DNA of 64,000 bases from positions 18-64,017 of the forward strand of contig CALRBH010000005.1 in the NCBI GenBank assembly GCA_943354165.1, given 5' to 3'. The notes under the pieces were generated by a model, which did not search any database, was not told the origin of the DNA, and worked only from the letters and a program-made list of their open reading frames with translations. The translations under genes were made by a program, and so were the position numbers. Positions 1-64,000 of this stretch are shown piece after piece. How positions within the stretch are numbered: position 1 is the stretch's first letter; each line of letters starts with the position of its first letter. The DNA comes from Candidatus Uhrbacteria bacterium RIFOXYB12_FULL_58_10 (lineage in GTDB: Bacteria; Patescibacteriota; Patescibacteriia; UBA9934; GWF2-40-263).

Positions 1-3000
1 TACACTCAATGGCGCCCGTATTCTTCTCGAGCGACTCGGTGTCGCGGAAGAAGTATGGGAGGCCGACGCGATGTTCCGTGGTGCGGTCGGTCGGATCGCG
101 GAACTCCGTACACTGGTCGAACTGTTGGGCGCACAGGCCGACGAATCCGCGGTAGGCGGCGTCGCCGTTGGTCGGCATCAGGAATTCATTTCCTCCGCGG
201 GCGCGCGGCGTATCGATGCCGAGCGTGAAGGCCAAGTCGTTGTTTACGTCCACGTATTCGCATGGTTCGTTCGTTCCCTTGCGGAACCAGCCGAAGAATC
301 GGCGGCTGCTGATGGAAACGTCCGTCTTGTACTCACAGTTCTGGCCAAGCGGGTTCTTGAAGTAGAAGTTGCCGTCCTTGGTGGACTTCCATTCGTCGCA
401 GAACAGCGCTTCGTGGCTGCAGAGCGTGTTCTTAAACACCTCATCGCCGTAAATGAGCGGATCAATGATGAGGAACTCGGAGTCAAACTTGGTGACCCGG
501 CTCTTATCGAGGTTGAACACTGGCACACCCACTTCCTCACACCCAACGGCTTCCGGAGAACACTGCCCTGCCCCGTTGTTCACAAGGAAGACAGGAACGT
601 CATTTGGAATCACGCGGGTTTCCGGACCGAGCTGGGCGGCGTTTTCTTCCGTGACGTTGCGAATGGTTCGGATCGCACCATCAAAGTCAAAGAGGCAGAA
701 CGTCTTACCTGGCTGGATGGTGCAGACGTTAGGGTTGGAGAGGTACCGGCAAGCCCCTACTGGACCGACGCAGCGCGCATTATGCGTTTCTCCGTATGGC
801 GAGGTGCTGTTGCGTTCATCGTAGAACGCCTCGCAGCCGACTTTCTGCTCCGAGCAGAGGCTGGTGAACTGGTAGAACGAGTGGCTCTGGCTGGCGCGGT
901 CCGTATAGCCCTCACAGCCGAGGAAGAACTGCGGGCTCGCGGCGCCGGTTGGCGTCTGGTCACAGGACGCTGGGACCACGAAGGAACCCTTGATGAGGGT
1001 GATGTTGTCCTCGACCTGCTTCAGGACAATGTTGTCGAGGAAGATGTCATCACTGCCGCTTGCATGAGCAAAGCGAAGGATCGCCGTGTCGGTAATCTCT
1101 GGAATCAACGATGCATCGAGCGGTCCTACCGAGTATGGAAGCCAGCCCTGCGTGAGCGTAACGGCTGGACCAAAGCTGCTTGCGATCCCGCTTCCATTGC
1201 TTGGAATAAGCGTTGCAGCGAGAGGTCCTGTCCCTTTTGCCCAGAACTCAAGGACAAAGGTCTTACCGGCCACCAGCTTCCCTTCGAAATCACCGTACGA
1301 CACGTTACCGAAACCCGTCACGCGCATCGAATGACCGCCTGCTGACACAGACTCATTGGAGACCGTTGGGGTTGCCCCACCGGCTCCGACCCATGGAGCG
1401 AAGGTACCGCTTTCAAACGATTCATTGATAACAGTCGTCGCGTTGCGCCCAGCGCCGCCGGTGTAAGAACGGCAACCGGATGCGGCAGCTGGACACTGCA
1501 CGCTTTCAGACGGGAGACCGAGATAGCGACAATCGCCGTTTGGCAAGGAGAATCCGCCCGTGGAGTTACAGTCCGCAGAAGTAGGCGCGGCGGTCTTACG
1601 ATACTGATTACAACCGACGTCCACGGTGACGGTCTTTGAGAAAAGACGATAATGAATCGCGCCGGCGCCATCGTAGAACTCACGACAATCTGGATTTGTA
1701 AAAATATCCGTGTGCTCATTACAGGAACTGTCTGCCGCGAGAACAGCGATGGAGTCGTTGCAGGTTCGTACTGTCTCGGAAAGCATCGATGAAGACGTAC
1801 ATGGAGCAGCTCCTGCGCTCGCATCGTTGGCTGGAGCTGGAATCGAAGGCTGGACTGCGTTGTTCGCTGGCTGCGTATAATCAATCACCGAGTTCGTGGT
1901 GAGATTAGACTTGAGCAACGTAAAACTCCGGAGCTGGAACCCTGACGTATCGGTTCCCTCCCAGGTGAAGAATGGCGCCTGTGTGCGATCAGCGGCGGCG
2001 GTTGCTACGGTAGATGCCTGTGCAGGATCCGGTAGCACGCACGCACGGAGGTCGGTATAGTGCTCAACGCTTTCTCCGCCGGCGCCAGGATTGAGATTGG
2101 TGAACGCGTCACATCCAACGAACTGCGCGTCACAAGACTGAGCCTTAGCGGGAATGAAGAACAATGGGAACTTGGAACCTTCATACTTGGTGGGTTCCTG
2201 CTTGAATGCCGCGTAACCGACGCATTCGCCTGGACACTGGTCTACGGCGGACGCGACGGCTGGGACGGATGGATCGCCGTCTTCCGGCGTGTAGAGCTCG
2301 CAGCCGACTTCCTGAGCCGAACAGACCTCTGCGTATTCATCACACTGCGCCGGATCCGTTGGGAGGCCCTTGCAGTTGAGATAAGCCGGAGGAACCTTGA
2401 GGGCAACGCTCTGCGCATTCGCATCGCTATATCCATTGGCAAAATCTGTGGCGCTTTCGCCGCGTTCGAGCTGGATCGCATCGACGAGAGAAGTTCCCGC
2501 AATGCGAATTTCCGCGAGGAGCGAGGTGGCACCGGTCGTGAACGTACATGAAGATCGAACGTATGCAGACGCGTTTGCTGTTGCCGGAGTTACGGAAACC
2601 GTATTTCCCGTGATGGTACATCCGCGTGCGTTTGTCCCGGCGATATTTGCCGCCGCACTTCCTCCGGCGAGCGTAGAGAGAACAATGCTTGCAGTTGGAA
2701 CGGTTGCGCCCTTGGATTCAAAGCTGAAGGTATAGAAGGATCCAGCGGAAAGCTCAATGTCCTTCTGAGAAATTGTGTCTATGGTGAGGTCTACGGCATT
2801 CCCGCCCTCTGCCGGATCAACCGATGGAGCTGGCAAGCCAGAGAACGTCCATCCCGCAAGCAACCCGCCTTCTTCATTTGGCGCCTCAAATCCAGGGTTG
2901 CGCACCTGGTTGAGCGTAACACCGGCCGCGCGCGTAAGTTCACCGCAGCCGACCTGGCTGCCGTCGCATTGCTTCACGTCCTTATTGAAATAGACGCGAT

Positions 3001-5041
3001 CTTCCGTGGCGTAAAGTCCTTCTTGCGTATTTGCGGCGGAACGAACGGCAAAAGTTTGAATCGCCGCATCATGCGCAGGAACGTTGTATGTGGCGCCCGT
3101 TGGCAGGAACGAGAAGGTGTCGTCTGTGGTGACAAGTGTTCCCTTTCCATCAAAGTATTTATTCACGCGGTACCAACGGCAACCGGCGTTCCCCTGGTTA
3201 CAGACGGAAAAATCTACCGTGTTCGCGAGGAAGGCAGTGCGCTCGTTATCGATGGTGTTGGTATAGGCAAGACAGCTTGCAAACTGTTCCGGACACTCTT
3301 CCCCGCGGAAGCGCCAGATGTTCTTTTCGCGCACGCAGTAGCCGAACCCGCCTGTACAGTTCCCCTTGCTGTCTTCCGAGAGACAGGAAAGCGTATCTGC
3401 ACAGTATGTGTTGCGCGCCCCTGAGGCTGAAGAAATCGGCACCTCGCCGTTCACAAAGGACTTACACTGTGTTTCCGGATATTTTAAAATCCAGTTTGGA
3501 TCGATGAGGTGGCAAAACGGATTCCCTCCTCCGCAATCGTTATACGAATCAACGATCTCTTTGAGGGTCTTAGGCGGATCAAACGACGCGTTGATGGTAG
3601 CAGCAATCTCCCAACCGACAGGAATAATGCGGGCCTTGCGCAGTTTCACAAGGTTGCCATAACAGAAGGCTGACGTATAACAGAACGGATCCTGATTTTT
3701 GGCTTTGTTCGTTGCTGGAAAAAGAGGCCAACTACCGTTCAATAAGCCTTCCTCTCCAGACATAGCATCGCGCACCGTGAGCGCGATCCCGGCGTCTGAG
3801 CGTGTGACGGCCGCGGCGAAATTCGGATCCATCACGCAGTTGTTGATGTTACGCGGGATGGTTCCTCCGGCCGGACACACCACAAACTCCGCCAGCAGGT
3901 TGTAGTTGGAGACGGAGATGGGGTTTGCTGTGATGAGCGACCTAAATTGCTCCTGGGCGGCTTCTCGGCCACCATTTGAAAGTGCTTCGATGTCAAACGG
4001 ATTGTCTCCCCCCACAAGCGGAGCCATCCCCTTTGAGATGCGGTCGATGGTGGTGGAGAGCAAGGTGTTCGTAAACGTAGACGCGACGTGTCCGAACAAT
4101 CCCCAGATGAGGTCGGCGTTATTGATGGCGTTCAGGATTTGGAGGTCTGCCGGCTTATCAGGATCTTCCAGTTGTGACTTTTTCACCTCAGCCTCAAGAA
4201 ACGAAGCTGGTGTCTGTACCTTGCCCGTAACCGTGTCTACAACATTCTTATACCCATTGTTAGCCAACTGTTCTTGAATATTGATCTGGCGTTTCTGGTT
4301 AGCCTGTTCCTGCGTCAAGAACGAGATGCTTATGGAAGCGGAAAGTTCGTTCCGTCCCGGAGACAATCCCGCTGAAAATCCTTTTAAAACCGCGCCGACC
4401 GGGTCCTGTGCCGTCGCCGATGTTGTCGCGATAAAACTCTCCCAGTTTTTTATGGTGGAATCAAAATCACATTTTGGCTTTCCTGGCTTGTACGCCTGCG
4501 CGATACCCAACTGAAGGGCGAGCTTAAACTCCGGCAACACGGGAGAACAGATATCAAACTTGATATCGAGTCCAGTGCTGATGACTTCCCCAAGCTGACC
4601 GATCGTCTCTCCGGCCACGTCCTTTCCAAACTTTGTCCAGGCATCCTCTGCGGTATCCGCGTACAAAAGAGGTGTTTGTCCCTTCCCTCCGGAAGCGATA
4701 AACACGGCGGATTCGTACGCAAGTCGATCCGTGACGAAGGTCAAGATGTTCAAAAGCCCGGTGACCAAGGCGATCTGCATGAGAGGGCTTACTACCAAAG
4801 TATCCACAGCGTGTGTGGCCGCTGCTGCACCTTTTGGTGGGTTTGGTGCCACCCCAGGAATCGCTCCACTCGCCGTTTCTAATGTAGCTTCAAGACCCCC
4901 GGAAACCGGGCTTGAAGGACCAGATGCTGCCAACGTCGGCCTCGGCATCAACAAAGCCGTAACCAGACCTCCCCCCACAAGCCCAACGACGGCGAGGGAA
5001 AGGAGAAATGCAGAAATGGACTGGCGGACCTTGAGCGACAT
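1..5041 (-). CDS. Giant cysteine-rich secreted/cell-surface protein, partial (C-terminus beyond window start). It has an N-terminal signal/TM segment, many Cys pairs and two CBM4_9-like beta-sandwich modules with GFE..GW motifs. More than 1,680 aa fall within the window.
   Basis: The reverse-complement frame starting at the ATG at 5041..5039 reads without any stop down to position 1. No long ORF is reported in the track for 1..5040, which fits a stop-less ORF running off the edge. The N-terminus MSLKVRQSISAFLLSLAVVGLVGG is hydrophobic, and the codon bias matches neighbouring genes. Confidence 0.75.
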   Translation of the reverse strand, partial: MSLKVRQSISAFLLSLAVVGLVGGGLVTALLMPRPTLAASGPSSPVSGGLEATLETASGAIPGVAPNPPKGAAAATHAVDTLVVSPLMQIALVTGLLNILTFVTDRLAYESAVFIASGGKGQTPLLYADTAEDAWTKFGKDVAGETIGQLGEVISTGLDIKFDICSPVLPEFKLALQLGIAQAYKPGKPKCDFDSTIKNWESFIATTSATAQDPVGAVLKGFSAGLSPGRNELSASISISFLTQEQANQKRQINIQEQLANNGYKNVVDTVTGKVQTPASFLEAEVKKSQLEDPDKPADLQILNAINNADLIWGLFGHVASTFTNTLLSTTIDRISKGMAPLVGGDNPFDIEALSNGGREAAQEQFRSLITANPISVSNYNLLAEFVVCPAGGTIPRNINNCVMDPNFAAAVTRSDAGIALTVRDAMSGEEGLLNGSWPLFPATNKAKNQDPFCYTSAFCYGNLVKLRKARIIPVGWEIAATINASFDPPKTLKEIVDSYNDCGGGNPFCHLIDPNWILKYPETQCKSFVNGEVPISSASGARNTYCADTLSCLSEDSKGNCTGGFGYCVREKNIWRFRGEECPEQFASCLAYTNTIDNERTAFLANTVDFSVCNQGNAGCRWYRVNKYFDGKGTLVTTDDTFSFLPTGATYNVPAHDAAIQTFAVRSAANTQEGLYATEDRVYFNKDVKQCDGSQVGCGELTRAAGVTLNQVRNPGFEAPNEEGGLLAGWTFSGLPAPSVDPAEGGNAVDLTIDTISQKDIELSAGSFYTFSFESKGATVPTASIVLSTLAGGSAAANIAGTNARGCTITGNTVSVTPATANASAYVRSSCTFTTGATSLLAEIRIAGTSLVDAIQLERGESATDFANGYSDANAQSVALKVPPAYLNCKGLPTDPAQCDEYAEVCSAQEVGCELYTPEDGDPSVPAVASAVDQCPGECVGYAAFKQEPTKYEGSKFPLFFIPAKAQSCDAQFVGCDAFTNLNPGAGGESVEHYTDLRACVLPDPAQASTVATAAADRTQAPFFTWEGTDTSGFQLRSFTLLKSNLTTNSVIDYTQPANNAVQPSIPAPANDASAGAAPCTSSSMLSETVRTCNDSIAVLAADSSCNEHTDIFTNPDCREFYDGAGAIHYRLFSKTVTVDVGCNQYRKTAAPTSADCNSTGGFSLPNGDCRYLGLPSESVQCPAAASGCRSYTGGAGRNATTVINESFESGTFAPWVGAGGATPTVSNESVSAGGHSMRVTGFGNVSYGDFEGKLVAGKTFVLEFWAKGTGPLAATLIPSNGSGIASSFGPAVTLTQGWLPYSVGPLDASLIPEITDTAILRFAHASGSDDIFLDNIVLKQVEDNITLIKGSFVVPASCDQTPTGAASPQFFLGCEGYTDRASQSHSFYQFTSLCSEQKVGCEAFYDERNSTSPYGETHNARCVGPVGACRYLSNPNVCTIQPGKTFCLFDFDGAIRTIRNVTEENAAQLGPETRVIPNDVPVFLVNNGAGQCSPEAVGCEEVGVPVFNLDKSRVTKFDSEFLIIDPLIYGDEVFKNTLCSHEALFCDEWKSTKDGNFYFKNPLGQNCEYKTDVSISSRRFFGWFRKGTNEPCEYVDVNNDLAFTLGIDTPRARGGNEFLMPTNGDAAYRGFVGLCAQQFDQCTEFRDPTDRTTEHRVGLPYFFRDTESLEKNTGAIEC

Positions 5042-5044
5042 ACG

Positions 5045-5671
5045 CTACGGCGTTGGGGTTTGAGTATCTACGGTCTGTTGAAAGGCTTCTCGGAACATCG
5101 TTTTCAACTCCTCATCTGTAAGGGTGTCGAGTTTTTCCTTGGGGACTCCGGCCTGCACAAGCATGGCCTTGAGCTGTTCTGGCGGCAGGTCCAGGAAGAT
5201 GTCCTTATACCCTTCCGCACTCTGGTAGTCGGCCGGAGCGTCTGGTTCTGTTGGCGGTGTTGCATTCACGGCGGCAGAAGGGCTTGCGGCCTCTTCCCCG
5301 CGTCCGCAATCTTTCCCTACCGGACAGTTTGGATCATTCCCGGAATACGTTTCCGTGCGGTCATCGAACCCATCTGAGTCAGAGTCGGCGAGGTAGGGGC
5401 TGGTCTTGAAGACGTAGAGCTCGTCGTAATCCACGAGACCGTCTCCGTCCGTGTCACGGGTCTTCATCGCCTCCTTGTCCGCGTCTTCCTTTTGCGAAGG
5501 GGTCAGGAATCGGTCCGCACTGAAGCGGGCGATCTGTGCATCGATCGGCGCACGGATGGAACTTCCAAACGCGTGGAACCCAAGGAACAGTCCCGCAATT
5601 CCCAAAACAATAATCAGAACAAAAGCCGCCTTTTGTTCCCGAGAAAGTTGCGTTCGGGGACGGACATCCAT
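5045..5671 (-). CDS. Membrane-anchored protein with thrombospondin type-3-like calcium-binding repeats (DTDGDGLVDYDE and DSDSDGFDD...NDPNCP)
   Basis: The 208-aa ORF has an N-terminal TM helix (AAFVLIIVLGIAGLFLGF) and two TSP3/OmpA-like Asp-rich motifs. Its stop lies 4 nt upstream of the giant gene start on the same strand. Confidence 0.7.
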   Translation of the reverse strand: MDVRPRTQLSREQKAAFVLIIVLGIAGLFLGFHAFGSSIRAPIDAQIARFSADRFLTPSQKEDADKEAMKTRDTDGDGLVDYDELYVFKTSPYLADSDSDGFDDRTETYSGNDPNCPVGKDCGRGEEAASPSAAVNATPPTEPDAPADYQSAEGYKDIFLDLPPEQLKAMLVQAGVPKEKLDTLTDEELKTMFREAFQQTVDTQTPTP

Positions 5672-5700
5672 AGGTACACAGGAAGTATACCAAAGGACGG

Positions 5701-5780
5701 AGTTAGTAGTAAGTAGATAGTAGTTAGTAGAGCTGACGGTGGAAACCCTACTACCTACTTACTACTATCTACTAACTAAG
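5701..5780. repeat. TAGTAG-family stop-codon-rich hairpin, copy T1 (arms of TTAGTAG/TAGATAG units, 17-nt loop)
   Basis: The left arm agttagtagtaagtagatagtagttagtag pairs with the right arm ctactacctacttactactatctactaactaag. Related copies occur at 8250..8326 and 34899..34997, with a half copy at 46400..46432. Confidence 0.85.
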
Positions 5781-6535
5781 ATCCCATGCAACCGCTTCCA
5801 CTGCTCGATCGAGACAATCTCCGCGCGGACGCGGGCGTCCAATCCGACGGCTTCTATGGCCGATTTTACGATGGCAGGTTCTCCATACCCTGCAGCCGTG
5901 AGGTTTCCGTGCATTTGTTTACGAGGATGGGAAAAACCAGCCTTTGCAAGCTTAATAATCGCTTCCATATCCCCGCCAGGAGGATATAAATCGAACCGCA
6001 CGATGGCTGAATCAACTTTTGGCACTGGCCGAAACACTTCGCGGGAGACGTTGAACACTTTTTTCACCTTTGCGTAGACCTGACAGGCCACCGCGAGCAG
6101 GCTCATGTTCGGCGACTCGGCGGTAATCCGGTCCGCCACTTCCCTCTGCACCATGAGGGTCATGCTCGTTGGGTACGGCTCGGTGGTCAGAAAACATTCG
6201 ATGATGGGAGAGGTGATGTTGTACGGAATGTTCGCGACGAGTTTGTATGGAGCGACCGGAAGAAGCGAGGCTGGCGTATTCAGCGCATCGCCTTCAATGA
6301 GGTTCAGCTTGTCGCCAAAGATTTCTTTGAGCGGTTCGATAAGGTCGTGGTCGGCTTCAATGGCGGTCACGATCGCTCCGGCTTCGATGAGCGCGTCAGT
6401 GAGGACGCCGGTGCCAGGGCCGATCTCAAGAACTCGGTCGCCGGGTTTTACCTCGGCGGCTTTGATGATGCGTTTCACGATGTTTTGGTCGGCGAGGAAG
6501 TTTTGACCAAAGGATTTCTTGGCGCGGGGAAGCAT
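5765..6535 (-). CDS. ksgA: 16S rRNA (adenine1518-N6/adenine1519-N6)-dimethyltransferase RsmA/KsgA
   Basis: The protein reads MLPRAKKSFGQNFLADQNIVKRII...LEIGPGTGVLTDAL...NIPYNITSP. The start is the internal ATG at 6535; the longer ORF up to 7204 is a frame artefact overlapping tsaC. The stop TAG lies within the T1 hairpin arm. Confidence 0.9.
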   Translation of the reverse strand: MLPRAKKSFGQNFLADQNIVKRIIKAAEVKPGDRVLEIGPGTGVLTDALIEAGAIVTAIEADHDLIEPLKEIFGDKLNLIEGDALNTPASLLPVAPYKLVANIPYNITSPIIECFLTTEPYPTSMTLMVQREVADRITAESPNMSLLAVACQVYAKVKKVFNVSREVFRPVPKVDSAIVRFDLYPPGGDMEAIIKLAKAGFSHPRKQMHGNLTAAGYGEPAIVKSAIEAVGLDARVRAEIVSIEQWKRLHGILVSR

Positions 6536-6544
6536 ACGAAATAT

Positions 6545-6614
6545 ATTGCCTGAGCTTGTCGAAGGCCACGCCGCGACCCTTCGACTTCGGCTGAGGCCTC
6601 CGCTCAGGGAATAA
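6545..6614. repeat. 70-bp palindromic intergenic element, copy A1 (stem gcctgagcttgtcgaagg / ccttcgacttcggctgaggc)
   Basis: Near-identical to 7206..7274. An 18-bp inverted repeat flanks an 11-nt loop, followed by ctccgctcagggaataa. It supplies the TGA stop and the last residues (..IP) of tsaC. Confidence 0.85.
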
Positions 6615-7197
6615 ATAGTGAGCCCTGTCTTAATACTACTAATTTCCCTTCTGAAAAAGCGATAATCGTTGAGGGTTTTCGCTTTGGGAGGCTGCCGGCG
6701 TCGATCAGGGCGTCTGGCTGGATCTTCGCATCTTTGAAGGCTTTTTGCACGGCTCGGGCGCTGTAACAGGCGGGTTCGCCGGATTGATTCGCGGAGGTGG
6801 AGACGATCGGGGCCGCGAGCGCTTTCGAGAGAGCCTGGGCGATAGGATGAGCAGAAACACGTAACGCGATCGTTCCGTCGGCTGCGACGACTTGAGGCGC
6901 GAGCTTCGCCTTCGATTGTTTTGGAAGCACCATCGTAAACGGACCTGGCCAGTGTGCGCGAGCTAACTTCGACGCTTCGATGGGAAAGGTCGCCCACTTC
7001 TTCGCCATCGCCGTCGTCGAGACGATCAACGGGACGGTTTTTTCCGGAGCGCGGCCTTTGATCGAAAAAACTTTCTCGACCGCCGACGCATTTCGGGCGT
7101 CCGCGGCGAGTCCATAACTCGTCTCGGTCGGGAATACGACAACTCCGCCCTCTCGAAGGATGCGGATCGCCTCTTTTGTCGAAACGACAGGAATCAT
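6604..7197 (-). CDS. tsaC: L-threonylcarbamoyladenylate synthase (TsaC/YrdC/Sua5 family)
   Basis: The 197-aa protein carries YrdC-like motifs (VVFPTETSYGLAADA, PIVSTSANQSGEP). Confidence 0.85.
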   Translation of the reverse strand: MIPVVSTKEAIRILREGGVVVFPTETSYGLAADARNASAVEKVFSIKGRAPEKTVPLIVSTTAMAKKWATFPIEASKLARAHWPGPFTMVLPKQSKAKLAPQVVAADGTIALRVSAHPIAQALSKALAAPIVSTSANQSGEPACYSARAVQKAFKDAKIQPDALIDAGSLPKRKPSTIIAFSEGKLVVLRQGSLFIP

Positions 7198-7205
7198 AAA
7201 CCATT

Positions 7206-7274
7206 ATTGCCTGAGCTCGTCGAAGGCTCGCAGCGCCCCTTCGACTGCGGCTGAGGCCTCCGCTCAGGGAATAA
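7206..7274. repeat. 70-bp palindromic intergenic element, copy A2
   Basis: About 90% identical to copy A1, with the same hairpin. It supplies the TGA stop and the C-terminal ..LIP of the epimerase gene. Confidence 0.85.
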
Positions 7275-8247
7275 GAGATTTCAATGTCTTTCGGAGCCCC
7301 TCCTCAAGACTCATTTCTGCTTTCCACCCAAGTTCCTTCATGGCCTTCTTGGAGACCAAGGCACTACGGCGAACTTCACCTGCTTTCGCCGGACCAAACT
7401 GCATCGTGCTGCCACGTACAGCTCGTACCTCCCCTGACCCCTCCTTCGTAAGGAGGGGGGCTGAGGCCGCGGTGAGTCGATTCATCATTTTGAAAAGTTT
7501 CAACACGCTTGTCTCCTGTCCTGTGCCGATGTGATAGATCCCGTGAGCATTCTTGCCCATCGCAAGGACGTTGGCGCGCACGACATCGCCGACGTAGACG
7601 AAATCGCGCGTCTGCTTGCCGTCGCCATTGATGATGATGTCCTCATTCGCAAGCAAATGGCTGCCGAACAGTGCCACCACACCCGCTTCGCCTTTTGTAT
7701 TCTGACGCGGGCCGTACACATTCGCGTAGCGCAAAGAAACCGTGTCGATGCCGTACGTCGATGAGGCAAATTCGAGGTACATCTCCCCTGCCCGCTTGGA
7801 AATTCCGTAGGGGGAGACTGGTTCGGCTGGCTGGGACTCGCTATAGGGCGGACGGACACGATCAGAAAACATCGCCCCACCTGATGAGGAGAAAACGATC
7901 TTCTTCACACCGGCTTCGGCCGCGTGCTGAATGAGCGCGAGTGTGCCGAGCACGTTTACTTTGGCATCCGTGACAGGATCGACGACCGACGAACGAACAT
8001 TCACCTGCGCAGCCGTGTGGAAAACAATGTCAGGCTGAATCTTTTTAAGCAGTGCCGGAAACGCCGGGCTGGTAATCGACATTTTGACGAACTCCGCATT
8101 CGGATTCACGTTTTTCTTGTCCCCGGTCGTCAGGTCATCGATGACATACGTCTTAATCCGGCGCTTGATGAGAGCGTCGGCAATATGGGAGCCGATGAAT
8201 CCGGCTCCGCCGGTGACGAGGGCGCGTTTGTAGGGCATAAGGCTCAT
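7264..8247 (-). CDS. NAD-dependent epimerase/dehydratase (UDP-glucose 4-epimerase-like, SDR family)
   Basis: The protein has TGGAGFIGSH, a YxxxK site (YGISK) and NVYGPRQ. Its C-terminal region contains the in-frame P-family repeat at 7438..7460. Confidence 0.85.
   Translation of the reverse strand: MSLMPYKRALVTGGAGFIGSHIADALIKRRIKTYVIDDLTTGDKKNVNPNAEFVKMSITSPAFPALLKKIQPDIVFHTAAQVNVRSSVVDPVTDAKVNVLGTLALIQHAAEAGVKKIVFSSSGGAMFSDRVRPPYSESQPAEPVSPYGISKRAGEMYLEFASSTYGIDTVSLRYANVYGPRQNTKGEAGVVALFGSHLLANEDIIINGDGKQTRDFVYVGDVVRANVLAMGKNAHGIYHIGTGQETSVLKLFKMMNRLTAASAPLLTKEGSGEVRAVRGSTMQFGPAKAGEVRRSALVSKKAMKELGWKAEMSLEEGLRKTLKSLIP
7438..7460. repeat. CCCCTCCTTCG-TAAGGAGGGG hairpin (P family) embedded in-frame in the epimerase CDS
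   Basis: The same hairpin core occurs at 12599..12620 (in-frame in the O-antigen ligase) and at 25231..25252 (intergenic). Here it encodes ..PLLTKEG.. Confidence 0.75.
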
Positions 8248-8249
8248 GA

Positions 8250-8326
8250 GTTAGTAGTAAGTAGATAGTAGTTAGTAGGGTTGAATGACGGAAAACTACT
8301 ATCTACTTACTACTATCTACTATCTA
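8250..8326. repeat. TAGTAG-family hairpin, copy T2
   Basis: The arm gttagtagtaagtagatagtagttagtag pairs with ctactatctacttactactatctactatcta. It lies between the epimerase start and the prfB stop and provides the prfB TAG stop. Confidence 0.85.
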
Positions 8327-9422
8327 TCGATGCTTAAGCTCCTCCCGCAGGAACGCTTCCATAAACGGCTCTAGATCCCCTTCAAGCACCCCTTCCGCGT
8401 CCGACGTTTCATGCTCGGTTCGATGATCCTTCACGAGCTTGTACGGATGAAGCACGTACGAACGGATCTGATTTCCCCATTCAGCACTCTGATATTCACC
8501 ACGGAGGCGGGCGCGCTCGGCACGGCGCTCTTCTTCCTGCTTGGCGACGAGTTTGCCCATGAGAACTTTCATGGCCATCTCGCGGTTCTGTTTCTGGCTG
8601 CGTTCGTTCTGGCAGGAGACGGTGATGTTGGTTGGTAAGTGCACGATACGCACAGCGGAATAGGTTGTATTCACACTTTGTCCACCTTTTCCCCCAGCCA
8701 TGAAGGTATCGATGCGCAAATCTTTGGGATCAATGACGACCGCGGCGGATTCCTCGAGTTCAGGGATGACTTCGATGAGGGAGAACGTCGTGTGACGCAT
8801 TTTCTCGGCGTCGAACGGACTGATGCGGACCAAGCGGTGCACGCCGTGCTCGCTTTTCAGGTAGCCGTACGCGTACCGGCCGGAGACGCGGAACATGAGG
8901 CTCTTGAAGCCGACGGGTTCGCGCGCTTCTTCGAGAATTTCGATCTCAAATCCCTTCGCTTCGCAAAAGCGGGCGATCATACGGTAGAGCATGGCCGTCC
9001 AATCCTGCGCTTCCGTGCCGCCGCTGCCTGCGTGCATCGCGATGATCGCGTTGCTCACATCATGCGGACCGGAAAAGAGCGTCGCGAATTCCATCTTCGA
9101 AAATTTCGCTTCGAGTTCCTTAAGCTTGGTGGCAATGTCATCATGCATGCCGTCCTCGCCTTCTGCCTGCGCGAGTTCCGTCATGTCCTTCAGGTCATCG
9201 ACCTCCTTCAAAAAGCTTTCCCAGGTGGAAAGTTCGGTACGCATGTCCGCCGCTTCCTTCCCTAACCGCTTCGCACGTTCCTGATCCTGCCAGAAATCCG
9301 GCGCTTCCATCTTTTTCTCCAATTCCGATAACTTCGTCTTTATCGAATCCAGGTCAAAGCAACCCCCACGTGCGCACAGCGCGCTCGCGGAGGGCTTGGA
9401 TTTGGTGGAGGAGTTCTTTCAT
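8324..9422 (-). CDS. prfB: Peptide chain release factor 2 with programmed +1 ribosomal frameshift. Frame 0 is 9422..9357 and is followed by an in-frame TGA at 9356..9354. The +1 frame is 9355..8324.
   Basis: Upstream of the annotated ORF, frame 0 reads MKELLHQIQALRERAVRTWGLL and then hits TGA. The motif tgg ggg ttg CTT TGA C matches the canonical RF2 shift site (SD-like GGGGG, then CUU UGA C). After the +1 shift the frame reads DLDSIKTKLSELEKKMEAPDFW.., which aligns with RF2. The downstream SPF and GGQ motifs are present. Confidence 0.9.
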
Positions 9423-9448
9423 AGGGATCGTGTGGCGCCCTTACCACC

Positions 9449-9760
9449 TTAGAGGTTAATTTGCTTCGCAAATTTACCGAGCACGGGCAGCTCCCACATC
9501 TTTCCGTTGGCGGCGTTTACGATTCCCATGATGATCAGCATGAAGAGCAGGATGGAACCGAGGGCCCAGACGATCTGACCGAGCACCGGGATGATGTTCC
9601 CTACCCAGAGCAGGATCCAGGCGAGGAGAATGACCAGCCCTTGCTTCCCGTGGTGCTGGGCGAACTTACTGTCCTTGGCGAGCAAAAGCGGGATCAGGCA
9701 CAGGATGCCGAGATAGCCGATGGCTGCGAAAAACTTGTTGTCTTCGATCTCTTTTTCCAT
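9449..9760 (-). CDS. DUF4870-like small membrane protein
   Basis: The 103-aa protein has 3 predicted TM helices and a pattern (IGYLGILCLIPLL..KDSKFAQHHGKQGLVILL) resembling the DUF4870 family. Confidence 0.55.
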   Translation of the reverse strand: MEKEIEDNKFFAAIGYLGILCLIPLLLAKDSKFAQHHGKQGLVILLAWILLWVGNIIPVLGQIVWALGSILLFMLIIMGIVNAANGKMWELPVLGKFAKQINL

Positions 9761-9772
9761 AGTGGAGGTATT

Positions 9773-11742
<1,970 letters not shown>

Positions 11743-11748
11743 AAGATA

Positions 11749-11864
11749 GGGTTGTAAGGGTTGTAATGGACTGTTAGGGGCGAAAGGTCGCTAGGAAAGC
11801 ACGGACGGTCGGGAAAACCCCTTACCACCCTTACTGCCCTTACAGCCCTTACAGCCCTTACCGC
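11749..11864. repeat. GTAAGGG-family hairpin (G family) upstream of groES
   Basis: The forward arm gggttgtaagggttgtaatggactgttagggg is complemented by ccccttaccacccttactgcccttacagcccttacagcccttacc. Confidence 0.8.
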
Positions 11865-11884
11865 CCACGGAATGTCGCTAGATA

Positions 11885-11911
11885 TTAGCAGTCATCAGTT
11901 TAGATTGCTAG
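11885..11911. promoter_or_regulatory. CIRCE-like inverted repeat (putative HrcA operator) about 145 nt upstream of groES
   Basis: TTAGCAGTC-N9-GATTGCTAG has 3 mismatches from the consensus TTAGCACTC-N9-GAGTGCTAA. It overlaps the 3' end of the upstream ligase gene. Confidence 0.4.
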
Positions 11912-13253
11912 CGGCGATATTTTTATCGGTTTTTATTGACTTGTCAAGACAAATCCCACACACAATCGCTGCGAGGGCGAGCCCGCTCCAGAGGCTCCAG
12001 AGGTAATGATCAAACAGGGCAAGGACGATGAGGCAGGCGATCAACGAGGCGGCCATGATGCCGTCGCGCGTAAATAATCGAGGACGGAGCGAGCGCCACA
12101 GTTCCCTTCCCGCTAGGAGAAAGAAGAGGGAGGCGAGAAGACCGCCTTCGGCGAGGAACAGGAGGAAGGCGTTGTGGACTGGCTGGTAGGCGTAGGACGG
12201 GAATCCGGGGCGAAGTGCGGCGAGCTTCGAAGTGAATTGTGAGGTCCCGGTTCCAAGGATCGGACTCGACATGAACACCTCTGGAAATTGGGCGAGGGCG
12301 GCGTAGCGTTCTGCGATCGAACGTTCTTCCAGCCGCGCGGTCGGAATGGCGCGCGTAAGGACTTCCGTTCGGAAGACGATGAGAGTCAGGAGGATGGCGC
12401 AGCCGGCGATGCCGGCGACCGGAAGCGCGCGGCGTGGAAGTTCACGACGGGACCAGAGCAAGAGGATGCCGACGGTTCCGGTTCCAGCCGCCACCGCGAG
12501 CCAGGCGCTGCGGGAAAAGGTGAGGATCAGGGTCGCGGAAAAGATCGCGAGAGCTAAACGCGTCGCGGGCTGATGCCATGAACGGCAACCGCCCCTAACC
12601 CCTCCTTGGCGAAGGAGGGGAATCGCGCTTAGTTCCCAAATGCAAAGCAGGATACCAACTGCCAAATAGCCACCAAACACGTTTGGATGCGGGAATGAAC
12701 CATACGCACGCAGCGTGCGGATGCCTCCGGCGGATTCCACGACGGATGCGCCGAGTTCTGGCGCGTTGTGCGCGGAAAGGCCGAGCCAATGACTGGCGGG
12801 ACTATCGCCCATGAAGGTCTGAATTATCCCGAAGAGACTCACGGGCACGAGTCCGGCAATGAAGGCGTGGCGTGCCATCGAGACATCGGTTCGCTCATCG
12901 GTGATGAGGAGAGCGAGTGCCGCGGCCGCAGCAACATGGAAGAGATGCGAGAGGGCGAGGAGCGGATCTGCGCTCACGAATGAACTCGCGAGCAGGGCAA
13001 GAGCACAGAGTTTTGCCCAGCGGAAAAGTAGTTGGTAGGTGGTAGTTGGTAGTTGGGGTTTTCCGCGTGCAACAAGAAGAGCGAGTGCGAGGAGTTCGGT
13101 TGCGTACAACAGGGTTTTTCCGTACTCCCATCCCCCGCCATCAAGCGTTCTCTCCATCACGATCCACACCATCTGCCACGGCAACAGGAAAAGCAGCGCG
13201 TACAGGCCGTTGGTTACGAGGCGATCTTTGTTCATACGCCGTGAATTCGACAT
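11895..13253 (-). CDS. O-antigen ligase / O-antigen polymerase family membrane protein (Wzy_C domain)
   Basis: It is a multi-TM protein with the motif TFSRSAWLAVAAG characteristic of the WaaL/Wzy_C family. It contains an in-frame P-family hairpin at 12599..12620 encoding PLLRQGG. Confidence 0.7.
   Translation of the reverse strand: MSNSRRMNKDRLVTNGLYALLFLLPWQMVWIVMERTLDGGGWEYGKTLLYATELLALALLVARGKPQLPTTTYQLLFRWAKLCALALLASSFVSADPLLALSHLFHVAAAAALALLITDERTDVSMARHAFIAGLVPVSLFGIIQTFMGDSPASHWLGLSAHNAPELGASVVESAGGIRTLRAYGSFPHPNVFGGYLAVGILLCIWELSAIPLLRQGGVRGGCRSWHQPATRLALAIFSATLILTFSRSAWLAVAAGTGTVGILLLWSRRELPRRALPVAGIAGCAILLTLIVFRTEVLTRAIPTARLEERSIAERYAALAQFPEVFMSSPILGTGTSQFTSKLAALRPGFPSYAYQPVHNAFLLFLAEGGLLASLFFLLAGRELWRSLRPRLFTRDGIMAASLIACLIVLALFDHYLWSLWSGLALAAIVCGICLDKSIKTDKNIAASNLN
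12599..12620. repeat. P-family hairpin (cccctccttggcgaaggagggg) in-frame within the O-antigen ligase CDS
   Basis: A perfect 9-bp stem with a 4-nt loop. It is the same core as at 7438 and 25231. Confidence 0.75.
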
Positions 13254-14131
13254 TCCTCAAGCCATTGATCCCTATATTCCTCTCGACGATCCTGGTCGTG
13301 GAACTTTAGGTACTCCTCATTCGCGATCACGCGGCTGTCCTTGTTGAGGAGGTCGCGTATGGGTTGTGGGAAGCGACGTTCTTGGAGCTTGCGTGCCCAG
13401 GTTTCAGGAATGAATTTGGGAAACTTCCAGACGGGAACCCCTGCCGAAACAGTCGGATGCAGTGCCCGTCCCGCTGCCTGCGGAATGAAGCGATTCGTCC
13501 ACACGTTAAGCTTATGGAACCTCTCAAATACGCCACCCGCGTCATATACAGGGACAAGTGAACGCGCCCATACCGCCAGATACGGATCACCGCCTGGAAT
13601 CGAAAGACGTTCCAGGTTGAGCGCGTCCTCGCTTGCGAAAAAACTGAAACAGAACGGGTCGCGCGTCTTCACTCCTGGCCGCTCGCGCGTCAAAATGAAC
13701 GGCGCAACGCAGAGCAGACGTGACGACCACAGCTGACCCGGCTTCGTGATGACAAAAAGGTCGATGTCGGAACTTTCGCGCGTGTGCGAAAACGCGAGCG
13801 TGTTCCCCGCCGCGATGCCAATGACTCCGGGAACGCGTTTGAGATATTGAACGGCCCTGTGAACGCGCGCGAACTTTCGAATTGCGTCGTGCGTCCGCTC
13901 ATCACGTACCTGAGCGAGCCCCGAGGTTCCCTTTCGTCCGATGTAGGCGCCTTCCTGCACGCATTCTGCCCGTAAGACCATCGACGTCTCCAGGGTGCGA
14001 TCGATTTCTCCACGCGACGTCTCCTCCCCGTTCTGAAACATCCATGTATAGAGCTCATCGCGCGTCAGCGGATAGTCGAAGAGCGCGTACCACGAGACCG
14101 TCCGGAAGATGGCGCTCTCCGTGCGGTTCAT
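13232..14131 (-). CDS. Hypothetical protein with a nucleotidyltransferase-fold-like motif (GIAAGNTLAFSHTRESSDIDLFVI)
   Basis: The 299-aa ORF has a G[SN]-x(9-13)-D-x-D pattern resembling Pol-beta-like nucleotidyltransferases. It overlaps the upstream gene by 22 nt. Confidence 0.4.
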   Translation of the reverse strand: MNRTESAIFRTVSWYALFDYPLTRDELYTWMFQNGEETSRGEIDRTLETSMVLRAECVQEGAYIGRKGTSGLAQVRDERTHDAIRKFARVHRAVQYLKRVPGVIGIAAGNTLAFSHTRESSDIDLFVITKPGQLWSSRLLCVAPFILTRERPGVKTRDPFCFSFFASEDALNLERLSIPGGDPYLAVWARSLVPVYDAGGVFERFHKLNVWTNRFIPQAAGRALHPTVSAGVPVWKFPKFIPETWARKLQERRFPQPIRDLLNKDSRVIANEEYLKFHDQDRREEYRDQWLEECRIHGV

Positions 14132-14140
14132 AAGGAAGGT

Positions 14141-14881
14141 TTAAGCTGGAGGAAGGGCTGGAACTCCGACAGGCTTTCGGAACACGATCCACTGCTGGAG
14201 GATGGACATGGCGGTGATGACGACCCAGTACAACGCCAGACCGGCGGGCAGTGTGGCCCCGATGAAAATGGTCATGAGCGGCATGGTGTACATCATGGAC
14301 TTGTTCATGGTCGCGAGCATGTCCTCGTCCTTTGCCCCTGGCGTTCCCTGCACCTGCTTGGGTGGTCGCTTTGCCATCAGCATCTTCGTCTGCACAAACT
14401 GAAGGGCTCCGGCGAGCAAGGCGAGAGGGAGAGATTTCTGGGTCAGGTTGAGGAATCCAAGGAACAGCTCATGGATTTCTGTCGGGTGTTTTACGAACGA
14501 GTACAGCGCGGAAAAACTCTCCGTAGAGAGCCCCGCCTGAAGCACAGAATAGAGAGCGATAATAATCGGGAGCTGGATGAGGAGCGGTAAGCAGGAAGAA
14601 AGAGGGTTCACTTTCTCCTTCTTGTAGAGTTCCATCATGGCCTTTCCGAGCGCTTCCTTGTCGTCCTTATGCTCCTTTTTCAAATCTTCAAGCTTTGGCT
14701 GAAGGTCCTGAAGGGCCTTCTGCGACACGAGCGAGGAGTGGTTGAGCGGCCACATGACGAGCTTCACGAGGATCGTGAGCGCGATGATGGCAAACCCCAT
14801 ATCCGCACCGGGCAGCGTGTTATACAACCAAATCAACAGGTTATAGAGCGGCTGATAAAGGACGGTATGGAACAAAGACAT
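14141..14881 (-). CDS. yidC: Membrane protein insertase YidC/Oxa1 (short form)
   Basis: The 246-aa protein has conserved YidC core helices (FAIIALTILVKLVMWPL.., LYWVVITAMSILQQW). Confidence 0.85.
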   Translation of the reverse strand: MSLFHTVLYQPLYNLLIWLYNTLPGADMGFAIIALTILVKLVMWPLNHSSLVSQKALQDLQPKLEDLKKEHKDDKEALGKAMMELYKKEKVNPLSSCLPLLIQLPIIIALYSVLQAGLSTESFSALYSFVKHPTEIHELFLGFLNLTQKSLPLALLAGALQFVQTKMLMAKRPPKQVQGTPGAKDEDMLATMNKSMMYTMPLMTIFIGATLPAGLALYWVVITAMSILQQWIVFRKPVGVPALPPA

Positions 14882-14884
14882 AGG

Positions 14885-16174
14885 TTACGTGGTCTCAGGG
14901 GTAGAAGGTGTTGAATCGCTCGGCTGCGCCTCGCTTGTAGAAGTTGTAGAAAGTGGAGTCGTTTCTACATTTTCTACACCTTCTACACTTTCTACAATCT
15001 GGTCCGGCTTCCCTTCCTCAGCAATATTGATCTTCCAACCAGAGAGCTTGGCAGCGAGGCGGACGTTTTGACCTCCGCGTCCAATGGCGAGCGAGAGCTG
15101 ATCGGCATTCACCTTCACGGAAGCGGAACGATCGGATTCTTGCACACTCACGGCCAGGACTTTTGCTGGAGCAAGAGCATTGGCAATAAACTTCTCTGGA
15201 ATGTCGTTCCATTCGATGATATCCACCTTTTCTCCACCCAACTCTGCAATGATGGTCTGAATGCGGGTTCCGCGCTGACCAATACAAGCACCGATTGGAT
15301 CAATGGAATCATCCTTCGCAGACACGGACACCTTGGAGCGTGATCCTGCTTCGCGAGCGAGAGCTTTGATCTCCACGGTTCCTTCGGACACTTCTGGAAT
15401 TTCCATTTCAAAGAGCTTGCGGACTACTTCCTCAGAGGCGCGGGAGAGGAGAATTTCCGGACCACGCGTGGTGAGGGCAACCTGGCGGACGTACACCTTG
15501 ATGCGGTCGCCGGTGGCGTAACGCTCCGTTGGAATCTGGTCCTCCGGGCGAATGATGCCGGTGGTGCGGCCAATGTCGACAAGAACCACGCGACCCTCGC
15601 GGCGCTGCACAGTGCCGTTGAGCATCTTGCCCTCATGTTCCTTGAACTCGTTGAACACGATTTCGCGTTCGGCCTCGCGCAGCTTCTGCATGATGACCTG
15701 TTTGGCGGTCATTGCCGCCATGCGTCCGAATTCGCCTTCCATCGGCATTTCTGTGCGGAGCACGTCGCCGATGCTTGCAGACATCTTAAGCACGCTCGCC
15801 GCAGAAAGCATGAGCTCCGTCTTTGGATTGAAGGATGGAAGATCGTCTTCGTCGATCGTTACGGACGTAACGCTTTCCCCGCGATCACGGGCCTGTTTGA
15901 TTTCGTTTGCGAGCTTCTCCACGCGTGCTTTGCGCTCCAGGTCCGCCGCCTCAAGCGCTTCCGGAGTAATGTCGGCAACGACCATCTTTACATCAAACAC
16001 ACGGGTGGCGCCCGTTTCCGGATCGAACTCCACTTCAATGTTCATGTTCTTATCGCCGAAGTCCTTACGGTAGGCGGCGGCGAGGGCGGCTTCGATGGCG
16101 GAAAGGACTGCTTCATATGCGAGCCCTTTTTCCTCGCAAATCTGACGAATAGCTTGTTCAATGGGTGATGACAT
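14885..16174 (-). CDS. nusA: Transcription termination/antitermination factor NusA, with a low-complexity Val/Glu/Thr/Ser-rich C-terminal tail
   Basis: The N-terminal domain, S1 domain and two KH domains (GACIGQRGTRIQ, IGRGGQNVRLAAKLSGW) are recognisable. The C-terminal tail is encoded by TTCTACA/TGTAGAA repeats at 14935..14997. Confidence 0.92.
   Translation of the reverse strand: MSSPIEQAIRQICEEKGLAYEAVLSAIEAALAAAYRKDFGDKNMNIEVEFDPETGATRVFDVKMVVADITPEALEAADLERKARVEKLANEIKQARDRGESVTSVTIDEDDLPSFNPKTELMLSAASVLKMSASIGDVLRTEMPMEGEFGRMAAMTAKQVIMQKLREAEREIVFNEFKEHEGKMLNGTVQRREGRVVLVDIGRTTGIIRPEDQIPTERYATGDRIKVYVRQVALTTRGPEILLSRASEEVVRKLFEMEIPEVSEGTVEIKALAREAGSRSKVSVSAKDDSIDPIGACIGQRGTRIQTIIAELGGEKVDIIEWNDIPEKFIANALAPAKVLAVSVQESDRSASVKVNADQLSLAIGRGGQNVRLAAKLSGWKINIAEEGKPDQIVESVEGVENVETTPLSTTSTSEAQPSDSTPSTPETT
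14935..14997. repeat. TTCTACA heptamer tandem and inverted repeats inside the nusA 3' coding end
   Basis: TGTAGAA x2 is followed by TTCTACA x4. The segment is hairpin-capable and encodes VESVEGVENVETT. Confidence 0.65.
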
Positions 16175-16243
16175 ATCAAGAAAAAACGTCTTGGTAAAAA
16201 TCGAACCCGTCGTTGTCGACAGGTCCAGTACCCACCGAGACTA

Positions 16244-16615
16244 TCACCTTCCATACGGCCCGTCAACGGCCGGAAAGTGAACAATGCTGGGCTCTTCACC
16301 CGGTTTCATAGAGATGGAAACTACGTCGATGCGATAGGAACGACCCTCCCAGCTCCGTTCAATAATGTAGGCCTCCGCGCAAGACACCATATGTCGCCAT
16401 TTCTGCCGCGTGATGGATTCCTCCGGATAGCCATACTCATCCCCCGCCCGTGTTTTTACCTCCACAAAAACGACCTCGCCCTGCAGATCGCAGACGAGGT
16501 CGATTTCTCCAAAATGAGTCCGTGCCTGGCGCGCGAGAACTTTCATCCCTTTGCGTACAAGATACTCCGCCGCAATTTCCTCCCCACGATTACCGAATTC
16601 CCTCCTCGATTCCAT
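16244..16615 (-). CDS. YraN family (UPF0102) endonuclease
   Basis: EEIAAEYLVRKGMKVLARQART.FGEIDLVC..VVFVEVKTR matches the YraN signature. The start is taken at the internal Met (MESRREF); the ORF extends to 16657. Confidence 0.7.
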   Translation of the reverse strand: MESRREFGNRGEEIAAEYLVRKGMKVLARQARTHFGEIDLVCDLQGEVVFVEVKTRAGDEYGYPEESITRQKWRHMVSCAEAYIIERSWEGRSYRIDVVSISMKPGEEPSIVHFPAVDGPYGR

Positions 16616-16622
16616 AATGCGG

Positions 16623-17027
16623 TTACGATCGTCCAGGAAGATACTTGTTCCGTTCACGGTCCAATCGTTCCTGTTCCCTGATTTCCGGAAGACGCTTTTT
16701 CAAAAATACGACGATGCGCACCGCCCAAACGATGGCGAGGATGAAAAGGGCCGCGTACCAGAACCGGTTGCCGAAGAACGGCACGTTCTCATAGCTCATG
16801 AACGCAAGGATGGTTCCGAGGAGTCCAACCGTTACGCACAGGCTGCCCACGCGGGAAAACATCCGTCCGATGTGGCGGTCCGTCTTCTTGCGGGCGTTTA
16901 CGATGCGGATGACGATGCCGAGGAAAAACAGTCCGAGGGTGAGCGCGAACACGACGCGGCCAGCGCCTGAGGTGACGTCCGGAATGGAGGTCCAGAAATT
17001 ATAGGAAATCAGCGAGGAAAAATTCAT
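16623..17027 (-). CDS. Hypothetical membrane protein (3-4 TM)
   Basis: The 134-144 aa hydrophobic ORF sits between yraN and a small membrane protein gene. No family is recognised. Confidence 0.45.
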   Translation of the reverse strand: MNFSSLISYNFWTSIPDVTSGAGRVVFALTLGLFFLGIVIRIVNARKKTDRHIGRMFSRVGSLCVTVGLLGTILAFMSYENVPFFGNRFWYAALFILAIVWAVRIVVFLKKRLPEIREQERLDRERNKYLPGRS

Positions 17028-17034
17028 AATGAGA

Positions 17035-17283
17035 TTATCGAACAAAAATTCCAGCAAAACCGTTCAGGATATCCGAGACAATGTTGGTCGCGATGAACAT
17101 GCCGATGAACGCGATGATAAGGCCAACGATCTTATACAGGAACCTGGATTGGCCAACGCCGAGCTTTTCCTCCGCCCAGTCATTGGTGCCAAACCATTCA
17201 AACACGGTCTCCGTCTTCCAGACAATCAGGAAGCCGACGACCATGACGACAAGACCTAACGGGATGCGCAACAGTGGGGACAT
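17035..17283 (-). CDS. Hypothetical small membrane protein (2 TM)
   Basis: An 82-85 aa ORF with two hydrophobic helices, immediately downstream of tRNA-Val on the same strand. Confidence 0.4.
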   Translation of the reverse strand: MSPLLRIPLGLVVMVVGFLIVWKTETVFEWFGTNDWAEEKLGVGQSRFLYKIVGLIIAFIGMFIATNIVSDILNGFAGIFVR

Positions 17284-17298
17284 ATTGTTCAAAACTTG

Positions 17299-17375
17299 TG
17301 GTGGACGCTGGGGGATTCGAACCCTCGACCTACTCGGTGTAAACGAGCCGCTCTAACCAGCTGAGCTAAGCGTCC
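17299..17375 (-). tRNA. tRNA-Val (anticodon TAC), CCA encoded
   Basis: The reverse complement GGACGCTTAGCTCAGCTGGTTAGAGCGGCTCGTTTACACCGAGTAGGTCGAGGGTTCGAATCCCCCAGCGTCCACCA forms a cloverleaf with a 7-bp acceptor stem, the anticodon loop TTTACAC and a TTCGAAT T-loop. There is one A:C mismatch in the T-stem. Confidence 0.9.
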
Positions 17376-17630
17376 ATAATTTTCAACTAACCAGGTCCGA
17401 CGCCCTGATGGGGTACGGACCCCCGACCGCATCAGCGCGTCGGGGCTGAGCTAAGCGTCCATAATTTTCAACTAACCAGGTCCGACGCCCTGATGGGGTA
17501 CGGACCCCCGACCGCATCAGCGCGTCGGGGCTGAGCTAAGCGTCCATAATTTTCAACTAACCAGGTCCGACGCCCTGATGGGGTACGGACCCCCGACCGC
17601 ATCAGCGCGTCGGGGCTGAGCTAAGCGTCC
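17376..17630. repeat. Three perfect tandem 85-bp units immediately 5' of tRNA-Val(TAC). In tRNA orientation each unit is the tRNA 5' 15 nt (GGACGCTTAGCTCAG), then a 51-nt GC-rich hairpin insert, then TGGTTAG and 11 nt.
   Basis: The period is 85 (units start at 17376, 17461 and 17546), and every unit ends with gctgagctaagcgtcc, identical to tRNA positions 1-16. The insert has inverted repeats (CCGACGC/GCGTCGG and CTGATG/CATCAG). A related single element lies 5' of tRNA-Ile at 34528..34620. Confidence 0.9.
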
Positions 17631-17640
17631 ATAATTGCTA

Positions 17641-17669
17641 TTGACCATGCCTTCCGCAGAGAGTATCTT
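17641..17669 (+). promoter_or_regulatory. Sigma70-like promoter for the 17737 ORF
   Basis: TTGACC, a 17-nt spacer and TATCTT, followed by the RBS AAAGGAGA 6 nt before the GTG start at 17737. Confidence 0.45.
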
Positions 17670-17736
17670 AATGCTCGCGTCTCATCAAGCCTGCCCGCCG
17701 GTAGGCAGGAGTGCGTAACCCTAAAGGAGAGTTTCC

Positions 17737-18048
17737 GTGCAGCAGCCCCAACCGCAGACCGCCACCGTTCCTTCCGTCCCCCCGACCGTCGTTGGTCCCA
17801 AGACGCCGCCCATCGACCCGTCGAACATCACCCCCGAGCAGATCATCTTGGCGATCTCCCGAGATCCAAAGATGTTCTCGCAGCTGTGCACGGAGTTCAG
17901 GACCGACAAAGACCCCGTGTACCGTGAACGGCTCCGTCACACCGCCACCGCGCTCATGAAAAACAAGAAGATCAGCTGGAACGACGAGACAGGGCTCATC
18001 GGCCTCACGCGTGCCGTGACCGTGCGCAAAGCGGTCGCCGCCGCCTGA
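17737..18048 (+). CDS. Hypothetical small protein with a Pro-rich N-terminus
   Basis: The 103-aa ORF has its own promoter, RBS and a downstream terminator hairpin. No family is recognised. Confidence 0.5.
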   Translation: MQQPQPQTATVPSVPPTVVGPKTPPIDPSNITPEQIILAISRDPKMFSQLCTEFRTDKDPVYRERLRHTATALMKNKKISWNDETGLIGLTRAVTVRKAVAAA

Positions 18049-18088
18049 TGATCGCGTCCCGCTCCCGCCACGAGGCCCACGTTCTTAT

Positions 18089-18118
18089 GACCTACCCCAT
18101 GCGGTAGGTCTTCTTCTT
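18089..18118 (+). terminator. Rho-independent terminator
   Basis: The hairpin gacctacc-ccatgc-ggtaggtc is followed by ttcttctt. Confidence 0.6.
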
Positions 18119-18145
18119 GCCAAACTCACCCCCTGTGACTATACT
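18117..18145 (+). promoter_or_regulatory. Sigma70-like promoter for tRNA-Leu(GAG)
   Basis: TTGCCA, a 17-nt spacer and TATACT, about 18 nt upstream of the tRNA 5' end. Confidence 0.5.
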
Positions 18146-18163
18146 GCGCGCGCGATTCAATTC

Positions 18164-18250
18164 GCGGACGTGGCGGAATTGGTATACGCACTAGCTTGAG
18201 GGGCTAGCGCTCGCAAGGGCTTGAGGGTTCGAGTCCCTCCGTCCGCACCA
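18164..18250 (+). tRNA. tRNA-Leu (anticodon GAG), class II with long variable arm, CCA encoded
   Basis: GCGGACGTGGCGGAATTGGTATACGCACTAGCTTGAGGGGCTAGCGCTCGCAAGGGCTTGAGGGTTCGAGTCCCTCCGTCCGCACCA; the anticodon loop is TTGAGGG. Confidence 0.9.
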
Positions 18251-18251
18251 C

Positions 18252-18288
18252 AAAACGCTCCACCGTAAGGTAGAGCGTTTTGTCTTTC
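18252..18288 (+). terminator. Rho-independent terminator after tRNA-Leu
   Basis: The hairpin aaaacgctc..gagcgtttt is followed by gtctttcc. Confidence 0.7.
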
Positions 18289-19035
18289 CTAAAACATTCT
18301 CGTCTTCCCCGTAATCACCTTGAAAGTCATCGGTTCCACGGTGATGTCGAATCGGTTCCCGTGCATCTCTTCCCCGTCAGCAAGGACGGTCATGGTTTCC
18401 TGAGAACGGATCTCTAATGTCTGAAGAGGGATAATGCTTTTTCCCATTTTGCGCTTCTTGAACCATCCGCCGGATTCGGTGGTACGGATCACCACTTCAA
18501 GGAGTCCATCGCGCGGGTTCCCGACTTCCCCTTCCGTTGGATGTTCCACGGCGGCAAGGTTACGAATTTCGAGCGAGCCCGCGCCCGTAGGACTGAGCTT
18601 ATATCCGTCACAGATAAGTTCTGCCTTGAAGCGCGGAACCGTGACACCCGCAATGAACCGCCGACCGTTTACCAGACCTGAGTCTATGGTCTCTACAATG
18701 CGCGAAGACAACGTATCGCAGGCGGCAATGCCTGTGGGGATTCCGAGAATTCTCGCGAGCCCTTGTGGCTCTCCCATGGGAATCATCCCGAACACCACAC
18801 CAGTGTCTGCCACGGCATCCAGGACTTTCTTTGCGGTCGCATCGTTCCCTACGGCGACGACCGTCGTAAGCCCGCGCCGAACCTCATCCCGAATCATTTC
18901 TCCCGGATCCCGAAAGAGCGCGAGGCGCACGACTTTTCCGGAAAGGCCGAGGTCGGTAAGGCGGCTTTCTACGTCCGCAAGCTCATTGCGGTACTTGGGC
19001 TCCGCCAGAAACTCGTCATAGATGTACCCGTACAC
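18289..19035 (-). CDS. Diacylglycerol kinase catalytic-domain family lipid kinase (YegS/BmrU-like)
   Basis: The 248-aa protein has the DAGK_cat-like motif VVAVGNDATAKKVLDAV and a C-terminal beta-sandwich region. Confidence 0.6.
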   Translation of the reverse strand: MYGYIYDEFLAEPKYRNELADVESRLTDLGLSGKVVRLALFRDPGEMIRDEVRRGLTTVVAVGNDATAKKVLDAVADTGVVFGMIPMGEPQGLARILGIPTGIAACDTLSSRIVETIDSGLVNGRRFIAGVTVPRFKAELICDGYKLSPTGAGSLEIRNLAAVEHPTEGEVGNPRDGLLEVVIRTTESGGWFKKRKMGKSIIPLQTLEIRSQETMTVLADGEEMHGNRFDITVEPMTFKVITGKTRMF

Positions 19036-19041
19036 ACGCGG

Positions 19042-19410
19042 TTATTTCTCCTGTGGCTCGACCGAGCCCCCTTCCATGCTGATGCGGCCGTTCACAATGG
19101 CCCCAGGGGCAATAGAGAGTACACGTGCTTCGATATCTCCATGCACACGGGAAGTTTCAAGGAGTTCGAGTCGATCGGACACGCGGAGGTTTCCCTGAAT
19201 CTCTCCTGCAATGATGGCCGAGTCTGCGGACACGTCCGCTTGAATGCGTGCGCTCTCGCCGACGCGAAGCGACTCGTCCGTATGGACCGATCCGCTCACC
19301 TCCCCATCGATCACCACATCTCCCTTGCTCGTAAATTCCCCCTCAACGCGAACACCGACCGCGATGATCGTCTCGGCATGGTTGCTTGGCATAGAGTCTC
19401 GTTTGAACAT
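19042..19410 (-). CDS. Bactofilin family cytoskeletal protein
   Basis: The 122-aa protein has repetitive beta-helix motifs (..GEVSGSV....GE.QGNL.VS..LEL...VHGDI...L.I) typical of bactofilin (DUF583). Confidence 0.7.
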   Translation of the reverse strand: MFKRDSMPSNHAETIIAVGVRVEGEFTSKGDVVIDGEVSGSVHTDESLRVGESARIQADVSADSAIIAGEIQGNLRVSDRLELLETSRVHGDIEARVLSIAPGAIVNGRISMEGGSVEPQEK

Positions 19411-19418
19411 AAACCGGT

Positions 19419-20807
19419 TTACTTGAGTCTAGCCTTTCCCGTTGCGGCCTTCAAGGTCGCCCGGAACGTAGATCCCTTCAGTTTTCCGGCACTCTCGGCA
19501 ACAATGGTGCCTCCCATCCCTTCCATAAGCTTTTTGACGACGTACAACCCAAGTCCGGAAGACGTTTTTACAAACTTCGACGCATGGCCGCGGGCAAACT
19601 TTTCGAACAAGTGCATCTTGTCCTCGGGAGAAAGCCCAAACCCAGTATCCTTTACCTCGATGACCACAGAGCCTTCCTTCCGTTCGAGACGGATATGAAT
19701 CGATCCCTTCTCTGTGTACTTGAGCGCGTTGTCCGTCATGTTCATAACCACCTCCTTGAGCTTCTCAGGATCCGCCTGCGTCATGACAGGCTCCTTTGGC
19801 ACGTCGAGCGTCAACGCGACGCCCTTTTCCTTCGCATGTGCCTGCAGGAAGTCGCCGACCCAATGCACGATGGCTCCCGCATCCACATCCGCCATCTTCA
19901 CCTGCAGCCGGCCGGACTCGATGCGAGTAAGGTCAAGAAGATGGTTCACGAGCAGGATGAGCGATTCGGTGCTCTGGCGTACGTTTTCAAGTGCTGAGTG
20001 CTGTTTCTTGTTGATTTTTCCGACCATGCCGTCCTCAAGCATGGCCACATAGCCTTTCGTGATGGCGAGTGGCGTGCGCAGCTGATGGCTCGCGATCGAA
20101 AGAAATTCCGTCTTGAGGGAATCGAGCGCCTTGAGCTTATTATTTGCGACACGCAGCTTGCTGGTGGTGAGCTTCAACGCCTGGAACGTCTGCGCCTTCT
20201 GCACCGCAATCATAATCAGAGAGAGAAGGTTTTCGATGGTCTCACGCTCGTATCGCGTAAGATCGTCTGCCGCGCGGTTCAGTCCGAGGGCAAGTACGCC
20301 TACGGGGATTTTTCCAGAACACATCGGAAACACGAGCGCAAATTTCGCGCCGTGCTTCTCATCAAGCCGCTCCATCTCTTCCGCCGTGAAGGAAGGGGTG
20401 AAGACCTTTCCGAGCCAGTCATGTGTCTGACGCTTCCCGTTCTTAAGGGCTTTCACGCACAAATTTTCCTTGTGGGAGAGGGGAATGGGCAAACGATCAC
20501 CCACGGGCACATCACAGATCGAAGACTTCTTATCTCCACATGCGGCCGCCATCCAAGTGAGGTGTTTCCCTTCCATAACCGCAACGGCAACAAGGGGAAA
20601 AGAAAATTCGCGCACCAGGATCTGCGCGATCTGCCCCGTGAGCTCATGCGGCTCAAGGGAGGCCATGGCGACTTCATCGATGTCGCGCAGGAGCGAGAGG
20701 GTCTTATTACGCACAGCAAGCTCGGCGTTGCGCGCATACATCTCTCGATTCACTTCATCGAGCATGCGCTCCCGGCTCGCAAGTGAATGAGAGGTGCGGT
20801 CGGCCAT
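19419..20807 (-). CDS. Sensor histidine kinase with an N-terminal GAF-like domain (HisKA + HATPase_c), cytoplasmic
   Basis: It has an H-box (SIASHQLRTPL), an N box and a G box (DTGFGLSPED, GLGLYVVKK), and no TM segment. Confidence 0.85.
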   Translation of the reverse strand: MADRTSHSLASRERMLDEVNREMYARNAELAVRNKTLSLLRDIDEVAMASLEPHELTGQIAQILVREFSFPLVAVAVMEGKHLTWMAAACGDKKSSICDVPVGDRLPIPLSHKENLCVKALKNGKRQTHDWLGKVFTPSFTAEEMERLDEKHGAKFALVFPMCSGKIPVGVLALGLNRAADDLTRYERETIENLLSLIMIAVQKAQTFQALKLTTSKLRVANNKLKALDSLKTEFLSIASHQLRTPLAITKGYVAMLEDGMVGKINKKQHSALENVRQSTESLILLVNHLLDLTRIESGRLQVKMADVDAGAIVHWVGDFLQAHAKEKGVALTLDVPKEPVMTQADPEKLKEVVMNMTDNALKYTEKGSIHIRLERKEGSVVIEVKDTGFGLSPEDKMHLFEKFARGHASKFVKTSSGLGLYVVKKLMEGMGGTIVAESAGKLKGSTFRATLKAATGKARLK

Positions 20808-20814
20808 ACTGGAT

Positions 20815-20935
20815 TAAACGACAAACAACAAATCCCAAACGACAAAGAAAGAGGGAAAAGAAGAAACAGCTAAACCTTTTACCCTTTTTTCGTTTTCCAT
20901 ATTTCTTTGTCGTTTGTCGTTTTTCGTTTCATCGT
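20815..20935. repeat. CGACAAA-family long hairpin (arms of about 35 nt)
   Basis: aaacgacaaacaacaaatcccaaacgacaaagaaagag pairs with tttctttgtcgtttgtcgtttttcgtttc. It lies between the histidine kinase start and the upstream gene stop. Confidence 0.75.
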
Positions 20936-20938
20936 CCC

Positions 20939-21232
20939 CTAACGCAGAACTTCAGGCACCGCATCCTTAGAAAACTGAGAAAGATACGGCTTTACCGCCT
21001 CGCGGCACACTTCGCGGGACGCCGGCCCGAAGAGTTCTTCGAACTGGCCGACCAGCCCTTCGAGCACGGCTCGAGTATTTCCTGAGATGGTAATTTTATG
21101 ATTCTTCGCGATCACTAAACCCGACACCTTGCCGGCTTCACGCCAAGCGAGAGGCCCGATCACGAGCTCTTGTTCCTTGATAATGTGTTCTGCAAGAAAA
21201 GCGGCTTCCATAGGTCCGTATAAGATTACCAT
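20939..21232 (-). CDS. Hypothetical protein (97 aa), possibly roadblock/LC7-like
   Basis: The ORF has codon bias consistent with its neighbours. The family assignment is uncertain. Confidence 0.4.
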   Translation of the reverse strand: MVILYGPMEAAFLAEHIIKEQELVIGPLAWREAGKVSGLVIAKNHKITISGNTRAVLEGLVGQFEELFGPASREVCREAVKPYLSQFSKDAVPEVLR

Positions 21233-21300
21233 GTTTCAAGTTGCGGTGAAACATCGAGGACGCGTATCATGCCCGCGAGCGGACGTGTTTCTCCCCTTAT

Positions 21301-22203
21301 ATGCCTAAAATTTTCCCGCAGTTCGAACCCCTGGACCTCAGCCATAAGCCCCAGGTCGAATCCCTGACCTCGCGGTTCCATCCTTACTCAGATTTCAACT
21401 TCACTAGCCTGTTTTGCTACAACACAAACGGGTGTGTCGCCCTCTCGGACCTTCATGGCAACGTTGCCGTGCGGTTTGCCGACTACCTCACGGGCCTCCC
21501 GTTCTATTCATTCATCGGCGATGCGTATGCGGATGAAACGGCCCACACGCTCCTCACGCACGCACGCGACGAAGTCGGCGTCGCGGAATTGAAACTTGTT
21601 CCTGAATCCACAGCACAAAACCTCGATCGCAACCGATTCGAGGTGCAGGAAGACCCAGACAACGTCGACTACATCCTGTCTGTAGATCGACTGAAGACCT
21701 ATAATGGCAGCGTCCTGAAACCGTGCCGGAACTCGGTCACCCGCTTCCTCCGTTCCCATATTCCGGAAACGCGACTCCTTGACCTTGCGAACCCCGAAGT
21801 CCAAAAGGAACTAAAAACGCTCTTCCTCGCCTGGGCCAAGCAGAAAAAGATTCCGTTCGACCAGACGGAAAACGAGTTCAAGGCGATCAGTAACATTTTT
21901 AAGCTTCCGACCTATGATCGTCTGGTGACTATTGGTGTTTTTGTCGAAGGACAGCTCGCGGGATTTTCTATCAGCGAGATCCTCGCCAACGGATACGCAA
22001 CGACCCACTTTGAGAAGGGCAATCCTTCACGCCATGTCGGCATCTACCAATACATGACACAGGAGACGGCCCGGATTCTTTCGACGATGGAGTGCGCGTT
22101 CATCAACTACCAGCAGGACATGGGACTCCCCGGCCTCAAGACTTACAAGAAGGGATACCATCCCATTTCGTATCTAAAAAAATTCCGCGTCACGTGGAAG
22201 TAG
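21301..22203 (+). CDS. DUF2156 domain protein (MprF C-terminal-like, putative aminoacyl-tRNA-dependent transferase with GNAT-like fold)
   Basis: The 300-aa protein resembles the phosphatidylglycerol lysyltransferase C-terminal domain (LPG_synthase_C). It has no TM domain. Confidence 0.5.
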   Translation: MPKIFPQFEPLDLSHKPQVESLTSRFHPYSDFNFTSLFCYNTNGCVALSDLHGNVAVRFADYLTGLPFYSFIGDAYADETAHTLLTHARDEVGVAELKLVPESTAQNLDRNRFEVQEDPDNVDYILSVDRLKTYNGSVLKPCRNSVTRFLRSHIPETRLLDLANPEVQKELKTLFLAWAKQKKIPFDQTENEFKAISNIFKLPTYDRLVTIGVFVEGQLAGFSISEILANGYATTHFEKGNPSRHVGIYQYMTQETARILSTMECAFINYQQDMGLPGLKTYKKGYHPISYLKKFRVTWK

Positions 22204-22233
22204 ATCCGCGTGTGTGATACTATTTCCCTAAGT

Positions 22234-23064
22234 ATGAAGCTCAATGAACCAAAGCATTTGCGCAACAGCCTGTCCCTGCGCATCGCGGTCGCTCTGTTCG
22301 CGGCCCATCTCGTTTGGTGGGGAGCATTAACACTCCTGAATGCGCCCGACGAAACCAAGGCCATTTGGGGAGCCTCATACCAGGTGCTCGCCCTCTGGGG
22401 AGGTGTCTGGGGACTCATCATCGCCCGGTCATGGGGCGGCATGAAGAGCGTCATGGGACGATCCGTCGGTGCGTTTGCCATCGGGTTGATTTTGCAGAAC
22501 TTCGGACAGAGCGTGTTCAGCTACTTCAACTTGTTCGCCCAGGTTGAAATGCCCTACCCTTCGCTCGCAGACCTTGGCTACTTCGGCAGCATCCCGTTCT
22601 ATATCTACGGCGCCATCATGCTCGGAAAGGCCTCTGGGGTGAGCATTTCCCTCAAGTCCGTCTCGAGCAAATTGCAGGCCGTTACCATTCCGGTCATCAT
22701 GCTGGGACTTTCCTACTTCTACTTCCTTCGGGGGTATGAGTTTAATTGGTCGGCACCGCTCCGAATGTTCCTCGATTTCGGCTATCCATTCGGTCAGGCC
22801 ATTTACGTATCGCTCGCCATGCTCGTCTACCTGCTGTCTACCAAGACTCTGGGGGGAATTATGAAAGACAAAGTGCTCCTGATCCTCGCCGCCCTCGTCG
22901 TCCAGTACCTCGCCGATTATAACTTCCTCTACCAAGCCGCCGCCGGGAGCTGGGCCGTCAGCGGATATGGCGATGTCATCTATCTCACGGCTTACTTCCT
23001 CATGGCATTCGGACTCATCCATCTTAAGACCGAATACATCCACGCCCGCCCCTCGGCCTCCTAA
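22234..23064 (+). CDS. Hypothetical polytopic membrane protein (about 8 TM)
   Basis: The 277-aa protein starts at the internal Met (the ORF opens at 22210) and lies 30 nt downstream of the DUF2156 gene. Confidence 0.55.
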   Translation: MKLNEPKHLRNSLSLRIAVALFAAHLVWWGALTLLNAPDETKAIWGASYQVLALWGGVWGLIIARSWGGMKSVMGRSVGAFAIGLILQNFGQSVFSYFNLFAQVEMPYPSLADLGYFGSIPFYIYGAIMLGKASGVSISLKSVSSKLQAVTIPVIMLGLSYFYFLRGYEFNWSAPLRMFLDFGYPFGQAIYVSLAMLVYLLSTKTLGGIMKDKVLLILAALVVQYLADYNFLYQAAAGSWAVSGYGDVIYLTAYFLMAFGLIHLKTEYIHARPSAS

Positions 23065-23068
23065 AAAA

Positions 23069-23104
23069 ATAGCCTCGCCAATATGGTGAGGCTATTTTGT
23101 TTTC
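23069..23104. terminator. Bidirectional rho-independent terminator
   Basis: The hairpin aatagcctc..gaggctatt is flanked by A-tracts and T-tracts on both sides. It lies between the convergent genes ending at 23064 and 23107. Confidence 0.7.
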
Positions 23105-23106
23105 CC

Positions 23107-23460
23107 CTAGTTCCCCCAACAGACCGTCTGTTCCCTCACCACCGTTTCCGGCGTAGAAAAATACTTTAGACAGACACGCCGTGCATCTTCGATCACAAAC
23201 GCCTTACAGGAAAAGATGTCGATGAGCGCTTCGTTGAACTTCGTGAACGTATGAATGGAAACGTGTGAGTAGTCCAGCACTGCGAAGCAGGACAACCCAG
23301 GATTTTCCGGCACGCCTTCACAGACCACCGGCCCGTAAAGGATGTTCATCTTCACCACCGCAACGACTTCTACGGCGAATTCCTTTAGGCAATCTTCATC
23401 ATGAATCGCATCCCCGGCGTGGGAAAGATCGAAGAGAATATGGTACCGAGGTGTCTGCAT
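23107..23460 (-). CDS. speH: S-adenosylmethionine decarboxylase proenzyme (small class 1A, SpeH type)
   Basis: The 117-aa protein has the motif LDYSHVSIHTF matching the self-processing region of AdoMetDC. Confidence 0.7.
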   Translation of the reverse strand: MQTPRYHILFDLSHAGDAIHDEDCLKEFAVEVVAVVKMNILYGPVVCEGVPENPGLSCFAVLDYSHVSIHTFTKFNEALIDIFSCKAFVIEDARRVCLKYFSTPETVVREQTVCWGN

Positions 23461-23468
23461 AGTGGGGG

Positions 23469-25178
23469 TTACATTTCCATTGCTGGCTTGATGCCGAGGA
23501 GCGCAAGACCGTTTTCGAGCACCTGCTGCACGGCCTTCACCGTCGCGAGGCGCGCCATGCGCTCTTCCCCTTCACTCGAGGCGACGGGAACGGCTTCGTA
23601 GTAGGAACTGAAGGTCTGGGCGAGGTCGAAGAGGTACTGGGCGATGAGACTTGGCTTCAACTCGGCTCCCGCGGCCGCTACGGCTTCAGGATAAGAGGCC
23701 AGCGCAAGCAGCAACCGATGCTCCAGTGGATGTGTGAACCTCAATCCCTTACCACCTTTACCGCCCTTACCACCTTTACCCGCCTTCTTGAGCACACTCG
23801 TTGCGCGGGCGAACATATAGAGGAGGTATGGGCCGGAGAAACCTTCGAACGACATGGCTTCGGCGCGATCAAAGATGATTTTCTTGTCCGGATCCTGCTT
23901 GAGCATCGCGAAGCGGATGGCGGCGAAGGCTACCGACTGCGCCGCGGCGTCGAGTTGCTTCTGGCTCCAGTCCTCATGGCGCTTCTTGGATTCCGCATGC
24001 GCCGCCGCGATCAGCTCATCGCGGAACTCTTCATACCGAATCGCGTTTCCTTTCCGGGAGGACATTGATCCTTCCTTAAGAGTGACGAATTCGTAGGAAA
24101 CGTGTTCCATCTCCTTCTCGAACCCCATCCGCTTGAGGGTCGCAAACAGCTGGCGCATGGCGAGCGTCTGGCGGCCGTCGATCACGAACAGACTGCGCGG
24201 GGCGTGATAGTCATCATCCTTGCGCATCGCGAGGGCGAGGTCCTTGGCGTTGTACAGAAGCGTCCCATCGGACTTCACAAGCAGGTTGGCTCCGAAGCCT
24301 TCATCCTCCAAGTCGACGATCCAAGCTCCTTCACTCATTTTTACGATCCCTTTCTTTTTCAAATCCTCGATGATCTCCTTGGTTTGAGGAATGAGATCGC
24401 TCTCATAATAGGTTTTCTGGATGGTGAGGCCGAGTTCCTTCTGGATGGCCTTAAAGTTCTTGAGCGACCAAGTGCGGGTTTGCTTCCAGAGGCGCACAGC
24501 GGGACCCTTGAGGTCCTCGAGCTCGTGGTGGATGGCGGAAATAGCCTGCTTCACTACTGGATCTGCAGACGCAGCGACCGCTTCCACGTACATGCGCTCA
24601 AGAAACGCGATATCATCCTCGTCCGCGCGGCGCTGGTCCTTGCTGCGCTGGATGGCCCAAAGACAGGCGGCCACGTTCGCGCCCAAATCGTTCACATAGG
24701 ACACGGGAATCACCTCATGACCGAGCGCACGCAGAAGATCAACGACCGCCTGGCCCAAAAAGAAATTTCGAAGGTGACCGACGTGCAATCCTTTGTGCGT
24801 ATTCGGGTTCGCGAACTCGACGAGGACCCGTTTGCCCTGGCCCGAATCGGACGTGCCGAACTTTTTGCCATCGGCGGCAATCTCTCCGAGGATCGCGGTG
24901 CCGAAAGAAGTGTCGTCGAACGTAAAGTTAATGTACGGACCCTTGGCCTCCGCCTTCTTAATGAATCCGTCTGGCGAAATCTTCGGCGCAAGCTCGGAAG
25001 CGATCTCCATGGGGTTCCGGCCCATTCCTTTTGCGAGGACGAAACAGGGAAACGCAATGTCGCCCATTGCTGGGTCTGGTGGGCTCGTGAGGTCTGCCAT
25101 CGTCGGCGCGTATTCCTTGCCGATCGCGGACTTCAACGCGAGCAGGACCTGCTTTTTGGCATCGAGCATGATGGACAT
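23469..25178 (-). CDS. argS: Arginine--tRNA ligase
   Basis: The 569-aa protein has a HIGH-region variant (PNTHKGLHVGHLRN), a KMSK-like motif and a DALR anticodon-binding C-terminus. It contains a GKGGKGGKGGKG insertion encoded by the G-family repeat. Confidence 0.95.
   Translation of the reverse strand: MSIMLDAKKQVLLALKSAIGKEYAPTMADLTSPPDPAMGDIAFPCFVLAKGMGRNPMEIASELAPKISPDGFIKKAEAKGPYINFTFDDTSFGTAILGEIAADGKKFGTSDSGQGKRVLVEFANPNTHKGLHVGHLRNFFLGQAVVDLLRALGHEVIPVSYVNDLGANVAACLWAIQRSKDQRRADEDDIAFLERMYVEAVAASADPVVKQAISAIHHELEDLKGPAVRLWKQTRTWSLKNFKAIQKELGLTIQKTYYESDLIPQTKEIIEDLKKKGIVKMSEGAWIVDLEDEGFGANLLVKSDGTLLYNAKDLALAMRKDDDYHAPRSLFVIDGRQTLAMRQLFATLKRMGFEKEMEHVSYEFVTLKEGSMSSRKGNAIRYEEFRDELIAAAHAESKKRHEDWSQKQLDAAAQSVAFAAIRFAMLKQDPDKKIIFDRAEAMSFEGFSGPYLLYMFARATSVLKKAGKGGKGGKGGKGLRFTHPLEHRLLLALASYPEAVAAAGAELKPSLIAQYLFDLAQTFSSYYEAVPVASSEGEERMARLATVKAVQQVLENGLALLGIKPAMEM
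23746..23784. repeat. GTAAGGG-family repeat embedded in-frame in argS, encoding (GKG)n
   Basis: cccttaccacctttaccgcccttaccacctttacccgcc is the reverse complement of GGTAAGGG/GGTAAAGG units and encodes KKAGKGGKGGKGGKG. Confidence 0.75.
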
Positions 25179-25187
25179 AGGGGTCGG

Positions 25188-25252
25188 AGGGCTGTAAGGG
25201 CGGTAAGGGTCGTAAGGGGCTGAATACGTTCCTCCCCTTCGCCAAGGGGAGG
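25188..25252. repeat. Composite intergenic spacer between argS and tyrS: GTAAGGG units followed by a P-family hairpin (cctcccc ttcgccaa ggggagg)
   Basis: gggctgtaagggcggtaagggtcgtaagggg is followed by cctccccttcgccaaggggagg. Confidence 0.75.
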
Positions 25253-25277
25253 TTGGGAGGGGTTGCCGTCCATGGCA

Positions 25278-26489
25278 TCAGCCTTGTATGACACGAACGA
25301 AGTGCCGCTTTCCTTTCTGGATGACGTTTCCATTTTCCGTCGGGGTGATCGACAAGTCGTAGCCCGAAACGACAACCTCATCGACTTTCACTCCCCCGCC
25401 ATCGATCAAACGGCGAGCTTCGCCGTTGCTTGTGGCGAGGCCGGTGCGGACGAGGGCGTCGATGATGCCGATGGAGCCCAGGATTTTGACCGTTGGGATT
25501 TCGGTTGGCATCGCATGGTCCTGGAAGAGCGCATTGAACGCTTTCTTGGCGGCCTTTGCCTTGGCGCGGCTGTAAAAGAAGGTGACGACTTCCTCGGCGA
25601 GGTGGGCCTTCACATCGCGTGGGTTGGCGCCGGTCGCAAGTTCGTCTTTGATGGCCGCGAGTTCGATCGCTGGGATCTCCGTGAGCAATTCGAAGCCTGG
25701 TTCGATCATGCCATCAGTCCAGCTCATCACCTTGCCGAACATTTCGTCTGGCGAATCCGCAAGCGTGATCATGTTCCCTTCGCTCTTCCCCATCTTCTTG
25801 CCGGTATTGTCGACGAGAAGCTTCGTGGTGAGGACGAATTTCTCCTTGTGCTTGATTTCCTTCATGAGCGTGCGGCCGGCAAGCATGTTGAACGTCTGAT
25901 CGTTCCCGCCGATTTCCCCATCGACATCCATAGCGACAGAATCGTAGCCCTGCATGAGGGGATAGAGGAATTCGTGGAGGTGGACTGGCTTTCCTTCTGC
26001 GACGCGCTTCTCAAACATGTCGCGTTCGAGCATTTGCTGGACGGTGTAATGCGAAGCGAGTTCGACGACGTTGCTGAACGACATCTTGCCGAGCCACTTA
26101 GAGTTGTACTTAAGCTCGGCCTTGTTCTCGCCGGAGAATTTAAGGATCTTCGATGCCTGCTTCTTGTAGTTCTTGGCATTCTCGAGAACCTGTTCGCGAG
26201 TGAGACGGACGCGAGTTGCCGACTTGTCGGTAGGATCGCCAATCATGGCGGTGAAATCGCCGATGAGGAGGATGATCTTGTGGCCGAGGTCCTGGAGCTC
26301 GCGCAGTTTCATGAGGACGATGGCGTTCCCCAAGTGGAGCGATGGGCCGGTTGGGTCGATGCCAAGGTAGATGGTGAGTTGTTTCCCTTCTACGAGGCGG
26401 GCGCGAACGAAATCGCGCGATGGGTACACGTTTTCCACTCCTCGAGTGAGGAGGGCGTCGATTTTGTGGGCGTCAGTAATAACGTTCAT
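25278..26489 (-). CDS. tyrS: Tyrosine--tRNA ligase
   Basis: It has HLGN (a HIGH variant), KMGKS and a C-terminal S4-like domain. The start is at MNVITDAHK, the internal Met of the longer ORF. Confidence 0.93.
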   Translation of the reverse strand: MNVITDAHKIDALLTRGVENVYPSRDFVRARLVEGKQLTIYLGIDPTGPSLHLGNAIVLMKLRELQDLGHKIILLIGDFTAMIGDPTDKSATRVRLTREQVLENAKNYKKQASKILKFSGENKAELKYNSKWLGKMSFSNVVELASHYTVQQMLERDMFEKRVAEGKPVHLHEFLYPLMQGYDSVAMDVDGEIGGNDQTFNMLAGRTLMKEIKHKEKFVLTTKLLVDNTGKKMGKSEGNMITLADSPDEMFGKVMSWTDGMIEPGFELLTEIPAIELAAIKDELATGANPRDVKAHLAEEVVTFFYSRAKAKAAKKAFNALFQDHAMPTEIPTVKILGSIGIIDALVRTGLATSNGEARRLIDGGGVKVDEVVVSGYDLSITPTENGNVIQKGKRHFVRVIQG

Positions 26490-26519
26490 ATCCCGCGCAT
26501 CGTAGCGGAAATGACTGAT

Positions 26520-26557
26520 TTTCGCAAAAATCAAACGACCCCGTTGTGGGGTCGTTT
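26520..26557 (-). terminator. Rho-independent terminator downstream of valS
   Basis: The hairpin aaacgacccc-gttgt-ggggtcgttt is followed on the minus strand by gatttttgcg. Confidence 0.65.
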
Positions 26558-26568
26558 ATTGCAGGTTA

Positions 26569-29229
26569 TTACAGGGCTTTGAGCTGAACCTCTAAGGCCG
26601 ACAGCTTCAACTGCGCCTCTGCGAGCTTCGCCCGCATCTCGGCGACCACCTTCTCCGGCGCCTTACCAACGAATTCCTTGTTAGTAAGCTTGGCTTCCGT
26701 ACCATCAATGTACTTACGAGCCGAAGCGATCTCGCCTTCGATGCGCGTGCGTTCCTTCGCCATGTCTACGAGACCGGCGAGGGGGATATGTATCGTGAAT
26801 CCGGTACCGACGGCGGACATGCTTCCCTCTGGCTTAGCGGCATCAGCCGCAATCGTCAGTTCGCCCACACGCGCCAATCGACGAATCAGCGATGCGTTCG
26901 CTTCGAGAAGTTCCGCCTGCGCACCCGCCGAAATCACCGCGACAATTTCCTTGGCTGGTTCCACCTTGTAGTCGGCACGCATCGCACGAATCGACGTAAT
27001 GACGCTTCGGACGGTTTCGAACTGCGCTTCGGCCTCTTCGTCGCGCGCGCCCGAACTTGTCGGATAAGGTTCGATGATGAGCATGCCCTTCTCACCCATT
27101 TCCTTCCAGATCGTCTCCGTCACAAACGGCATGAACGGATGCCAGAGGCGAATGATTCCATTGAGAATGAACCGAAGGTTCGCGTCGGTCGATACGAGAA
27201 GCGTCGCGTCCGTACGCTGGATCTTTGCGATCTCGAGATACCAGTCGGCGAACTCACTCCAGGTGAATTCACGCAAAGTTTCTCCGGCGGCAGAGTAATC
27301 CTTGTTCTCAAGGAATCGAACGGTTTTGCTAACAGTTTCCTCGAATCGGGACATGATCCACCGATCAGCCAAGGTCGTTCCTGTGGCCTCCGGCCTAACG
27401 CCTAACGCCTGTGCCCCAACTGTCGTCAGCACGAACCGGGAAATGTTCCAAAGCTTGTTCGTAAAGTTCCGCAAGCCGGCAACCTTCTCCTCAGAGAGCT
27501 TCACGTCGTTCCCCGCCGTCGAACCGATCACGAGCGAGAGACGCGTGGCGTCCGCTCCGTACTTCGCGATCATGTCGAGCGGGTTGATGATGTTGCCGAG
27601 GGACTTCGACATCTTCCTTCCCTGCTCATCACGCACGAGGCCGTGCAAGTAAACTTCCTTGAACGGAACTTCACCGAGAAGATAAGTCGTCATGCTCACC
27701 ATGCGCACGACCCAGAAGGTCAGAATGTCGTAACCTGTTTCGAGAACGCTCGTCGGATGGAATGTCTTGAGATCGTTCGTCTTCTCAGGCCAACCCAATG
27801 TCGAAAACGTCCAAAGTCCGGAGCTGAACCAGGTATCGAGGGTGTCTTCATCCTGAACCCACCCATCTCCCTCAGGAGCCGATGTGCCGACAAAAGTTTC
27901 CTCCCCGACCTCCCGGACCTCCCCAACCTTCCCAACCTTTCGGTACCAGACAGGAACGCGATGTCCGAACCAAATCTGGCGGCTGATACACCAGTCGCGG
28001 AGATTATCGACCCATTGGAAGTAGGCCTTCTCGAATCGCTCTGGGGTGATCTTCACCTTGCCGGAACGAACGGCGTCCTGGGTCAAAGTTTTCAACGTCG
28101 CCTTCTTGCCATCGCGATCAAATTCCTTGGAAGCACTGATAAACCACTGCAATTTAGGCAAAGGTTCGACGGTTCCGCCCGAACGTTCGGCGGTCGCCAA
28201 GTTCTGAATCGTCTTTTCCTCTGCTTCGATGAGACCTTGCTCCTTCAACCATGAAGCGACGATTTCGCGGGCTTCTTTCGTTGTCTTGCCAGCGACGAGT
28301 GGTCCGGCCACCTCGTTCATCCGTCCGTCTTCACCAATCACCTGCTTCAAGGTGAGTCCGTGACGATCTGCGATATCGGCGTCGATCAAACTATGTGCAG
28401 GCGTAACACCAAGCGCACCGGTTCCGAACTCTGGATCGACGGAATCGTCGGCGACGACCTTAATGGAAATCGTCGTGCCAGCGAATGGGATGTTTCCGAA
28501 TGTCATCCCGACGAACTGCTTGTAACGAGCGTCCTTTGGGTTCACGGCCACGGCCATGTCCCCTACTTTGGTCTCCGGGCGCGTCGTGGAAATGGCGATC
28601 GGGAAGTCCTTGCTGTACTTGAACGTATAAAGCGTCGCCTCCACTTCCTTATAGATAATTTCGATGTCTGAAATGGTCGTCTGTCCAAGCGGATCCCAGT
28701 TAATGACGCGATAGCCGCGATAAATAAGGCCGTCGTCGTACATCTTTTTGAAGGCGACATTCACGGTATGATTGCGCTCTGCGTCGAGCGTGTAGGCCTC
28801 GCGACTCCAATCGAGCGAGCTCCCCATCTTCTTGCACTGGTTCACGATAGTATCGTGGCTCTCCTGGGCGAACTTGTTCACCTCATCCAAAAACTTCTCT
28901 CGGCCAAGCGTGTGGCGAGGAGATTTCATGCCGCCCTCGATCAAAAGCTTCTCGACTTTCGACTGAGTTGCAATCGCGGCGTGGTCTGTACCAGGAATCC
29001 AGAGCGCCTTCTTGCCGCGCATGCGCTCAAAACGGACCATGAGGTCCTGGATGGCGAGCATAGTGGCGTGGCCCATGTGGAGCGTGCCGGTCACGTTCGG
29101 TGGAGGCAGAACCATGGAGAACGGTTCTTTGCGTTCGCCTGGAAGATTGTCGGGGTTGAAGAATCCACTCTGTTCCCAGTCCTTATAGACCTGGTCTTCG
29201 TGGGCTCCTGGCTCGTAGGCTTTTGGCAT
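26569..29229 (-). CDS. valS: Valine--tRNA ligase
   Basis: MPKAYEPGAHE.. aligns with ValRS N-termini, and a HIGH-like motif (PPNVTGTLHMGHA), KMSKS and a C-terminal coiled coil are present. A W-family repeat is inserted in-frame at 27901..27943. The ORF extends upstream to 29388 through another W-family copy. Confidence 0.95.
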   Translation of the reverse strand: MPKAYEPGAHEDQVYKDWEQSGFFNPDNLPGERKEPFSMVLPPPNVTGTLHMGHATMLAIQDLMVRFERMRGKKALWIPGTDHAAIATQSKVEKLLIEGGMKSPRHTLGREKFLDEVNKFAQESHDTIVNQCKKMGSSLDWSREAYTLDAERNHTVNVAFKKMYDDGLIYRGYRVINWDPLGQTTISDIEIIYKEVEATLYTFKYSKDFPIAISTTRPETKVGDMAVAVNPKDARYKQFVGMTFGNIPFAGTTISIKVVADDSVDPEFGTGALGVTPAHSLIDADIADRHGLTLKQVIGEDGRMNEVAGPLVAGKTTKEAREIVASWLKEQGLIEAEEKTIQNLATAERSGGTVEPLPKLQWFISASKEFDRDGKKATLKTLTQDAVRSGKVKITPERFEKAYFQWVDNLRDWCISRQIWFGHRVPVWYRKVGKVGEVREVGEETFVGTSAPEGDGWVQDEDTLDTWFSSGLWTFSTLGWPEKTNDLKTFHPTSVLETGYDILTFWVVRMVSMTTYLLGEVPFKEVYLHGLVRDEQGRKMSKSLGNIINPLDMIAKYGADATRLSLVIGSTAGNDVKLSEEKVAGLRNFTNKLWNISRFVLTTVGAQALGVRPEATGTTLADRWIMSRFEETVSKTVRFLENKDYSAAGETLREFTWSEFADWYLEIAKIQRTDATLLVSTDANLRFILNGIIRLWHPFMPFVTETIWKEMGEKGMLIIEPYPTSSGARDEEAEAQFETVRSVITSIRAMRADYKVEPAKEIVAVISAGAQAELLEANASLIRRLARVGELTIAADAAKPEGSMSAVGTGFTIHIPLAGLVDMAKERTRIEGEIASARKYIDGTEAKLTNKEFVGKAPEKVVAEMRAKLAEAQLKLSALEVQLKAL
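27901..27943. repeat. W-family repeat (GGTTGGGGAAGTTTGGGAGGTTCGGAAGG type) inserted in-frame in valS, encoding KVGKVGEVREVGEE
   Basis: The plus strand ctccccgacctcccggacctccccaaccttcccaacctttcgg is the reverse complement of the family consensus. It lies in the conserved ..WYRK^..TFVG.. region. Confidence 0.8.
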
Positions 29230-29244
29230 GTCGGGCATAAGCGA

Positions 29245-29284
29245 GAGGTTTGGAAGGTTGGGGAGGTTCGGAAGGTTTGGAAGG
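29245..29284. repeat. W-family repeat just upstream of the valS start. If translated in the valS frame it would encode LPNLPNLPNL.
   Basis: gaggtttggaaggttggggaggttcggaaggtttggaagg. Confidence 0.8.
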
Positions 29285-29336
29285 ATGAGTTGAATCGGGT
29301 TTACTGTAGGGGAAATTGGGCTGGGGGGCAATATTG

Positions 29337-29361
29337 ATGTCATCACAAATTGTGATGACAT
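29337..29361. promoter_or_regulatory. Perfect 12-1-12 palindrome atgtcatcacaa-a-ttgtgatgacat (possible operator), with a second related palindrome at 29654..29678 (ctaaggtcacaa-t-ttgtgaccttag)
   Basis: Both palindromes share the core TCACAA-N-TTGTGA. One lies just downstream of the ORF6N gene stop and the other inside its coding region. Confidence 0.4.
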
Positions 29362-29365
29362 GGCG

Positions 29366-29905
29366 TCAACTTTTGAATCCGATTTCATCTTGTGATGAGT
29401 CTGGTTCGGAGAGAAGATGGCGCAGAGCCTCGAATACCGTGACGAACTGCTCGTCGTATGTCTTTTCCATCGCTTCTACTTTTTCAAGTAAGTCCTTATA
29501 ACCCTGGATCATTTCTCGCATTCTCGTAAATACACGGATGATCTGAATATTTACAAGAATCGCCCGCTCACTCTTTAGAACACTTGAAAGCATGGCAACG
29601 CCTTGCTCAGTAAAAGCCATTGGTCTCCAACGAAAATGTGTGGAGTCTTCGCCTAAGGTCACAATTTGTGACCTTAGATTTCTTGCTTCATACACAGTTA
29701 AAATGAACATAAAATCCTCCGGAAACCGTTCACTGTTTCGTTTCACTGCTTGCTTCAATACCTTCGTGGGCACGCCGTACAGTTCGGCTAAATCCGCATC
29801 CAACATCACCTTCCTCCCCCGAATCACGAAAATCCGTTGCTCAATCCTCTCCGACGGTACGAGCGACATATCCATACACGTAAAAAATAAAAACGCCTCC
29901 GGCAC
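29366..29905 (-). CDS. ORF6N (KilA-N-related) domain protein, typical of phage/mobile-element antirepressor-like genes. The region is locally AT-rich.
   Basis: RIFVIRGRKVMLDADLAELYGVPTKVLKQAVKRNSERFPEDFMFILT matches the ORF6N domain signature. The segment visibly has lower GC than its flanks. Confidence 0.7.
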   Translation of the reverse strand: MPEAFLFFTCMDMSLVPSERIEQRIFVIRGRKVMLDADLAELYGVPTKVLKQAVKRNSERFPEDFMFILTVYEARNLRSQIVTLGEDSTHFRWRPMAFTEQGVAMLSSVLKSERAILVNIQIIRVFTRMREMIQGYKDLLEKVEAMEKTYDEQFVTVFEALRHLLSEPDSSQDEIGFKS

Positions 29906-30069
29906 AAATGCGGGAGGCTACTTATGCAGGTATTAAACCTGATTTTTTCGTTTTTGTCAAACCTGAACATGCAGGCTTGACGCCTCTCAAATTGATCGCT
30001 AAGGTACGCCATTCCCATGCTTGTCTCTTACGGGGCCCTTACGCCCTGGAGGATACTCTTAGGCAACGC

Positions 30070-31206
30070 ATGCCCTTCAATAAGGCCCAACAAATCAGCG
30101 AAGCATTGAAGCGGAGTGCCTCTCCGGTGGTTTGCGTAGCTGAGGGGGCTGGGGCCGATGGATACGCCGCCGCACTTGGCCTTGCCCGCGCCCTCGGCAA
30201 GCTTGGCAAGAAAGTAGAGATCGTCGCAGCCGACGGGAAGACTCCATCCGTCCTCTCCTTCCTCGCAGGTGCCGACACCGTAAAAACTACCTTCGAACGC
30301 CTCCGCCGGTTCCGGATTGAACTCGATATTTCAAAGACTCCGGTGGACGGCCTTTCCTACGAATTGAAAAACCAGAAACTGCTCATTCACCTCGAACCTC
30401 GCCAGGGATCTTGGAAGAAGGAAGATGTGAAGATGGCCGCCTCGATGTACCGCCACGACCTCATCATCGTCCTCGGAGCTGCGGACTTTGAAGCGTGTGG
30501 GAAGCTCTACTCCGCGCATCCGGATTTCTTCACGCACACTCCCGTCCTCAACATCGATGTTCGCGCGGAGAACGAACATTTCGGTCATCTCAACGCTGTT
30601 GACCTTACGGCCTCCTCGCTTGGCGAAGCCTGTCTCGCGATCGTTGAATCGATGGACCCGTCGCTCGTCGACGAAGAGATGGCGACTGCCTTCCTCACCG
30701 GCATCATCGCCCGCACCCGTAGTTTCCGCGCCCGCACCGTGACACCGAAGCATCTCGAAGTAGCTGGAAAGCTTCTTGGAAAAGGAGCGAAGCGCGATAA
30801 GATCGTCGAGAACCTTTATCGCACTCGAACAGTCCCTACGCTCAAGCTTTGGGGCACCGCGCTTACCCGACTTAAGTCCGACGTAGCAACGAAACTCGTC
30901 TGGTGCGTCCTCACCCGCGCCGACTTTACGGCGGCTGGGACCGATGAACGCGAACTCGCCGACGTTGTCGACGAACTTATCACTTCGAGCCCTGACGCCC
31001 AGGTCATCGCCCTCTTCTATGAGGCGGCCGACGGGTCCATTCAGACCCTGGTCCGCGCCGAGCGCCCCCGCAACGCCGTTTCCCTCACAGAAAACTGGCA
31101 TGGCATCGGGACGCCGGAAGAGGCTCGTGTGAGCTTCAAGGGAAAGACGATTATTGATGTGGAACGCGAGGTCATCGCACAGATGAAAAAGACGCTGACT
31201 GCATAA
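30070..31206 (+). CDS. DHH/DHHA1 family phosphoesterase (NrnA-like), with DHH motifs partly degenerate
   Basis: It has DHHA1-like C-terminal motifs. The N-terminal region VVCVAEGAGADGYAAALGL lacks the canonical His residues. The ORF begins at 29908, and the start at 30070 (MPFNKAQ) is inferred from alignment with NrnA. Confidence 0.5.
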   Translation: MPFNKAQQISEALKRSASPVVCVAEGAGADGYAAALGLARALGKLGKKVEIVAADGKTPSVLSFLAGADTVKTTFERLRRFRIELDISKTPVDGLSYELKNQKLLIHLEPRQGSWKKEDVKMAASMYRHDLIIVLGAADFEACGKLYSAHPDFFTHTPVLNIDVRAENEHFGHLNAVDLTASSLGEACLAIVESMDPSLVDEEMATAFLTGIIARTRSFRARTVTPKHLEVAGKLLGKGAKRDKIVENLYRTRTVPTLKLWGTALTRLKSDVATKLVWCVLTRADFTAAGTDERELADVVDELITSSPDAQVIALFYEAADGSIQTLVRAERPRNAVSLTENWHGIGTPEEARVSFKGKTIIDVEREVIAQMKKTLTA

Positions 31207-31236
31207 AGCCGATCCTCGAGGGTCGGCTTTATTTCT
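31206..31236 (+). terminator. Rho-independent terminator
   Basis: aaagccgatcc-tcgag-ggtcggcttt is followed by atttc. Confidence 0.65.
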
Positions 31237-31253
31237 GGTACAATGCCCGCACT

Positions 31254-32603
31254 ATGAACGGAGGAGCCGAAGCCGTACGCGAAGCTCTTGGGCGCGATCA
31301 TGCGCTTGGGTTTGCGTTTCAGCTCATGAAGGATTGCTCCGATGCGGAGATATTCCTCGTTGGAGGGTTCGTGCGCGATGCCCTGCTTGGCCATCCGTCC
31401 AAGGATGCGGACTTTGTCGTACGCGGTATCAGCCAGGAAAAGCTCGAGGCTTGGCTCAGTGAGTATGGCGAGGTCGTGTTCGTCGGCCGCGCGTTTGGGG
31501 TCTACAAGTTCAAGCCATCGATCCATCCAGAACACGACGAAATCGACATTGCCCTGCCACGTACAGAGGTGCCGACTCAGGACAGCCTTGGCGGGTACCG
31601 GGATTTTTCGATGAAGTCCGATGCGATGCTTTCCATCGAGGACGATTTGGCTCGCCGGGACTTTACGATCAATGCCATCGCATACAACTTGAAGGACAAC
31701 ACGCTCGTTGATCCGTTTGGCGGACTCAAGGATCTCGAGGCGAAGATCTTACGCACCGTAGGCGAACCGAAGGATCGATTCGCCGAGGATCTTTCCCGTG
31801 TCCTTCGAGGGATCCGGTTCAGCGCCACCTTGGATTTCACGATCGAGGATGCAACCTGGTGGGCGATCAAGGACGCGGCCTCGCATATCAATCGCACGCG
31901 GGAGGTCGATGACAAAACCGTGTTCGTGGTTCCGCGCGAAACCGTGGGAACCGAGCTCGTGAAGGCGATCCATGCGAACCCGCACGCGTCTCTCAAGCAT
32001 CTGCACGACGCCGGGCTCATGCGTGAACTGTTTCCAGAGCTTGAGCACCTGGTGGTTCACTCCTCCTACCTCGACGTCCTCTCAAAGATGCACGCTGATG
32101 CCCCACCGGACGCCGTGTTCGCCGTTTTGCTGCGCGGCATTCCTACGGAACGCGTCGGCGCCCTGCTTCACCAGAGCGGACTCGACGCCCTGCCCCGCAC
32201 ACACCCGCTGCGCCTGCATGCGAACGACATCACTTGGATCGTCGCCACGCTCCAGGACGGACGCCCGGATCCAACGGCGCTCGTCGCCTGCGACTTCGAA
32301 CGCTTCTTCATGAACGAGCGTGCCCCCGCCTACCTCGCCGCCCTCACTGCACAAGGCCACGAGGACGAAGCGCGCCGCGCACGATTGCGAGCTGCAGAAA
32401 TCCGCGCGCGCTGGTGGGCCACGGACGATGAAAAGATCCCGCCGCTGGTCTCAGGAAACGACGCGACGAATCTAGGCCTGGCCCCTGGCCCCGCCGTTCG
32501 TCTGCTCCTCGATGCGATGCGCTCTGCGCAGCTCGAAGGCCAGGTGAAAAATCGCACGGCGGCGCTACACATGATGGAACAATTGATAAAGGAGATGGAA
32601 TAA
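31254..32603 (+). CDS. cca: CCA-adding tRNA nucleotidyltransferase (Pol-beta head domain type, no HD domain)
   Basis: The head motif is GGFVRDALLG..DADFVV, followed by RRDFTINAIAY and a C-terminal tRNA-binding body. Confidence 0.8.
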   Translation: MNGGAEAVREALGRDHALGFAFQLMKDCSDAEIFLVGGFVRDALLGHPSKDADFVVRGISQEKLEAWLSEYGEVVFVGRAFGVYKFKPSIHPEHDEIDIALPRTEVPTQDSLGGYRDFSMKSDAMLSIEDDLARRDFTINAIAYNLKDNTLVDPFGGLKDLEAKILRTVGEPKDRFAEDLSRVLRGIRFSATLDFTIEDATWWAIKDAASHINRTREVDDKTVFVVPRETVGTELVKAIHANPHASLKHLHDAGLMRELFPELEHLVVHSSYLDVLSKMHADAPPDAVFAVLLRGIPTERVGALLHQSGLDALPRTHPLRLHANDITWIVATLQDGRPDPTALVACDFERFFMNERAPAYLAALTAQGHEDEARRARLRAAEIRARWWATDDEKIPPLVSGNDATNLGLAPGPAVRLLLDAMRSAQLEGQVKNRTAALHMMEQLIKEME

Positions 32604-32605
32604 CA

Positions 32606-32634
32606 AAACCCGGTCACTGAGTGACCGGGTTTTG
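32606..32634. terminator. Bidirectional terminator hairpin
   Basis: aaaacccggtcac-tgag-tgaccgggtttt. Confidence 0.7.
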
Positions 32635-32635
32635 T

Positions 32636-32712
32636 GGTGGGCGGTACAAGGCTCGAACTTGTGACCTTCACAATGTCAATGTGACGCTCTAACCAACTGA
32701 GCTAACCGCCCA
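32636..32712 (-). tRNA. tRNA-Val (anticodon GAC), CCA encoded
   Basis: The reverse complement is GGGCGGTTAGCTCAGTTGGTTAGAGCGTCACATTGACATTGTGAAGGTCACAAGTTCGAGCCTTGTACCGCCCACCA. Confidence 0.9.
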
Positions 32713-32752
32713 TGCCGAAGCGCGGGCATCGTATGTAAAATGCGATGCGCTG

Positions 32753-34006
32753 TCAACGCTTCGAACGCGCCGCCAACATGAGGTCTGAGACGTTCGCTCC
32801 GGTGATCCCCGTCTTGATCTGGCTCCCGACTTTCTTGAAAAACGTATACGCGTCGTTGTCCGCCAAATACTTCTCCGGGTCGAGCTTGAGGCGCTTTGCC
32901 TTTGCCGCAACAGTCACGTCGGCAATGGCTCCAGCGACTGGTGTGTTATCGATCCCGTCAGATGCACACGAAATAACAAGGCTGTCGTCTTCGATGTGCG
33001 GAAGAGCTCCCAGTACCAGCTCCTGATTGCGTCCGCCCTTCCCTTTTCCCTTGAGTGTAACCGTGGTTTCTCCGGCCGCGATAACCATTTCCCCAGGCCG
33101 TGGCAGACCTGCGAGCAGGCGACCCACCTCGCGAGCCTCGCCGCTCACGCTCGTGCCGTATACGCGCAGCGCATACCCGCGACGCTTTGCCTCTTTCCCC
33201 ATCGCCTCAACGGCCTTCGCATTGTTCACGAGGAGAATATTCGTGACGTTCCGGAATATATGTGGATCCTTGGGCGTCTCGCGCAATTCACAGGCAGGCA
33301 TGCGACAGAGTTTGAGAAGGTCATGGTGTTTCATGATGCGTTCAGCGTCCGCAACGGTCGTTGTATCCATTACGGTCGGACCCGAAGCAACTACGCCGAT
33401 ATCATCTCCCGGAACATCGGAAAAAATAAGTCCGAGCACGGTGGCAGGTGCGGCCATGGCGGCCAATTGTCCGCCCTGAACCTCAGAGAGGTGTTTGCGT
33501 ACCGTGTTCATCTCGTGGATGTCGGCTCCTGCGTTCATCATGGCCTGTGTGATCATGGAAACCTGATCGCAGGTGATCGAATACGGCCAGCACAGGAGCG
33601 CGGACCCGCCTCCGGAAATAATCGCGATGACAAGATCATCCTCGCGAAGGCTTTTTAGGATCCCAAGGATATCCCCGGTGGCGCGGATGTTCGACATGGA
33701 CGGCAACGGATGCGTCCCAGCAATACTTTTCACCTTCTTGAGCTTGCCACGCTTCACGTCGAGCACGACCCCGTCCGTCAGCGAATCACCAAGAAGACCT
33801 TCGAGCTCCTTCGCGGCATCGAACGCCGCTTTTCCAATCCCAATGAGGTATACGCGACCGAATTTTTTGAGATCAAAAATCTGTCCGTCCACCACAAGAC
33901 GGTTTCCGATGCGTTTCACCTTCGTATTCACCACATCGGTCGTACGGACCGCATCCATCCCCGCCTTCAGCACAGCCAGGGCATCCGCGCGCAATGAGTG
34001 CTTCAT
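32753..34006 (-). CDS. Glycerate kinase (MOFRL family, GckA/TtuD-like)
   Basis: The 417-aa protein has DUF4147 + MOFRL architecture (GIGKAA.., IISGGGSALL, GGRNQE). Confidence 0.8.
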   Translation of the reverse strand: MKHSLRADALAVLKAGMDAVRTTDVVNTKVKRIGNRLVVDGQIFDLKKFGRVYLIGIGKAAFDAAKELEGLLGDSLTDGVVLDVKRGKLKKVKSIAGTHPLPSMSNIRATGDILGILKSLREDDLVIAIISGGGSALLCWPYSITCDQVSMITQAMMNAGADIHEMNTVRKHLSEVQGGQLAAMAAPATVLGLIFSDVPGDDIGVVASGPTVMDTTTVADAERIMKHHDLLKLCRMPACELRETPKDPHIFRNVTNILLVNNAKAVEAMGKEAKRRGYALRVYGTSVSGEAREVGRLLAGLPRPGEMVIAAGETTVTLKGKGKGGRNQELVLGALPHIEDDSLVISCASDGIDNTPVAGAIADVTVAAKAKRLKLDPEKYLADNDAYTFFKKVGSQIKTGITGANVSDLMLAARSKR

Positions 34007-34434
34007 ACGATATGAGTATGTTCATCATCCGTTGGTTCATCGAGCCGAATCCATGGTTCCGAGTCCGTGCGGGAGAGATACATGATCAGGAATCCTCCGA
34101 GCACTACAACCGCTGCCCCGATGAGGAGCGTGCCGAGGATGGCGACGGATCCGCACCCGACGAGTGCGACGATCTGCTCGGCATCATTGGTACTATCCAG
34201 GAGGCAGGCGGTCAGCGAACCTTGCGCGTACCGCACACCGATGAGTGATGATCCGATCCCGGAAGCGAGGGCGAGGAGGCTGAACAGGCAGCTGAACCTG
34301 ACCTTGCGGACGCGGCCAAGGCGCAGCAGGGCGACCAGAGAAAAAAAGACCCCTCCAAGCACCCAATACGCAAAGAAGGAGATAATCGAAAGGATAATGA
34401 AGAGGGCGGTCAGCTCGGGGGGCATGCCAAACAT
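34003..34434 (-). CDS. Hypothetical membrane protein (4 TM)
   Basis: Its stop overlaps the glycerate kinase start by 4 nt (ATGA). The start is taken at MFGMPPEL; the ORF extends to 34503. Confidence 0.45.
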   Translation of the reverse strand: MFGMPPELTALFIILSIISFFAYWVLGGVFFSLVALLRLGRVRKVRFSCLFSLLALASGIGSSLIGVRYAQGSLTACLLDSTNDAEQIVALVGCGSVAILGTLLIGAAVVVLGGFLIMYLSRTDSEPWIRLDEPTDDEHTHIV

Positions 34435-34527
34435 AGTAAAAGAGAGTATACGGGGATTTCCGCTGCATTGACAATCGGCCTCCCGACAGGTAGAACAACT
34501 CATCGCCCCGGGTTAGAATGACCGACA

Positions 34528-34620
34528 TCGGGTCCGTAGCTCAGCCCCGACGCTCCCTGATGGGAGGTCGGGGGTCCGACCGCCTCAGCGCGTCGGACCT
34601 GGTTACTCGCTCGGCAAACT
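34528..34620. repeat. tRNA-associated element 5' of tRNA-Ile(TAT): the tRNA 5' 15 nt (GGGTCCGTAGCTCAG), a 55-nt GC-rich hairpin insert, TGGTTA and 17 nt
   Basis: The insert CCCCGACGCTCCCTGATGGGAGGTCGGGGGTCCGACCGCCTCAGCGCGTCGGACC is clearly homologous to the insert in the 85-bp units at 17376..17630. Confidence 0.85.
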
Positions 34621-34621
34621 T

Positions 34622-34698
34622 GGGTCCGTAGCTCAGTTGGTTAGAGCGCCGAGCTTATACCTCGGTGGTCGATGGTTCGAGTCCATCCGGACCCACCA
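34622..34698 (+). tRNA. tRNA-Ile (anticodon TAT), an unusual UAU anticodon, CCA encoded
   Basis: GGGTCCGTAGCTCAGTTGGTTAGAGCGCCGAGCTTATACCTCGGTGGTCGATGGTTCGAGTCCATCCGGACCCACCA has a 7-bp acceptor stem, the anticodon stem CCGAG/CTCGG and the loop CTTATAC. Confidence 0.8.
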
Positions 34699-34709
34699 AT
34701 CAAATATCT

Positions 34710-34889
34710 ATGCCATTTCTGCTTCTCGGAATAGTCAGCCTGGTCGCTGGACTCATCTTCCATCGGCTCGCAAAGAAAAATCATGACCACGACGGCGAGC
34801 TCGGTTCTACCGGACTCATCCTCGGCGGGATCCTTTTGATCGTCTTTTTTGGACTGTATTACCGGGTCGTGACGCTGTTTGGTAACTAA
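34710..34889 (+). CDS. Hypothetical small membrane protein (59 aa, 2 TM)
   Basis: MPFLLLGIVSLVAGLIFHRL...ILGGILLIVFFGLYY lies between tRNA-Ile and a TAGTAG hairpin. Confidence 0.35.
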   Translation: MPFLLLGIVSLVAGLIFHRLAKKNHDHDGELGSTGLILGGILLIVFFGLYYRVVTLFGN

Positions 34890-34898
34890 AGAACAAGA

Positions 34899-34997
34899 GT
34901 TAGTAGATAGTAGTAAGTAGTTAGTAGATAGTAGTAAGTAGTTAGTAGATTTTCCGTCGCACATCCCTACTAACTACTATCTACTAACTACTAACTC
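34899..34997. repeat. TAGTAG-family hairpin, copy T3 (left arm internally duplicated)
   Basis: gttagtagatagtagtaagtagttagtagatagtagtaagtagttagtagat, a loop, then tactaactactatctactaactactaactca. Confidence 0.85.
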
Positions 34998-35006
34998 ACG
35001 CACCCT

Positions 35007-35753
35007 ATGCCAGCCCTCGACATTCTTTTTGAAAATGCGGATATTCTTGCCATCAACAAACCGGCGGGACTTATTGTGCATGAGGTGAACGAGGGGGATG
35101 TGGAGCCGACGCTCGTGGATGCCATCGTGAAGCATGTTCCTGCCATCAAGAATGTTGGCGATGATCCCGTGCGCCCAGGCATCGTCCACCGCCTGGACCG
35201 AGACGTATCCGGAGTGATGGTGATTGCGAAGACTCCTGAAGCTTTCGAAAATTTAAAAACAGCATTTAAGGAGCGAACGGTTGTGAAGGAATACATCGCT
35301 CTTGTATACGGACAGCTCCCAAAGGAGTTCGACACCATCACTCTGAATATCGGGCGTTCCCAGCGCAGCGGGCGCATGGTTGGCCGGCCGACCTCGCAGG
35401 ATGGAATGGAGGCGATCACGGATTATGAGGTCATCGAACGCTTCCGCACCGCCACGCTCGCCAAGGTGAACATCAAGACGGGACGCATGCACCAGATCCG
35501 CGCGCACATGTTTGCCATCGGCCATCCTGTCGTCGGTGACACATTGCACACCCGCGTCATAAAAAAGATCCGTCCGATTGAGCTTGGACGCGTATTTCTC
35601 CACGCCGCCAAACTCACCATCCCGATGCTGGACGGTTCCTCAAAAACCTTCGAAGCGCCCATGCCGAAAGAACTGACGGACCTTCTCGCGAACATGCCGA
35701 AGCAGCAGATCAAAGTCAGCAGCCATAAAGACATACCTCTCGGCGATTTCTAA
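35007..35753 (+). CDS. RluA family pseudouridine synthase
   Basis: ILAINKPAGLIVH... HRLDRDVSGVMV ... RMHQIRAHM. Confidence 0.85.
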   Translation: MPALDILFENADILAINKPAGLIVHEVNEGDVEPTLVDAIVKHVPAIKNVGDDPVRPGIVHRLDRDVSGVMVIAKTPEAFENLKTAFKERTVVKEYIALVYGQLPKEFDTITLNIGRSQRSGRMVGRPTSQDGMEAITDYEVIERFRTATLAKVNIKTGRMHQIRAHMFAIGHPVVGDTLHTRVIKKIRPIELGRVFLHAAKLTIPMLDGSSKTFEAPMPKELTDLLANMPKQQIKVSSHKDIPLGDF

Positions 35754-35763
35754 AATCCTGCAT

Positions 35764-36315
35764 ATGGTCATCTCCATCACGGGCATGCCTGGATCCGGAA
35801 AGTCTACGGTCGGACGCGAGCTCGCAAAATCACTCAACGTTCCCTTCTATTCCATGGGCGACCTGCGCGCCAAAATGGCGATGGAACGCGGGTTGACCAT
35901 CGACCAGCTGAACGAGCTTGGAGAACGTGAATCGTTTACAGACAACGATGCGGACGCGTACCAGACCAAGCTCGGGGAATCCGGCGAAAGCTTCGTGGTG
36001 GACGGCCGGCTGTCCTGGCACTTCATCCCCCGCTCGTTCAAGGTCTTTCTCGACGTAGACGATGTGGAAGGCGCCCGCCGCATCTATGGGGCCTCCCAGA
36101 AGCACGCCCGGCCTGATGAGCGCCCGTATGCGAGCGTGGACGACGCCAAGGAGGCCATCGCCGCCCGCGTGGCCTCGGACCGGCGCCGCTATGAAAAGTA
36201 CTATGGGGTCGATTTTACCGACCGGTCCCGCTATGACCTGGTGGTAGACACCACGTCCTTCCAGGCCAAACAGGTCATTAAGCGCATTCTTGACAATCTG
36301 CCTGCACACAGCTAA
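35764..36315 (+). CDS. P-loop nucleoside-monophosphate kinase, cytidylate kinase-like (family 2)
   Basis: Walker A motif ISITGMPGSGKSTVGRELA in a 183-aa protein. Confidence 0.55.
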   Translation: MVISITGMPGSGKSTVGRELAKSLNVPFYSMGDLRAKMAMERGLTIDQLNELGERESFTDNDADAYQTKLGESGESFVVDGRLSWHFIPRSFKVFLDVDDVEGARRIYGASQKHARPDERPYASVDDAKEAIAARVASDRRRYEKYYGVDFTDRSRYDLVVDTTSFQAKQVIKRILDNLPAHS

Positions 36316-36416
36316 GGTTCCGGCACTTATAAACCAAGCAGCCTGGCTACGAACGCAGATCCTTCCCCTCCGTTGAGGGTCAGGATGCGGTCCTCTGGAA
36401 GGCGCTCATACGCATT

Positions 36417-36812
36417 ATGTCCGACGCAAAAGTAGTAAACCCGAACGACTCGGTCAAAGTCGCTTCCCCTAAGCAGGGCGAAGTCACCGTGATCCGCGTA
36501 GAAGACCTCAAGCCAGGCATGACGGTCCGCGTCCACGAGAAAATCTCGGACGTGTCCGCCAAGGGCGAAGCCCGTGAACGCGTGCAGATCTATGAGGGCT
36601 TGATCCTCGGACTGCGCGGCGCCGGCCTCTCCCGCACCATGACGGTGCGCAAGAACGCCAACGGCTGGGGCGTCCACAAGATCTACCCAGTTCGCTCCCC
36701 AGTAGTTTCAAAGATCGAACTCGTGAAGCAGGCCAAGGTTCGCCGCGCGAAACTTTCCTACATCATCGACCAGAAAAAGCCGTTCAAGCGCAAGCTCAAG
36801 GAACGCAGCTAA
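36417..36812 (+). CDS. rplS: 50S ribosomal protein L19
   Basis: PGMTVRVHEKI..RVQIYEGLILGLRGAGLSRTMTVRK..NGWGVHKIYPVRSPVV..RRAKLSY aligns with bacterial bL19. Confidence 0.85.
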   Translation: MSDAKVVNPNDSVKVASPKQGEVTVIRVEDLKPGMTVRVHEKISDVSAKGEARERVQIYEGLILGLRGAGLSRTMTVRKNANGWGVHKIYPVRSPVVSKIELVKQAKVRRAKLSYIIDQKKPFKRKLKERS

Positions 36813-36815
36813 AAC

Positions 36816-36850
36816 AAAAACCCCGGCCTTACGGCTGGGGTTTTTGTTTT
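36816..36850. terminator. Bidirectional rho-independent terminator
   Basis: aaaaaccccggcc-ttac-ggctggggtttttgtttt. Confidence 0.7.
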
Positions 36851-36855
36851 AGCTC

Positions 36856-38595
36856 TTAGAGATTCGCAAGGTCACGAGCGGTCTGGACGATGCCGCCGAG
36901 GCGGACATTGAACGACTCCGCTTCCGTGAGCTGGATCACCTTGGTCGGCCAGTCAGCCCCGAAGAGCTGGAGGGCGACGTCAGGGGAAGCAATGCGATTG
37001 ATGGTGTTGTTGGATCCAAGAACGTACACGTTCTTGGTGTCCCCGAAGATGCGAACGAGGGTTCCTGCAGCCACGGTTGCTTTTGGTGCAACTCCACCGA
37101 ATGGAATCGCGTTGAGCTCGGTCACAGAGATCGTCTTCACGCCACTAAAATTCTTAAAGTAGGTGAAGAAGGTGACCTCATCGTTGAAGACGAAGCGCAC
37201 CTCGTTCTTTACGAGATACACCGTCTTGCTCCCAGGAGCTTTTACGGCATAGATCCCGGAAGTTGGGTTCATCGTATCGATCAGGATGGAAGTCTTCATG
37301 GTAGCCGCATAGATGCGGCCATCAACGCCCTTCCAGTACGGACGGTTGTCCGCGCCGATGGCGGCAGAGGTTCCGCGGCCGATGTCGTGGGCAACGCCCG
37401 TGACACGGTCGAGGAAGGCAACCTGCGACTCAGCATTAATGCCGACGGCCTTGTTTCCGCGCACACCGGTGATTCCAATCGCCACCTGCTTTGGAGCAGA
37501 AGCGATGTCGAACACGTTCGTGCGAGAACCGCCGTTAGCGGTTGCCGAGAAGAGTTCCGTGCTGGTGAGCAAGAACCGACCGAATGCGGCGTTGCCAATA
37601 AACTTGGCGGCGCCGGAGGTGGAAAGTGAGAGGCGATCCTCTGCATCAATCCATGCCATACGATTGCCCTTAATCTGGTAGGCGTCCTTGATAGGGCGGA
37701 ACCAAGTAATGGTCTGGCCTGGGTAGTTCGTCGGCTCAGCCTGCAACTTTGGGTTGTAGGTGTGGCGCGTGTAGAACTGGAAGTACTCAATGGACCCATT
37801 CGAAAGGTAGTGGGCGGCCACGAGGTCTTCCGAGCTGATGGTGTAGCTTGTTGGCACGAATACCGCCTTGCCACGACGGGCATCGACGATCTTCGCATCC
37901 ATGAACCAGAGCTGCTTGTCTCCGTTCGGGAAGACCATCTTTACGAGGACTTCGCCGTTGAAGACATCCTGAATCTCTTCACGATTCAGCTGGAAGCGTT
38001 CGGTAGGCGGACGAGCTTTCTGCTCCTCATAGTCGTACACATACACCGCGGCCTGCTTAAAGGCCTTATTGGTGTTGGTGTGGTTCATTTCAACCTGGAA
38101 GAACACGTTCTTCCCTTCCACGAACACATCAATTTTTGTCGCTTCCGCAAAGAAGACGTTCGTAAGGAGATCTGTAACCTCGCCGGTAGCAAGGTTAACT
38201 TCCTTTACGTTCCAGCGGCTGTCGGACAGGCCGGTAGGAATGGCGTACACGAGACGTGTGCCGTTCTTCTCTACGCGCTCTGGGGAAAAGGCTCCCGCTG
38301 GCACGTTCTGAATGCGCTTCATGGACCCGCTGTTCAACAGAACAAGGTCATAGCGCTCGCAGCCAGAAGCGCCACAGGCGCCGGTTGGCTCCGCGATAAA
38401 CACGTTTCCACCCAAAGTGTATGGACCAAGGGCGCCGGTAGCAAACGGAAGGCGTTCGACGGAATAGCCGTCGTAGTGCCAGACCGCTTCGGTGACAACA
38501 CGCTCAAATCCACCAACGTCCGCGTGGACGCCGGTAGCGAGAGGAGCGAGGGCGGCAGACAAAGCGACTGCCGAGATCACAAGTGGTTTAAACAT
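36856..38595 (-). CDS. Hypothetical secreted protein (signal peptide, 579 aa)
   Basis: It has the N-terminal signal MFKPLVISAVALSAALAPLATGVHA and is beta-rich. No family is recognised. Confidence 0.6.
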   Translation of the reverse strand: MFKPLVISAVALSAALAPLATGVHADVGGFERVVTEAVWHYDGYSVERLPFATGALGPYTLGGNVFIAEPTGACGASGCERYDLVLLNSGSMKRIQNVPAGAFSPERVEKNGTRLVYAIPTGLSDSRWNVKEVNLATGEVTDLLTNVFFAEATKIDVFVEGKNVFFQVEMNHTNTNKAFKQAAVYVYDYEEQKARPPTERFQLNREEIQDVFNGEVLVKMVFPNGDKQLWFMDAKIVDARRGKAVFVPTSYTISSEDLVAAHYLSNGSIEYFQFYTRHTYNPKLQAEPTNYPGQTITWFRPIKDAYQIKGNRMAWIDAEDRLSLSTSGAAKFIGNAAFGRFLLTSTELFSATANGGSRTNVFDIASAPKQVAIGITGVRGNKAVGINAESQVAFLDRVTGVAHDIGRGTSAAIGADNRPYWKGVDGRIYAATMKTSILIDTMNPTSGIYAVKAPGSKTVYLVKNEVRFVFNDEVTFFTYFKNFSGVKTISVTELNAIPFGGVAPKATVAAGTLVRIFGDTKNVYVLGSNNTINRIASPDVALQLFGADWPTKVIQLTEAESFNVRLGGIVQTARDLANL

Positions 38596-38741
38596 AGGGT
38601 CAATATTGATTACTGCTTGTACAAGCCCTCCTTATGAAGGACCGCGCAATATAGCCTAAAAATCGACTTCTGTCAATGATCTTACCCCTTTATTTCCCTT
38701 TGTAAAGGACAAAAATACGGGCCGTGTTGGCCCGTATTTTT

Positions 38742-41603
38742 CTAGAAAATCGCTTTGAGAAACTTCCCTGTCACGCTTTCTTTTACTTTCGCCACTTCCT
38801 TTGGCGTCCCTTCCGCAACCACGCGTCCGCCGGCATCTCCGCCATCCGGACCCATATCGATGACCCAGTCGGCCCCCTTAATGACGTCCAGGTTGTGTTC
38901 GATGATGGTAACGGTGTTCCCCTTCTCCACAAGCTGGTGGAGCACTCCCATGAGGCGCTTGATGTCCTCGAAGTGCAGACCCGTCGTCGGCTCATCGAGA
39001 ATATACATCGTGCGTCCCGTGGCGCGGCGCGAGAGTTCCGTCGAAAGCTTCACACGCTGGGCTTCTCCGCCGGAGAGCGTGGTGGCGCTCTGGCCAAGGC
39101 GCAGATACCCGAGCCCGACCTCATGCAGAACATCGAGCTTGTCGAAGATGGCGGGCTGGTCCGCGAAGAAACGGCGGGCTTCCTCCACCGTCATCGAAAG
39201 GACGTCCGCAATCGACTTGCTCTTGTAGTGGACCTCGAGAACTTCCGCGTTATAACGCGTGCCATGACACTCGGAGCACTCCACGTACACGTCCGGGAGG
39301 AACTGCATTTCGATGCAGCGCATCCCGTCTCCGCCACAAGCCTCGCAACGTCCTCCGCCCTTCACGTTGAAGCTGAAATGTCCGGCGTCGAACTTGCGGA
39401 TCTTCGCTTCCGGCACCTCGGTGAAGAGGTCGCGGATGGCGGTGAAGACGCCAGTGTAGGTGGCAGGATTCGAACGCGGAGTCCGTCCGATCGGCGACTG
39501 GTCCACGGCCACAACCTTATCGATGTGTTCAATGCCCTTAATTTCCTTGTGGGCACCTGGGTAAACTTTTGCTCGATAAAAGTGCCTGGAAAGCGTGTTT
39601 CCGAGAATATCCAGAATCAGCGTGGATTTTCCGGAGCCGGAAACGCCGGTTACACACACTAATTTTCCAAGCGGAATATCTACGGATACATTTTTTAAAT
39701 TGAAGGCCGTAGCTCCCTCGATACGAACCGACTTTCCGTTTCCCTTCCGATAGTTCCGTGGAAGCTCGATCTTCTTCGCACCAGAAAGGTAGGCGCCGGT
39801 CAGCGACTCCTTATTCTTCGCGAGCTGGGCAGGAGTTCCTTCGGCAACAATCTCCCCGCCGTACTCCCCCGCTCCTGGACCCACGTCGAAGACGTAATCC
39901 GCCGCCTGAATCATCGCTTCATCGTGTTCGACGACGATTACAGTGTTTCCTAGGTCGCGCAGGCGCTTGATGGTTTCGATGAGCTGGTCGTTGTCGCGCG
40001 AGTGCAGCCCGATGGACGGCTCATCAAGAATATAAATGACGCCGGAGAGCGAGCTTCCAAGCTGGGTCGCAAGGCGCACGCGCTGCGCTTCCCCGCCGGA
40101 GAGCGACATCGCGGAACGGTCGAGCGTGAGATAGCCGAGACCGACATCCGTAAGGTGCGTGAGACGAGCGACGACTTCCTTCGCGACGCGTTCTGCGACC
40201 ATCCGTTCTTCCTTCGAAAGATCATCCCAGGTCACATCGGACTTCCCTTTCTTTTGTGCGAACGATGCGAACCATTCGAACGCCTTGCCGATCGGAAGGT
40301 TCACGACATCAGCAATGTTACGCGTACCAATGAGGATCGCGAGCGCTTCCTTGCGCAGGCGCTTCCCCATGCAGGCCGGGCACATCATGGTGCGCATGTA
40401 AGTCTCGAGCTCGGTGCGGACGTACTCGGAATCGGTTTCCTTGTACTTGGCTTCGAGCTGGGCGAGCACGCCTGGGAAGGTGACCTGTGCGCCGTCGAGT
40501 TCGTACGTCTCATCACCCGTTCCTTCGAGGGCAATCTTGAACTTATCCTTTGGAAGCTTTTCGACGGGGACGCTCATGGAGAACTTGTGGCGCTTGGCGA
40601 CGAGTTCGAGGAGGCGCTGGTAGCTGGTCTGGTTCCCGGCGATGCGCGTCCAAGGGCGCACGGCGCCTTCTGCGAAGGAGAGGCGGGGATTTGGGATCAC
40701 GAGGTCAGCTTCGAGGACGAGCTTCACGCCAAGGCCGGTACAGTCTGGGCAGGCGCCATGAGGGGAATTGAAGGAAAAGAGGCGTGGCTCCGGTTTTGGG
40801 AGGTTCACGCCACAGCGCGGGCAGGAAAAACTCTGCGAGAAAAGCGTTTCGTCTCCCGTATCATCATTCACCGCGACCATGAGCCCGTTTCCGTACTCAA
40901 GCGCCTTCTTTACGAAGTTCTCGAGCGTGGCGTTGTCGTACGTGTTCCCTGCGAGGAGCTCGACGACGAGCATGTCCACGGAATGCGACTTCTTTTTGTC
41001 CTTGCGCATGGCGATGGCTTCATCGGTATCCATAAGAAGACCGTCGAAACGCACGCGGGTGAATCCGGCATCAAGCGCGGCCACGAGGGCGGCCTTGTGT
41101 TCGCCTTTCTGCTCGCGAATGACCGGAGCGAAGAGTTGGATCGTGCCCTTCCCCATAAGGATGCGCATGCGCTCGAGGATCTGCGGCAATTTCTGCTCGG
41201 ACACCGCATCGCCGCAGGTCGGACAGTGCACGCGGCCAGCGCGGGCGAAAAGCAAACGGAGGAAATCGTAGATTTCCGTGACGGTCCCAACGGTGGAGCG
41301 CGGGTTATGCGAAGAAGACTTCTGATCGATGGCGATGGTCGGCGAGAGTCCCGTAATCTCATCCACGTCCGGCTTGTCCTGCAGTTCCAAGAACTGGCGG
41401 GCGTAGCTCGAAAGCGATTCCATGTAGCGGCGCTGCCCCTCGGCATACACCGTGTCGAACGCGAGCGAAGATTTTCCGGAGCCGGACAGGCCAGTGAACA
41501 CCACCAACTTCCCCTTCGGAATATCTACATTCACGTTCTTCAGATTGTTAACTCTGGCGCCGCGGACAGAGATGAAATCGGTGTGGGAAGAGCGTTGAGA
41601 CAT
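38742..41603 (-). CDS. uvrA: Excinuclease ABC subunit A
   Basis: It has two ABC ATPase modules ([14 protein letters not shown] and [10 protein letters not shown]), zinc fingers (CPTCGD and CEACGGDG) and signature motifs (LSGGEAQR). The start is at [17 protein letters not shown]. Confidence 0.97.
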
Positions 41604-41666
41604 AGTGCGTGCGATGCTATCAAACAAAACCCCGCCGGGCAAGGGGCGGGGATAGATATCACTAAT

Positions 41667-43280
41667 TTACTCGCGCGCACCAGCAGGTGCTTCGCCTGAA
41701 TCAAATCGTTTTTGTGCGGCGCCAGGGGTGATACAGGAATCTAAAAGAGTCCCAGGGACAAATGCACATTTCTTGCCGATCTTTTGCTCCACACCACAAG
41801 GATCAGTCTCACACATCAGCTTGAGGGTTACTTCCCCCGACATAAAGTGTCCGGGTTGAAGATGGGTCATGCTCGTAATCGTTGTTCCCGTCGCCATTTC
41901 ATTTTGCACTTTCAAACTCTCATATTGTTCACAATTTTTTATGGTGTTGCAAACAATCGGAACCATCGCACATGTCCCTGTCGCCACATCATCTGCATAC
42001 CCCGCGACAAGTAGGGCTCCCGTCACCTTGGTCCCTGACCATAGGCTAGAGACAATAATCGACCCGGCACTGACAGCCGCCGCGGTTGTACCAACCACGC
42101 CAGATGCCGCTCCGACCGCTCCAACAGCCGCGGTCCCACCGCTGAGCACGAACGCAGCGGCTGCAGTTCCGATCGCAGCAGTAGCAAATGCGAGCATCTC
42201 ACCACCGCTCGAGATGGCATTAATGTCCTTTGTATAAAAGCACTGCTCTTTAGAAACTAACTTCTCGTTATTCATGACGACGTTCCTGGACAAGGTACTG
42301 CAAATTGCCGCCGAAGGAGGCACTTTACCTGGATTTCTGCTGGAGTCGGAAACCACCTCTTCACATCTCGTACAGATCCCTTTCCCATCTGGCTGAATTG
42401 CACACAGCTTGCCGGCCTCACCGTTACAATCTTTTCCTGTCACAGACCCTCGGAAAGAGCACAAGGAACCGTCAGCCTGTTCAACACCAGCTTCGTTTTT
42501 TATGATCACTCCTTTATCCCCACACTTCCCAGAAGTAATTGGTTTACTATTTTTATCACCAATCGTAAATTTTTTCTCAATCAATTCTTCGCAACTGAAC
42601 CCTCCGGTAAGAGCTACGTTCCGAGGCATCGGCATGCTTGGGACCTGTAATTTTACGAGCTGCGGGTTCACGGTGAAGAGAATTACGTAGGCACCCATAA
42701 GAAGAACGAGACCGATGACCGCATTTTGGATCATCCCCTTGGCCTTTGCCGTCTCCCCCGTCTGCGCCGCAAGGATATATCGCAACCCTCCGATCATCAA
42801 AAGGACGATTGCAATAGTGACTGATACCCCAAGCAAAAACTGGTAAGCCTTCTCAATATAATCCCCAAGGTCTGTCACAGTAATGACTCCTGCTCCAAGA
42901 GGAATGGAAAGTGAAATCCCTTCTGAATTGATTGGAAAACAATACCCTCGTTCTCGTGAGCATCTCGGGGCATCATCTTGAAACTCACCGGTTATTTTTC
43001 CATCAGGAGATTTGAAGGATGTGCATTGTTTTTTGGTAAAACAGAACAAGCCGGTGTCCGGATGTTGATCGAGTGTCTGTGCACAGACGATCATGGCATT
43101 TCCATCGCTGGCACAGGCAGCGCTACACGCCTCCGCAATTGTCTTTCCCTTAAGCTGCGCGAACTTACTCGTCTCGCACCAACAATCGCACGCAGGGCCC
43201 GACTGCGCGCCTGCTGGCATCGGCAACGCTAAGAGCAGTGTGGCGATAGAGAGGAGGATGGAGGCAAAGACACGTCGCAT
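41667..43280 (-). CDS. Cysteine-rich secreted protein with a central TrbC/VirB2-like double-TM hairpin and an Ala/Gly-rich region
   Basis: It has the signal peptide [25 protein letters not shown], about 30 Cys residues and two adjacent hydrophobic helices ([51 protein letters not shown]). It has its own terminator at 41627..41655. Confidence 0.6.
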
Positions 43281-43287
43281 ATCGGTT

Positions 43288-44007
43288 CTACTTGAGGGCC
43301 CGTTGAATAAGCGCGTCCAGGACATCGGCGGGGATAGATCCAGGGATCATGGTTCCGTTCACGAAGAAGGTCGGGGTGCCTTTCACGCCTGCGGCGACCC
43401 CATCGGCGAAATCGGCGGCGACTTCCTTTGCGTACTTTCCGCTCGAAAGACAGGAACGGAAGGTCGCCTCGTTCAAATTGAGCGCACGGGCGAAGGTCTG
43501 GAGCTCGTTTGCCGACACTACTGACTGGTTTGCGTAGATCTTATCGTGATATTCCCAAAACTTCCCCTGGTCCCCCGCGCAGTTGGCCGCTTGTGCCGCC
43601 ATCTCCGCGAGCGGATGAAGTTCCGTGATGGGAAAGTCCCGATAGATGAACCGAACCTTGTCTCCATATTTGAGCGCGGCTGATCGAACGACGAAACTAG
43701 ACTCGCGCGAGTACGGACAGCCGAAGTCGGCGAACTCCACGATGGTGATCGGGGCCTTGGCGTTTCCAAGGGACGGATCGTCCGTGGTCGCCACGTTCGT
43801 CGAAGTTCCTGTAAGAGGGATGGAAGCGGCGATGGAGCTCGGGGTGTAGGCGGAAAGAAAGGCGAGTTGCGACGGATCGAGTTCCCCGGAGCGGATGAGA
43901 CGCGCGTAGTGGGTCACGCGCCACGCGAATACCCCAAACGCACCGATTGCACAGATGATGGCAACCCCTCCAAGCACTCGCCCAATTCTGATGCGCCCTC
44001 CCCACAT
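43288..44007 (-). CDS. DsbA-family thiol:disulfide oxidoreductase, membrane-anchored (CPYS active site)
   Basis: It has a TM anchor followed by a thioredoxin fold with FGCPYSRE. The start is at MWGGRIR; the ORF extends to 44163. Confidence 0.75.
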   Translation of the reverse strand: MWGGRIRIGRVLGGVAIICAIGAFGVFAWRVTHYARLIRSGELDPSQLAFLSAYTPSSIAASIPLTGTSTNVATTDDPSLGNAKAPITIVEFADFGCPYSRESSFVVRSAALKYGDKVRFIYRDFPITELHPLAEMAAQAANCAGDQGKFWEYHDKIYANQSVVSANELQTFARALNLNEATFRSCLSSGKYAKEVAADFADGVAAGVKGTPTFFVNGTMIPGSIPADVLDALIQRALK

Positions 44008-44211
44008 AGTGAAAGGAAGTATATCATGGTGAGGTATGGAGGAGCACGAGCGGGACGTCCGTACTACGGACGAAAAATTCAAGAAACGGCAGAAGAAGCT
44101 CCGGCCGACGATGAAGGTGAGCGGACGTGGGATGAAACGCTTTGCAGGACGCAAGATCCCCAAGCGTTGACGTAAGAGGTTACTTTTGATAGATTCTTGC
44201 CAACCAAATCT

Positions 44212-44430
44212 ATGATTTCCACCATCCTCAATTGGAGCGAGCTCGTCTTAGCCGGCCTCCTCACTGCCAGCATTCTCATGCAGTCCCGCGGCGCCGGCCT
44301 TTCGAGCGCTTTTGGCGGAGAAGGCAATGTGTACCGCACCAAGCGTGGCGTTGAGAAAGCCCTCTTTCAGGCCACAATCGTTTTCGCTATTTTGTTCTTC
44401 GGAACCGCTCTTGCGAATACACTGGTTTAA
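44212..44430 (+). CDS. secG: Preprotein translocase subunit SecG
   Basis: MISTILNWSELVLAGLLTASILMQSRGAGLSSAFGG.. matches SecG. Confidence 0.75.
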   Translation: MISTILNWSELVLAGLLTASILMQSRGAGLSSAFGGEGNVYRTKRGVEKALFQATIVFAILFFGTALANTLV

Positions 44431-44472
44431 CCTGTGTTCCAACGTAAACAATCGCATTCAAAGGACCTGGCA

Positions 44473-46251
44473 ATGCGTCAGGTTCTTTCAACCTTGAAGC
44501 GTTCTCGCTTCCCAAGCCTTCGCCAGTGGAAACATCTTCCACGGCTGCTTACGAGCACGGAACGACTCACTCTCCGTATCTGCCTGGGCGTTGGAATCGC
44601 TTCCCTTGCCATTCTCGCCACTTGGTACGTACTCACGCACCGTGCCGAGGTCCCAGCCGTTGGCGGAACCTATACAGAAGCCTTTATTGGAGAACCGAGA
44701 TTCATTAATCCGCTTTACGCCTCCACAAGTGACGCGGATGCAGATTTATCGCATCTTATTTTTTCCGGACTTGTACGTTGGGATCCCATCGAGGGGATCG
44801 TAAATGACCTGGCGGAAGAAATCACCATCTCGGAAGACGGAAAGACCTATACAGTCCAGCTTCGTGAGGATGCGCACTTCCACAATGGCACATCTGTCCG
44901 TGCAAGCGATGTCCTGTTTACTTTTGCGGCCGTTCAAAATCCGGAATATCGATCACCTCTTGCGGTGAGCTTTCGTGGCATCACCATCAGCCAAGTTGAC
45001 GACCTTACGGTTTCTTTTGAACTCACCAAGGCATTTGCCCCATTCATCGCAAGCCTTTCGTTCGGTATTCTTCCCTCCGAGCTCTGGGTAGACATTCCAG
45101 CAAAAAATGTTCCGCTTGCAGCCCTCAACCTTGAACCTATCGGGAGCGGTCCATTTAAGTTCAAGGAATTTTCGAAAGACAAAAAGGGGACCATTCTTTC
45201 CTATACGCTCGAGCGCAATGCAAATTTCTATGACGAGAAGCCGTTCCTAGAGACGTTCACGGCTAAATTCTACGCAAATGCCGAGGATGCCATTTCCGCG
45301 CTCGACAACCGCAATGTCGAGGGGGTTGCCTTTGTGCCACCAGAACAAGAGGATCGCGTCCTCAAATCCTCCATCGCCAGTTTGGCTCACCCTTCCATTC
45401 CTCTTACGGCTTCCATTTCATTCAACCAAGACAAGCACGCAGCCTTAAAATCGCTCGCTGTGCGCCAAGCGCTCGAACGTCTCATTGATCGGGAGGCGCT
45501 CGTTCGTGAAGCACTGCATGGAAACGGTCAAACGGCTTATTCCCCAATCCCTGACGGGATTCTTGGAGCAAGCGTGGATCTTGCAAAACATCCCTTCGAC
45601 CCAGGGGCCGCCATCGCGCTGCTTGAAGGCGCGAAGTTCATAAAAACGGAAGGTCAACCATACCGTTCTCTCCCGAAAGATATAGCGGATGCCCGCAAAA
45701 AGCAGCTTCCGGAGAATGCAGACCCCTCGACAGCATCGGTGCTTTCTGTTACCATTACCACGGTACAGAAACCGAAGTTCGTGCGCACGGCAGAACTTCT
45801 GAAGGCTCAGTTCGAGGCGGCCGGCATAAAAACAGAGATTGCGGTTGTGCCCGCCGAGAATCTCCTCGACTCCGTCGTAAAGCCAGGAGCCTACGAAATT
45901 CTTCTCACGGAAACCTTAACGGGAGGCGATCCTGATCCCTATCCGTTTTGGCATTCTTCTCAGATCGGCAACGGCGGACTCAATTTGGCGCATTACGCGA
46001 ACCGCAACGTAGACACGTTGTTAGAGGACGCGCGTGCGACCGTGGATCCAACCGTACGAGAAGCCAAGTACAAGGAATTTCAAACCATCCTCGCCGATGA
46101 GGTGCCTGCCGTATTTCTCTACCGTTCTACGTATGCATATGCCTACGCCAGCAAGCTTCGTGACGTGACGATTGATCGCATTCTGACCCCTCCAGACCGT
46201 TTTTCCACGATCTCCAAGTGGTTTGTGAAAACAAAGAAGGTGTTGAAGTAG
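44473..46251 (+). CDS. ABC transporter substrate-binding protein, family 5 (OppA/DppA-like), membrane-anchored
   Basis: The protein is about 590 aa with an N-terminal TM/signal anchor, the SBP_bac_5 fold and the conserved motif PYPFWHSSQ. Confidence 0.7.
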   Translation: MRQVLSTLKRSRFPSLRQWKHLPRLLTSTERLTLRICLGVGIASLAILATWYVLTHRAEVPAVGGTYTEAFIGEPRFINPLYASTSDADADLSHLIFSGLVRWDPIEGIVNDLAEEITISEDGKTYTVQLREDAHFHNGTSVRASDVLFTFAAVQNPEYRSPLAVSFRGITISQVDDLTVSFELTKAFAPFIASLSFGILPSELWVDIPAKNVPLAALNLEPIGSGPFKFKEFSKDKKGTILSYTLERNANFYDEKPFLETFTAKFYANAEDAISALDNRNVEGVAFVPPEQEDRVLKSSIASLAHPSIPLTASISFNQDKHAALKSLAVRQALERLIDREALVREALHGNGQTAYSPIPDGILGASVDLAKHPFDPGAAIALLEGAKFIKTEGQPYRSLPKDIADARKKQLPENADPSTASVLSVTITTVQKPKFVRTAELLKAQFEAAGIKTEIAVVPAENLLDSVVKPGAYEILLTETLTGGDPDPYPFWHSSQIGNGGLNLAHYANRNVDTLLEDARATVDPTVREAKYKEFQTILADEVPAVFLYRSTYAYAYASKLRDVTIDRILTPPDRFSTISKWFVKTKKVLK

Positions 46252-46258
46252 CGGTTTT

Positions 46259-46345
46259 GCCCAGGTGGCGGAATTGGTATACGCGCAGGTCTCAGAAGCC
46301 TGTGCCCTTACGGGCTTGAGAGTTCGAGTCTCTCTCTGGGCACCA
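46259..46345 (+). tRNA. tRNA-Leu (anticodon CAG), class II, CCA encoded
   Basis: GCCCAGGTGGCGGAATTGGTATACGCGCAGGTCTCAGAAGCCTGTGCCCTTACGGGCTTGAGAGTTCGAGTCTCTCTCTGGGCACCA. Confidence 0.9.
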
Positions 46346-46442
46346 TTCGACTCGCTGTTGCTCGCTCATGGTCTTTGACCATCGGAACGAATTTTTCAAA
46401 CTACTAACTACTTACTACAAACTACTAACTGTATTTTTTGCT

Positions 46443-48323
46443 ATGGACCCTAAGCCCCAGACCCCAGCCCCACGCCGCAACGACCGTCCGAGCGGACGCC
46501 CAGCGCCGAGCAACTCCTCACGCCCAAATCCAAACGGACAGGGACGTTTCGACAAGTTCCGCGGCAAGGTGTTCACCCGCGATACTGTGAAGCCAAACGT
46601 TGCCCCCGCCGCTGCCGCGCACCCAACCGGCCCAGAAGCGCAGCCAGCCACCAAGCCACCCGCCACCGGCGATAAGCTTCGCATTGCGGTCATGGGCGGC
46701 TGCGAGGAAGTTGGGCGCAACTGCACCCTGCTTGAATACGGCAATGACATCATCTTCGTAGACATGGGCCTTCAGTTCCCTGAAGAAGACATGCCGGGCG
46801 TTGACTACATCATCCCCAACATGAGTTACATCAAGGGGAAGGAAAAGAACGTCCGCGGCATTATCATCACGCACGGCCACTACGACCACATCGGTGGGAT
46901 CCCGCACAACGTGCCAAAGATCGGCAACCCGCCAATTTTTGCCCTTCCGGTATCCGCCGCGATTATTAAGCGCCGCCAGGAAGATTTTCAGTCCCCACCG
47001 CTGAACGTGAAGATCACGGGCGTGGATCAGGTCCTGCAGCTCGGTGTCTTTAAGGTCAGCTTCTTTCACATCAATCACTCCATCCCTGATGCTGTCGGGA
47101 TTGTGATCGAAACTCCAGCAGGTGTGGTGTGTCACACCGGCGACTGGAAGTTCGATTTCCATCCAACCGGCACCGTGCATGCGGATTTCCAGAAGATCGC
47201 CGCCATCGGACAAAAGGGCGTGCTGTGTCTCATGGGCGATTCCACCAATGCCTCCAAGCCTGGCCACCAGGTTTCTGAAAAGGTCATTGGTGAGGAGATT
47301 GAACGCATCATTGAGAAGGCTCCAGGACGTGTAATCGTCGGGACGTTTGCTTCCCTTCTCGGCCGCATCAAGCAGATCATCGAAATTTCTGAAAAGCTTG
47401 GCAAGAAGGTGGCACTCGACGGCTTCTCCATGAAGACCAACGTCGAAATCGCCAAGGAGCTTGGGTTCATCAAGGTTTCTCCTCATACTTTCATCCCCAT
47501 CGAGGATGCGGACAGCGTTCCACCAGAAAATCTGGTGATCGTCTGTACCGGTGCGCAGGGCGAAAAGAACGCGGCCCTCAATCGAATTGCCAGTGACGAA
47601 CATCGATCCATTAAAATCATCAAAGGCGACACGGTGGTGTTCTCGAGCTCCGTCATTCCGGGGAATGAAGGGTCCATTCAGCGCCTGCAGGACACGCTTT
47701 ACCGCAAGCGCGCCCGCGTCATCCATTACAAGATGATGGACGTGCACGCCGGCGGACACGCGCAGCAGGAGGACATTAAGCTCATGCTCGCGCTGTTCAA
47801 GCCAAAGTATTACGTGCCTATCGAAGGCAACCATTTCCTCCTGCGCGAGAACGCCCAGGTGGCCTACTCCATGGGTTGGAAGGAGGAAAATGTCTTCGTC
47901 GTAGACAACGGCCAGGTCATGGAATACTGGCCAGGCGGCGGCCGCATGACCCAGGAGAAGCTCGTCACGGACTACGTGTTCGTGGACGGCCTCGGGGTCG
48001 GCGACGTTTCGCAGGTCGTGTTGCGTGATCGTCAGGCCCTCGCTGAGGACGGTATGGTGATCGTGGTGGTGAAGGCCGACAAGCATACGGGAGATCTCGT
48101 AGGCGTGCCGGACATCATTAGCCGCGGATTCATCTTCATGAAGGACCACCAGGAACTCGTCGAAGGGACCGCCAAGAAGGTCCAGGACGTCCTCAAGAAA
48201 ACCACCAAGAGCGAAGCGGATCCTGAGCACATCAAGACGCTCATCCGCGATGAAGTTGGAGCGTACCTGTTCCAGAAGACGGAACGCCGCCCAATGATTC
48301 TCCCAGTCCTGATCGAAGTCTAG
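46443..48323 (+). CDS. rnj: Ribonuclease J (metallo-beta-lactamase/beta-CASP), with an N-terminal Pro/Ala-rich disordered extension of about 85 aa
   Basis: HGHYDHIGG, the beta-CASP motifs and an RNase J C-terminal domain are present. The start is at MDPKPQT; the ORF opens at 46368. Confidence 0.92.
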   Translation: MDPKPQTPAPRRNDRPSGRPAPSNSSRPNPNGQGRFDKFRGKVFTRDTVKPNVAPAAAAHPTGPEAQPATKPPATGDKLRIAVMGGCEEVGRNCTLLEYGNDIIFVDMGLQFPEEDMPGVDYIIPNMSYIKGKEKNVRGIIITHGHYDHIGGIPHNVPKIGNPPIFALPVSAAIIKRRQEDFQSPPLNVKITGVDQVLQLGVFKVSFFHINHSIPDAVGIVIETPAGVVCHTGDWKFDFHPTGTVHADFQKIAAIGQKGVLCLMGDSTNASKPGHQVSEKVIGEEIERIIEKAPGRVIVGTFASLLGRIKQIIEISEKLGKKVALDGFSMKTNVEIAKELGFIKVSPHTFIPIEDADSVPPENLVIVCTGAQGEKNAALNRIASDEHRSIKIIKGDTVVFSSSVIPGNEGSIQRLQDTLYRKRARVIHYKMMDVHAGGHAQQEDIKLMLALFKPKYYVPIEGNHFLLRENAQVAYSMGWKEENVFVVDNGQVMEYWPGGGRMTQEKLVTDYVFVDGLGVGDVSQVVLRDRQALAEDGMVIVVVKADKHTGDLVGVPDIISRGFIFMKDHQELVEGTAKKVQDVLKKTTKSEADPEHIKTLIRDEVGAYLFQKTERRPMILPVLIEV

Positions 48324-48333
48324 ACAGACAAGG

Positions 48334-48362
48334 AACGCCCCACATGGGGCGTTTTCCTTTTC
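48334..48362 (+). terminator. Rho-independent terminator after rnj
   Basis: gaacgcccc-acat-ggggcgtt is followed by ttccttttc. Confidence 0.7.
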
Positions 48363-48388
48363 TGGCTCCCCTGTTACCATGCAGCCGT

Positions 48389-49372
48389 ATGATAAAAGCT
48401 CTGACCGCTCTGCAACCGACCAATTTTTTCCATATCGGAAACTGGTTTGGGGCGATTGAACCCGCGGTTGCCTTGCAACGAGACCATAAACTCTCGATGT
48501 TCATTGTCGATTACCATGCGATTACGGTTCCGCAGAAGCCGGAGGAGCTACGGAAGAACATTCTCTTCGCCGCCGCCACGTATCTTGCGGCTGGCATCGA
48601 TCCGAAGACGACGACACTCTTCCAGCAGTCGGCCGTCTCCGAACACACGGAGCTCGCCTGGGTCTTGAACTGCATTGCCAAGGTCGGCGAACTTGAACGG
48701 ATGACCCAGTTCAAGGATAAGGCGAAGGGCAAAGGCGAAAGCGTTTCTATGGGCCTCTTCGGATACCCTGTGCTCATGGCCGCGGACATTCTTCTCTACG
48801 ACACGGAAGTCGTTCCCGTCGGCGAAGATCAGAAACAACATGTCGAACTCGCTCGCGACTTGGCGATCCGCTTCAACCGCGACTTCGGCGAAACGTTCGT
48901 GGTCCCAGTTCCGAAGATCCGCGAAGTCGGCGCCCGCATTATGGGACTGGATGACCCGATGAAGAAAATGTCGAAGTCGGCTCCGAGTGCGAAGAACTAC
49001 ATCTCCCTCATGGACGATGCGGACACGGTCGTGAAAAAGATTAAGGGTGCGGTGACGGATTCCGGAAGCGAAATTCGAGGTGGCAACGATCGCCCTGCGT
49101 TCTCGAACCTACTCGCGATCTATTCGCTCATCACGCACCGATCAGTTGAGGCCATCGAGACGGAATATATCGGCAAACAATACTCAGACTTCAAGGGCGA
49201 TCTCGCGGAGGTTCTGAACCTCTGGTTGGCCCCGTTACAGGCCAAAATCAAGACATTTGTTGAACACGAAAATGATCTCAAGGCGATTCTTAATGAGGGG
49301 GCGCAGAGGGCGCGGGAGCAAGCGCAGAGGCGCATGAAGCAGGTGCGGGAGAGGATTGGGGTGGCGCTCTAA
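48389..49372 (+). CDS. trpS: Tryptophan--tRNA ligase
   Basis: HIGN (a HIGH variant), GEDQKQH and KMSKS are present in a 328-aa protein. Confidence 0.93.
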   Translation: MIKALTALQPTNFFHIGNWFGAIEPAVALQRDHKLSMFIVDYHAITVPQKPEELRKNILFAAATYLAAGIDPKTTTLFQQSAVSEHTELAWVLNCIAKVGELERMTQFKDKAKGKGESVSMGLFGYPVLMAADILLYDTEVVPVGEDQKQHVELARDLAIRFNRDFGETFVVPVPKIREVGARIMGLDDPMKKMSKSAPSAKNYISLMDDADTVVKKIKGAVTDSGSEIRGGNDRPAFSNLLAIYSLITHRSVEAIETEYIGKQYSDFKGDLAEVLNLWLAPLQAKIKTFVEHENDLKAILNEGAQRAREQAQRRMKQVRERIGVAL

Positions 49373-49375
49373 CTG

Positions 49376-49403
49376 TTGACCAACCCGCCCAATCGTGTTA
49401 TAT
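49376..49403 (+). promoter_or_regulatory. Strong sigma70-like promoter for rnpB
   Basis: TTGACA (49376-49381), a 16-nt spacer and TATATT (49398-49403). The predicted TSS at about 49410 coincides with the P1 helix start. Confidence 0.55.
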
Positions 49404-49407
49404 TCCG

Positions 49408-49925
49408 GCGGTCCTGGGACGGCCGGACGGCTACGGTGGATCGCAAGATTCGCTGAGGAAAGTCCGAACACCCGTGGCATCGCAAGGTGCTACGCCAAGG
49501 AACGTCGCTAACGGCGACCGGGTATACCTGTGGGATGTAGAGGCGTTGGAGCAATTCACGCTTTTGGATCTCATAATAAGCCTAGGGAAAGTCTCCCCTG
49601 AAGATAGGACGGGGAGTGCGAAACCAGATCGAAAGGTCTGGGGACGTAGCCACAGAGACAATACTGACGGCCTTCGCGCAAGCCAGGCAGCTGCCTGGCA
49701 AGCATGGCCGCTCAAGGTGAAAAGTGAGGTGATGTGTCGCAAGACGCTGCACCTCTCCCTGCATGGTGACATGCAGGCGATGCAAACCCGTTCCGGTGCA
49801 AGAGCAAGTTTGGTAGCTCGCACGAGCCATGCAGCAATGTATGGACCAGAGAGATGGCCGTCTCCTGCGCACCTAACCCGTGCGGAGAAGACAAAATTCG
49901 GCTTACAGGCCGCTCCCAGGACAGC
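49408..49925 (+). ncRNA. rnpB: RNase P RNA (bacterial type A)
   Basis: The P4 strands GAGGAAAGTCCG and ACAAAATTCGGCTTACAGG are conserved, as are ACAGAGACAATAC..GGCC and AAGGTGAAAAGTG, which correspond to E. coli M1 CAACAGAGAGCAAACC and GGTAAGGGTGAAAGGGTG. P1 pairs GTCCTGGGA with TCCCAGGAC. A terminator follows. Confidence 0.85.
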
Positions 49926-49957
49926 TAAAACCCTCGCTTACCGCGGGGGTTTTTGCT
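49926..49957 (+). terminator. Rho-independent terminator after rnpB
   Basis: aaaaccctcgc-ttac-cgcgggggttttt. Confidence 0.65.
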
Positions 49958-49971
49958 ACCATACGCCTACT

Positions 49972-51393
49972 ATGAAGCGCTCAGAGCTATTCTTCACGAT
50001 CGTTCTCCTCCCCGTGGATCTGCTGGCCCTCATCGCGGCGTCTATTGCGGCGTTCCATTTGCGTCTGCACCCGTATTTCGTGAACCTCCGACCCGTCACC
50101 TTCGACCTCACCATCGAGAACTATCTTCCGGTAGCGACGCTCGTCTCCTTTGGGTGGATGGTCATCTTTGCCGTGAGCGGATTGTACGGCATGCGCCGGC
50201 GCGCGATGGCGACAGAGCTTACGCGCGTATTCCTTGCCTGCTCTGCCGGCATGGCCGGAGTGTTCTCCATTCTCTTCTTCTCCCGCACGCTTTTTGAATC
50301 GCGTTTCATCGCTGTCGCCGCATGGATCCTGGCAATCATTTTCGTCTGCGCGGCACGCATCGCGGTTCGTCTTGTCCAGCGCAGTCTCCTTTACGCCGGC
50401 ATCGGCGAACATAAGGTCGTCCTCATCGGCAACAGCCATTCCGGAGACGAGCTCGAGAAATTCTTCAAAGCCCGTCATCGGTTCGGCTTCCATGTCGCCG
50501 GTCATTTTCCTAAGTTCGATGAAGCCGCCCGCGAACACATCCATGCCCTCAAATCCAAGGACCAGGTCGATGAAATTTTCCTCGTCGATCCGGAAATGAG
50601 CCGAAAGGACGCCTTTGAGATCCTTTCGTTTACCGAAAACGAACACCTGGGCTTCCGCTACGTCGCCGATCTCTTTGCCGCGGCAGCCGGACGATCGATT
50701 ATCCATACGTTCACGGGGATTCCCGTCATCGAAGTACAGAAGACTCCCCTCGATGGTTGGGGCGCCATCTACAAGCGCATTTTCGACATCGTCGGATCGC
50801 TCGTTCTCATCATTGCAACCTTACCGATTCAAATCGTGGTCGCCATCGCCCTTTTCATCGAGAGTCCTGGGCGCGTATTCTTCTCCCGCCTTCCGAATGG
50901 CAAGAAAGTTCTGCGCATGGGCGGTTCAGGCCGGCCGTTCCACTACTTCAAGTTCCGTTCGATGATCAAGGACGCCCACCTGTTCCGATTCGATCCTGAC
51001 TTCGTAAAAAAGTACGGCAACCTTCGGGAAGGATCCCCCATGTTCAAACTCAAGGACGATCCGCGCGTCACCCGCGTAGGAAAGATCCTGCGCAAATACT
51101 CGCTCGATGAGCTGCCGGAGTTTTACCTCGTCCTGCTAGGCCGCATGTCGCTGGTCGGTCCACGCCCACATCTCCCGGAGGAGGTCGCTAACTACAAGCC
51201 GCACCAGCGCAAAGTGCTTACGATTAAGCCTGGAATCACCGGAATGGCCCAGATTAGCGGCCGTGCCGACCTTGACTTTGACGAAGAAGTCCGCCTAGAT
51301 GTGAGCTATATAGAGCGCTGGAGCCCATGGCTCGACCTCTACATCTTGCTCAAGACCCCCTTTGCTGTTTTGTTTAGAGGAGGGGCGTATTAA
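49972..51393 (+). CDS. Polyprenyl-phosphate sugar phosphotransferase (WbaP/CpsE-like bacterial sugar transferase)
   Basis: It has N-terminal TM helices and the C-terminal Bac_transf domain (..LDELPEFYLVLLGRMSLVGPRP..). The start is at MKRSELFF; the ORF 49474.. overlaps rnpB. Confidence 0.88.
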   Translation: MKRSELFFTIVLLPVDLLALIAASIAAFHLRLHPYFVNLRPVTFDLTIENYLPVATLVSFGWMVIFAVSGLYGMRRRAMATELTRVFLACSAGMAGVFSILFFSRTLFESRFIAVAAWILAIIFVCAARIAVRLVQRSLLYAGIGEHKVVLIGNSHSGDELEKFFKARHRFGFHVAGHFPKFDEAAREHIHALKSKDQVDEIFLVDPEMSRKDAFEILSFTENEHLGFRYVADLFAAAAGRSIIHTFTGIPVIEVQKTPLDGWGAIYKRIFDIVGSLVLIIATLPIQIVVAIALFIESPGRVFFSRLPNGKKVLRMGGSGRPFHYFKFRSMIKDAHLFRFDPDFVKKYGNLREGSPMFKLKDDPRVTRVGKILRKYSLDELPEFYLVLLGRMSLVGPRPHLPEEVANYKPHQRKVLTIKPGITGMAQISGRADLDFDEEVRLDVSYIERWSPWLDLYILLKTPFAVLFRGGAY

Positions 51394-51395
51394 AA

Positions 51396-51487
51396 GGGCT
51401 GTAAGGATGGTAAGGGCGGTAATGGACTGTAAGGGCGAAAGATCGAACCAACCCCTTACCATCCTTACAACCCTTACAGCCCTCACC
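51396..51487. repeat. GTAAGGG-family hairpin (G family) between wbaP and the GT4 gene
   Basis: gggctgtaaggatggtaagggcggtaatggactgtaagggcg pairs with ccccttaccatccttacaacccttacagccctcacc. Confidence 0.8.
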
Positions 51488-51501
51488 ACCCCACGATCCT
51501 C

Positions 51502-52587
51502 ATGAAACTCGCGATTGTCCACGACCACCTCGTCCAAGACGGGGGTGCGGAACAGGTGCTGCGGGTTCTCCAGGAAATCTGGCCCGAGGCACCCACCTAC
51601 ACCCTCGTTTTTGATGCGGCCAAAATGCCGTCGTTCAAGGACAAGGACATTCGATCTTCGTTCCTCCAGAAGCTCCCGTTCGCGAAGTCCCGCTACCAGT
51701 GGTACATCGCCCTCATGCCAACCGCTACGGAGTCCTACGACCTGCGGGAGTTCGATGTAGTGGTCTCGAGCTCGAGTGCATTCTCCAAAGGCATCATCAC
51801 GCGCCCTGGAGCCATTCACATCTGCTACTGCCACACGCCGACGCGTTACCTGTGGTCGGATTCCGTGAGCTATGTGAACGAGCTCAAGGTTCCAAAGCCG
51901 ATCAAGATGTTCCTGCCTCCCCTGCTCTCGATGCTGCGGGTTTGGGATCGCCATGCGGCAGATCGCGTCGACCATTTCATCGCGAATTCTGCGACGGTGA
52001 AGGAACGCATCAATAAATATTACGAAGCACCGAGCACTATCATCCATCCGCCGGTTGATGTGTCGAAGTTTGCGATTTCTGATGCGCCAAAGAGTTATTT
52101 CCTCGCTGGCGGACGACTCGTTCCGTACAAACGGTTCGACCTTGTGGTGCAGGCAGCCAATAAAACCGGCATTCCTGTGAAGATTTTCGGTTCTGGCCCT
52201 GCGGAGGCGGAGTTGAAGGCGATGGCCAAAGGGAACGTCGAATTTCTCGGTCGCGTTACGCTCGCCGAGCAGGCGAAGCTGTACGCGAACGCCAAGGCGT
52301 ACATTCATCCGCAGGAGGAAGACTTCGGGATGACGGCGGTTGAGTCGATGGCCGCGGGCCGGCCGGTGATTGCGTTCAATCGCGGTGGAGCGACAGAGAC
52401 GGTTGTTCCAGGCGTGACGGGAGAGTTCCTCGATGAGCAAAGTTGGGAAGAGCTTGCGGATCATCTCATTCGATTCGACAATGCGAAGTACGATCCAGCG
52501 GCGATCCGAACCCATGCGGAAAAGTTTTCTACGGAGCAATTTAAAGCCAAGCTCAAGGCGTTCGTCGAGGAGAAACTTCGGAAATAA
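51502..52587 (+). CDS. Glycosyltransferase family 4 (GT-B)
   Basis: It has the C-terminal GT4 EX7E region (..EDFGMTAVESMAAGRPVIA..). Confidence 0.85.
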   Translation: MKLAIVHDHLVQDGGAEQVLRVLQEIWPEAPTYTLVFDAAKMPSFKDKDIRSSFLQKLPFAKSRYQWYIALMPTATESYDLREFDVVVSSSSAFSKGIITRPGAIHICYCHTPTRYLWSDSVSYVNELKVPKPIKMFLPPLLSMLRVWDRHAADRVDHFIANSATVKERINKYYEAPSTIIHPPVDVSKFAISDAPKSYFLAGGRLVPYKRFDLVVQAANKTGIPVKIFGSGPAEAELKAMAKGNVEFLGRVTLAEQAKLYANAKAYIHPQEEDFGMTAVESMAAGRPVIAFNRGGATETVVPGVTGEFLDEQSWEELADHLIRFDNAKYDPAAIRTHAEKFSTEQFKAKLKAFVEEKLRK

Positions 52588-52590
52588 TCT

Positions 52591-53727
52591 GTGAACATTC
52601 TCATAGACATCCGACATCTTGGAGGAGGAACTCCGAGCGGAGTCGGTCAGTACGCGCGCGAACTTTTGCGTGCGCTTCTTCCGCTTGATCCGACCGTTTC
52701 GTACACGTTGCTTTCGACCGGCTTTCGAAAACCAACGCTTCCCTTTTCACTTCCGCTAAACGCAAAACACGTTCACATCCACGCGCCCAACCGGGCGTTG
52801 TTTGCGTCCATGGCGTTGGCATTTCCGAAGCTCGATAAGCTCGTAAAAGGCCGATTCGACGTAGTTTTCGTGCCGAATCTACATGTGACTCCCCTCTCGG
52901 CTGGAATCCCGATGGTCCTCACGATCCACGACGCGAGCTGGCTGGTAAATCCGTCCTGGTTTTCTCCAAAGACAAGGCTCTGGCACAAGATCGTCCGACC
53001 GAAAGTGCTCGTCGATCGCGCAACGCGATTGATCGTTCCGTCTGAAAGCACCGCGCGAGAAGCACAGGCTTTCCTTGGCGCTGACCCGTCGAAAATTCGT
53101 ATAATCCCACACGGCGTGGATCCGATCTTTTCGCCGAAGCCGACGCCACAGGATCACGGCGTGCGATCGCGCTTGAATCTTCCGAAGCGCTTCGCTCTCT
53201 TCCTTGGAACCATCGAAGCGCGTAAAAACGTCGACGGAATCATCGAGGCGGTCCGAATGTACCGCGAGAAGACCGGCGATCGACTCGAACTCGTTCTCGT
53301 GGGATCGAAAGGTTGGGGAAGTTTGGGAGGTTCGGAAGGTTTGGGAGGACGAAAGGATGAGTGGGTTACTCGTCTAGGTTACGTCCCCGACACTGACCGT
53401 CCGGCGCTCTACCGATTCGCGTCCGTGTTTCTTTTTTCATCTCACATGGAAGGGTTCGGCATGCCTGTCCTTGAGGCGATGGCGAGCGGGACGCCGGTCA
53501 TCACCAGTCCGCGCGGTGCGCTCCCGGAAGTTGCCGGTGACGCGGCGATGTATGCAGACCCAATCGACCCGAATCGCATCGAAATGTGCCTTGAGCAATT
53601 CTTCGGTAGCCAAGAGTTACAAGCGAAATTATCGGCGCGTGGATTGGAACGAGCGAAGGGGTTTGATTGGGGAGAGACCGCGCGAAAGACCTTGGAAACA
53701 TTGAGAGAAGCGGCTGGGCACGAATAG
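52591..53727 (+). CDS. Glycosyltransferase family 4 (GT-B), with an in-frame W-family repeat insertion
   Basis: EGFGMPVLEAMASGTPVI is present. The linker LVLVGSKGWGSLGGSEGLGGRKDE is encoded by the repeat at 53311..53348. Confidence 0.85.
   Translation: MNILIDIRHLGGGTPSGVGQYARELLRALLPLDPTVSYTLLSTGFRKPTLPFSLPLNAKHVHIHAPNRALFASMALAFPKLDKLVKGRFDVVFVPNLHVTPLSAGIPMVLTIHDASWLVNPSWFSPKTRLWHKIVRPKVLVDRATRLIVPSESTAREAQAFLGADPSKIRIIPHGVDPIFSPKPTPQDHGVRSRLNLPKRFALFLGTIEARKNVDGIIEAVRMYREKTGDRLELVLVGSKGWGSLGGSEGLGGRKDEWVTRLGYVPDTDRPALYRFASVFLFSSHMEGFGMPVLEAMASGTPVITSPRGALPEVAGDAAMYADPIDPNRIEMCLEQFFGSQELQAKLSARGLERAKGFDWGETARKTLETLREAAGHE
53311..53348. repeat. W-family repeat in-frame within the GT4 gene (encodes GWGSLGGSEGLGG)
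   Basis: ggttggggaagtttgggaggttcggaaggtttgggagg. Confidence 0.8.
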
Positions 53728-53741
53728 TAGTCAGAAATAAT

Positions 53742-53776
53742 GAGCACCCGGCAGACGAGCTGGGTGCTCTTTGTCT
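53742..53776 (+). terminator. Rho-independent terminator
   Basis: gagcaccc-ggcagacgagct-gggtgctc is followed by tttgtct. Confidence 0.65.
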
Positions 53777-53789
53777 ACGCGGGTGCGAT

Positions 53790-53969
53790 TCAGTTGTCGG
53801 TTTTGTTTTGACGTACCGTTCCAGTGAAGTACATCTTTTGGAAACGATCATTGATGTAGACCATTATCACCTCGTACTCCGTGGGGCCTCTTCCCTGCCA
53901 CCAGGTGTAGTGTTCTACTTCCTTTTCTCTGGTATCCCTGCTGTCGTCGCGACGCTCTTTTCTTGTCAT
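53790..53969 (-). CDS. Hypothetical small hydrophilic protein (59 aa)
   Basis: MTRKERRDDSRDTREKEVEHYTWWQGRGPTEYEVIMVYINDRFQKMYFTGTVRQNKTDN, with AGGAGG 11 nt upstream. It is the only plausible part of the long antisense ORF 53790..54689. Confidence 0.35.
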   Translation of the reverse strand: MTRKERRDDSRDTREKEVEHYTWWQGRGPTEYEVIMVYINDRFQKMYFTGTVRQNKTDN

Positions 53970-53995
53970 GGGCACGGAATCCTCCTGGAGCGCCA

Positions 53996-54259
53996 TCAGG
54001 TGATGATGAGTCGCTTGAAACGACGTGAGAGCCTGAAAGCTCGTTTGGCCAACAACCCAAAACTGAGTGCAGCGACAAAAAAGAACACGATGAGATAGAC
54101 AGGACTTTCGAGGAAATACTGCCGGACGGCGCCCACCAGCATTCCACCTGAAGCCACGACGTTTCCTATCGCCTGAAACAGGCGGAATCGACTCTCTGAT
54201 CTGTACTTCATGTTGAGCCTGTCCTGCATCTTGATAAGGACCCATCCAATCATATTCAC
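53996..54259 (-). CDS. Hypothetical small membrane protein (87 aa, 1-2 TM, basic C-terminus)
   Basis: It has a strong RBS, GGAGGTGAAT, immediately before the ATG, and a hydrophobic core PVYLIVFFFVAALSFGLL. Confidence 0.5.
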   Translation of the reverse strand: MNMIGWVLIKMQDRLNMKYRSESRFRLFQAIGNVVASGGMLVGAVRQYFLESPVYLIVFFFVAALSFGLLAKRAFRLSRRFKRLIIT

Positions 54260-54297
54260 CTCCGCCGAAGATCCTAAGCTTTTCCAATAGTTTTTTC

Positions 54298-54346
54298 AAC
54301 CCCAACCTCCCCAACCTTCCGAACTTCCCAAACCTCCCCAACCCCT
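54298..54346. repeat. W-family repeat (reverse orientation), intergenic upstream of the GT4 gene
   Basis: caaccccaacctccccaaccttccgaacttcccaaacctccccaacccc. Confidence 0.8.
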
Positions 54347-54368
54347 CGCGATTTGCTATACTGCCCGT

Positions 54369-55478
54369 ATGAAACTCGGCATTGATGCACGCATGTATGG
54401 GCCGCGCGTGGGGGGTGGGGGGATTGGGCGGTATGTCGAGGAGCTTGTGAAGCGCCTGGCACGCCGGTCTGATGGGATCCGCTACGTGCTGTTCGTGAAA
54501 CCAGAGGCCCGGGACCTGATCCCGAAGGCCGCCCACTTTGAGGTACGCGAGGCTGACATTCACTGGTATGGCGCCGCTGAACAGCTCCGGATGCCGGCGC
54601 TTATCGACAACGAAAAGCTCGATCTCGTCCATGTGCCGCACTGGAACGTGGCGATGCTGATGAAAACGCCATTTGTTGCGACGATTCACGACCTGATTTT
54701 GCTCGAAGAACCTCGCTCCGCCCGGGCAACGACTCTGCCTGCGGCGTTATATACACTGAAGTACCTCGCGTACCGTGCCGTTTTGCGCCAGGCTGTGGTA
54801 AAATCTCGTGGGATCATCGCTCCATCGCAGGCGGTAAAAGATTCGATTCTTTTTCACTTTTCGACTACGGACAACGCAAAGATCCAAGTGATCAACGAAG
54901 GGGTCACTGAGCTCCCTGCGCCAGCCGGAAATCTCCCTGCGTCACTTGCGGGCCATCCGTATTTCCTCTGCGTGGGCAACAGCTATCCGCACAAGAACCT
55001 TGGAATGGTTCTGAACGCTTTCGCCGCCTTTTTCCCGTTCCATCCGGAAACCAGACTCGTCTTTGCCGGCCGGAGGGACACGTTCCGCATGAGCCTCGAA
55101 GCAGACGTTGCAAAACTCGGCCTGCCGGAGGACGCCGTCGTCTTCATCGACAGTCCGTCGGACACGGAACTTTCGCTCCTGTACGCAAACACCACGCTCT
55201 ACTTGTTCCCTTCCCGCATCGAAGGGTTTGGCCTGCCGCCACTTGAGGCGTTGGCCGCCGGAGCACCTGTCGCCGTGTCCGACATTCCAGTACACAGGGA
55301 AATCCTCGGGGGCGCGGTAAAATATTTCTCCCCGAACGATCCAAAGGCCATCGCAAAGATCATGAGTGAATCTCTTACACGTTCTGTCACCCCGACTATC
55401 GACCCCCGACTACCGACTGCCTACTCGTGGGACAAGATGACCGAAGAAACCGTCGCGCTCTACAAAAAACTCGCTTAA
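54369..55478 (+). CDS. Glycosyltransferase family 4 (GT-B)
   Basis: EGFGLPPLEALAAGAPVAVS in a 369-aa protein. TATACT lies 8 nt upstream of the ATG. Confidence 0.85.
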   Translation: MKLGIDARMYGPRVGGGGIGRYVEELVKRLARRSDGIRYVLFVKPEARDLIPKAAHFEVREADIHWYGAAEQLRMPALIDNEKLDLVHVPHWNVAMLMKTPFVATIHDLILLEEPRSARATTLPAALYTLKYLAYRAVLRQAVVKSRGIIAPSQAVKDSILFHFSTTDNAKIQVINEGVTELPAPAGNLPASLAGHPYFLCVGNSYPHKNLGMVLNAFAAFFPFHPETRLVFAGRRDTFRMSLEADVAKLGLPEDAVVFIDSPSDTELSLLYANTTLYLFPSRIEGFGLPPLEALAAGAPVAVSDIPVHREILGGAVKYFSPNDPKAIAKIMSESLTRSVTPTIDPRLPTAYSWDKMTEETVALYKKLA

Positions 55479-55482
55479 ACGT

Positions 55483-58188
55483 ATGGAGGAGAACGGCCGC
55501 AACAATCCACGCATTATTGCTCGGGTAAACGAAACCGCGAGCGACTCGGCGCTTGAGAGGCTTTTGCGTACGCGCCGTTCGAGTCTCACCGCGGACAACT
55601 CGCTTCCAGGCGAGGTGCGGGCGCGCAGTCTGTTCCAGCCGGAGGAACAGGGACTTTTTCTTAAACGCACTTCACACAATCCCCTTTCCCCGCACATTCT
55701 CTCCCTGCGCGCGCCCGCCCAGGAGCCAGAGGCCTCGTTTGATGGCGTGAACATGCTGGATGGCGAAGTGGTAGAAATTGTAGAAGGCGTAGAAAATGGG
55801 CTTGGTTTGGATCGCGACGACCTTGCCGGACAGCTGCTTGAAGAAACCCTGCCGCTCATCGACACTTCAAAGACTTCTTTGCAATACGTAGAAATTGCCC
55901 TGCCGGATCTTGCTGGTTTCCGCCGCGAAGCCGAGCTCCTTGGACTGAATGCCTTGGAGGTTGCGCCGGATGGCGCAGACCTCTCCGTACTGGCGCCGGT
56001 TTCCATGCCAGAGCGGCTCGCAAACATGTTCGAACTCCCCGATGCCGATGAATCGGAGGGTGAGGAAGAAGACGTTCTCATCGAATTCGCCGGACACGAC
56101 GAAGGTGTCGTGACAATCGAAGAGGTTGGGGAAGTTTGGGATGTTCGGGAAGTTGAGGAGGAAATAAACCTTCCGAACCTACCAAACCTCCCCAACATCC
56201 CAAACCTTTCGTTTTGGCGCTTGCCGCAGCTCCGCACGCTCGGAGCGTTCGTTCTGCTTTCCTTCGCCATCGTTCTGCCGATTCATGCAATGAATGTGGC
56301 GGGAATTTGGGGGAATGCCAAAGACGCTGTGACGAAGCAAGGAGAAACCGGGGCGACGTTGCTTTCTTCCGGAGCCTCTTCCGCGCTTTCGCGTGATGCG
56401 TCTGAGGCGGCGCGTGCGTTTGGCAGCGCGCAGACGAGCTTTGCGCAGGCCCAGTCGTCCGTGTCGAATCTTGGCGTCGCGGCGAACGCGATCATTTCGG
56501 CATTGCCATCAGGATCGAAGGTGGCCTCTGCGAACGCCGTGCTTACGGCCGGTGAAGCTCTCTCGATTGCTGGCGGTCGCATCTCTGAAGGCATCGCTTC
56601 GCTTGGGAACGATCCGCTCGCGAGCCCAACGGACCGCATCGCGCTCTTGCAGGCGTACCTTGAAGGCGCGCTTCCTCACCTTGAGCGTGCGGAGGCAGCC
56701 ATCGCAAAGGTGGATGTACAAACCCTCCCACCAGAAAGCCAATCACGTTTCACCATCCTTCAACAATCCATTCCAAGCGTCGTCTCCGGGATCCGCGAGC
56801 TCATCGAAGTGACCGATGCGGCCTATGCCGTGCTTGGCGGAACCGGGACCAAGCGCTACCTCGCCATCTTCCAGAACAATACGGAAATTCGCCCAACAGG
56901 TGGGTTCATGGGGAGCTTCGCCGAGATGGATATTCGCAAAGGCGAGATCGCCAAGCTCACCATTCCGGGCGGCGGAACGTACGATCTGCGCGCGGGCGTC
57001 ATGAAGCCGTTCATTTCTCCGAAACCACTCAGACTCCTCTCCGCCGCATGGGAATTCCAGGACGCGAACTGGTTCCCAGACTTCCCTACGAGCGCGCGCC
57101 AGATCATGCAGTTCTATGAACATGCCGGACAACCAACGGTAGATGGGGTGATCGCCGTGAACGCCACGTTCGTCGCCTCCCTCCTCGATCTCCTTGGCTC
57201 CATAGAGATGCCGGAATACGGACGCACCATCGACAGCAAGAATTTCCTCCTCGAGACGCAGAAAATCGTAGAGAATGAATACGATCGCGACGAGAACAAG
57301 CCGAAGGCGTTCATCGGCGACCTCGCACCGAAACTTCTTGAGAAGGCTAAGGCGCTTCCGCCAGAAGGATTCCTCGCCTTCCTCGACACCTTGCAGCAAG
57401 GACTCTCTTCCCGCGACATCCAGATCTACTTCGATGATCAGGAGCTCCAGAAACAGGTGATTGAACGCGGATGGGGCGGCGAGCTCAAGTGGAGCGACGG
57501 CGATTACTTCATGGCCGTGGACACCAACCTCGGCGGCGGGAAAACAGACGGCGTCATCCAGCAGAAGATCGACATAAAGGTGAACATTGAGGCCGATGGA
57601 ACCGTTACGGACTCCGTCACGGTCACCCGCACGCACTTTGGCCAGCCAGGAAGCGACTTCTCCGGAGTGAACAACGTCGATTACCTGCGCTTATACGTTC
57701 CCAAAGGCAGTGAGCTTCTCTCAGCCGACGGGTTCTCCATTCCAGACGCCTCCCTCTTCGACGCTCCGATGACGGATTGGCTCATCGACGATGACTTGAT
57801 CTACGGATTGGACGGTGCAAAGACGGATGCGAAGAGCGGAACGGACATCTTCGAGGAATCCGGGAAGACCGTATTCGGCAACTGGATCCAAACGAAACCA
57901 GGCGCCACATCCACCGCACATTTCACCTATCGACTGCCGTTCAAGGTGGAGGTCGGGAAGGCGGATCCTACGCTCATCGACCGGCTGAAGACTTCCCTAG
58001 GGGTCCCAAACACCGGCCGCTACACACTCACCCTCCAGAAGCAGTCCGGGATCCTCGATCGCACCACGACCGTTCACCTTACCGCACCTGAAGCCTGGAA
58101 TCTCGCCTGGTCTTCGCATGAAACGGACGGCGTATCCTTCACCAACGCCATGGATTCATTCTTCGCTACCATCTTTGAACGCAACTAG
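55483..58188 (+). CDS. DUF4012 domain protein (membrane-anchored, cell-envelope glycan associated), carrying an in-frame W-family hairpin
   Basis: The 901-aa protein has an internal TM helix (LGAFVLLSFAIVLPI) and the DUF4012-like core (YLAIFQNNTEIRPTGGFMGSFA...DANWFPDFP). The region 56124..56211 encodes EVGEVWDVREVEEEINLPNLPNLPNIPNL. Confidence 0.7.
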   Translation: MEENGRNNPRIIARVNETASDSALERLLRTRRSSLTADNSLPGEVRARSLFQPEEQGLFLKRTSHNPLSPHILSLRAPAQEPEASFDGVNMLDGEVVEIVEGVENGLGLDRDDLAGQLLEETLPLIDTSKTSLQYVEIALPDLAGFRREAELLGLNALEVAPDGADLSVLAPVSMPERLANMFELPDADESEGEEEDVLIEFAGHDEGVVTIEEVGEVWDVREVEEEINLPNLPNLPNIPNLSFWRLPQLRTLGAFVLLSFAIVLPIHAMNVAGIWGNAKDAVTKQGETGATLLSSGASSALSRDASEAARAFGSAQTSFAQAQSSVSNLGVAANAIISALPSGSKVASANAVLTAGEALSIAGGRISEGIASLGNDPLASPTDRIALLQAYLEGALPHLERAEAAIAKVDVQTLPPESQSRFTILQQSIPSVVSGIRELIEVTDAAYAVLGGTGTKRYLAIFQNNTEIRPTGGFMGSFAEMDIRKGEIAKLTIPGGGTYDLRAGVMKPFISPKPLRLLSAAWEFQDANWFPDFPTSARQIMQFYEHAGQPTVDGVIAVNATFVASLLDLLGSIEMPEYGRTIDSKNFLLETQKIVENEYDRDENKPKAFIGDLAPKLLEKAKALPPEGFLAFLDTLQQGLSSRDIQIYFDDQELQKQVIERGWGGELKWSDGDYFMAVDTNLGGGKTDGVIQQKIDIKVNIEADGTVTDSVTVTRTHFGQPGSDFSGVNNVDYLRLYVPKGSELLSADGFSIPDASLFDAPMTDWLIDDDLIYGLDGAKTDAKSGTDIFEESGKTVFGNWIQTKPGATSTAHFTYRLPFKVEVGKADPTLIDRLKTSLGVPNTGRYTLTLQKQSGILDRTTTVHLTAPEAWNLAWSSHETDGVSFTNAMDSFFATIFERN
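56124..56211. repeat. Complete W-family hairpin (forward and reverse arms) embedded in-frame in the DUF4012 gene
   Basis: The forward arm ggttggggaagtttgggatgttcgggaagttgaggagg, then aaataaa, then the reverse arm ccttccgaacctaccaaacctccccaacatcccaaacctttcg. Both arms are translated. Confidence 0.8.
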
Positions 58189-58191
58189 CTT

Positions 58192-60048
58192 ATGTCGGAC
58201 GTCCCCTCCCCACAGTCGGAACCACTCACCCGCAAGGAAACTCTTGAGGAGGGATTGAATTCGATTTACAAGGATGCGGCAGGAGACATGCCGGACTTCA
58301 CAAAGCTCGAAAAGCGCGGGAGCAACAAGCTCACCGGGCTCCTCGTGAAAATTCTCTTGGTGCTGACGGTCGCCTCGGCGCTTGCCTGGGGAGGATTCTT
58401 CCTCGTGAACACGTTGGGGACGGATTCCAAGAGCTTGGAAACATCCATCGAAGGCCCAGCAACGCGTCGGGCGGGCGAGGAGGCTTTTTATACGATTCGT
58501 TATAGGAACACGGGCAATGTTCCCATCGCTGCACTCTCGCTCACCGTAAGCCTCCCCCCTGGATTCGAACTGAAAGAAACCCTCCCAGCCCCCACGAATG
58601 ACTTCACTTGGACGCTCGGGTCGCTGACGCCGAGTTCCGATGGGGCCGTCACGATCCGCGGGCGATTCCGGAGCGCCGTGCCGAGTACGGAAACCATCCA
58701 GGCACTGTTCAACTATCGTCCAGCCAATTTCAGCTCAGAGTTCCAGGACCTTTCGACGATTCCTGTGAGCATTAACGACTCTTCCGTAGAGCTTTCGGTG
58801 ACGGGGCCGGAAAAGGCGCTGCCAGGAGACGAGGTCACCTACACGATCGAAGTCCTGAACACGACACGTGAGATACAGAAAGGCCTGGTGGTGACAGCAA
58901 AACTGCCGGAGTCATTCACCTTCGCCGGATCTGAACCAAAACCGGAAGATCCTCTCCGTGCGGAGTGGAAGATGGCGGAACTTGCCGCGGGAGAAACGCG
59001 CTCCATCACGGTGCGCGGCCGTTACACCGGATCCTCGGAAGGCACGCAATCGTTTGGTGCGGACCTTTCCTTCCTCGATACGACAAACCGCCTGCCGCTT
59101 GCCACCAAGCAGGTGGCGACGGACTTACTGGGCGGAGACCTCACGTTTCATCTGGTCGTGAACGGAAGCGCGAGCGATGGGTACGCCACGCTCGGCCAGA
59201 ACCTCAAAGTTTCCATCGATTACGCCAACCGCGGGCGTGAGCTCATCTCTGGCGTTTCGCTCACCCTCGCCATCGCGGGCGTTGGAGGCAAAGCGGCTCC
59301 GATCGCCCTGGATAAGGTCACTGGGCTTCCAGAAGGCATGATCGCAGGCGGTACAATGGTCTTCGACGTAACTCACTTCCCTGACATCGATAGTCTGGAT
59401 CCGAATGAAAACGGAATCATCGATCTCAACATTCCCCTCCTCGGGGCGATTGACCCGGCAAAAATTGCGGATGAACTGACGCTGACCCTCACGGCCAAAC
59501 TCGAGAAGGTCGGTTCCGTAGCGAGCCCACGCTCGATCCCCCTCTCTCCCATCGACATCCGTCTTGGTTCCAATCTCGCCATCTCCGCGGAGGCCCGTTA
59601 CTTCGATGATGAGGGGATCCCGGTTGGCAGCGGTTCCCTGCCTCCAAAGGTTGGCGAGTCCACCAAGTACCGCATCTTCTGGAAGGCCGCCAACACGCTG
59701 CACCCGCTCACTGGGCTGCGCATGACCACCAACCTTCCTCCGAACGTTGCCTGGACCGGAGTGAGCGGCGGAGAAGGCACCATGAAATTTAATGACACAA
59801 CACGGATCGTCTCCTGGGAGATTCCCGCCTGGGCCGCAGATAAAACCGCCGCGAACGCCTACTTCGAAGTCGGGGTCGCGCCGAATGCGAGCGACGTGGG
59901 AACCTTCCTCAAGCTGACCAACGCGATTTCGGCGGAGGCCACGGACGGGAAGAACGGTGCTCACCTCTCGAGGGCGCTCGACATCCTCACGAGCGAGGCG
60001 CCGACGGACGCAGGAGTGAAAGGAAAAGGAGTCGTCATTGATCGCTAG
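58192..60048 (+). CDS. Membrane-anchored surface protein with DUF11 (conserved repeat domain) modules
   Basis: It has an N-terminal TM (LLVKILLVLTVASALAW) followed by DUF11-like motifs (YTIRYRNTGNVPIAALSLTVSLPPGFE, VTYTIEVLNTTRE). Confidence 0.65.
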   Translation: MSDVPSPQSEPLTRKETLEEGLNSIYKDAAGDMPDFTKLEKRGSNKLTGLLVKILLVLTVASALAWGGFFLVNTLGTDSKSLETSIEGPATRRAGEEAFYTIRYRNTGNVPIAALSLTVSLPPGFELKETLPAPTNDFTWTLGSLTPSSDGAVTIRGRFRSAVPSTETIQALFNYRPANFSSEFQDLSTIPVSINDSSVELSVTGPEKALPGDEVTYTIEVLNTTREIQKGLVVTAKLPESFTFAGSEPKPEDPLRAEWKMAELAAGETRSITVRGRYTGSSEGTQSFGADLSFLDTTNRLPLATKQVATDLLGGDLTFHLVVNGSASDGYATLGQNLKVSIDYANRGRELISGVSLTLAIAGVGGKAAPIALDKVTGLPEGMIAGGTMVFDVTHFPDIDSLDPNENGIIDLNIPLLGAIDPAKIADELTLTLTAKLEKVGSVASPRSIPLSPIDIRLGSNLAISAEARYFDDEGIPVGSGSLPPKVGESTKYRIFWKAANTLHPLTGLRMTTNLPPNVAWTGVSGGEGTMKFNDTTRIVSWEIPAWAADKTAANAYFEVGVAPNASDVGTFLKLTNAISAEATDGKNGAHLSRALDILTSEAPTDAGVKGKGVVIDR

Positions 60049-60054
60049 AAGAAT

Positions 60055-60084
60055 AAAACGACTCCCTCTATGGGAGTCGTTTTA
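60055..60084. terminator. Bidirectional terminator hairpin
   Basis: aaaacgactccc-tcta-tgggagtcgtttt. Confidence 0.7.
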
Positions 60085-60161
60085 TGGTGCACCTGACTCG
60101 ATTCGAACGAGTGACCTCTTCCTTCGGAGGGAAGCGCTCTATCCAGCTGAGCTACAGGTGC
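60085..60161 (-). tRNA. tRNA-Arg (anticodon CCG), CCA encoded
   Basis: The reverse complement is GCACCTGTAGCTCAGCTGGATAGAGCGCTTCCCTCCGAAGGAAGAGGTCACTCGTTCGAATCGAGTCAGGTGCACCA. Confidence 0.9.
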
Positions 60162-60209
60162 AAGGCGGGGTGCGAAGTGAGGAGACGGTAGGTCGAAAAG
60201 GCCTTTTCG

Positions 60210-61139
60210 TCAACCAATCCTCCTTATCATTCTTCCTAGACGATAGACCTGATACCCGATCGACGAGACAGGAACGTCAAACGTTCCTGGAACGGATACT
60301 CGTGTCCCATCGAAGCCGAGTTTAAAGCGAGTGATGCCAGACCATGAATGATCTGCGGGCGCGTCTACCGGAGCGATCCCCCACCAGTCGTAGGCCTTGA
60401 GTCCTTTCGCCTTGGCATCTTTCATGAGGGCCCAGTGAAGGAAAAATGGAGCCATGACGTTCCTGTGGCGGTCGCCTGAGGCGCCATGCAGGTAGGTGCG
60501 CGTGCCTTCAAAGTCTATGGCAATGGCCGTGGCGATAGCTTCGCCGGCGAACATGGCCTCGGCGCAGATGACGGACGGGTTCGTCTTCAGGAGCTCATAA
60601 TAATAAGAGGCTGGATGCACGCGGAAGTCTCCGCGGTGCGCGGTGGTTTCGAAGAGGGGCCAAACGCGGTCGAAGGCGGCATGCATGGTGACTTCTACTC
60701 CTTTGCGCTCTGCCAAACGAACGTTGTAACGCGTCTTTTCGTGCATGGCGGCGAGGAGAGCTTCTTCGGCCTTCGTCAGGTCCGTGATGAGCGTGTCCGA
60801 TGGCTGGATCGGCGATGATTCTACCGCGTGAGCAACGTATTCGCACGGTTCAACGCGTAAAAAAACTGCACGCTGTGCCCGGGCGTACTCGATGAGCTCG
60901 AACATGGCGCGCTCCGCATCGCCGATGGGGCCTTTTGGACAATAGAGATACGACATCTTGAGCGGGAGCGGCATGGTAATGAGCTGGGCGGCCCAACCAA
61001 CGCCTGCAACGCGTTCGACCTTCCGACCGACGGACGATTGAAACTCTCCCCAGCCCCAGGAATGCAGAAATCCGCCGGATGCGGGGAGCATTGGCGCAAC
61101 GAGGGCGTTCCATTCGTGTTGATCAGTGACAATTCGCAC
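60210..61139 (-). CDS. FemAB-family aminoacyl-tRNA-dependent peptidyltransferase (peptidoglycan interpeptide bridge formation; FemX/MurM-like)
   Basis: The 309-aa protein carries the FemAB hallmark GGFLHSWGWGEFQ. Confidence 0.75.
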   Translation of the reverse strand: MRIVTDQHEWNALVAPMLPASGGFLHSWGWGEFQSSVGRKVERVAGVGWAAQLITMPLPLKMSYLYCPKGPIGDAERAMFELIEYARAQRAVFLRVEPCEYVAHAVESSPIQPSDTLITDLTKAEEALLAAMHEKTRYNVRLAERKGVEVTMHAAFDRVWPLFETTAHRGDFRVHPASYYYELLKTNPSVICAEAMFAGEAIATAIAIDFEGTRTYLHGASGDRHRNVMAPFFLHWALMKDAKAKGLKAYDWWGIAPVDAPADHSWSGITRFKLGFDGTRVSVPGTFDVPVSSIGYQVYRLGRMIRRIG

Positions 61140-61141
61140 AC

Positions 61142-61693
61142 TTATCGTGAAAGCGATTTAAGCGCGGCGCGGATACGGTCTTCGACGGAGCCTTTCGTGT
61201 CCTTCAGCGCGTCGTCGGCTTGTTTGCGGGTGTAGCCAAGGCCCATAAGCGCATCGATTTCCTCTCCGTTTTGTCCGCTACCTGTCGAAGCGTCGCCTTC
61301 CTCGGCGATGATTCCTGAAAGTTCAAGGATGATCTTCTGCGCGGTCTTCTTTCCGATCCCCGGAACCGCCGAAAGGAACGCGACGTCCCCTTTCATGATG
61401 TGTGACTTCACTACATCGACCGTTCCCGCGTTTGCGATCTTCTGCGCGCTCTTTGGCCCGACCCCGGAGACGGTCGTCAGCCTCCAGAACAGCTCCAGCG
61501 TGTTCATGTTTTCAAACCCAAAGAGTTCCCGGCCATCATCGCGTTGGACCTCGTGCGTATAGAGCATGACCTCGGACGGCAGCGCGCGGATGAGCATTTC
61601 CGGCATGGTGACTTTGTAGCCAACCCCGGCCACGTCCACAATCAAAAACCCATTTCCGCGAAAAGCCACTGTTCCCTTGAGCATGGCAATCAT
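61142..61693 (-). CDS. ruvA: Holliday junction branch migration complex subunit RuvA
   Basis: MIAMLKGTV..GVGYKV..LELFWRLTTVSGVGPKSAQKI...VPGIGKKTAQKII. Confidence 0.92.
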   Translation of the reverse strand: MIAMLKGTVAFRGNGFLIVDVAGVGYKVTMPEMLIRALPSEVMLYTHEVQRDDGRELFGFENMNTLELFWRLTTVSGVGPKSAQKIANAGTVDVVKSHIMKGDVAFLSAVPGIGKKTAQKIILELSGIIAEEGDASTGSGQNGEEIDALMGLGYTRKQADDALKDTKGSVEDRIRAALKSLSR

Positions 61694-62934
61694 AGGAATG
61701 AGGCCCGATAGAACTTCTGCGCGCGATCTTCGATTTCTTTCAGGACAGGCACGGGAAGTCGCGGCATTTTTCCATGGCCGACAATGGCATCATGAATGAT
61801 GCGCATCGTTTTTCCAAACGAGGGGCCTGGATCCATCTTGAGCAGCTCCATGAGCGCCATTCCATCAAGTCCGGCCTCGCGGAAGAGGCGGTTGCGCTCC
61901 TTGGTCTTCTCCACGCCCCGGATGGATGCTTTTTCCGCTCGTTTCCAGGGGGCGAAGTCGTGTTCTGCACGCAAAAAGTTCACGAGGACCGAGGCGTCAT
62001 GCCACCAGACGTGCCCATCATGGCGGACGGACGAAACTACGGCGTCGAGAAAGACGGCGCCTTGGAGAATGTCGATGAAATCATCCGGATCGTATCCGCG
62101 ATCATGAGACAGTCGGACAAGGGATTCGATCTTCCCGGGATCGGCGCCCATCGAGAAGCTTCCGATGGGTTCCAGGTGGCGTGCAATGACGTCTTCCACG
62201 ATAGCGGTGTCGCGCGAGGTGAGGCGACGTGCCCCGGCGACGCGATGCAGAAACGATTGGTAATGCGGCGAATGAATGGCGCGGTCATGCCCGAGGAAAT
62301 GTGCACGAATACCGTACGATTCGTAGAACATGAGTTCGAGCGCGCGGGCGGATAGGTTTTTGTGCTTAAGCGCGAACTTTTCGAAGAGATCGATGTACCG
62401 GGCGCGAAGTTTAGCCCGATCTGATGCACCGATATCCTCCCAACTGGAGGAAGCATCCATTTTGAACCCCAGCTTCTCCCCTTCGCTCCCCGGAAGCACG
62501 CTAAAACTCACCGTGGCCCACTTGGCGGTGTCATGACAAAGGACAAACACCTCAAACAGCGCCGCATACTCCTTAAGCGTGTCTTCGAGTTCCTGAATCT
62601 CACCTTCGTACCCCTTCAAGCGACGAAACTCTTCGATATCAAGGAGGTGAATGTCCCCTTCAATGAGGCCGTAAAGTACGGTGAGGGCGATACGCAGGTG
62701 ATCTTCCAGGAATGGGCCTTCGCAGTGGTACGGCGGGGTTTGCGGGGTCTTGAGGGACTCGGCAAACAGGGGTTCCTGGGAGGCCATCCCGCGCAAAGTA
62801 GCTTCCGCCCGGCCGGCCAGGGTCTTATTGCGAAAAACGGCCTCTAAAGCCGTGGTAAGCGGCTGAGATTCCGGTCGGTCATGGGCACGTTTCGCTCCCC
62901 ACATAATGAAAAGATTATACTCCTTTCCCGCCAT
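61690..62934 (-). CDS. HD-domain phosphohydrolase with a CCA-enzyme-like C-terminal tail (possible stand-alone HD partner of the head-only cca gene)
   Basis: It has HD motifs (VLCHDTAKW and FLGHDRAIH). The C-terminus MELLKMDPGPSFGKTMRIIHDAIVGHGKMP resembles the tRNA-NT body/tail motif also seen at the end of the cca product (GLAPGPAVRLLLDAM). Confidence 0.45.
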   Translation of the reverse strand: MAGKEYNLFIMWGAKRAHDRPESQPLTTALEAVFRNKTLAGRAEATLRGMASQEPLFAESLKTPQTPPYHCEGPFLEDHLRIALTVLYGLIEGDIHLLDIEEFRRLKGYEGEIQELEDTLKEYAALFEVFVLCHDTAKWATVSFSVLPGSEGEKLGFKMDASSSWEDIGASDRAKLRARYIDLFEKFALKHKNLSARALELMFYESYGIRAHFLGHDRAIHSPHYQSFLHRVAGARRLTSRDTAIVEDVIARHLEPIGSFSMGADPGKIESLVRLSHDRGYDPDDFIDILQGAVFLDAVVSSVRHDGHVWWHDASVLVNFLRAEHDFAPWKRAEKASIRGVEKTKERNRLFREAGLDGMALMELLKMDPGPSFGKTMRIIHDAIVGHGKMPRLPVPVLKEIEDRAQKFYRASFL

Positions 62935-62987
62935 CTTCTGAAATAAAATGGCGGCCCTGGGGTCGGGCCGCTTCAGACATCAGAACC

Positions 62988-63620
62988 TCAGCGTGGAAAC
63001 CGGCGTTCAATCTCTACGGCAAGCTGGGCCGCGATGTCGGCGCTCGACATGTCGTGACTGACAGAAATCACCACATCGGCATGTTTCTGCCAGATTGGAC
63101 GCATTTCGCGCACAGAAGGCAGCATGATTTTCTCATGATACTCATCCGTATACGAGCTTCCCTGTCGCATCCGGCGCCGCTCCAGAATGAGCGATTCTTC
63201 CGGGTCAATGAACACCTTCAGGTCCGCATACTGCCGCACCGGATCGTGAAATCCGAAGATGCTATCGAGCAGGATCCGTTTGCCGACCACCGCATCGGGC
63301 TCAAACTTCTCCACGCCGATCCGCGCATGCTGCTGGCGAGAATAGGCCGGAAGCTCCACGTAGCTCACTCCCTTTTTCAGGGCGCGCACAACGTATGAAA
63401 GACCCACCAGATCAAACGCGCGTGAATCCTCCCAGTTGTGCATCCCGTCCACCATCGGCACCGACTCAAGTCCGTGGTAGAACCCGTCCCCTCGCAATCG
63501 CTGCGCGCACCGCGTGTCCTGCAAGAGGTCAGCGGTTGTCGACTTCATGGACCCAGCGGACGGTCCCGTAACCACAATAATCTTTCTTTCCGAACTTTCC
63601 ATGGAAACCTCCGCGCGCAA
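62988..63620 (-). CDS. P-loop kinase-like protein (uridine kinase/PRK family-like, degenerate Walker A)
   Basis: IIVVTGPSAGSMKSTTADLL, with later segments similar to nucleoside kinases. The assignment is weak. Confidence 0.35.
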   Translation of the reverse strand: MRAEVSMESSERKIIVVTGPSAGSMKSTTADLLQDTRCAQRLRGDGFYHGLESVPMVDGMHNWEDSRAFDLVGLSYVVRALKKGVSYVELPAYSRQQHARIGVEKFEPDAVVGKRILLDSIFGFHDPVRQYADLKVFIDPEESLILERRRMRQGSSYTDEYHEKIMLPSVREMRPIWQKHADVVISVSHDMSSADIAAQLAVEIERRFPR

Positions 63621-63632
63621 CTATATCACACG

Positions 63633-63968
63633 CTATTTTTTTAGCACGGCGTAAACGGAGGCTCCCATCGCGGCGACCCCTGGGCGATGGAACACGACAC
63701 GCTCGTCTTTCTCAAGCGTGCGACGAACGGATTCGCGCAACGCGCCGGTTCCATTTCCGTGGACGATGTGGATGACTTCTGAACCACTCAAGTATTCAAC
63801 GTCAATAAATCGTTCGAGTACGGCGCGAGCTTCATTCAAATCAAGCCCGTGAAGATCGACTTCCGGAGCATTCCCCGCCATCTCGGCAACCGAAATCTTG
63901 CCCTCAGGCGAACTCTGCCCGTGGCTGATTGGGTCCCCGCTCACGGTAGGAACATTCTTGCGTTTCAT
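63633..63968 (-). CDS. Smr domain protein
   Basis: VDLHGLDLNEARAVLERFI....VIHIVHGNGTGALRESV matches the Smr/MutS2 C-terminal domain signature. Confidence 0.7.
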   Translation of the reverse strand: MKRKNVPTVSGDPISHGQSSPEGKISVAEMAGNAPEVDLHGLDLNEARAVLERFIDVEYLSGSEVIHIVHGNGTGALRESVRRTLEKDERVVFHRPGVAAMGASVYAVLKK

Positions 63969-64000
63969 AGGTTATTCGGCGAGAACGGCTTGAACATCCA

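Follow-up and report, generated by a model that had tools for sequence, protein, structure and literature searches.

The tRNA-Ile gene studied here is probably a functional, lineage-conserved tRNA-Ile(UAU), and the block upstream of it is probably a gene-less ("solo") mobile cassette that targets the 5' part of tRNA genes; we hold this combined explanation, drawn from sequence comparison, with good confidence. Both lie in a 64-kb stretch of DNA, the whole of which is called the window below. The window comes from a metagenome scaffold of 66 kb. Besides bacterial housekeeping genes, it holds those for a class A RNase P RNA and a T4SS-type pilin, and the closest named relatives of its proteins belong to Candidatus Uhrbacteria and other Patescibacteria. 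The tRNA-Ile locus has the following features:

34530..34544, + strand: orphan copy of tRNA-Ile nt 1-15, GGGTCCGTAGCTCAG, ending in AG; 15/15 identical to 34622-34636
34545..34573, + strand: hairpin A of the module termed E, CCCCGAC-G-CTCCC-TGAT-GGGAG-GTCGGGG (fold; covariation)
34574..34598, + strand: hairpin B of module E, GTCCGAC-CGC-CTCA-GCG-C-GTCGGAC (fold; covariation)
34599..34605, + strand: CTGGTTA, a copy of the D-loop segment (tRNA nt 16-22), 6/7 identical
34606..34621, + strand: 16-nt spacer that forms the 5' leader right before the intact tRNA
34622..34698, + strand: tRNA-Ile, anticodon TAT (UAU), CCA encoded (ARAGORN; Rfam RF00005)

The initial annotation of this DNA had read the anticodon as UAU and had named a tRNA finder and AUA codon usage as the checks to make, and both bear it out. 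ARAGORN, run on the 64-kb window, kept the Ile identity and called the anticodon tat, and the gene scored 74.9 bits against the Rfam family RF00005 (gathering score 29) with a canonical cloverleaf and the anticodon loop CTTATAC. ATA accounts for 48 of 18,662 codons (2.6 per 1000) and is found in 24 of 49 genes. A syntenic tRNA-Ile(TAT), with conserved gene order, was present in three Uhrbacteria-like relatives, L084, L086 and L088 (the relatives used, L084/L085, L086/L087 from Uhrbacteria GCA_001791045.1 and L088, have about 60% protein identity and a GC content of 0.45-0.65), and the gene was also found in two more distant Patescibacteria, L107 and L116, which were reached via an unrelated route. 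The UAU tRNA is therefore not peculiar to this one genome. The CTTATA of the anticodon loop was invariant in the tRNA-Ile(TAT) of six distinct lineages, and an alignment of six tRNA-Ile(TAT) and one tRNA-Ile(GAT) contained compensatory changes at 15 of 21 stem pairs. Because of this syntenic conservation, the invariant CTTATA, the covarying stems and the use of AUA, we judge that tRNA-Ile(TAT) is a real, functional-looking gene, and it looks like a lineage-wide trait of Uhrbacteria-like Patescibacteria and no local mutation.

According to Taniguchi et al. (2013, PMC3575796), a genomic UAU tRNA-Ile is recorded in few bacteria, with tilS missing in some of them and kept in others, and U34 of the Mycoplasma mobile tRNA-Ile(UAU) is unmodified; the earlier assumption that such a tRNA needs a special modification does not agree with the M. 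mobile case. The window, together with about 260 kb of related loci, contained neither a tRNA(CAT) nor an ORF with the SGGxDS PP-loop motif, and no IleRS was found among the window ORFs scanned with Pfam. The UAU tRNA may be a redundant AUA decoder beside tilS and tRNA-Ile2(CAU). In the open-access literature, we found no description of tRNA-Ile(UAU) or of TilS status in Patescibacteria.

The block had been described as starting at 34528 and as a 5' element of the tRNA-Ile. Its existence was confirmed, but its actual start is 34530, and the element is a separate upstream relic and not a part of the tRNA itself. The GC-rich 54-nt module at 34545-34598 folds as two adjacent hairpins with -41.9 kcal/mol (z = -5.8; 0/200 shuffles fold as well), and it scores 53.5 bits with the covariance model R1 (E-value 4.6e-8). 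In the segment that follows, the upstream copy reads CTGGTTA vs TTGGTTA in the real D-loop; because C stands at tRNA position 16 in two relatives, the C of the copy may keep an older state of the tRNA. The 16-nt spacer has a weak similarity (CGGCAA) to the native leader of the relative L086. No Rfam family matched the upstream block, either at the gathering threshold or at E <= 10, and the tRNA alone gave a match. A hammerhead or other ribozyme, a D-loop intron and a split tRNA were considered as identities of the block and rejected because the fragment has no 3' partner and is followed by an intact tRNA.

The orthologous tRNA-Ile loci of L084, L086 and L088 have neither an orphan fragment nor a hairpin module, and the intergenic distance at the locus is 187 nt in the window vs 58-92 nt in the relatives. 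Since the tRNA stands without the block at the orthologous loci of three relatives, the block is, judged by this comparison, an insertion. A further contig, P0001, with an RluA 91% identical, ends before the tRNA.

The observation that the tRNA-Val of the window is preceded by the same element family also stood, in the form of three units of 85 nt:

17299..17375, - strand: tRNA-Val, anticodon TAC (ARAGORN; Rfam 66.7 bits)
17376..17630, - strand: three perfect 85-nt tandem units (TRF period 85, 3.3 copies, 100% matches)
17395-17445, 17480-17530 and 17565-17615: the E copies in the array, 47.4 bits each (R1)

Each unit consists of GGACGCTTAGCTCAG (tRNA nt 1-15), a 51-nt E and CTGGTTAG, then TTGAAAATTAT, and six nucleotides from further upstream, AATTAT, belong to the duplicate. 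In this assembly, the array counts three such units. Among the six tRNA genes that ARAGORN found in the window, E is absent from four and present at those for Ile and Val. R1 detected exactly four copies over the 64 kb, all at tRNAs (47-54 bits, E-values 5e-8 to 6e-7), and the next best match scored 10.9 bits. At both window tRNAs, E follows AG inside the upstream 5' duplicate, after nt 15, and ends 19-23 nt before the tRNA start, the units being 85-92 nt long and without an ORF. No GIY-YIG homologue was found among the ORFs of the 64-kb window, and promoter scans gave no convincing tRNA promoter at either window locus.

The E family comprises 18 copies with a length of 40-59 nt, 16 of which entered the alignment. 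Under a two-hairpin model, 97.3% of the cells in these 16 copies were paired, and 20 double-sided changes were observed vs 7.0 in shuffles, with 0/500 shuffles reaching 20. A single long-hairpin model was rejected, having no covariation support. E consists of two adjacent 7-bp hairpins in which the inner CCGAC/GTCGG is invariant and variation is confined to the two outer pairs; those of hairpin B covary, with GC, UA, CG and UG at one and UA, CG and GC at the other. These invariant cores together with the free loops suggest recognition by a protein. The cassettes that were retrieved via the protein (described below) are an unbiased sample for the cores, and the cores were present in every one. 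E is preceded by AG in 14/18 copies, usually U8-A9-G10 of the tRNA and, in L112 and the window, A14-G15. At 11/12 tRNA-linked loci E is oriented in the tRNA direction, and GNRA-like loops are frequent in it; a role at the RNA level would agree with this bias and with such loops as well.

Scans with a strict pattern gave nine matches in genome contigs, of which two were real copies (L005 and L010) and the others chance matches in high-GC genomes, and 29 matches in metagenome contigs, of which three were real (L019, L027 and L036). In viral contigs, a 14-nt core gave 43 matches and no real copy, some of the matches being tRNA T-arms. The copies in L005 and L027 are intergenic. Those in L010 and L019 share one position inside the LeuRS gene, where each adds exactly 17 codons (51 nt) and keeps the reading frame; none of the best 120 LeuRS homologues, which served as an empty-site control, has the insert, and the perfect stem identity of the two copies is partly ascertainment, the exact-stem pattern having found both. 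A degenerate E of 42 nt (14 codons) is in frame in the CCA-adding-enzyme gene of L104. Gene-less copies of the window design were found at the tRNA-Ala of L107 and at the tRNA-Val(GAC) of L036, where E sits between nt 10 and 11 of an upstream duplicate of the first 15 nt. Unrelated genomes show the E-split 5' design at no fewer than nine different tRNA loci. From the in-frame copies in LeuRS and in the CCA-adding-enzyme gene we infer that E can move on its own.

A looser search revealed a second E copy in L036, which is part of a larger arrangement: ACCAAC with tRNA-Phe nt 1-10, E, CTCAGTT (nt 11-17), an ORF of 90 aa and the intact tRNA-Phe. The ORF product belongs to the Pfam family GIY-YIG (E = 1.7e-14), and the stop codon of the ORF is nt 8-10 of the tRNA-Phe. 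A homologue search with this protein gave 105 matches of about 86-90 aa, annotated as GIY-YIG nuclease family protein of Patescibacteria, Paceibacterota or Parcubacteria. The loci beyond L036 were chosen by protein similarity alone and their contigs were then retrieved; at every retrieved locus, the gene adjoins a tRNA 5' end and E lies just upstream of the gene. The tRNA genes at these gene-bearing loci are:

tRNA-Phe: L093, L094-L103
tRNA-Lys: L104-L106
tRNA-Ile(TAT): L107-L111; L116-L120
tRNA-Ile(GAT): L112-L115

E was present in 7/7 distinct GIY-YIG loci, which correspond to 5/5 independent insertions examined, since L036, L093 and L094 are syntenic and go back to one old insertion. Along the tRNA strand, the layout is upstream context, tRNA nt 1-10 or 1-15 ending in AG, E, the next 4-11 nt of the tRNA, a GIY-YIG gene of about 87 aa and the intact tRNA. 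It was complete in six of the seven loci, the 5' fragment being decayed in the seventh, and in all gene-bearing loci the tRNA begins 270-287 nt after E ends. The window copies are best regarded as gene-less derivatives and not as full members because no GIY-YIG gene lies between E and the tRNA. In most cassettes E follows nt 10; in L112, as in the window, it follows nt 15, and L112 and the window also share a neighbourhood, upstream of RluA and L19. The orphan duplicates include 1-7 nt of upstream context, and on this ground we take them to be made at the DNA level. L107 contains a broken second tRNA-Ile(TAT) with two E modules, which we regard as evidence of repeated invasions. In L116 and L112, promoter-like sites immediately precede the orphan. 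The cassette sample is small, with five independent insertions with a gene and about five without.

The cassette nuclease is a Slx1/UPF0213-like GIY-YIG protein of about 87 aa. Tyr, Arg, His and Glu at catalytic-type positions and the basic C-terminal KLKKLKRRDYIEKII are kept in 26 homologues, down to 47% identity, and because these catalytic-type residues are conserved the protein looks active. Its closest solved structures are the UPF0213 proteins 1zg2 (E = 7e-4) and 1ywl (E = 0.011), which a survey of the GIY-YIG superfamily counts among the bacterial nucleases of a minimal, Slx1-like type; in eukaryotes, Slx1 acts as a structure-specific endonuclease (PMC1564403). An exhaustive search for the protein gave 115 clusters at E <= 1e-10 and 1276 at E <= 1e-3.

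Considering these results, we propose a plausible model for the cassette, whose mode of movement we infer from the arrangement of its parts. The nuclease would cut the DNA of tRNA genes beside the D-arm AG, where this target is empty; alternatively, it might act on the E hairpins as a structure-specific enzyme. Repair would copy the cassette from a filled allele, so that it inserts next to the conserved D-arm AG. As the cassette would end with a fresh tRNA 5' end, the tRNA would stay functional, and the original 5' end would be left orphaned upstream, split by E. The short tRNA segment after E does not fit a simple target-site-duplication model. Out-of-register repair or slippage between short direct repeats could then produce tandem units such as the 3 x 85-nt units at tRNA-Val. 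Gene-less copies would have lost the nuclease gene or have been moved in trans, and for the window a trans-acting nuclease is assumed elsewhere in the genome. The cassette would sit between the tRNA promoter and the tRNA and ride on tRNA transcription, with E as the 5' end of the nuclease mRNA; the promoter-like sites upstream of the orphan in L116 and L112 fit this step. In the window, the block would be transcribed with the 5' leader and cut away by RNase P; it probably does no harm to the tRNA, which would read the rare AUA codons.

Four other explanations of the locus were weighed against the solo cassette. The orphan fragment and the hairpins might be a leader RNA structure of the pre-tRNA, selected by the host for processing, stability or regulation. 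Such a structure would be in line with the strong fold (z = -3.6 to -5.8) and its covarying stems, with the orientation of 11/12 tRNA-linked loci, with the often GNRA-type loops of hairpin B and with the position of the block between a promoter-like region and the mature tRNA. However, three relatives have the orthologous tRNA-Ile without the block, and 2/6 window tRNAs carry it; moreover, the module also occurs in frame in protein-coding genes and at unrelated intergenic spots, is consistently paired with a nuclease gene elsewhere and has no Rfam family, and we regard a host-selected leader as unlikely. The consistent presence of E beside the gene, at 7/7 distinct GIY-YIG loci, likewise speaks against the idea that a RAYT (Y1, IS200-like) transposase moves E as a repeat of the REP/REPIN type, with the GIY-YIG link being incidental. 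E is a palindromic doublet with a conserved (T)AG just 5' of the first hairpin, GTAG adjoins the REPs of E. coli, and the relative L088 has a RAYT-like Y1_Tnp gene, all of which speak for this idea; yet the RAYT gene of L088 is flanked by a different repeat, GGGGTCAGGCCTTCGATCGTCGATTT, with no E at the locus, no Y1_Tnp homologue was found in the window, and E is low-copy and tRNA-linked rather than dispersed, the four window copies all being at tRNAs. We consider a RAYT-driven repeat quite improbable.

Direct repeats of part of a tRNA gene are a hallmark of elements integrated at tRNA genes, and slippage can produce tandem 85-nt units, so the block could in principle be the scar of an integrase island or a chance hairpin-stimulated duplication with no dedicated mobility system. 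Against such an origin, which appears very improbable, the duplicate is of the 5' end and not the 3' end, the units are small (85-92 nt), no integrase is nearby, and the E-split design recurs at nine or more tRNA loci in unrelated genomes. An error of assembly or sequencing as the origin of the UAU anticodon or of the block is barely conceivable. The DNA does come from a metagenome scaffold, and tandem repeats are easily misassembled, but an identical Ile block is found in the independently produced Logan assembly L092 (run SRR7054680, possibly from the same sample), which speaks against an assembly artefact; relatives from different samples likewise have TAT conserved, and homologous E copies occur in many datasets.

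The solo cassette thus remains our preferred explanation. A wider reading, which we offer as a possibility and would not count on, joins both parts of the locus: the hairpin and a minimal Slx1-like nuclease would form a new class of bacterial mobile element, and Patescibacteria as a phylum may decode AUA by means of UAU without TilS. Under this wider reading, the nuclease would be structure-specific and recognise the hairpin of its own cassette, place the cassette in the D-arm region of tRNA genes and rebuild the tRNA 5' end; hairpin modules that lack the gene would spread in trans and reach even protein-coding genes. If true, the large UPF0213 family would thereby gain its first biological role.

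The tRNA-Ile(UAU) adds a phylum-level lineage to the very short list of bacteria in which this gene is genomic, and bacterial life without lysidine becomes directly checkable in complete Patescibacteria genomes. For the nuclease, a subfamily of the function-unknown UPF0213/Slx1-like GIY-YIG proteins is tied to a concrete, testable DNA context. The cassette would account for orphan 5' tRNA fragments and tandem repeats before tRNA genes, which are otherwise open to mis-annotation as pseudo-tRNAs, tRNA introns or CRISPR-like arrays. Furthermore, a palindromic module of 40-59 nt is tolerated in frame inside essential translation genes of minimal genomes.

Among known systems, the cassette resembles the free-standing GIY-YIG homing endonucleases, such as SegB in the tRNA cluster of phage T4 (PMC2330249), in that a small gene is wedged in by tRNA genes and shows presence/absence polymorphism, here with empty sites in L084, L086 and L088. 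In contrast to Seg proteins and I-TevI, its protein is a minimal Slx1/UPF0213-type domain without a DNA-binding module; unlike T4 SegB, the cassette has a double hairpin and a split tRNA 5' duplicate and is chromosomal, in Patescibacteria, and the window copies differ from SegB-type elements also in having no nuclease gene. The protein has the same size and the same conserved residues as the UPF0213/Slx1-like proteins (1zg2, 1ywl; PMC1564403), whereas the cassette subfamily, unlike UPF0213 at large, which has no assigned role, is tied to E and a tRNA 5' end.

With REP/REPIN sequences, E shares the short GC-rich palindromic doublets and a conserved short motif 5' of the hairpin; it differs from them in being low-copy, tRNA-linked and without a RAYT, its partner being a GIY-YIG nuclease. 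Like the Rickettsia palindromic elements (RPE), E is a small palindrome that survives in frame in essential genes, but it is much shorter (40-59 nt), lies mostly at tRNA genes and has no sequence relation to them. As in tRNA-targeting integrative elements, the insert supplies the displaced part of the tRNA, so that the gene is intact and an orphan fragment is left; those elements use an integrase and the tRNA 3' part, whereas here the 5' part is used, in an insert of 85-350 bp that has no integrase. In the open-access literature, we found no description of a GIY-YIG-plus-hairpin cassette at tRNA 5' ends, and the cassette, which combines features of four known systems, is apparently undescribed.

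The closest parallel for the tRNA itself is M. mobile, which likewise has a genomic UAU on an otherwise normal bacterial tRNA-Ile, in a reduced genome where AUA is rare (PMC3575796). A difference is that the gene is here conserved over several Patescibacteria lineages with a GC content from 35% to 65%. With the tRNA-Ile(UAU) of these bacteria, a known rare decoder gains a new, lineage-wide instance.

In L107, a locus with a GIY-YIG cassette, a second copy of tRNA-Ile(TAT) is broken and contains two E (double-hairpin) modules, one located after nucleotide 10 and the other after about nucleotide 21, and its T arm holds a 20-nt insert. The 3′ end of this copy is matched by the orphan 5′ piece at position 2377, which suggests nested rounds of invasion that would also have brought in a new complete tRNA-Ile copy. 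E was further found in frame within protein-coding genes, and the arms of hairpin B were duplicated in the cassette of L104, a tRNA-Lys locus.

E modules in a broken tRNA, in genes and in a cassette
L107 2847-3060, plus strand: second tRNA-Ile(TAT) copy, broken
L104 2600-2642, minus strand: E in the CCA-adding enzyme gene, in frame, 14 codons
L010 915-965, minus strand: E in the LeuRS gene, in frame, 17 codons
L019 5256-5306, minus strand: E in the LeuRS gene, in frame, 17 codons
L104 2934-2967, plus strand: hairpin B of the cassette, arms duplicated

Both host enzymes, the CCA-adding enzyme and LeuRS, are tRNA-handling enzymes, possibly by chance. With its arms doubled (CCCCGAC CCCCGAC ... 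GTCGGGG C GTCGGGG), the L104 hairpin has a stem of 14 bp and a GCAA loop at its tip; E can therefore grow through duplication of its arms.

Two other genes were recognized in related loci.

L112 4164-4829, plus strand: LAGLIDADG-type ORF, faint Pfam match
L088 16560-17860, minus strand: RAYT-like Y1_Tnp protein, 286 aa, C-terminal HTH, between uvrA and a pilin gene

The LAGLIDADG-type ORF adjoins tRNA-Leu(GAG) in a locus that also contains a GIY-YIG cassette, and may be a further homing-type gene near tRNAs. In L088, an Uhrbacteria-like relative, a REP-like repeat specific to the RAYT-like gene, GGGGTCAGGCCTTCGATCGTCGATTT, borders it in both direct and inverted copies; at the matching position of the window, no gene is present.

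The window itself contains a family of heptamer repeats, short arrays with a 9-nt period and a class A RNase P RNA.

8295-8321, 13028-13056, 34898-34950, 34967-34996, 46399-46430, intergenic: tandem heptamer blocks (AGTAGTT / AACTACT)
11819-11866, 23746-23786, 27900-27938, 29246-29298, 51394-51437, 53310-53356, 54300-54343, 56166-56208, both strands: short 9-nt-period arrays
49415-49922, plus strand: class A RNase P RNA, Rfam match, 130.9 bits

Upstream of the RluA gene (35007), two heptamer blocks face each other, one direct and one inverted, and another block comes after tRNA-Leu (46259-46345); the family may represent a regulatory or protein-binding repeat. The eight 9-nt-period arrays, of types AGGTTCGGA, CCTCCCCAA and CCCTTACAG, read as (L/F)PN(L/F)PN... 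or GKGGKG... in some frames, and may either encode low-complexity protein tails or be non-coding repeats. The RNase P RNA spans 508 nt compared with 367 positions in the Rfam model, and thus carries about 140 nt extra.

Follow-up and report, generated by a model that had tools for sequence, protein, structure and literature searches.

The window, by which we mean the whole 64-kb stretch of DNA analysed here, comes from an uncultured Candidatus Uhrbacteria genome and contains a short repeat, W, as six arms at five loci: 27900-27942, 29242-29288, 53306-53352, 54297-54348, and 56119-56165/56169-56211 (W1 to W6, in order of position). The arms consist of four to five degenerate 9-nt units in tandem, with the consensus RGTTBGGRA. 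The pattern GTTNGGRARGTTNGGRARGTTNGG (≤2 mismatches) gave 15 matches in the window, as against 0 in 100 dinucleotide-preserving shuffles, and the sequence, the coordinates, and the dispersed copies were found as an earlier note on this DNA had described them. That note had also taken W for a palindrome, which it is not: the single arms are non-palindromic and showed no self-structure on folding, and W occurs either as a lone arm or as a foldback composed of a G-rich arm, a short loop, and a C-rich arm. Most W arms start with a CGAAAGG-like motif, which is exact in three of the six, and CGAAAG adjoins the arrays six times, compared to 1.3 expected. At the variable position, the 25 W units carry G (11), T (8), or C (6) and never A (0). 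Every arm holds exactly one C-type unit (6/6), and the unit order G, T, C is common to W3, W4, and W5.

For valS, W1 (27900-27942, minus strand; a single arm of four units) is G-rich on the sense strand and forms an in-frame 33-nt insertion that encodes KVGKVGEVREV after VWYR. The nearest ValRS relative (70% identity) reads TAC CGC GGC GAA GAA, whereas the window reads TAC CGA [33 nt] GGG GAG GAA. In an AlphaFold model of ValRS, the peptide is predicted as coil with a pLDDT of about 65, between strands 430-433 and 447-450. The array junction (GGGGAGGAA) resembles W units, and other Patescibacteria carry unrelated inserts at this site. W2 (29242-29288, plus strand; again a single arm of four units) is C-rich on the valS sense strand. 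Only one of the two valS copies lies within the gene: the true valS start is MPDMPKAYE at 29238, as given by alignment to 1GAX and by the gene call, and W2 ends 3 nt ahead of this ATG, so that it belongs to the leader and only W1 is coding.

For the GT4 glycosyltransferase gene GT4b (ORF 52591-53727), W3 (53306-53352, plus strand; a single arm of CGAAAGG and four units) is G-rich on the sense strand and is translated in frame as (K)GWGSLGGSEGLGG; positions 53311-53348 read GGT TGG GGA AGT TTG GGA GGT TCG GAA GGT TTG GGA GG, that is, GWGSLGGSEGLG(G). The array does not lie in the inter-domain linker, to which it had been assigned. In the predicted structure, it falls inside the C-terminal Rossmann domain, in the interval from strand 233-237 to strand 259-263, and coincides with residues 241-260, the only low-confidence stretch of the model (pLDDT 94). 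Its junction codons (GWGW) resemble W units, and other Uhrbacteria have a different hairpin, with a 7-nt period, at the same site. The reverse-orientation intergenic copy was also present: W4 (54297-54348, minus strand), a single arm of five units that is C-rich on the plus strand, stops 20 nt upstream of the GT4c ATG (54369) and is 88% complementary to W3.

For the DUF4012 gene (ORF 55483-58188), both arms of a full hairpin were found, as the earlier note had reported. W5 (56119-56165, plus strand), the G-rich 5' arm, encodes EVGEVWDVREVEEE, and W6 (56169-56211, minus strand), the 3' arm, which is C-rich on the plus strand, encodes LPNLPNLPNIPNLS. Positions 56122-56211 translate as EVGEVWDVREVEEE-IN-LPNLPNLPNIPNLS in the frame of the ORF, and the W6 peptide immediately precedes the transmembrane helix of the protein. 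This is the only W pair that forms a hairpin, with predicted energies of -40.3 kcal/mol as RNA (z -3.4; 0/200 shuffles as good) and -22.5 kcal/mol as DNA (z -3.8). W is translated in frame at three of the five loci (ValRS, the GT4 glycosyltransferase, and the DUF4012 protein), which agrees with the three in-ORF copies counted before, whereas the total of five copies is corrected to six arms at five loci.

Including W, the 64-kb window holds four or more periodic families, with periods of 7 and 9 nt, and together they fill about one fifth of the intergenic DNA. For B, the second 9-nt family (GTAAGGGNN), the arm B4 (23734-23786, minus strand) is in frame in argS (23469-25178), where it encodes GKGGKGGKGGKG and holds a perfect 18-nt tandem duplication, indicating that local slippage does occur. 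B5 (25167-25228, plus strand), C-rich on the argS sense strand, abuts the argS ATG (25178), and B1 (11405-11457, plus strand), likewise C-rich in sense, lies in the 41-nt groES-groEL spacer and abuts the groEL ATG. B1 is 94% complementary to B3, which forms a hairpin with B2 upstream of groES (11748-11877; -60 kcal/mol, z -4.3). The B6/B7 hairpin (51383-51502; -52.6 kcal/mol, z -5.1) fills the spacer between a sugar-transferase gene (Pfam Bac_transf) and GT4a, a spacer that measures 46-66 nt and has no array in syntenic relatives.

For the 7-nt family A (WAGTAGW/CTACTAA), hairpins are located between ksgA and the next gene (A1, 5700-5778), in the prfA-epimerase spacer, which is filled completely between stop codon and ATG (A2, 8248-8326), and upstream of a pseudouridine synthase gene (A3, 34887-34996). 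A1 and A2 share 86% identity across 79 nt, loop included; whole hairpins are copied. A4 (46398-46430, plus strand) is a single arm with CTACTAA in sense upstream of the RNase J ATG, a site at which L120 has an unrelated hairpin of 8-nt period. A5 (13012-13060, minus strand), a GTAGTTG-type array flanked by GCGGAAAA/TTTTCCGC, is in frame in the Wzy_C gene (11895-13235), and its peptide in the protein is GKPQLPTTTYQLLF. The 7-nt AAACGAC family, D, forms a hairpin upstream of a histidine-kinase gene (20816-20929; -41.8 kcal/mol, z -5.2). W has no stop codon in any of the six frames, B is open in five of them, and most frames of A are closed; this fits the locations of each family.

These observations support the view that W is a dispersed repeat family with a partly conserved unit order. 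Without any such element, W would have to be explained by low-complexity repeats native to the proteins, by local microsatellites that expanded independently, or by errors of assembly. The slippage seen in B4 and the location of the sites in variable regions, where low-complexity sequence is common, are compatible with this account. It is nevertheless contradicted by the recurrence of one 9-mer array, with its partly common unit order and mostly CGAAAGG-like start, across unrelated genes and non-coding DNA alike, on either strand and in three different reading frames. Conservation of the peptides across taxa was checked, and homologues of ValRS, GT4b, and the DUF4012 protein lack them. As for a chimeric assembly, an independent Logan assembly is 100% identical over window 27258-32692, which includes W1 and W2, and the GT4 and DUF4012 copies stand in uninterrupted sequence, with the sole scaffold gap in the ENA record (window 52530-52599) about 700 nt or more away. 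We give this account almost no weight.

The in-ORF arrays occupy low-confidence surface segments: when the sites were mapped to surface loops, as had been proposed, they fell in low-confidence segments of the GT4b and ValRS models, and the arrays in GT4b, ArgRS, and the DUF4012 protein correspond to segments whose length and sequence differ from homologue to homologue. The ValRS copy is a clean insertion, whereas the GT4, ArgRS, and DUF4012 arrays bring little or no net gain in length and are not simple insertions.

The intergenic arrays exhibited a marked bias in position and orientation. All single intergenic arms (5/5) are pyrimidine-rich in sense and lie 0-20 nt before an ATG, and all hairpins (7/7) have the purine-rich arm first. 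Several hairpins exactly span spacers between co-directional genes, where syntenic relatives have short, array-free spacers. Only 7 of the 49 genes have a Shine-Dalgarno (SD)-like site, and in the leaders G drops to 16% in the last 10 nt. Such placement might indicate putative cis-acting RNA elements, with the G-poor, pyrimidine-rich arrays serving as leader modules or as sites where ribosomes land independently of SD sequences, the hairpins stabilising or processing polycistronic mRNA as REP elements do, and the in-ORF G-rich arms gating translation by pairing with their own mRNA's leader arm. The pairs would be W2 with W1 in valS, B5 with B4 in argS, and B3 with B2 or B1 in groESL. In line with this, the adjacent valS and argS genes each combine a leader arm with an in-frame complementary arm 1.3-1.4 kb downstream, the predicted leader/in-ORF duplexes reach -72 and -54 kcal/mol in these two aaRS genes, and the predicted pairing of B3 with B1 (-60.5) is stronger than with its neighbour B2 (-43). 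The RNA polymerase beta' gene of Beggiatoa has the same layout with TAACTGA repeats, for which a post-transcriptional network was proposed (PMC4679880), and relatives carry different hairpins at some shared intergenic sites. Conversely, W or B units seldom occur in isolation and none of these precedes a start codon, most genes, highly expressed ones included, have no array, relatives lack arrays at the orthologous sites, and any W arm is predicted to pair almost equally well with any other. Moreover, since nearly all non-coding DNA in a compact genome adjoins a start codon, placement alone says little. We therefore regard a primary role as RNA elements as unlikely, although worth serious consideration.

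The earlier note had called W a selfish element that inserts into genes. Selfishness and mobility are properties that we infer, and no transposase domain was found within the 64-kb window, while inspection of the array flanks showed neither a duplicated target site nor terminal inverted repeats of a unique kind. W and its sister families could still be miniature transposable elements of the MITE or REP/REPIN type, mobilised in trans by a transposase encoded elsewhere, for example, a RAYT or an IS200/IS605 Y1 enzyme recognising the hairpins and a short tag. The full hairpin form of several families, the copying of A1/A2 as whole hairpins, the arm-end motif CGAAAGG conserved in W and B, the motif GACGG..GAAAA that the A and B loops have in common, and the clean insertion in ValRS are all consistent with such an origin, as is the abundance in family A of GTAG, which one REP superfamily has as its tag (PMC3733652). 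However, single arms that do not fold are common, three of the four in-ORF sites are near length-neutral replacements rather than insertions, and the arrays differ in how many units they have and in what order, as slippage-prone repeats do. Taken with the missing transposase and target-site signatures, these features make an origin of this type rather improbable.

The G-rich arms might instead act through a candidate G-quadruplex in DNA or RNA, in regulation or as instability hot spots, as proposed for the heptamers of Xanthomonas and Nostoc, whose G-rich strand can form quadruplexes (PMC4692102); the hairpin partners and in-ORF copies would then be secondary. The four to five units per arm include four, the preferred number reported for the quadruplex-forming heptamers (PMC4692102), and the B arms fit the canonical G3+ x4 pattern, the W arms G2+ x4, and W1 G3 x4. 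Families A and D, however, share the architecture and placement and have no G tracts, and folding predicts that within the hairpins the G-rich arm is paired. We consider this explanation highly improbable.

By anatomy, W is closest, among published classes, to the G-rich short-period repeat pairs (PMC4692102) and the TAACTGA repeats (PMC4679880), 7-nt repeats described as having this placement and orientation bias, as forming convergent pairs, and as lying now and then inside ORFs. The Xanthomonas (GGGAATC) and Nostoc (GGGGAYT, STRR type) heptamers (Rehm et al., 2015; PMC4692102) resemble W in being degenerate short-period arrays of about four units, mostly between co-directional ORFs, with the G-rich strand in antisense when directly upstream of an ORF and in sense when directly behind a stop codon; in Xanthomonas, 70-75 convergent inverted pairs per genome are able to form stem-loops. 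They differ from W in period (7 versus 9 nt), share no sequence with it, have gammaproteobacterial and cyanobacterial rather than CPR hosts, and are reported to be depleted from coding sequence, whereas W is translated at three of five loci. The TAACTGA heptamers of Beggiatoaceae, Cyanobacteria, and Bacteroidetes (MacGregor, 2015; PMC4679880) lie mostly in one orientation immediately upstream of starts, the largest class ending 1 nt before the start codon. Like W, they are translatable in the other orientation and are found in variable regions of ORFs, and one gene has leader units and inverted in-ORF units, as valS and argS do here. Family A (TAACTAC/TTACTAC) resembles TAACTGA/TTACTGA. As with W, their distribution across phyla is patchy, with no known means of transfer (PMC4679880). 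Unlike W, the TAACTGA units are direct repeats, of period 7, with only one inverted pair reported in that genome and the hairpin form not described as a rule.

REP/BIME/REPIN systems with RAYT transposases (PMC3116915, PMC2817692, PMC3733652) share with W several short families per genome, inverted-doublet hairpins, intercistronic location, and short conserved tags. REP units are imperfect, extragenic palindromes, whereas W arms are non-palindromic tandem arrays, some of them intragenic, and the 64 kb examined showed no RAYT. In Foldback (FB) transposons, too, the inverted arms consist of short degenerate repeats in tandem. This likeness to W of the Foldback/Galileo transposons of Drosophila (PMC3573991) is a structural analogy only, as these are eukaryotic, kilobase-scale, and transposase-dependent. 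Borg tandem repeats (PMC9879509) resemble W in that those inside ORFs are restricted to units whose length is a multiple of three and introduce disordered stretches of low complexity; they are, however, local direct repeats with a separate origin at each site, on archaeal extrachromosomal elements, with no dispersed family or inverted pairs.

The likeness to Rickettsia palindromic elements (RPE; mentioned in PMC1779305) that the earlier note had drawn holds for behaviour and not for anatomy. W arms are about 45 nt long, periodic, often half elements, and unrelated in sequence. The RPE (Ogata et al., 2000) are repeated palindromic DNA found in frame in protein genes, including essential ones, and reportedly are translated and tolerated at the protein surface; they are about 100-150 bp long, have no short internal period, and are not known outside Rickettsia.

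We slightly favour the view that W consists of short, non-autonomous dispersed repeats, copied from existing arrays, whose sites are filtered by selection. The repeats would colonise leaders and intercistronic spacers, and selection would decide which copies persist. Ahead of start codons, only the pyrimidine-rich, G-poor strand would be tolerated in sense, which matches the SD-free, G-poor leaders of this genome. Inside genes, only stop-free arrays of 3n period would persist, and only in permissive surface segments; W could survive there as floppy surface loops because 9 bases make three codons and its units are stop-free. Translated as low-complexity loops, such arrays would behave like RPE. 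New copies would arise by copy-and-paste, through homology- or microhomology-guided copying from existing arrays, with replication template switching or gene conversion, together with local slippage, as candidate routes; cut-and-paste transposition seems less probable.

Local copying is supported by the W-like junctions, by the B4 duplication, and by the four single W arms, which form two inverted pairs, each ≤1.4 kb apart (P about 0.001). The GT4b and ValRS sites are insertion hot spots, given the other hairpins or inserts that relatives carry there. Similarity between partner arms is 0.68-0.76 (three pairs), compared to 0.63-0.82 for non-partner pairs; since partners are no more alike than non-partners, local template switching lacks direct sequence support. 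The relatives with DNA are all at ≤70% protein identity, and among them no empty/filled allele pair or recent insertion was found.

Unrelated phyla, too, carry W-like arrays in frame within housekeeping genes, and in PVC MAGs (Kiritimatiellaeota, Verrucomicrobia) many in-ORF arms are partnerless within the roughly 8 kb per locus. The array type is thus not specific to this lineage, although we found no published description of such elements, including those of the Rickettsia-palindromic type, in CPR bacteria (Candidate Phyla Radiation, Patescibacteria), so that the earlier claim of an element undescribed for the lineage stands in this narrower sense.

Overall, W is real and behaves like RPE, and represents a variant of short-repeat classes known from other bacteria. 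The tight placement before starts and the leader/in-ORF pairs in valS and argS could reflect function rather than tolerance. Neutral spread plus filtering does not explain why a nearly identical 9-mer recurs in distant phyla and phage contigs, a recurrence that hints at a specific generator or binding protein.

All of the sequences described in the earlier note are present in the window (GC content, 55.8%) as stated. The three-unit pattern GTTNGGRARGTTNGGRARGTTNGG, with up to two mismatches allowed, matched 15 times, as against none in 100 shuffles. The matches define six arms: W1 (27900–27942) in valS, the gene for ValRS; W2 (29242–29288) in the valS leader; W3 (53306–53352) in the GT4 gene GT4b; W4 (54297–54348) before GT4c; and the W5/W6 pair (56119–56165 and 56169–56211) in the DUF4012 gene. 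The five copies of the earlier note stand as five loci, with six arms when W5 and W6 are counted separately. On the G-rich strand, the arms (43–52 nt, 9-nt period) start with CGARAGG, exactly CGAAAGG in three of them, followed by four or five units of RGTTBGGRA. The variable fifth base is G in 11, T in 8, and C in 6 of the 25 units and is never A, and because A is avoided there, all six frames of W are free of stop codons. A single C-type unit is present in every arm, and the unit order G, T, C is common to W3, W4, and W5. These regularities indicate that the W arms are descendants of a common sequence, not random arrays.

Taken singly, W arms are no more stably folded than shuffled sequence (0 to −2 kcal/mol) and have no self-structure, so the GT4 copy was wrongly called palindromic. 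The only full W hairpin is W5/W6 (93 nt; −40.3 kcal/mol as RNA, z −3.4; −22.5 kcal/mol as DNA, z −3.8), and its helices are short and broken at the variable unit positions. The four single arms fall into two inverted pairs with spacings of 957 and 1299 nt, an arrangement with a P of about 0.001 under random placement. Partner arms are not closer in sequence than nonpartner arms, and partner-specific similarity as support for local template switching was not found. In an Rfam search of the window, the array regions gave no match, and the matches obtained were RNase P RNA and tRNAs only. The bacterial class A RNase P RNA (49415–49922) carries insertions, being 508 nt long against a 367-position model, and the ORF at 49474–51393 runs through it, the true start of the Bac_transf gene being 49972. 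A tRNA-Ile at 34622–34698 has the anticodon UAU, which is unusual for bacteria.

The window is a gap-closed version of ENA scaffold MEHR18-3_SAMN08297413_METAG-scaffold_448 (66,001 bp), and its closest protein matches are Candidatus Uhrbacteria, a CPR (Patescibacteria) lineage. It differs from the ENA record by a closed 100-N gap and one additional 85-bp unit; these differences reflect curation and were rejected as natural W variation. At the GT4a/GT4b junction (52530–52599), 70 real bases stand in place of the 100 N, indicating a curated, gap-closed sequence, and because of the gap the public GT4b call starts late (305 aa); GT4a is mis-called on the opposite strand. The 85-bp unit forms a perfect tandem repeat of 3.3 copies (17360–17636; one unit fewer in the ENA record) and repeats 18 nt of the adjacent tRNA-Val (17299–17375). 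The independently assembled Logan contig SRR7054680_32801 is 100% identical to 27258–32692, which excludes, for W1 and W2, the assembly chimeras that the earlier note had named as a possible refutation. W3–W6 come from a single assembly, in contiguous sequence away from the sole scaffold gap.

As claimed previously, three W loci lie in-frame in ORFs with the frame kept: W1 in ValRS, W3 in GT4b (ORF 52591–53727, reading ...LVLVGSKGWGSLGGSEGLGGRKDEWVTRLGYV...), and W5/W6 in the DUF4012 protein (ORF 55483–58188, reading ...TIEEVGEVWDVREVEEEINLPNLPNLPNIPNLSFW...). Two of the translated frames read the G-rich strand, giving GW/GS/LG... in one case and EVG/KVG... in the other, and the third reads the C-rich strand (LPN). 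Homologues of the host proteins are without the W peptides.

The closest ValRS homologue, P0242 (70% identity), is encoded in the syntenic valS-tyrS-argS locus L126 and reads VWYR-GEEVF (TAC CGC GGC GAA GAA) where the window has VWYR-KVGKVGEVREV-GEETF. Judged from this alignment, W1 is a true insertion, an exact 33-nt addition. Unrelated inserts occupy the same point in several other Patescibacteria, indicating an insertion hot spot. In the AlphaFold model, the W1 peptide is a coil between two strands (pLDDT about 65). Directly upstream of valS lies an ORF6N (KilA-N-like) gene (29366–29905), which is missing from L126 and may be a mobile-element remnant.

In GT4b, the W3 peptide aligns column for column with the (G)WGWKSxxLRxRLWKRDxxxW of homologues and adds no length, suggesting replacement rather than addition; the nearest homologue is only 50% identical. 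The segment varies from about 14 to >40 residues among homologues, seven of which, from Uhrbacteria, have another insert of up to about 30 residues at this site; at the DNA level, the insert of the syntenic locus L120 is a 7-nt-period hairpin (AAGGCAT/CCTTAAG). The segment, residues 241–260, is the sole low-confidence part of the GT4b model (mean pLDDT 94) and lies between strands 233–237 and 259–263 of the C-terminal Rossmann domain, and thus not in the inter-domain linker to which it had been assigned. The peptide encoded by the DUF4012 hairpin is part of an acidic, hypervariable linker directly before the transmembrane helix of a protein of typical overall length, and the nearest homologue, P0122 (70%), is on a 2.5-kb contig beginning just past the hairpin site. 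The low pLDDT of the GT4b and ValRS segments and the hypervariability of the DUF4012 linker indicate that the W peptides lie at the protein surface.

Other Uhrbacteria share the gene order found near W3–W6, which runs sugar transferase (Pfam Bac_transf), GT4a, GT4b, GT4c, DUF4012, and CLIPPER-domain protein. The GT4b–GT4c gap is about 640 bp in the window (53728–54368) and only 79–129 nt in L120 and L121. It holds two minus-strand ORFs of 68 and 85 aa with no Pfam match, the longer of which looks like a membrane protein, and the inverted W3/W4 pair brackets it together with the 3′ end of GT4b.

Three sister families of periodic repeats share the window. Family B has the 9-nt unit GTAAGGGNN and comprises the single arms B1 (11405–11457), B4 (23734–23786), and B5 (25167–25228) and the hairpins B2/B3 (11748–11877) and B6/B7 (51383–51502). 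Family A has the 7-nt unit WAGTAGW, with the hairpins A1–A3 (5700–5778, 8248–8326, and 34887–34996) and the single arms A4 (46398–46430) and A5 (13012–13060). Family D is one hairpin of a 7-nt AAACGAC unit (20816–20929). The B, A, and D hairpins fold far better than shuffles (z −4.3 to −6.2), and B4/B5 and B1/B3 are likewise nearby inverted pairs. A1 and A2 share 86% identity across 79 nt, including the loop; a GACGG..GAAAA motif is common to the loops of A and B, and CGAAAG stands beside arrays six times, against 1.3 expected. Of the 35 intergenic gaps of ≥40 nt, 11 contain arrays, which make up about 21% of the intergenic DNA. G-quadruplex motifs, called from sequence only, are G3 ×4 in B1, B3, B5, and W1 and G2 ×4 in the other W arms. 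Two other repeats were observed: a 55-nt inverted repeat (12568–12622 vs 25229–25283; 85% complementary) with CCTCCCC..GGGGAGG..GGAGGGG blocks, which resembles the G/C-rich intrastrand-triplex class (PMC4666352) and has a similar block in the Acidobacteria locus L002, and a 46-nt repeat (6569–6614 vs 7229–7274; 93% identical), which contains a small GC-rich stem-loop, lies in the spacers that precede ksgA and sua5, and forms a further intergenic family.

Two translated arrays beyond those of the earlier note bring the in-ORF sites in the 64 kb to five (W1, W3, W5/W6, B4, and A5). B4 in argS encodes GKGGKGGKGGKG with a perfect 18-nt duplication, and its partner arm B5 abuts the argS ATG. The B4 peptide lies just upstream of the ArgRS C-terminal (anticodon-binding, DALR) region and replaces GRAKRANAGDA of a relative, with a net gain of only two residues. 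A5, a 7-nt GTAGTTG array with the flanks GCGGAAAA/TTTTCCGC, encodes GKPQLPTTTYQLLF in a Wzy_C (O-antigen-ligase-like) gene. The frames are intact, as the earlier note held, and ValRS has a clean 33-nt insertion, but in GT4b, ArgRS, and DUF4012 the arrays occupy variable segments with little or no net length gain. Native junction sequence is W-unit-like, GGGGAGGAA in valS and GGN TGG GGN TGG in GT4b. All six frames are open in W and five in B, and most are closed in A; this stop-codon content of each family fits its observed locations.

The true valS start is MPDMPKAYE at 29238, so that W2, which ends 3 nt before the ATG, is leader and not coding; the valS ORF as called is overextended upstream by 50 codons, through W2. 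All five single intergenic arms (W2 at valS, W4 at GT4c, B1 at groEL, B5 at argS, and A4 at RNase J) are pyrimidine-rich in sense and lie 0–20 nt before the start codon. In addition, the purine-rich arm comes first in each of the seven hairpins, leaving the pyrimidine-rich arm to face the downstream ATG. Even under a loose definition, Shine-Dalgarno sites precede 7 of 49 genes; leaders are G-poor and pyrimidine-rich (16% G in the last 10 nt), with T at position −1 (TATG) in 31 of 39 genes (start codons at 8247, 11410, 25178, 29238, and 51502, for example). The window scan found few isolated units (3 for W and 4 for B), none lying upstream of start codons, and single W/B units were accordingly rejected as a general leader motif. 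Shine-Dalgarno arrays as the functional unit were dropped because A and D are not Shine-Dalgarno-like, as were intrinsic terminators because no T tracts follow the hairpins. The main rival to a dispersed repeat, and one compatible with it, is regulatory RNA, in which the arrays would be leader modules or mRNA-stabilizing hairpins and leader and in-ORF arms would pair in valS and argS; we regard this as unlikely. A leader arm with an in-ORF partner was not seen as a general rule in the loci from PVC MAGs, and many arms in other genomes are partnerless.

The classic case of palindromic repeats lying in-frame is that of Rickettsia (RPE), and Coxiella MITEs have also been reported to do so. W is like RPE in lying in-frame in intact host ORFs (W1, W3, and W5/W6), with peptides that are missing from homologues and, like those of RPE, occupy the surface of the protein and not its catalytic core. 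However, the RPE unit is palindromic, about 100–150 bp long, and without a short period. The label RPE-like is thus apt for the in-frame, surface-tolerated behavior and not for size, palindromy, or period. W also differs from REP/REPIN elements: the REP unit is an imperfect palindrome of 20–40 nt, whereas single W arms are unstructured; REP is extragenic, whereas W is in ORFs at three of five loci, as are B4 and A5; and the REP tag is GTAG or CGTC, whereas the start of the W arms is CGARAGG. GTAG does occur within the units of family A. No RAYT (Y1 transposase) gene was found among the called genes of the window, nor was any transposase in its 64 kb, and inspection of every W flank showed neither the terminal inverted repeats nor the target-site duplication that mark MITEs. 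The CGAAAGG direct repeat around W3 (spanning 44 nt) was rejected as a target-site duplication, since it is not clean and its removal would break the frame. A transposase encoded elsewhere in the genome could still act on W in trans, but this appears improbable, more so than a regulatory RNA.

The closest likeness of the dispersed arrays is to short-period repeats of other bacteria. Rehm et al. (2015; PMC4692102) described G-rich heptamers in Xanthomonas and Nostoc, about four units each, between aligned ORFs, with a strand bias that matches the one seen here around start and stop codons; Xanthomonas genomes have 70–75 convergent inverted pairs each. W shares the tandem array of about four degenerate G-rich units (4–5 in W), with a period of 9 rather than 7. 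The placement of the G-rich strand, antisense upstream of ORFs and sense after stops between aligned ORFs, is matched by 5/5 arms and 7/7 hairpins of the window, and the convergent stem-loop pairs by W5/W6, B2/B3, B6/B7, A1–A3, and D, which fold with z of −3.4 to −6.2. In contrast to the five in-ORF sites of the window, those heptamers are under-represented within coding sequences. MacGregor (2015; PMC4679880) reported TAACTGA repeats mostly just upstream of start codons without ribosome-binding sites, with reverse copies translated in variable regions and one gene having both leader and in-ORF copies; their distribution is patchy across phyla, no transfer mechanism being known. Literature searches under Patescibacteria and Candidate Phyla Radiation returned no description of such repeats in Patescibacteria, in agreement with the claim that W is apparently undescribed for the lineage.

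Neither the protein-homologue nor the metagenome scans found a close-relative contig with W itself; the W-specific pattern had a single metagenome match, on an unrelated 67%-GC contig. Syntenic Uhrbacteria loci either have short, array-free spacers (L121) or carry other periodic hairpins at the same sites, in GT4b, before RNase J, and before argS (L120, 10779–10845 and 1815–1909; L126, 13957–14014). The L120 hairpin next to the RNase J ATG, which it abuts, has an 8-nt period (TGAGTCGC/CGACTCAA). In L126, argS is preceded by a GTAG-type mini-hairpin, and valS holds a 9-nt array at another position.

Farther afield, a scan of species-representative genomes gave at least 118 loci, against about 4 expected by chance by our estimate, and the matches listed come from many phyla and include many purine-first hairpins. 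PVC MAGs (Kiritimatiellaeota and Verrucomicrobia) carry W-like 9-nt arrays or hairpins in-frame in five protein genes, for UvrA, CarB, Ddl, CoaBC, and a metallo-beta-lactamase-fold protein (L077, 5530–5583; L047, 2400–2441; L058, 2991–3041; L032, 4452–4688; L075, 4919–4960), with peptides such as GLEGLEG..., ...QTSQTSRTS, and even GWGSLGG. A control for enrichment of these arrays inside long ORFs of other phyla showed that most high-GC loci have at least one open frame and so do not discriminate. A scan of viral contigs gave 90 loci, many with a conserved betaproteobacterial composite that has (GGTTRGGAA)3 arms and a GC-rich purine/pyrimidine-alternating core. The presence of such arrays in many phyla and viral contigs indicates that the array type is not lineage-specific.

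The composite has five parts, in this order: a GGTTRGGAA-unit hairpin, (TTCCYAACC)3, a GC-rich alternating core of ~70–100 nt (Z-DNA-like), (GGTTRGGAA)3, and a second hairpin. It was observed in Betaproteobacteria (L015, L036, L086, L094, and L111) and, among others, in the viral loci L132, L133, L142, L159, L176, and L193, often near contig ends, and looks iteron-like.

Overall, the best-supported reading is that W is a periodic repeat, dispersed and non-autonomous, and belongs with the short-period arrays and inverted pairs already known. Its 9-nt stop-free design would let copies persist in genes at permissive surface segments, and in this W behaves like RPE; the polarity before start codons would come from selection near them. 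Copies may have spread by homology- or microhomology-guided copying with slippage, as suggested by the junction microhomology, length-neutral replacements, nearby inverted partners, and perfect local duplication, and by the finding of no transposase in the window and of neither target duplications nor terminal inverted repeats. This mechanism is tentative, given the small sample (64 kb) and the lack of partner-specific similarity. Adenine mutagenesis in the style of diversity-generating retroelements was rejected: the variable positions of W fit, but B does not, and the called window genes include no reverse-transcriptase domain. Derivation from the tRNA T-arm (GGTTCGAA) was dropped as unsupported.

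A more far-reaching idea, which we hold to be improbable, is that the RGTTBGGRA arrays and purine-first foldbacks are one cross-phylum class made or spread by a specific agent, a repeat-binding or repeat-copying protein, possibly phage-borne, that would write nearly the same stop-free 9-mer into leaders and permissive housekeeping loops; the class may relate to the (GGTTRGGAA)3 composite of betaproteobacterial prophages. On this view, it would have reached ValRS, GT4, and DUF4012 of Candidatus Uhrbacteria as well as UvrA, CarB, Ddl, and CoaBC of Kiritimatiellaeota/Verrucomicrobia MAGs. The recurrence of a near-identical 9-mer in distant phyla and phage contigs goes beyond the present explanation.

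In practice, assemblies break at such arrays, ORF calls are lengthened by them, and unrelated proteins come to share spurious "conserved" low-complexity peptides. In a very small, reduced CPR genome, about one fifth of the scarce intergenic DNA lies in periodic foldback repeats, and arrays are tolerated inside essential enzymes such as ValRS and ArgRS. These results suggest a rule for entry into proteins, a 3n period open in all frames, and with it a source of new disordered loops. The strict polarity, together with the near absence of Shine-Dalgarno sites, suggests a testable link between the repeats and the way in which Patescibacteria initiate translation or process mRNA.
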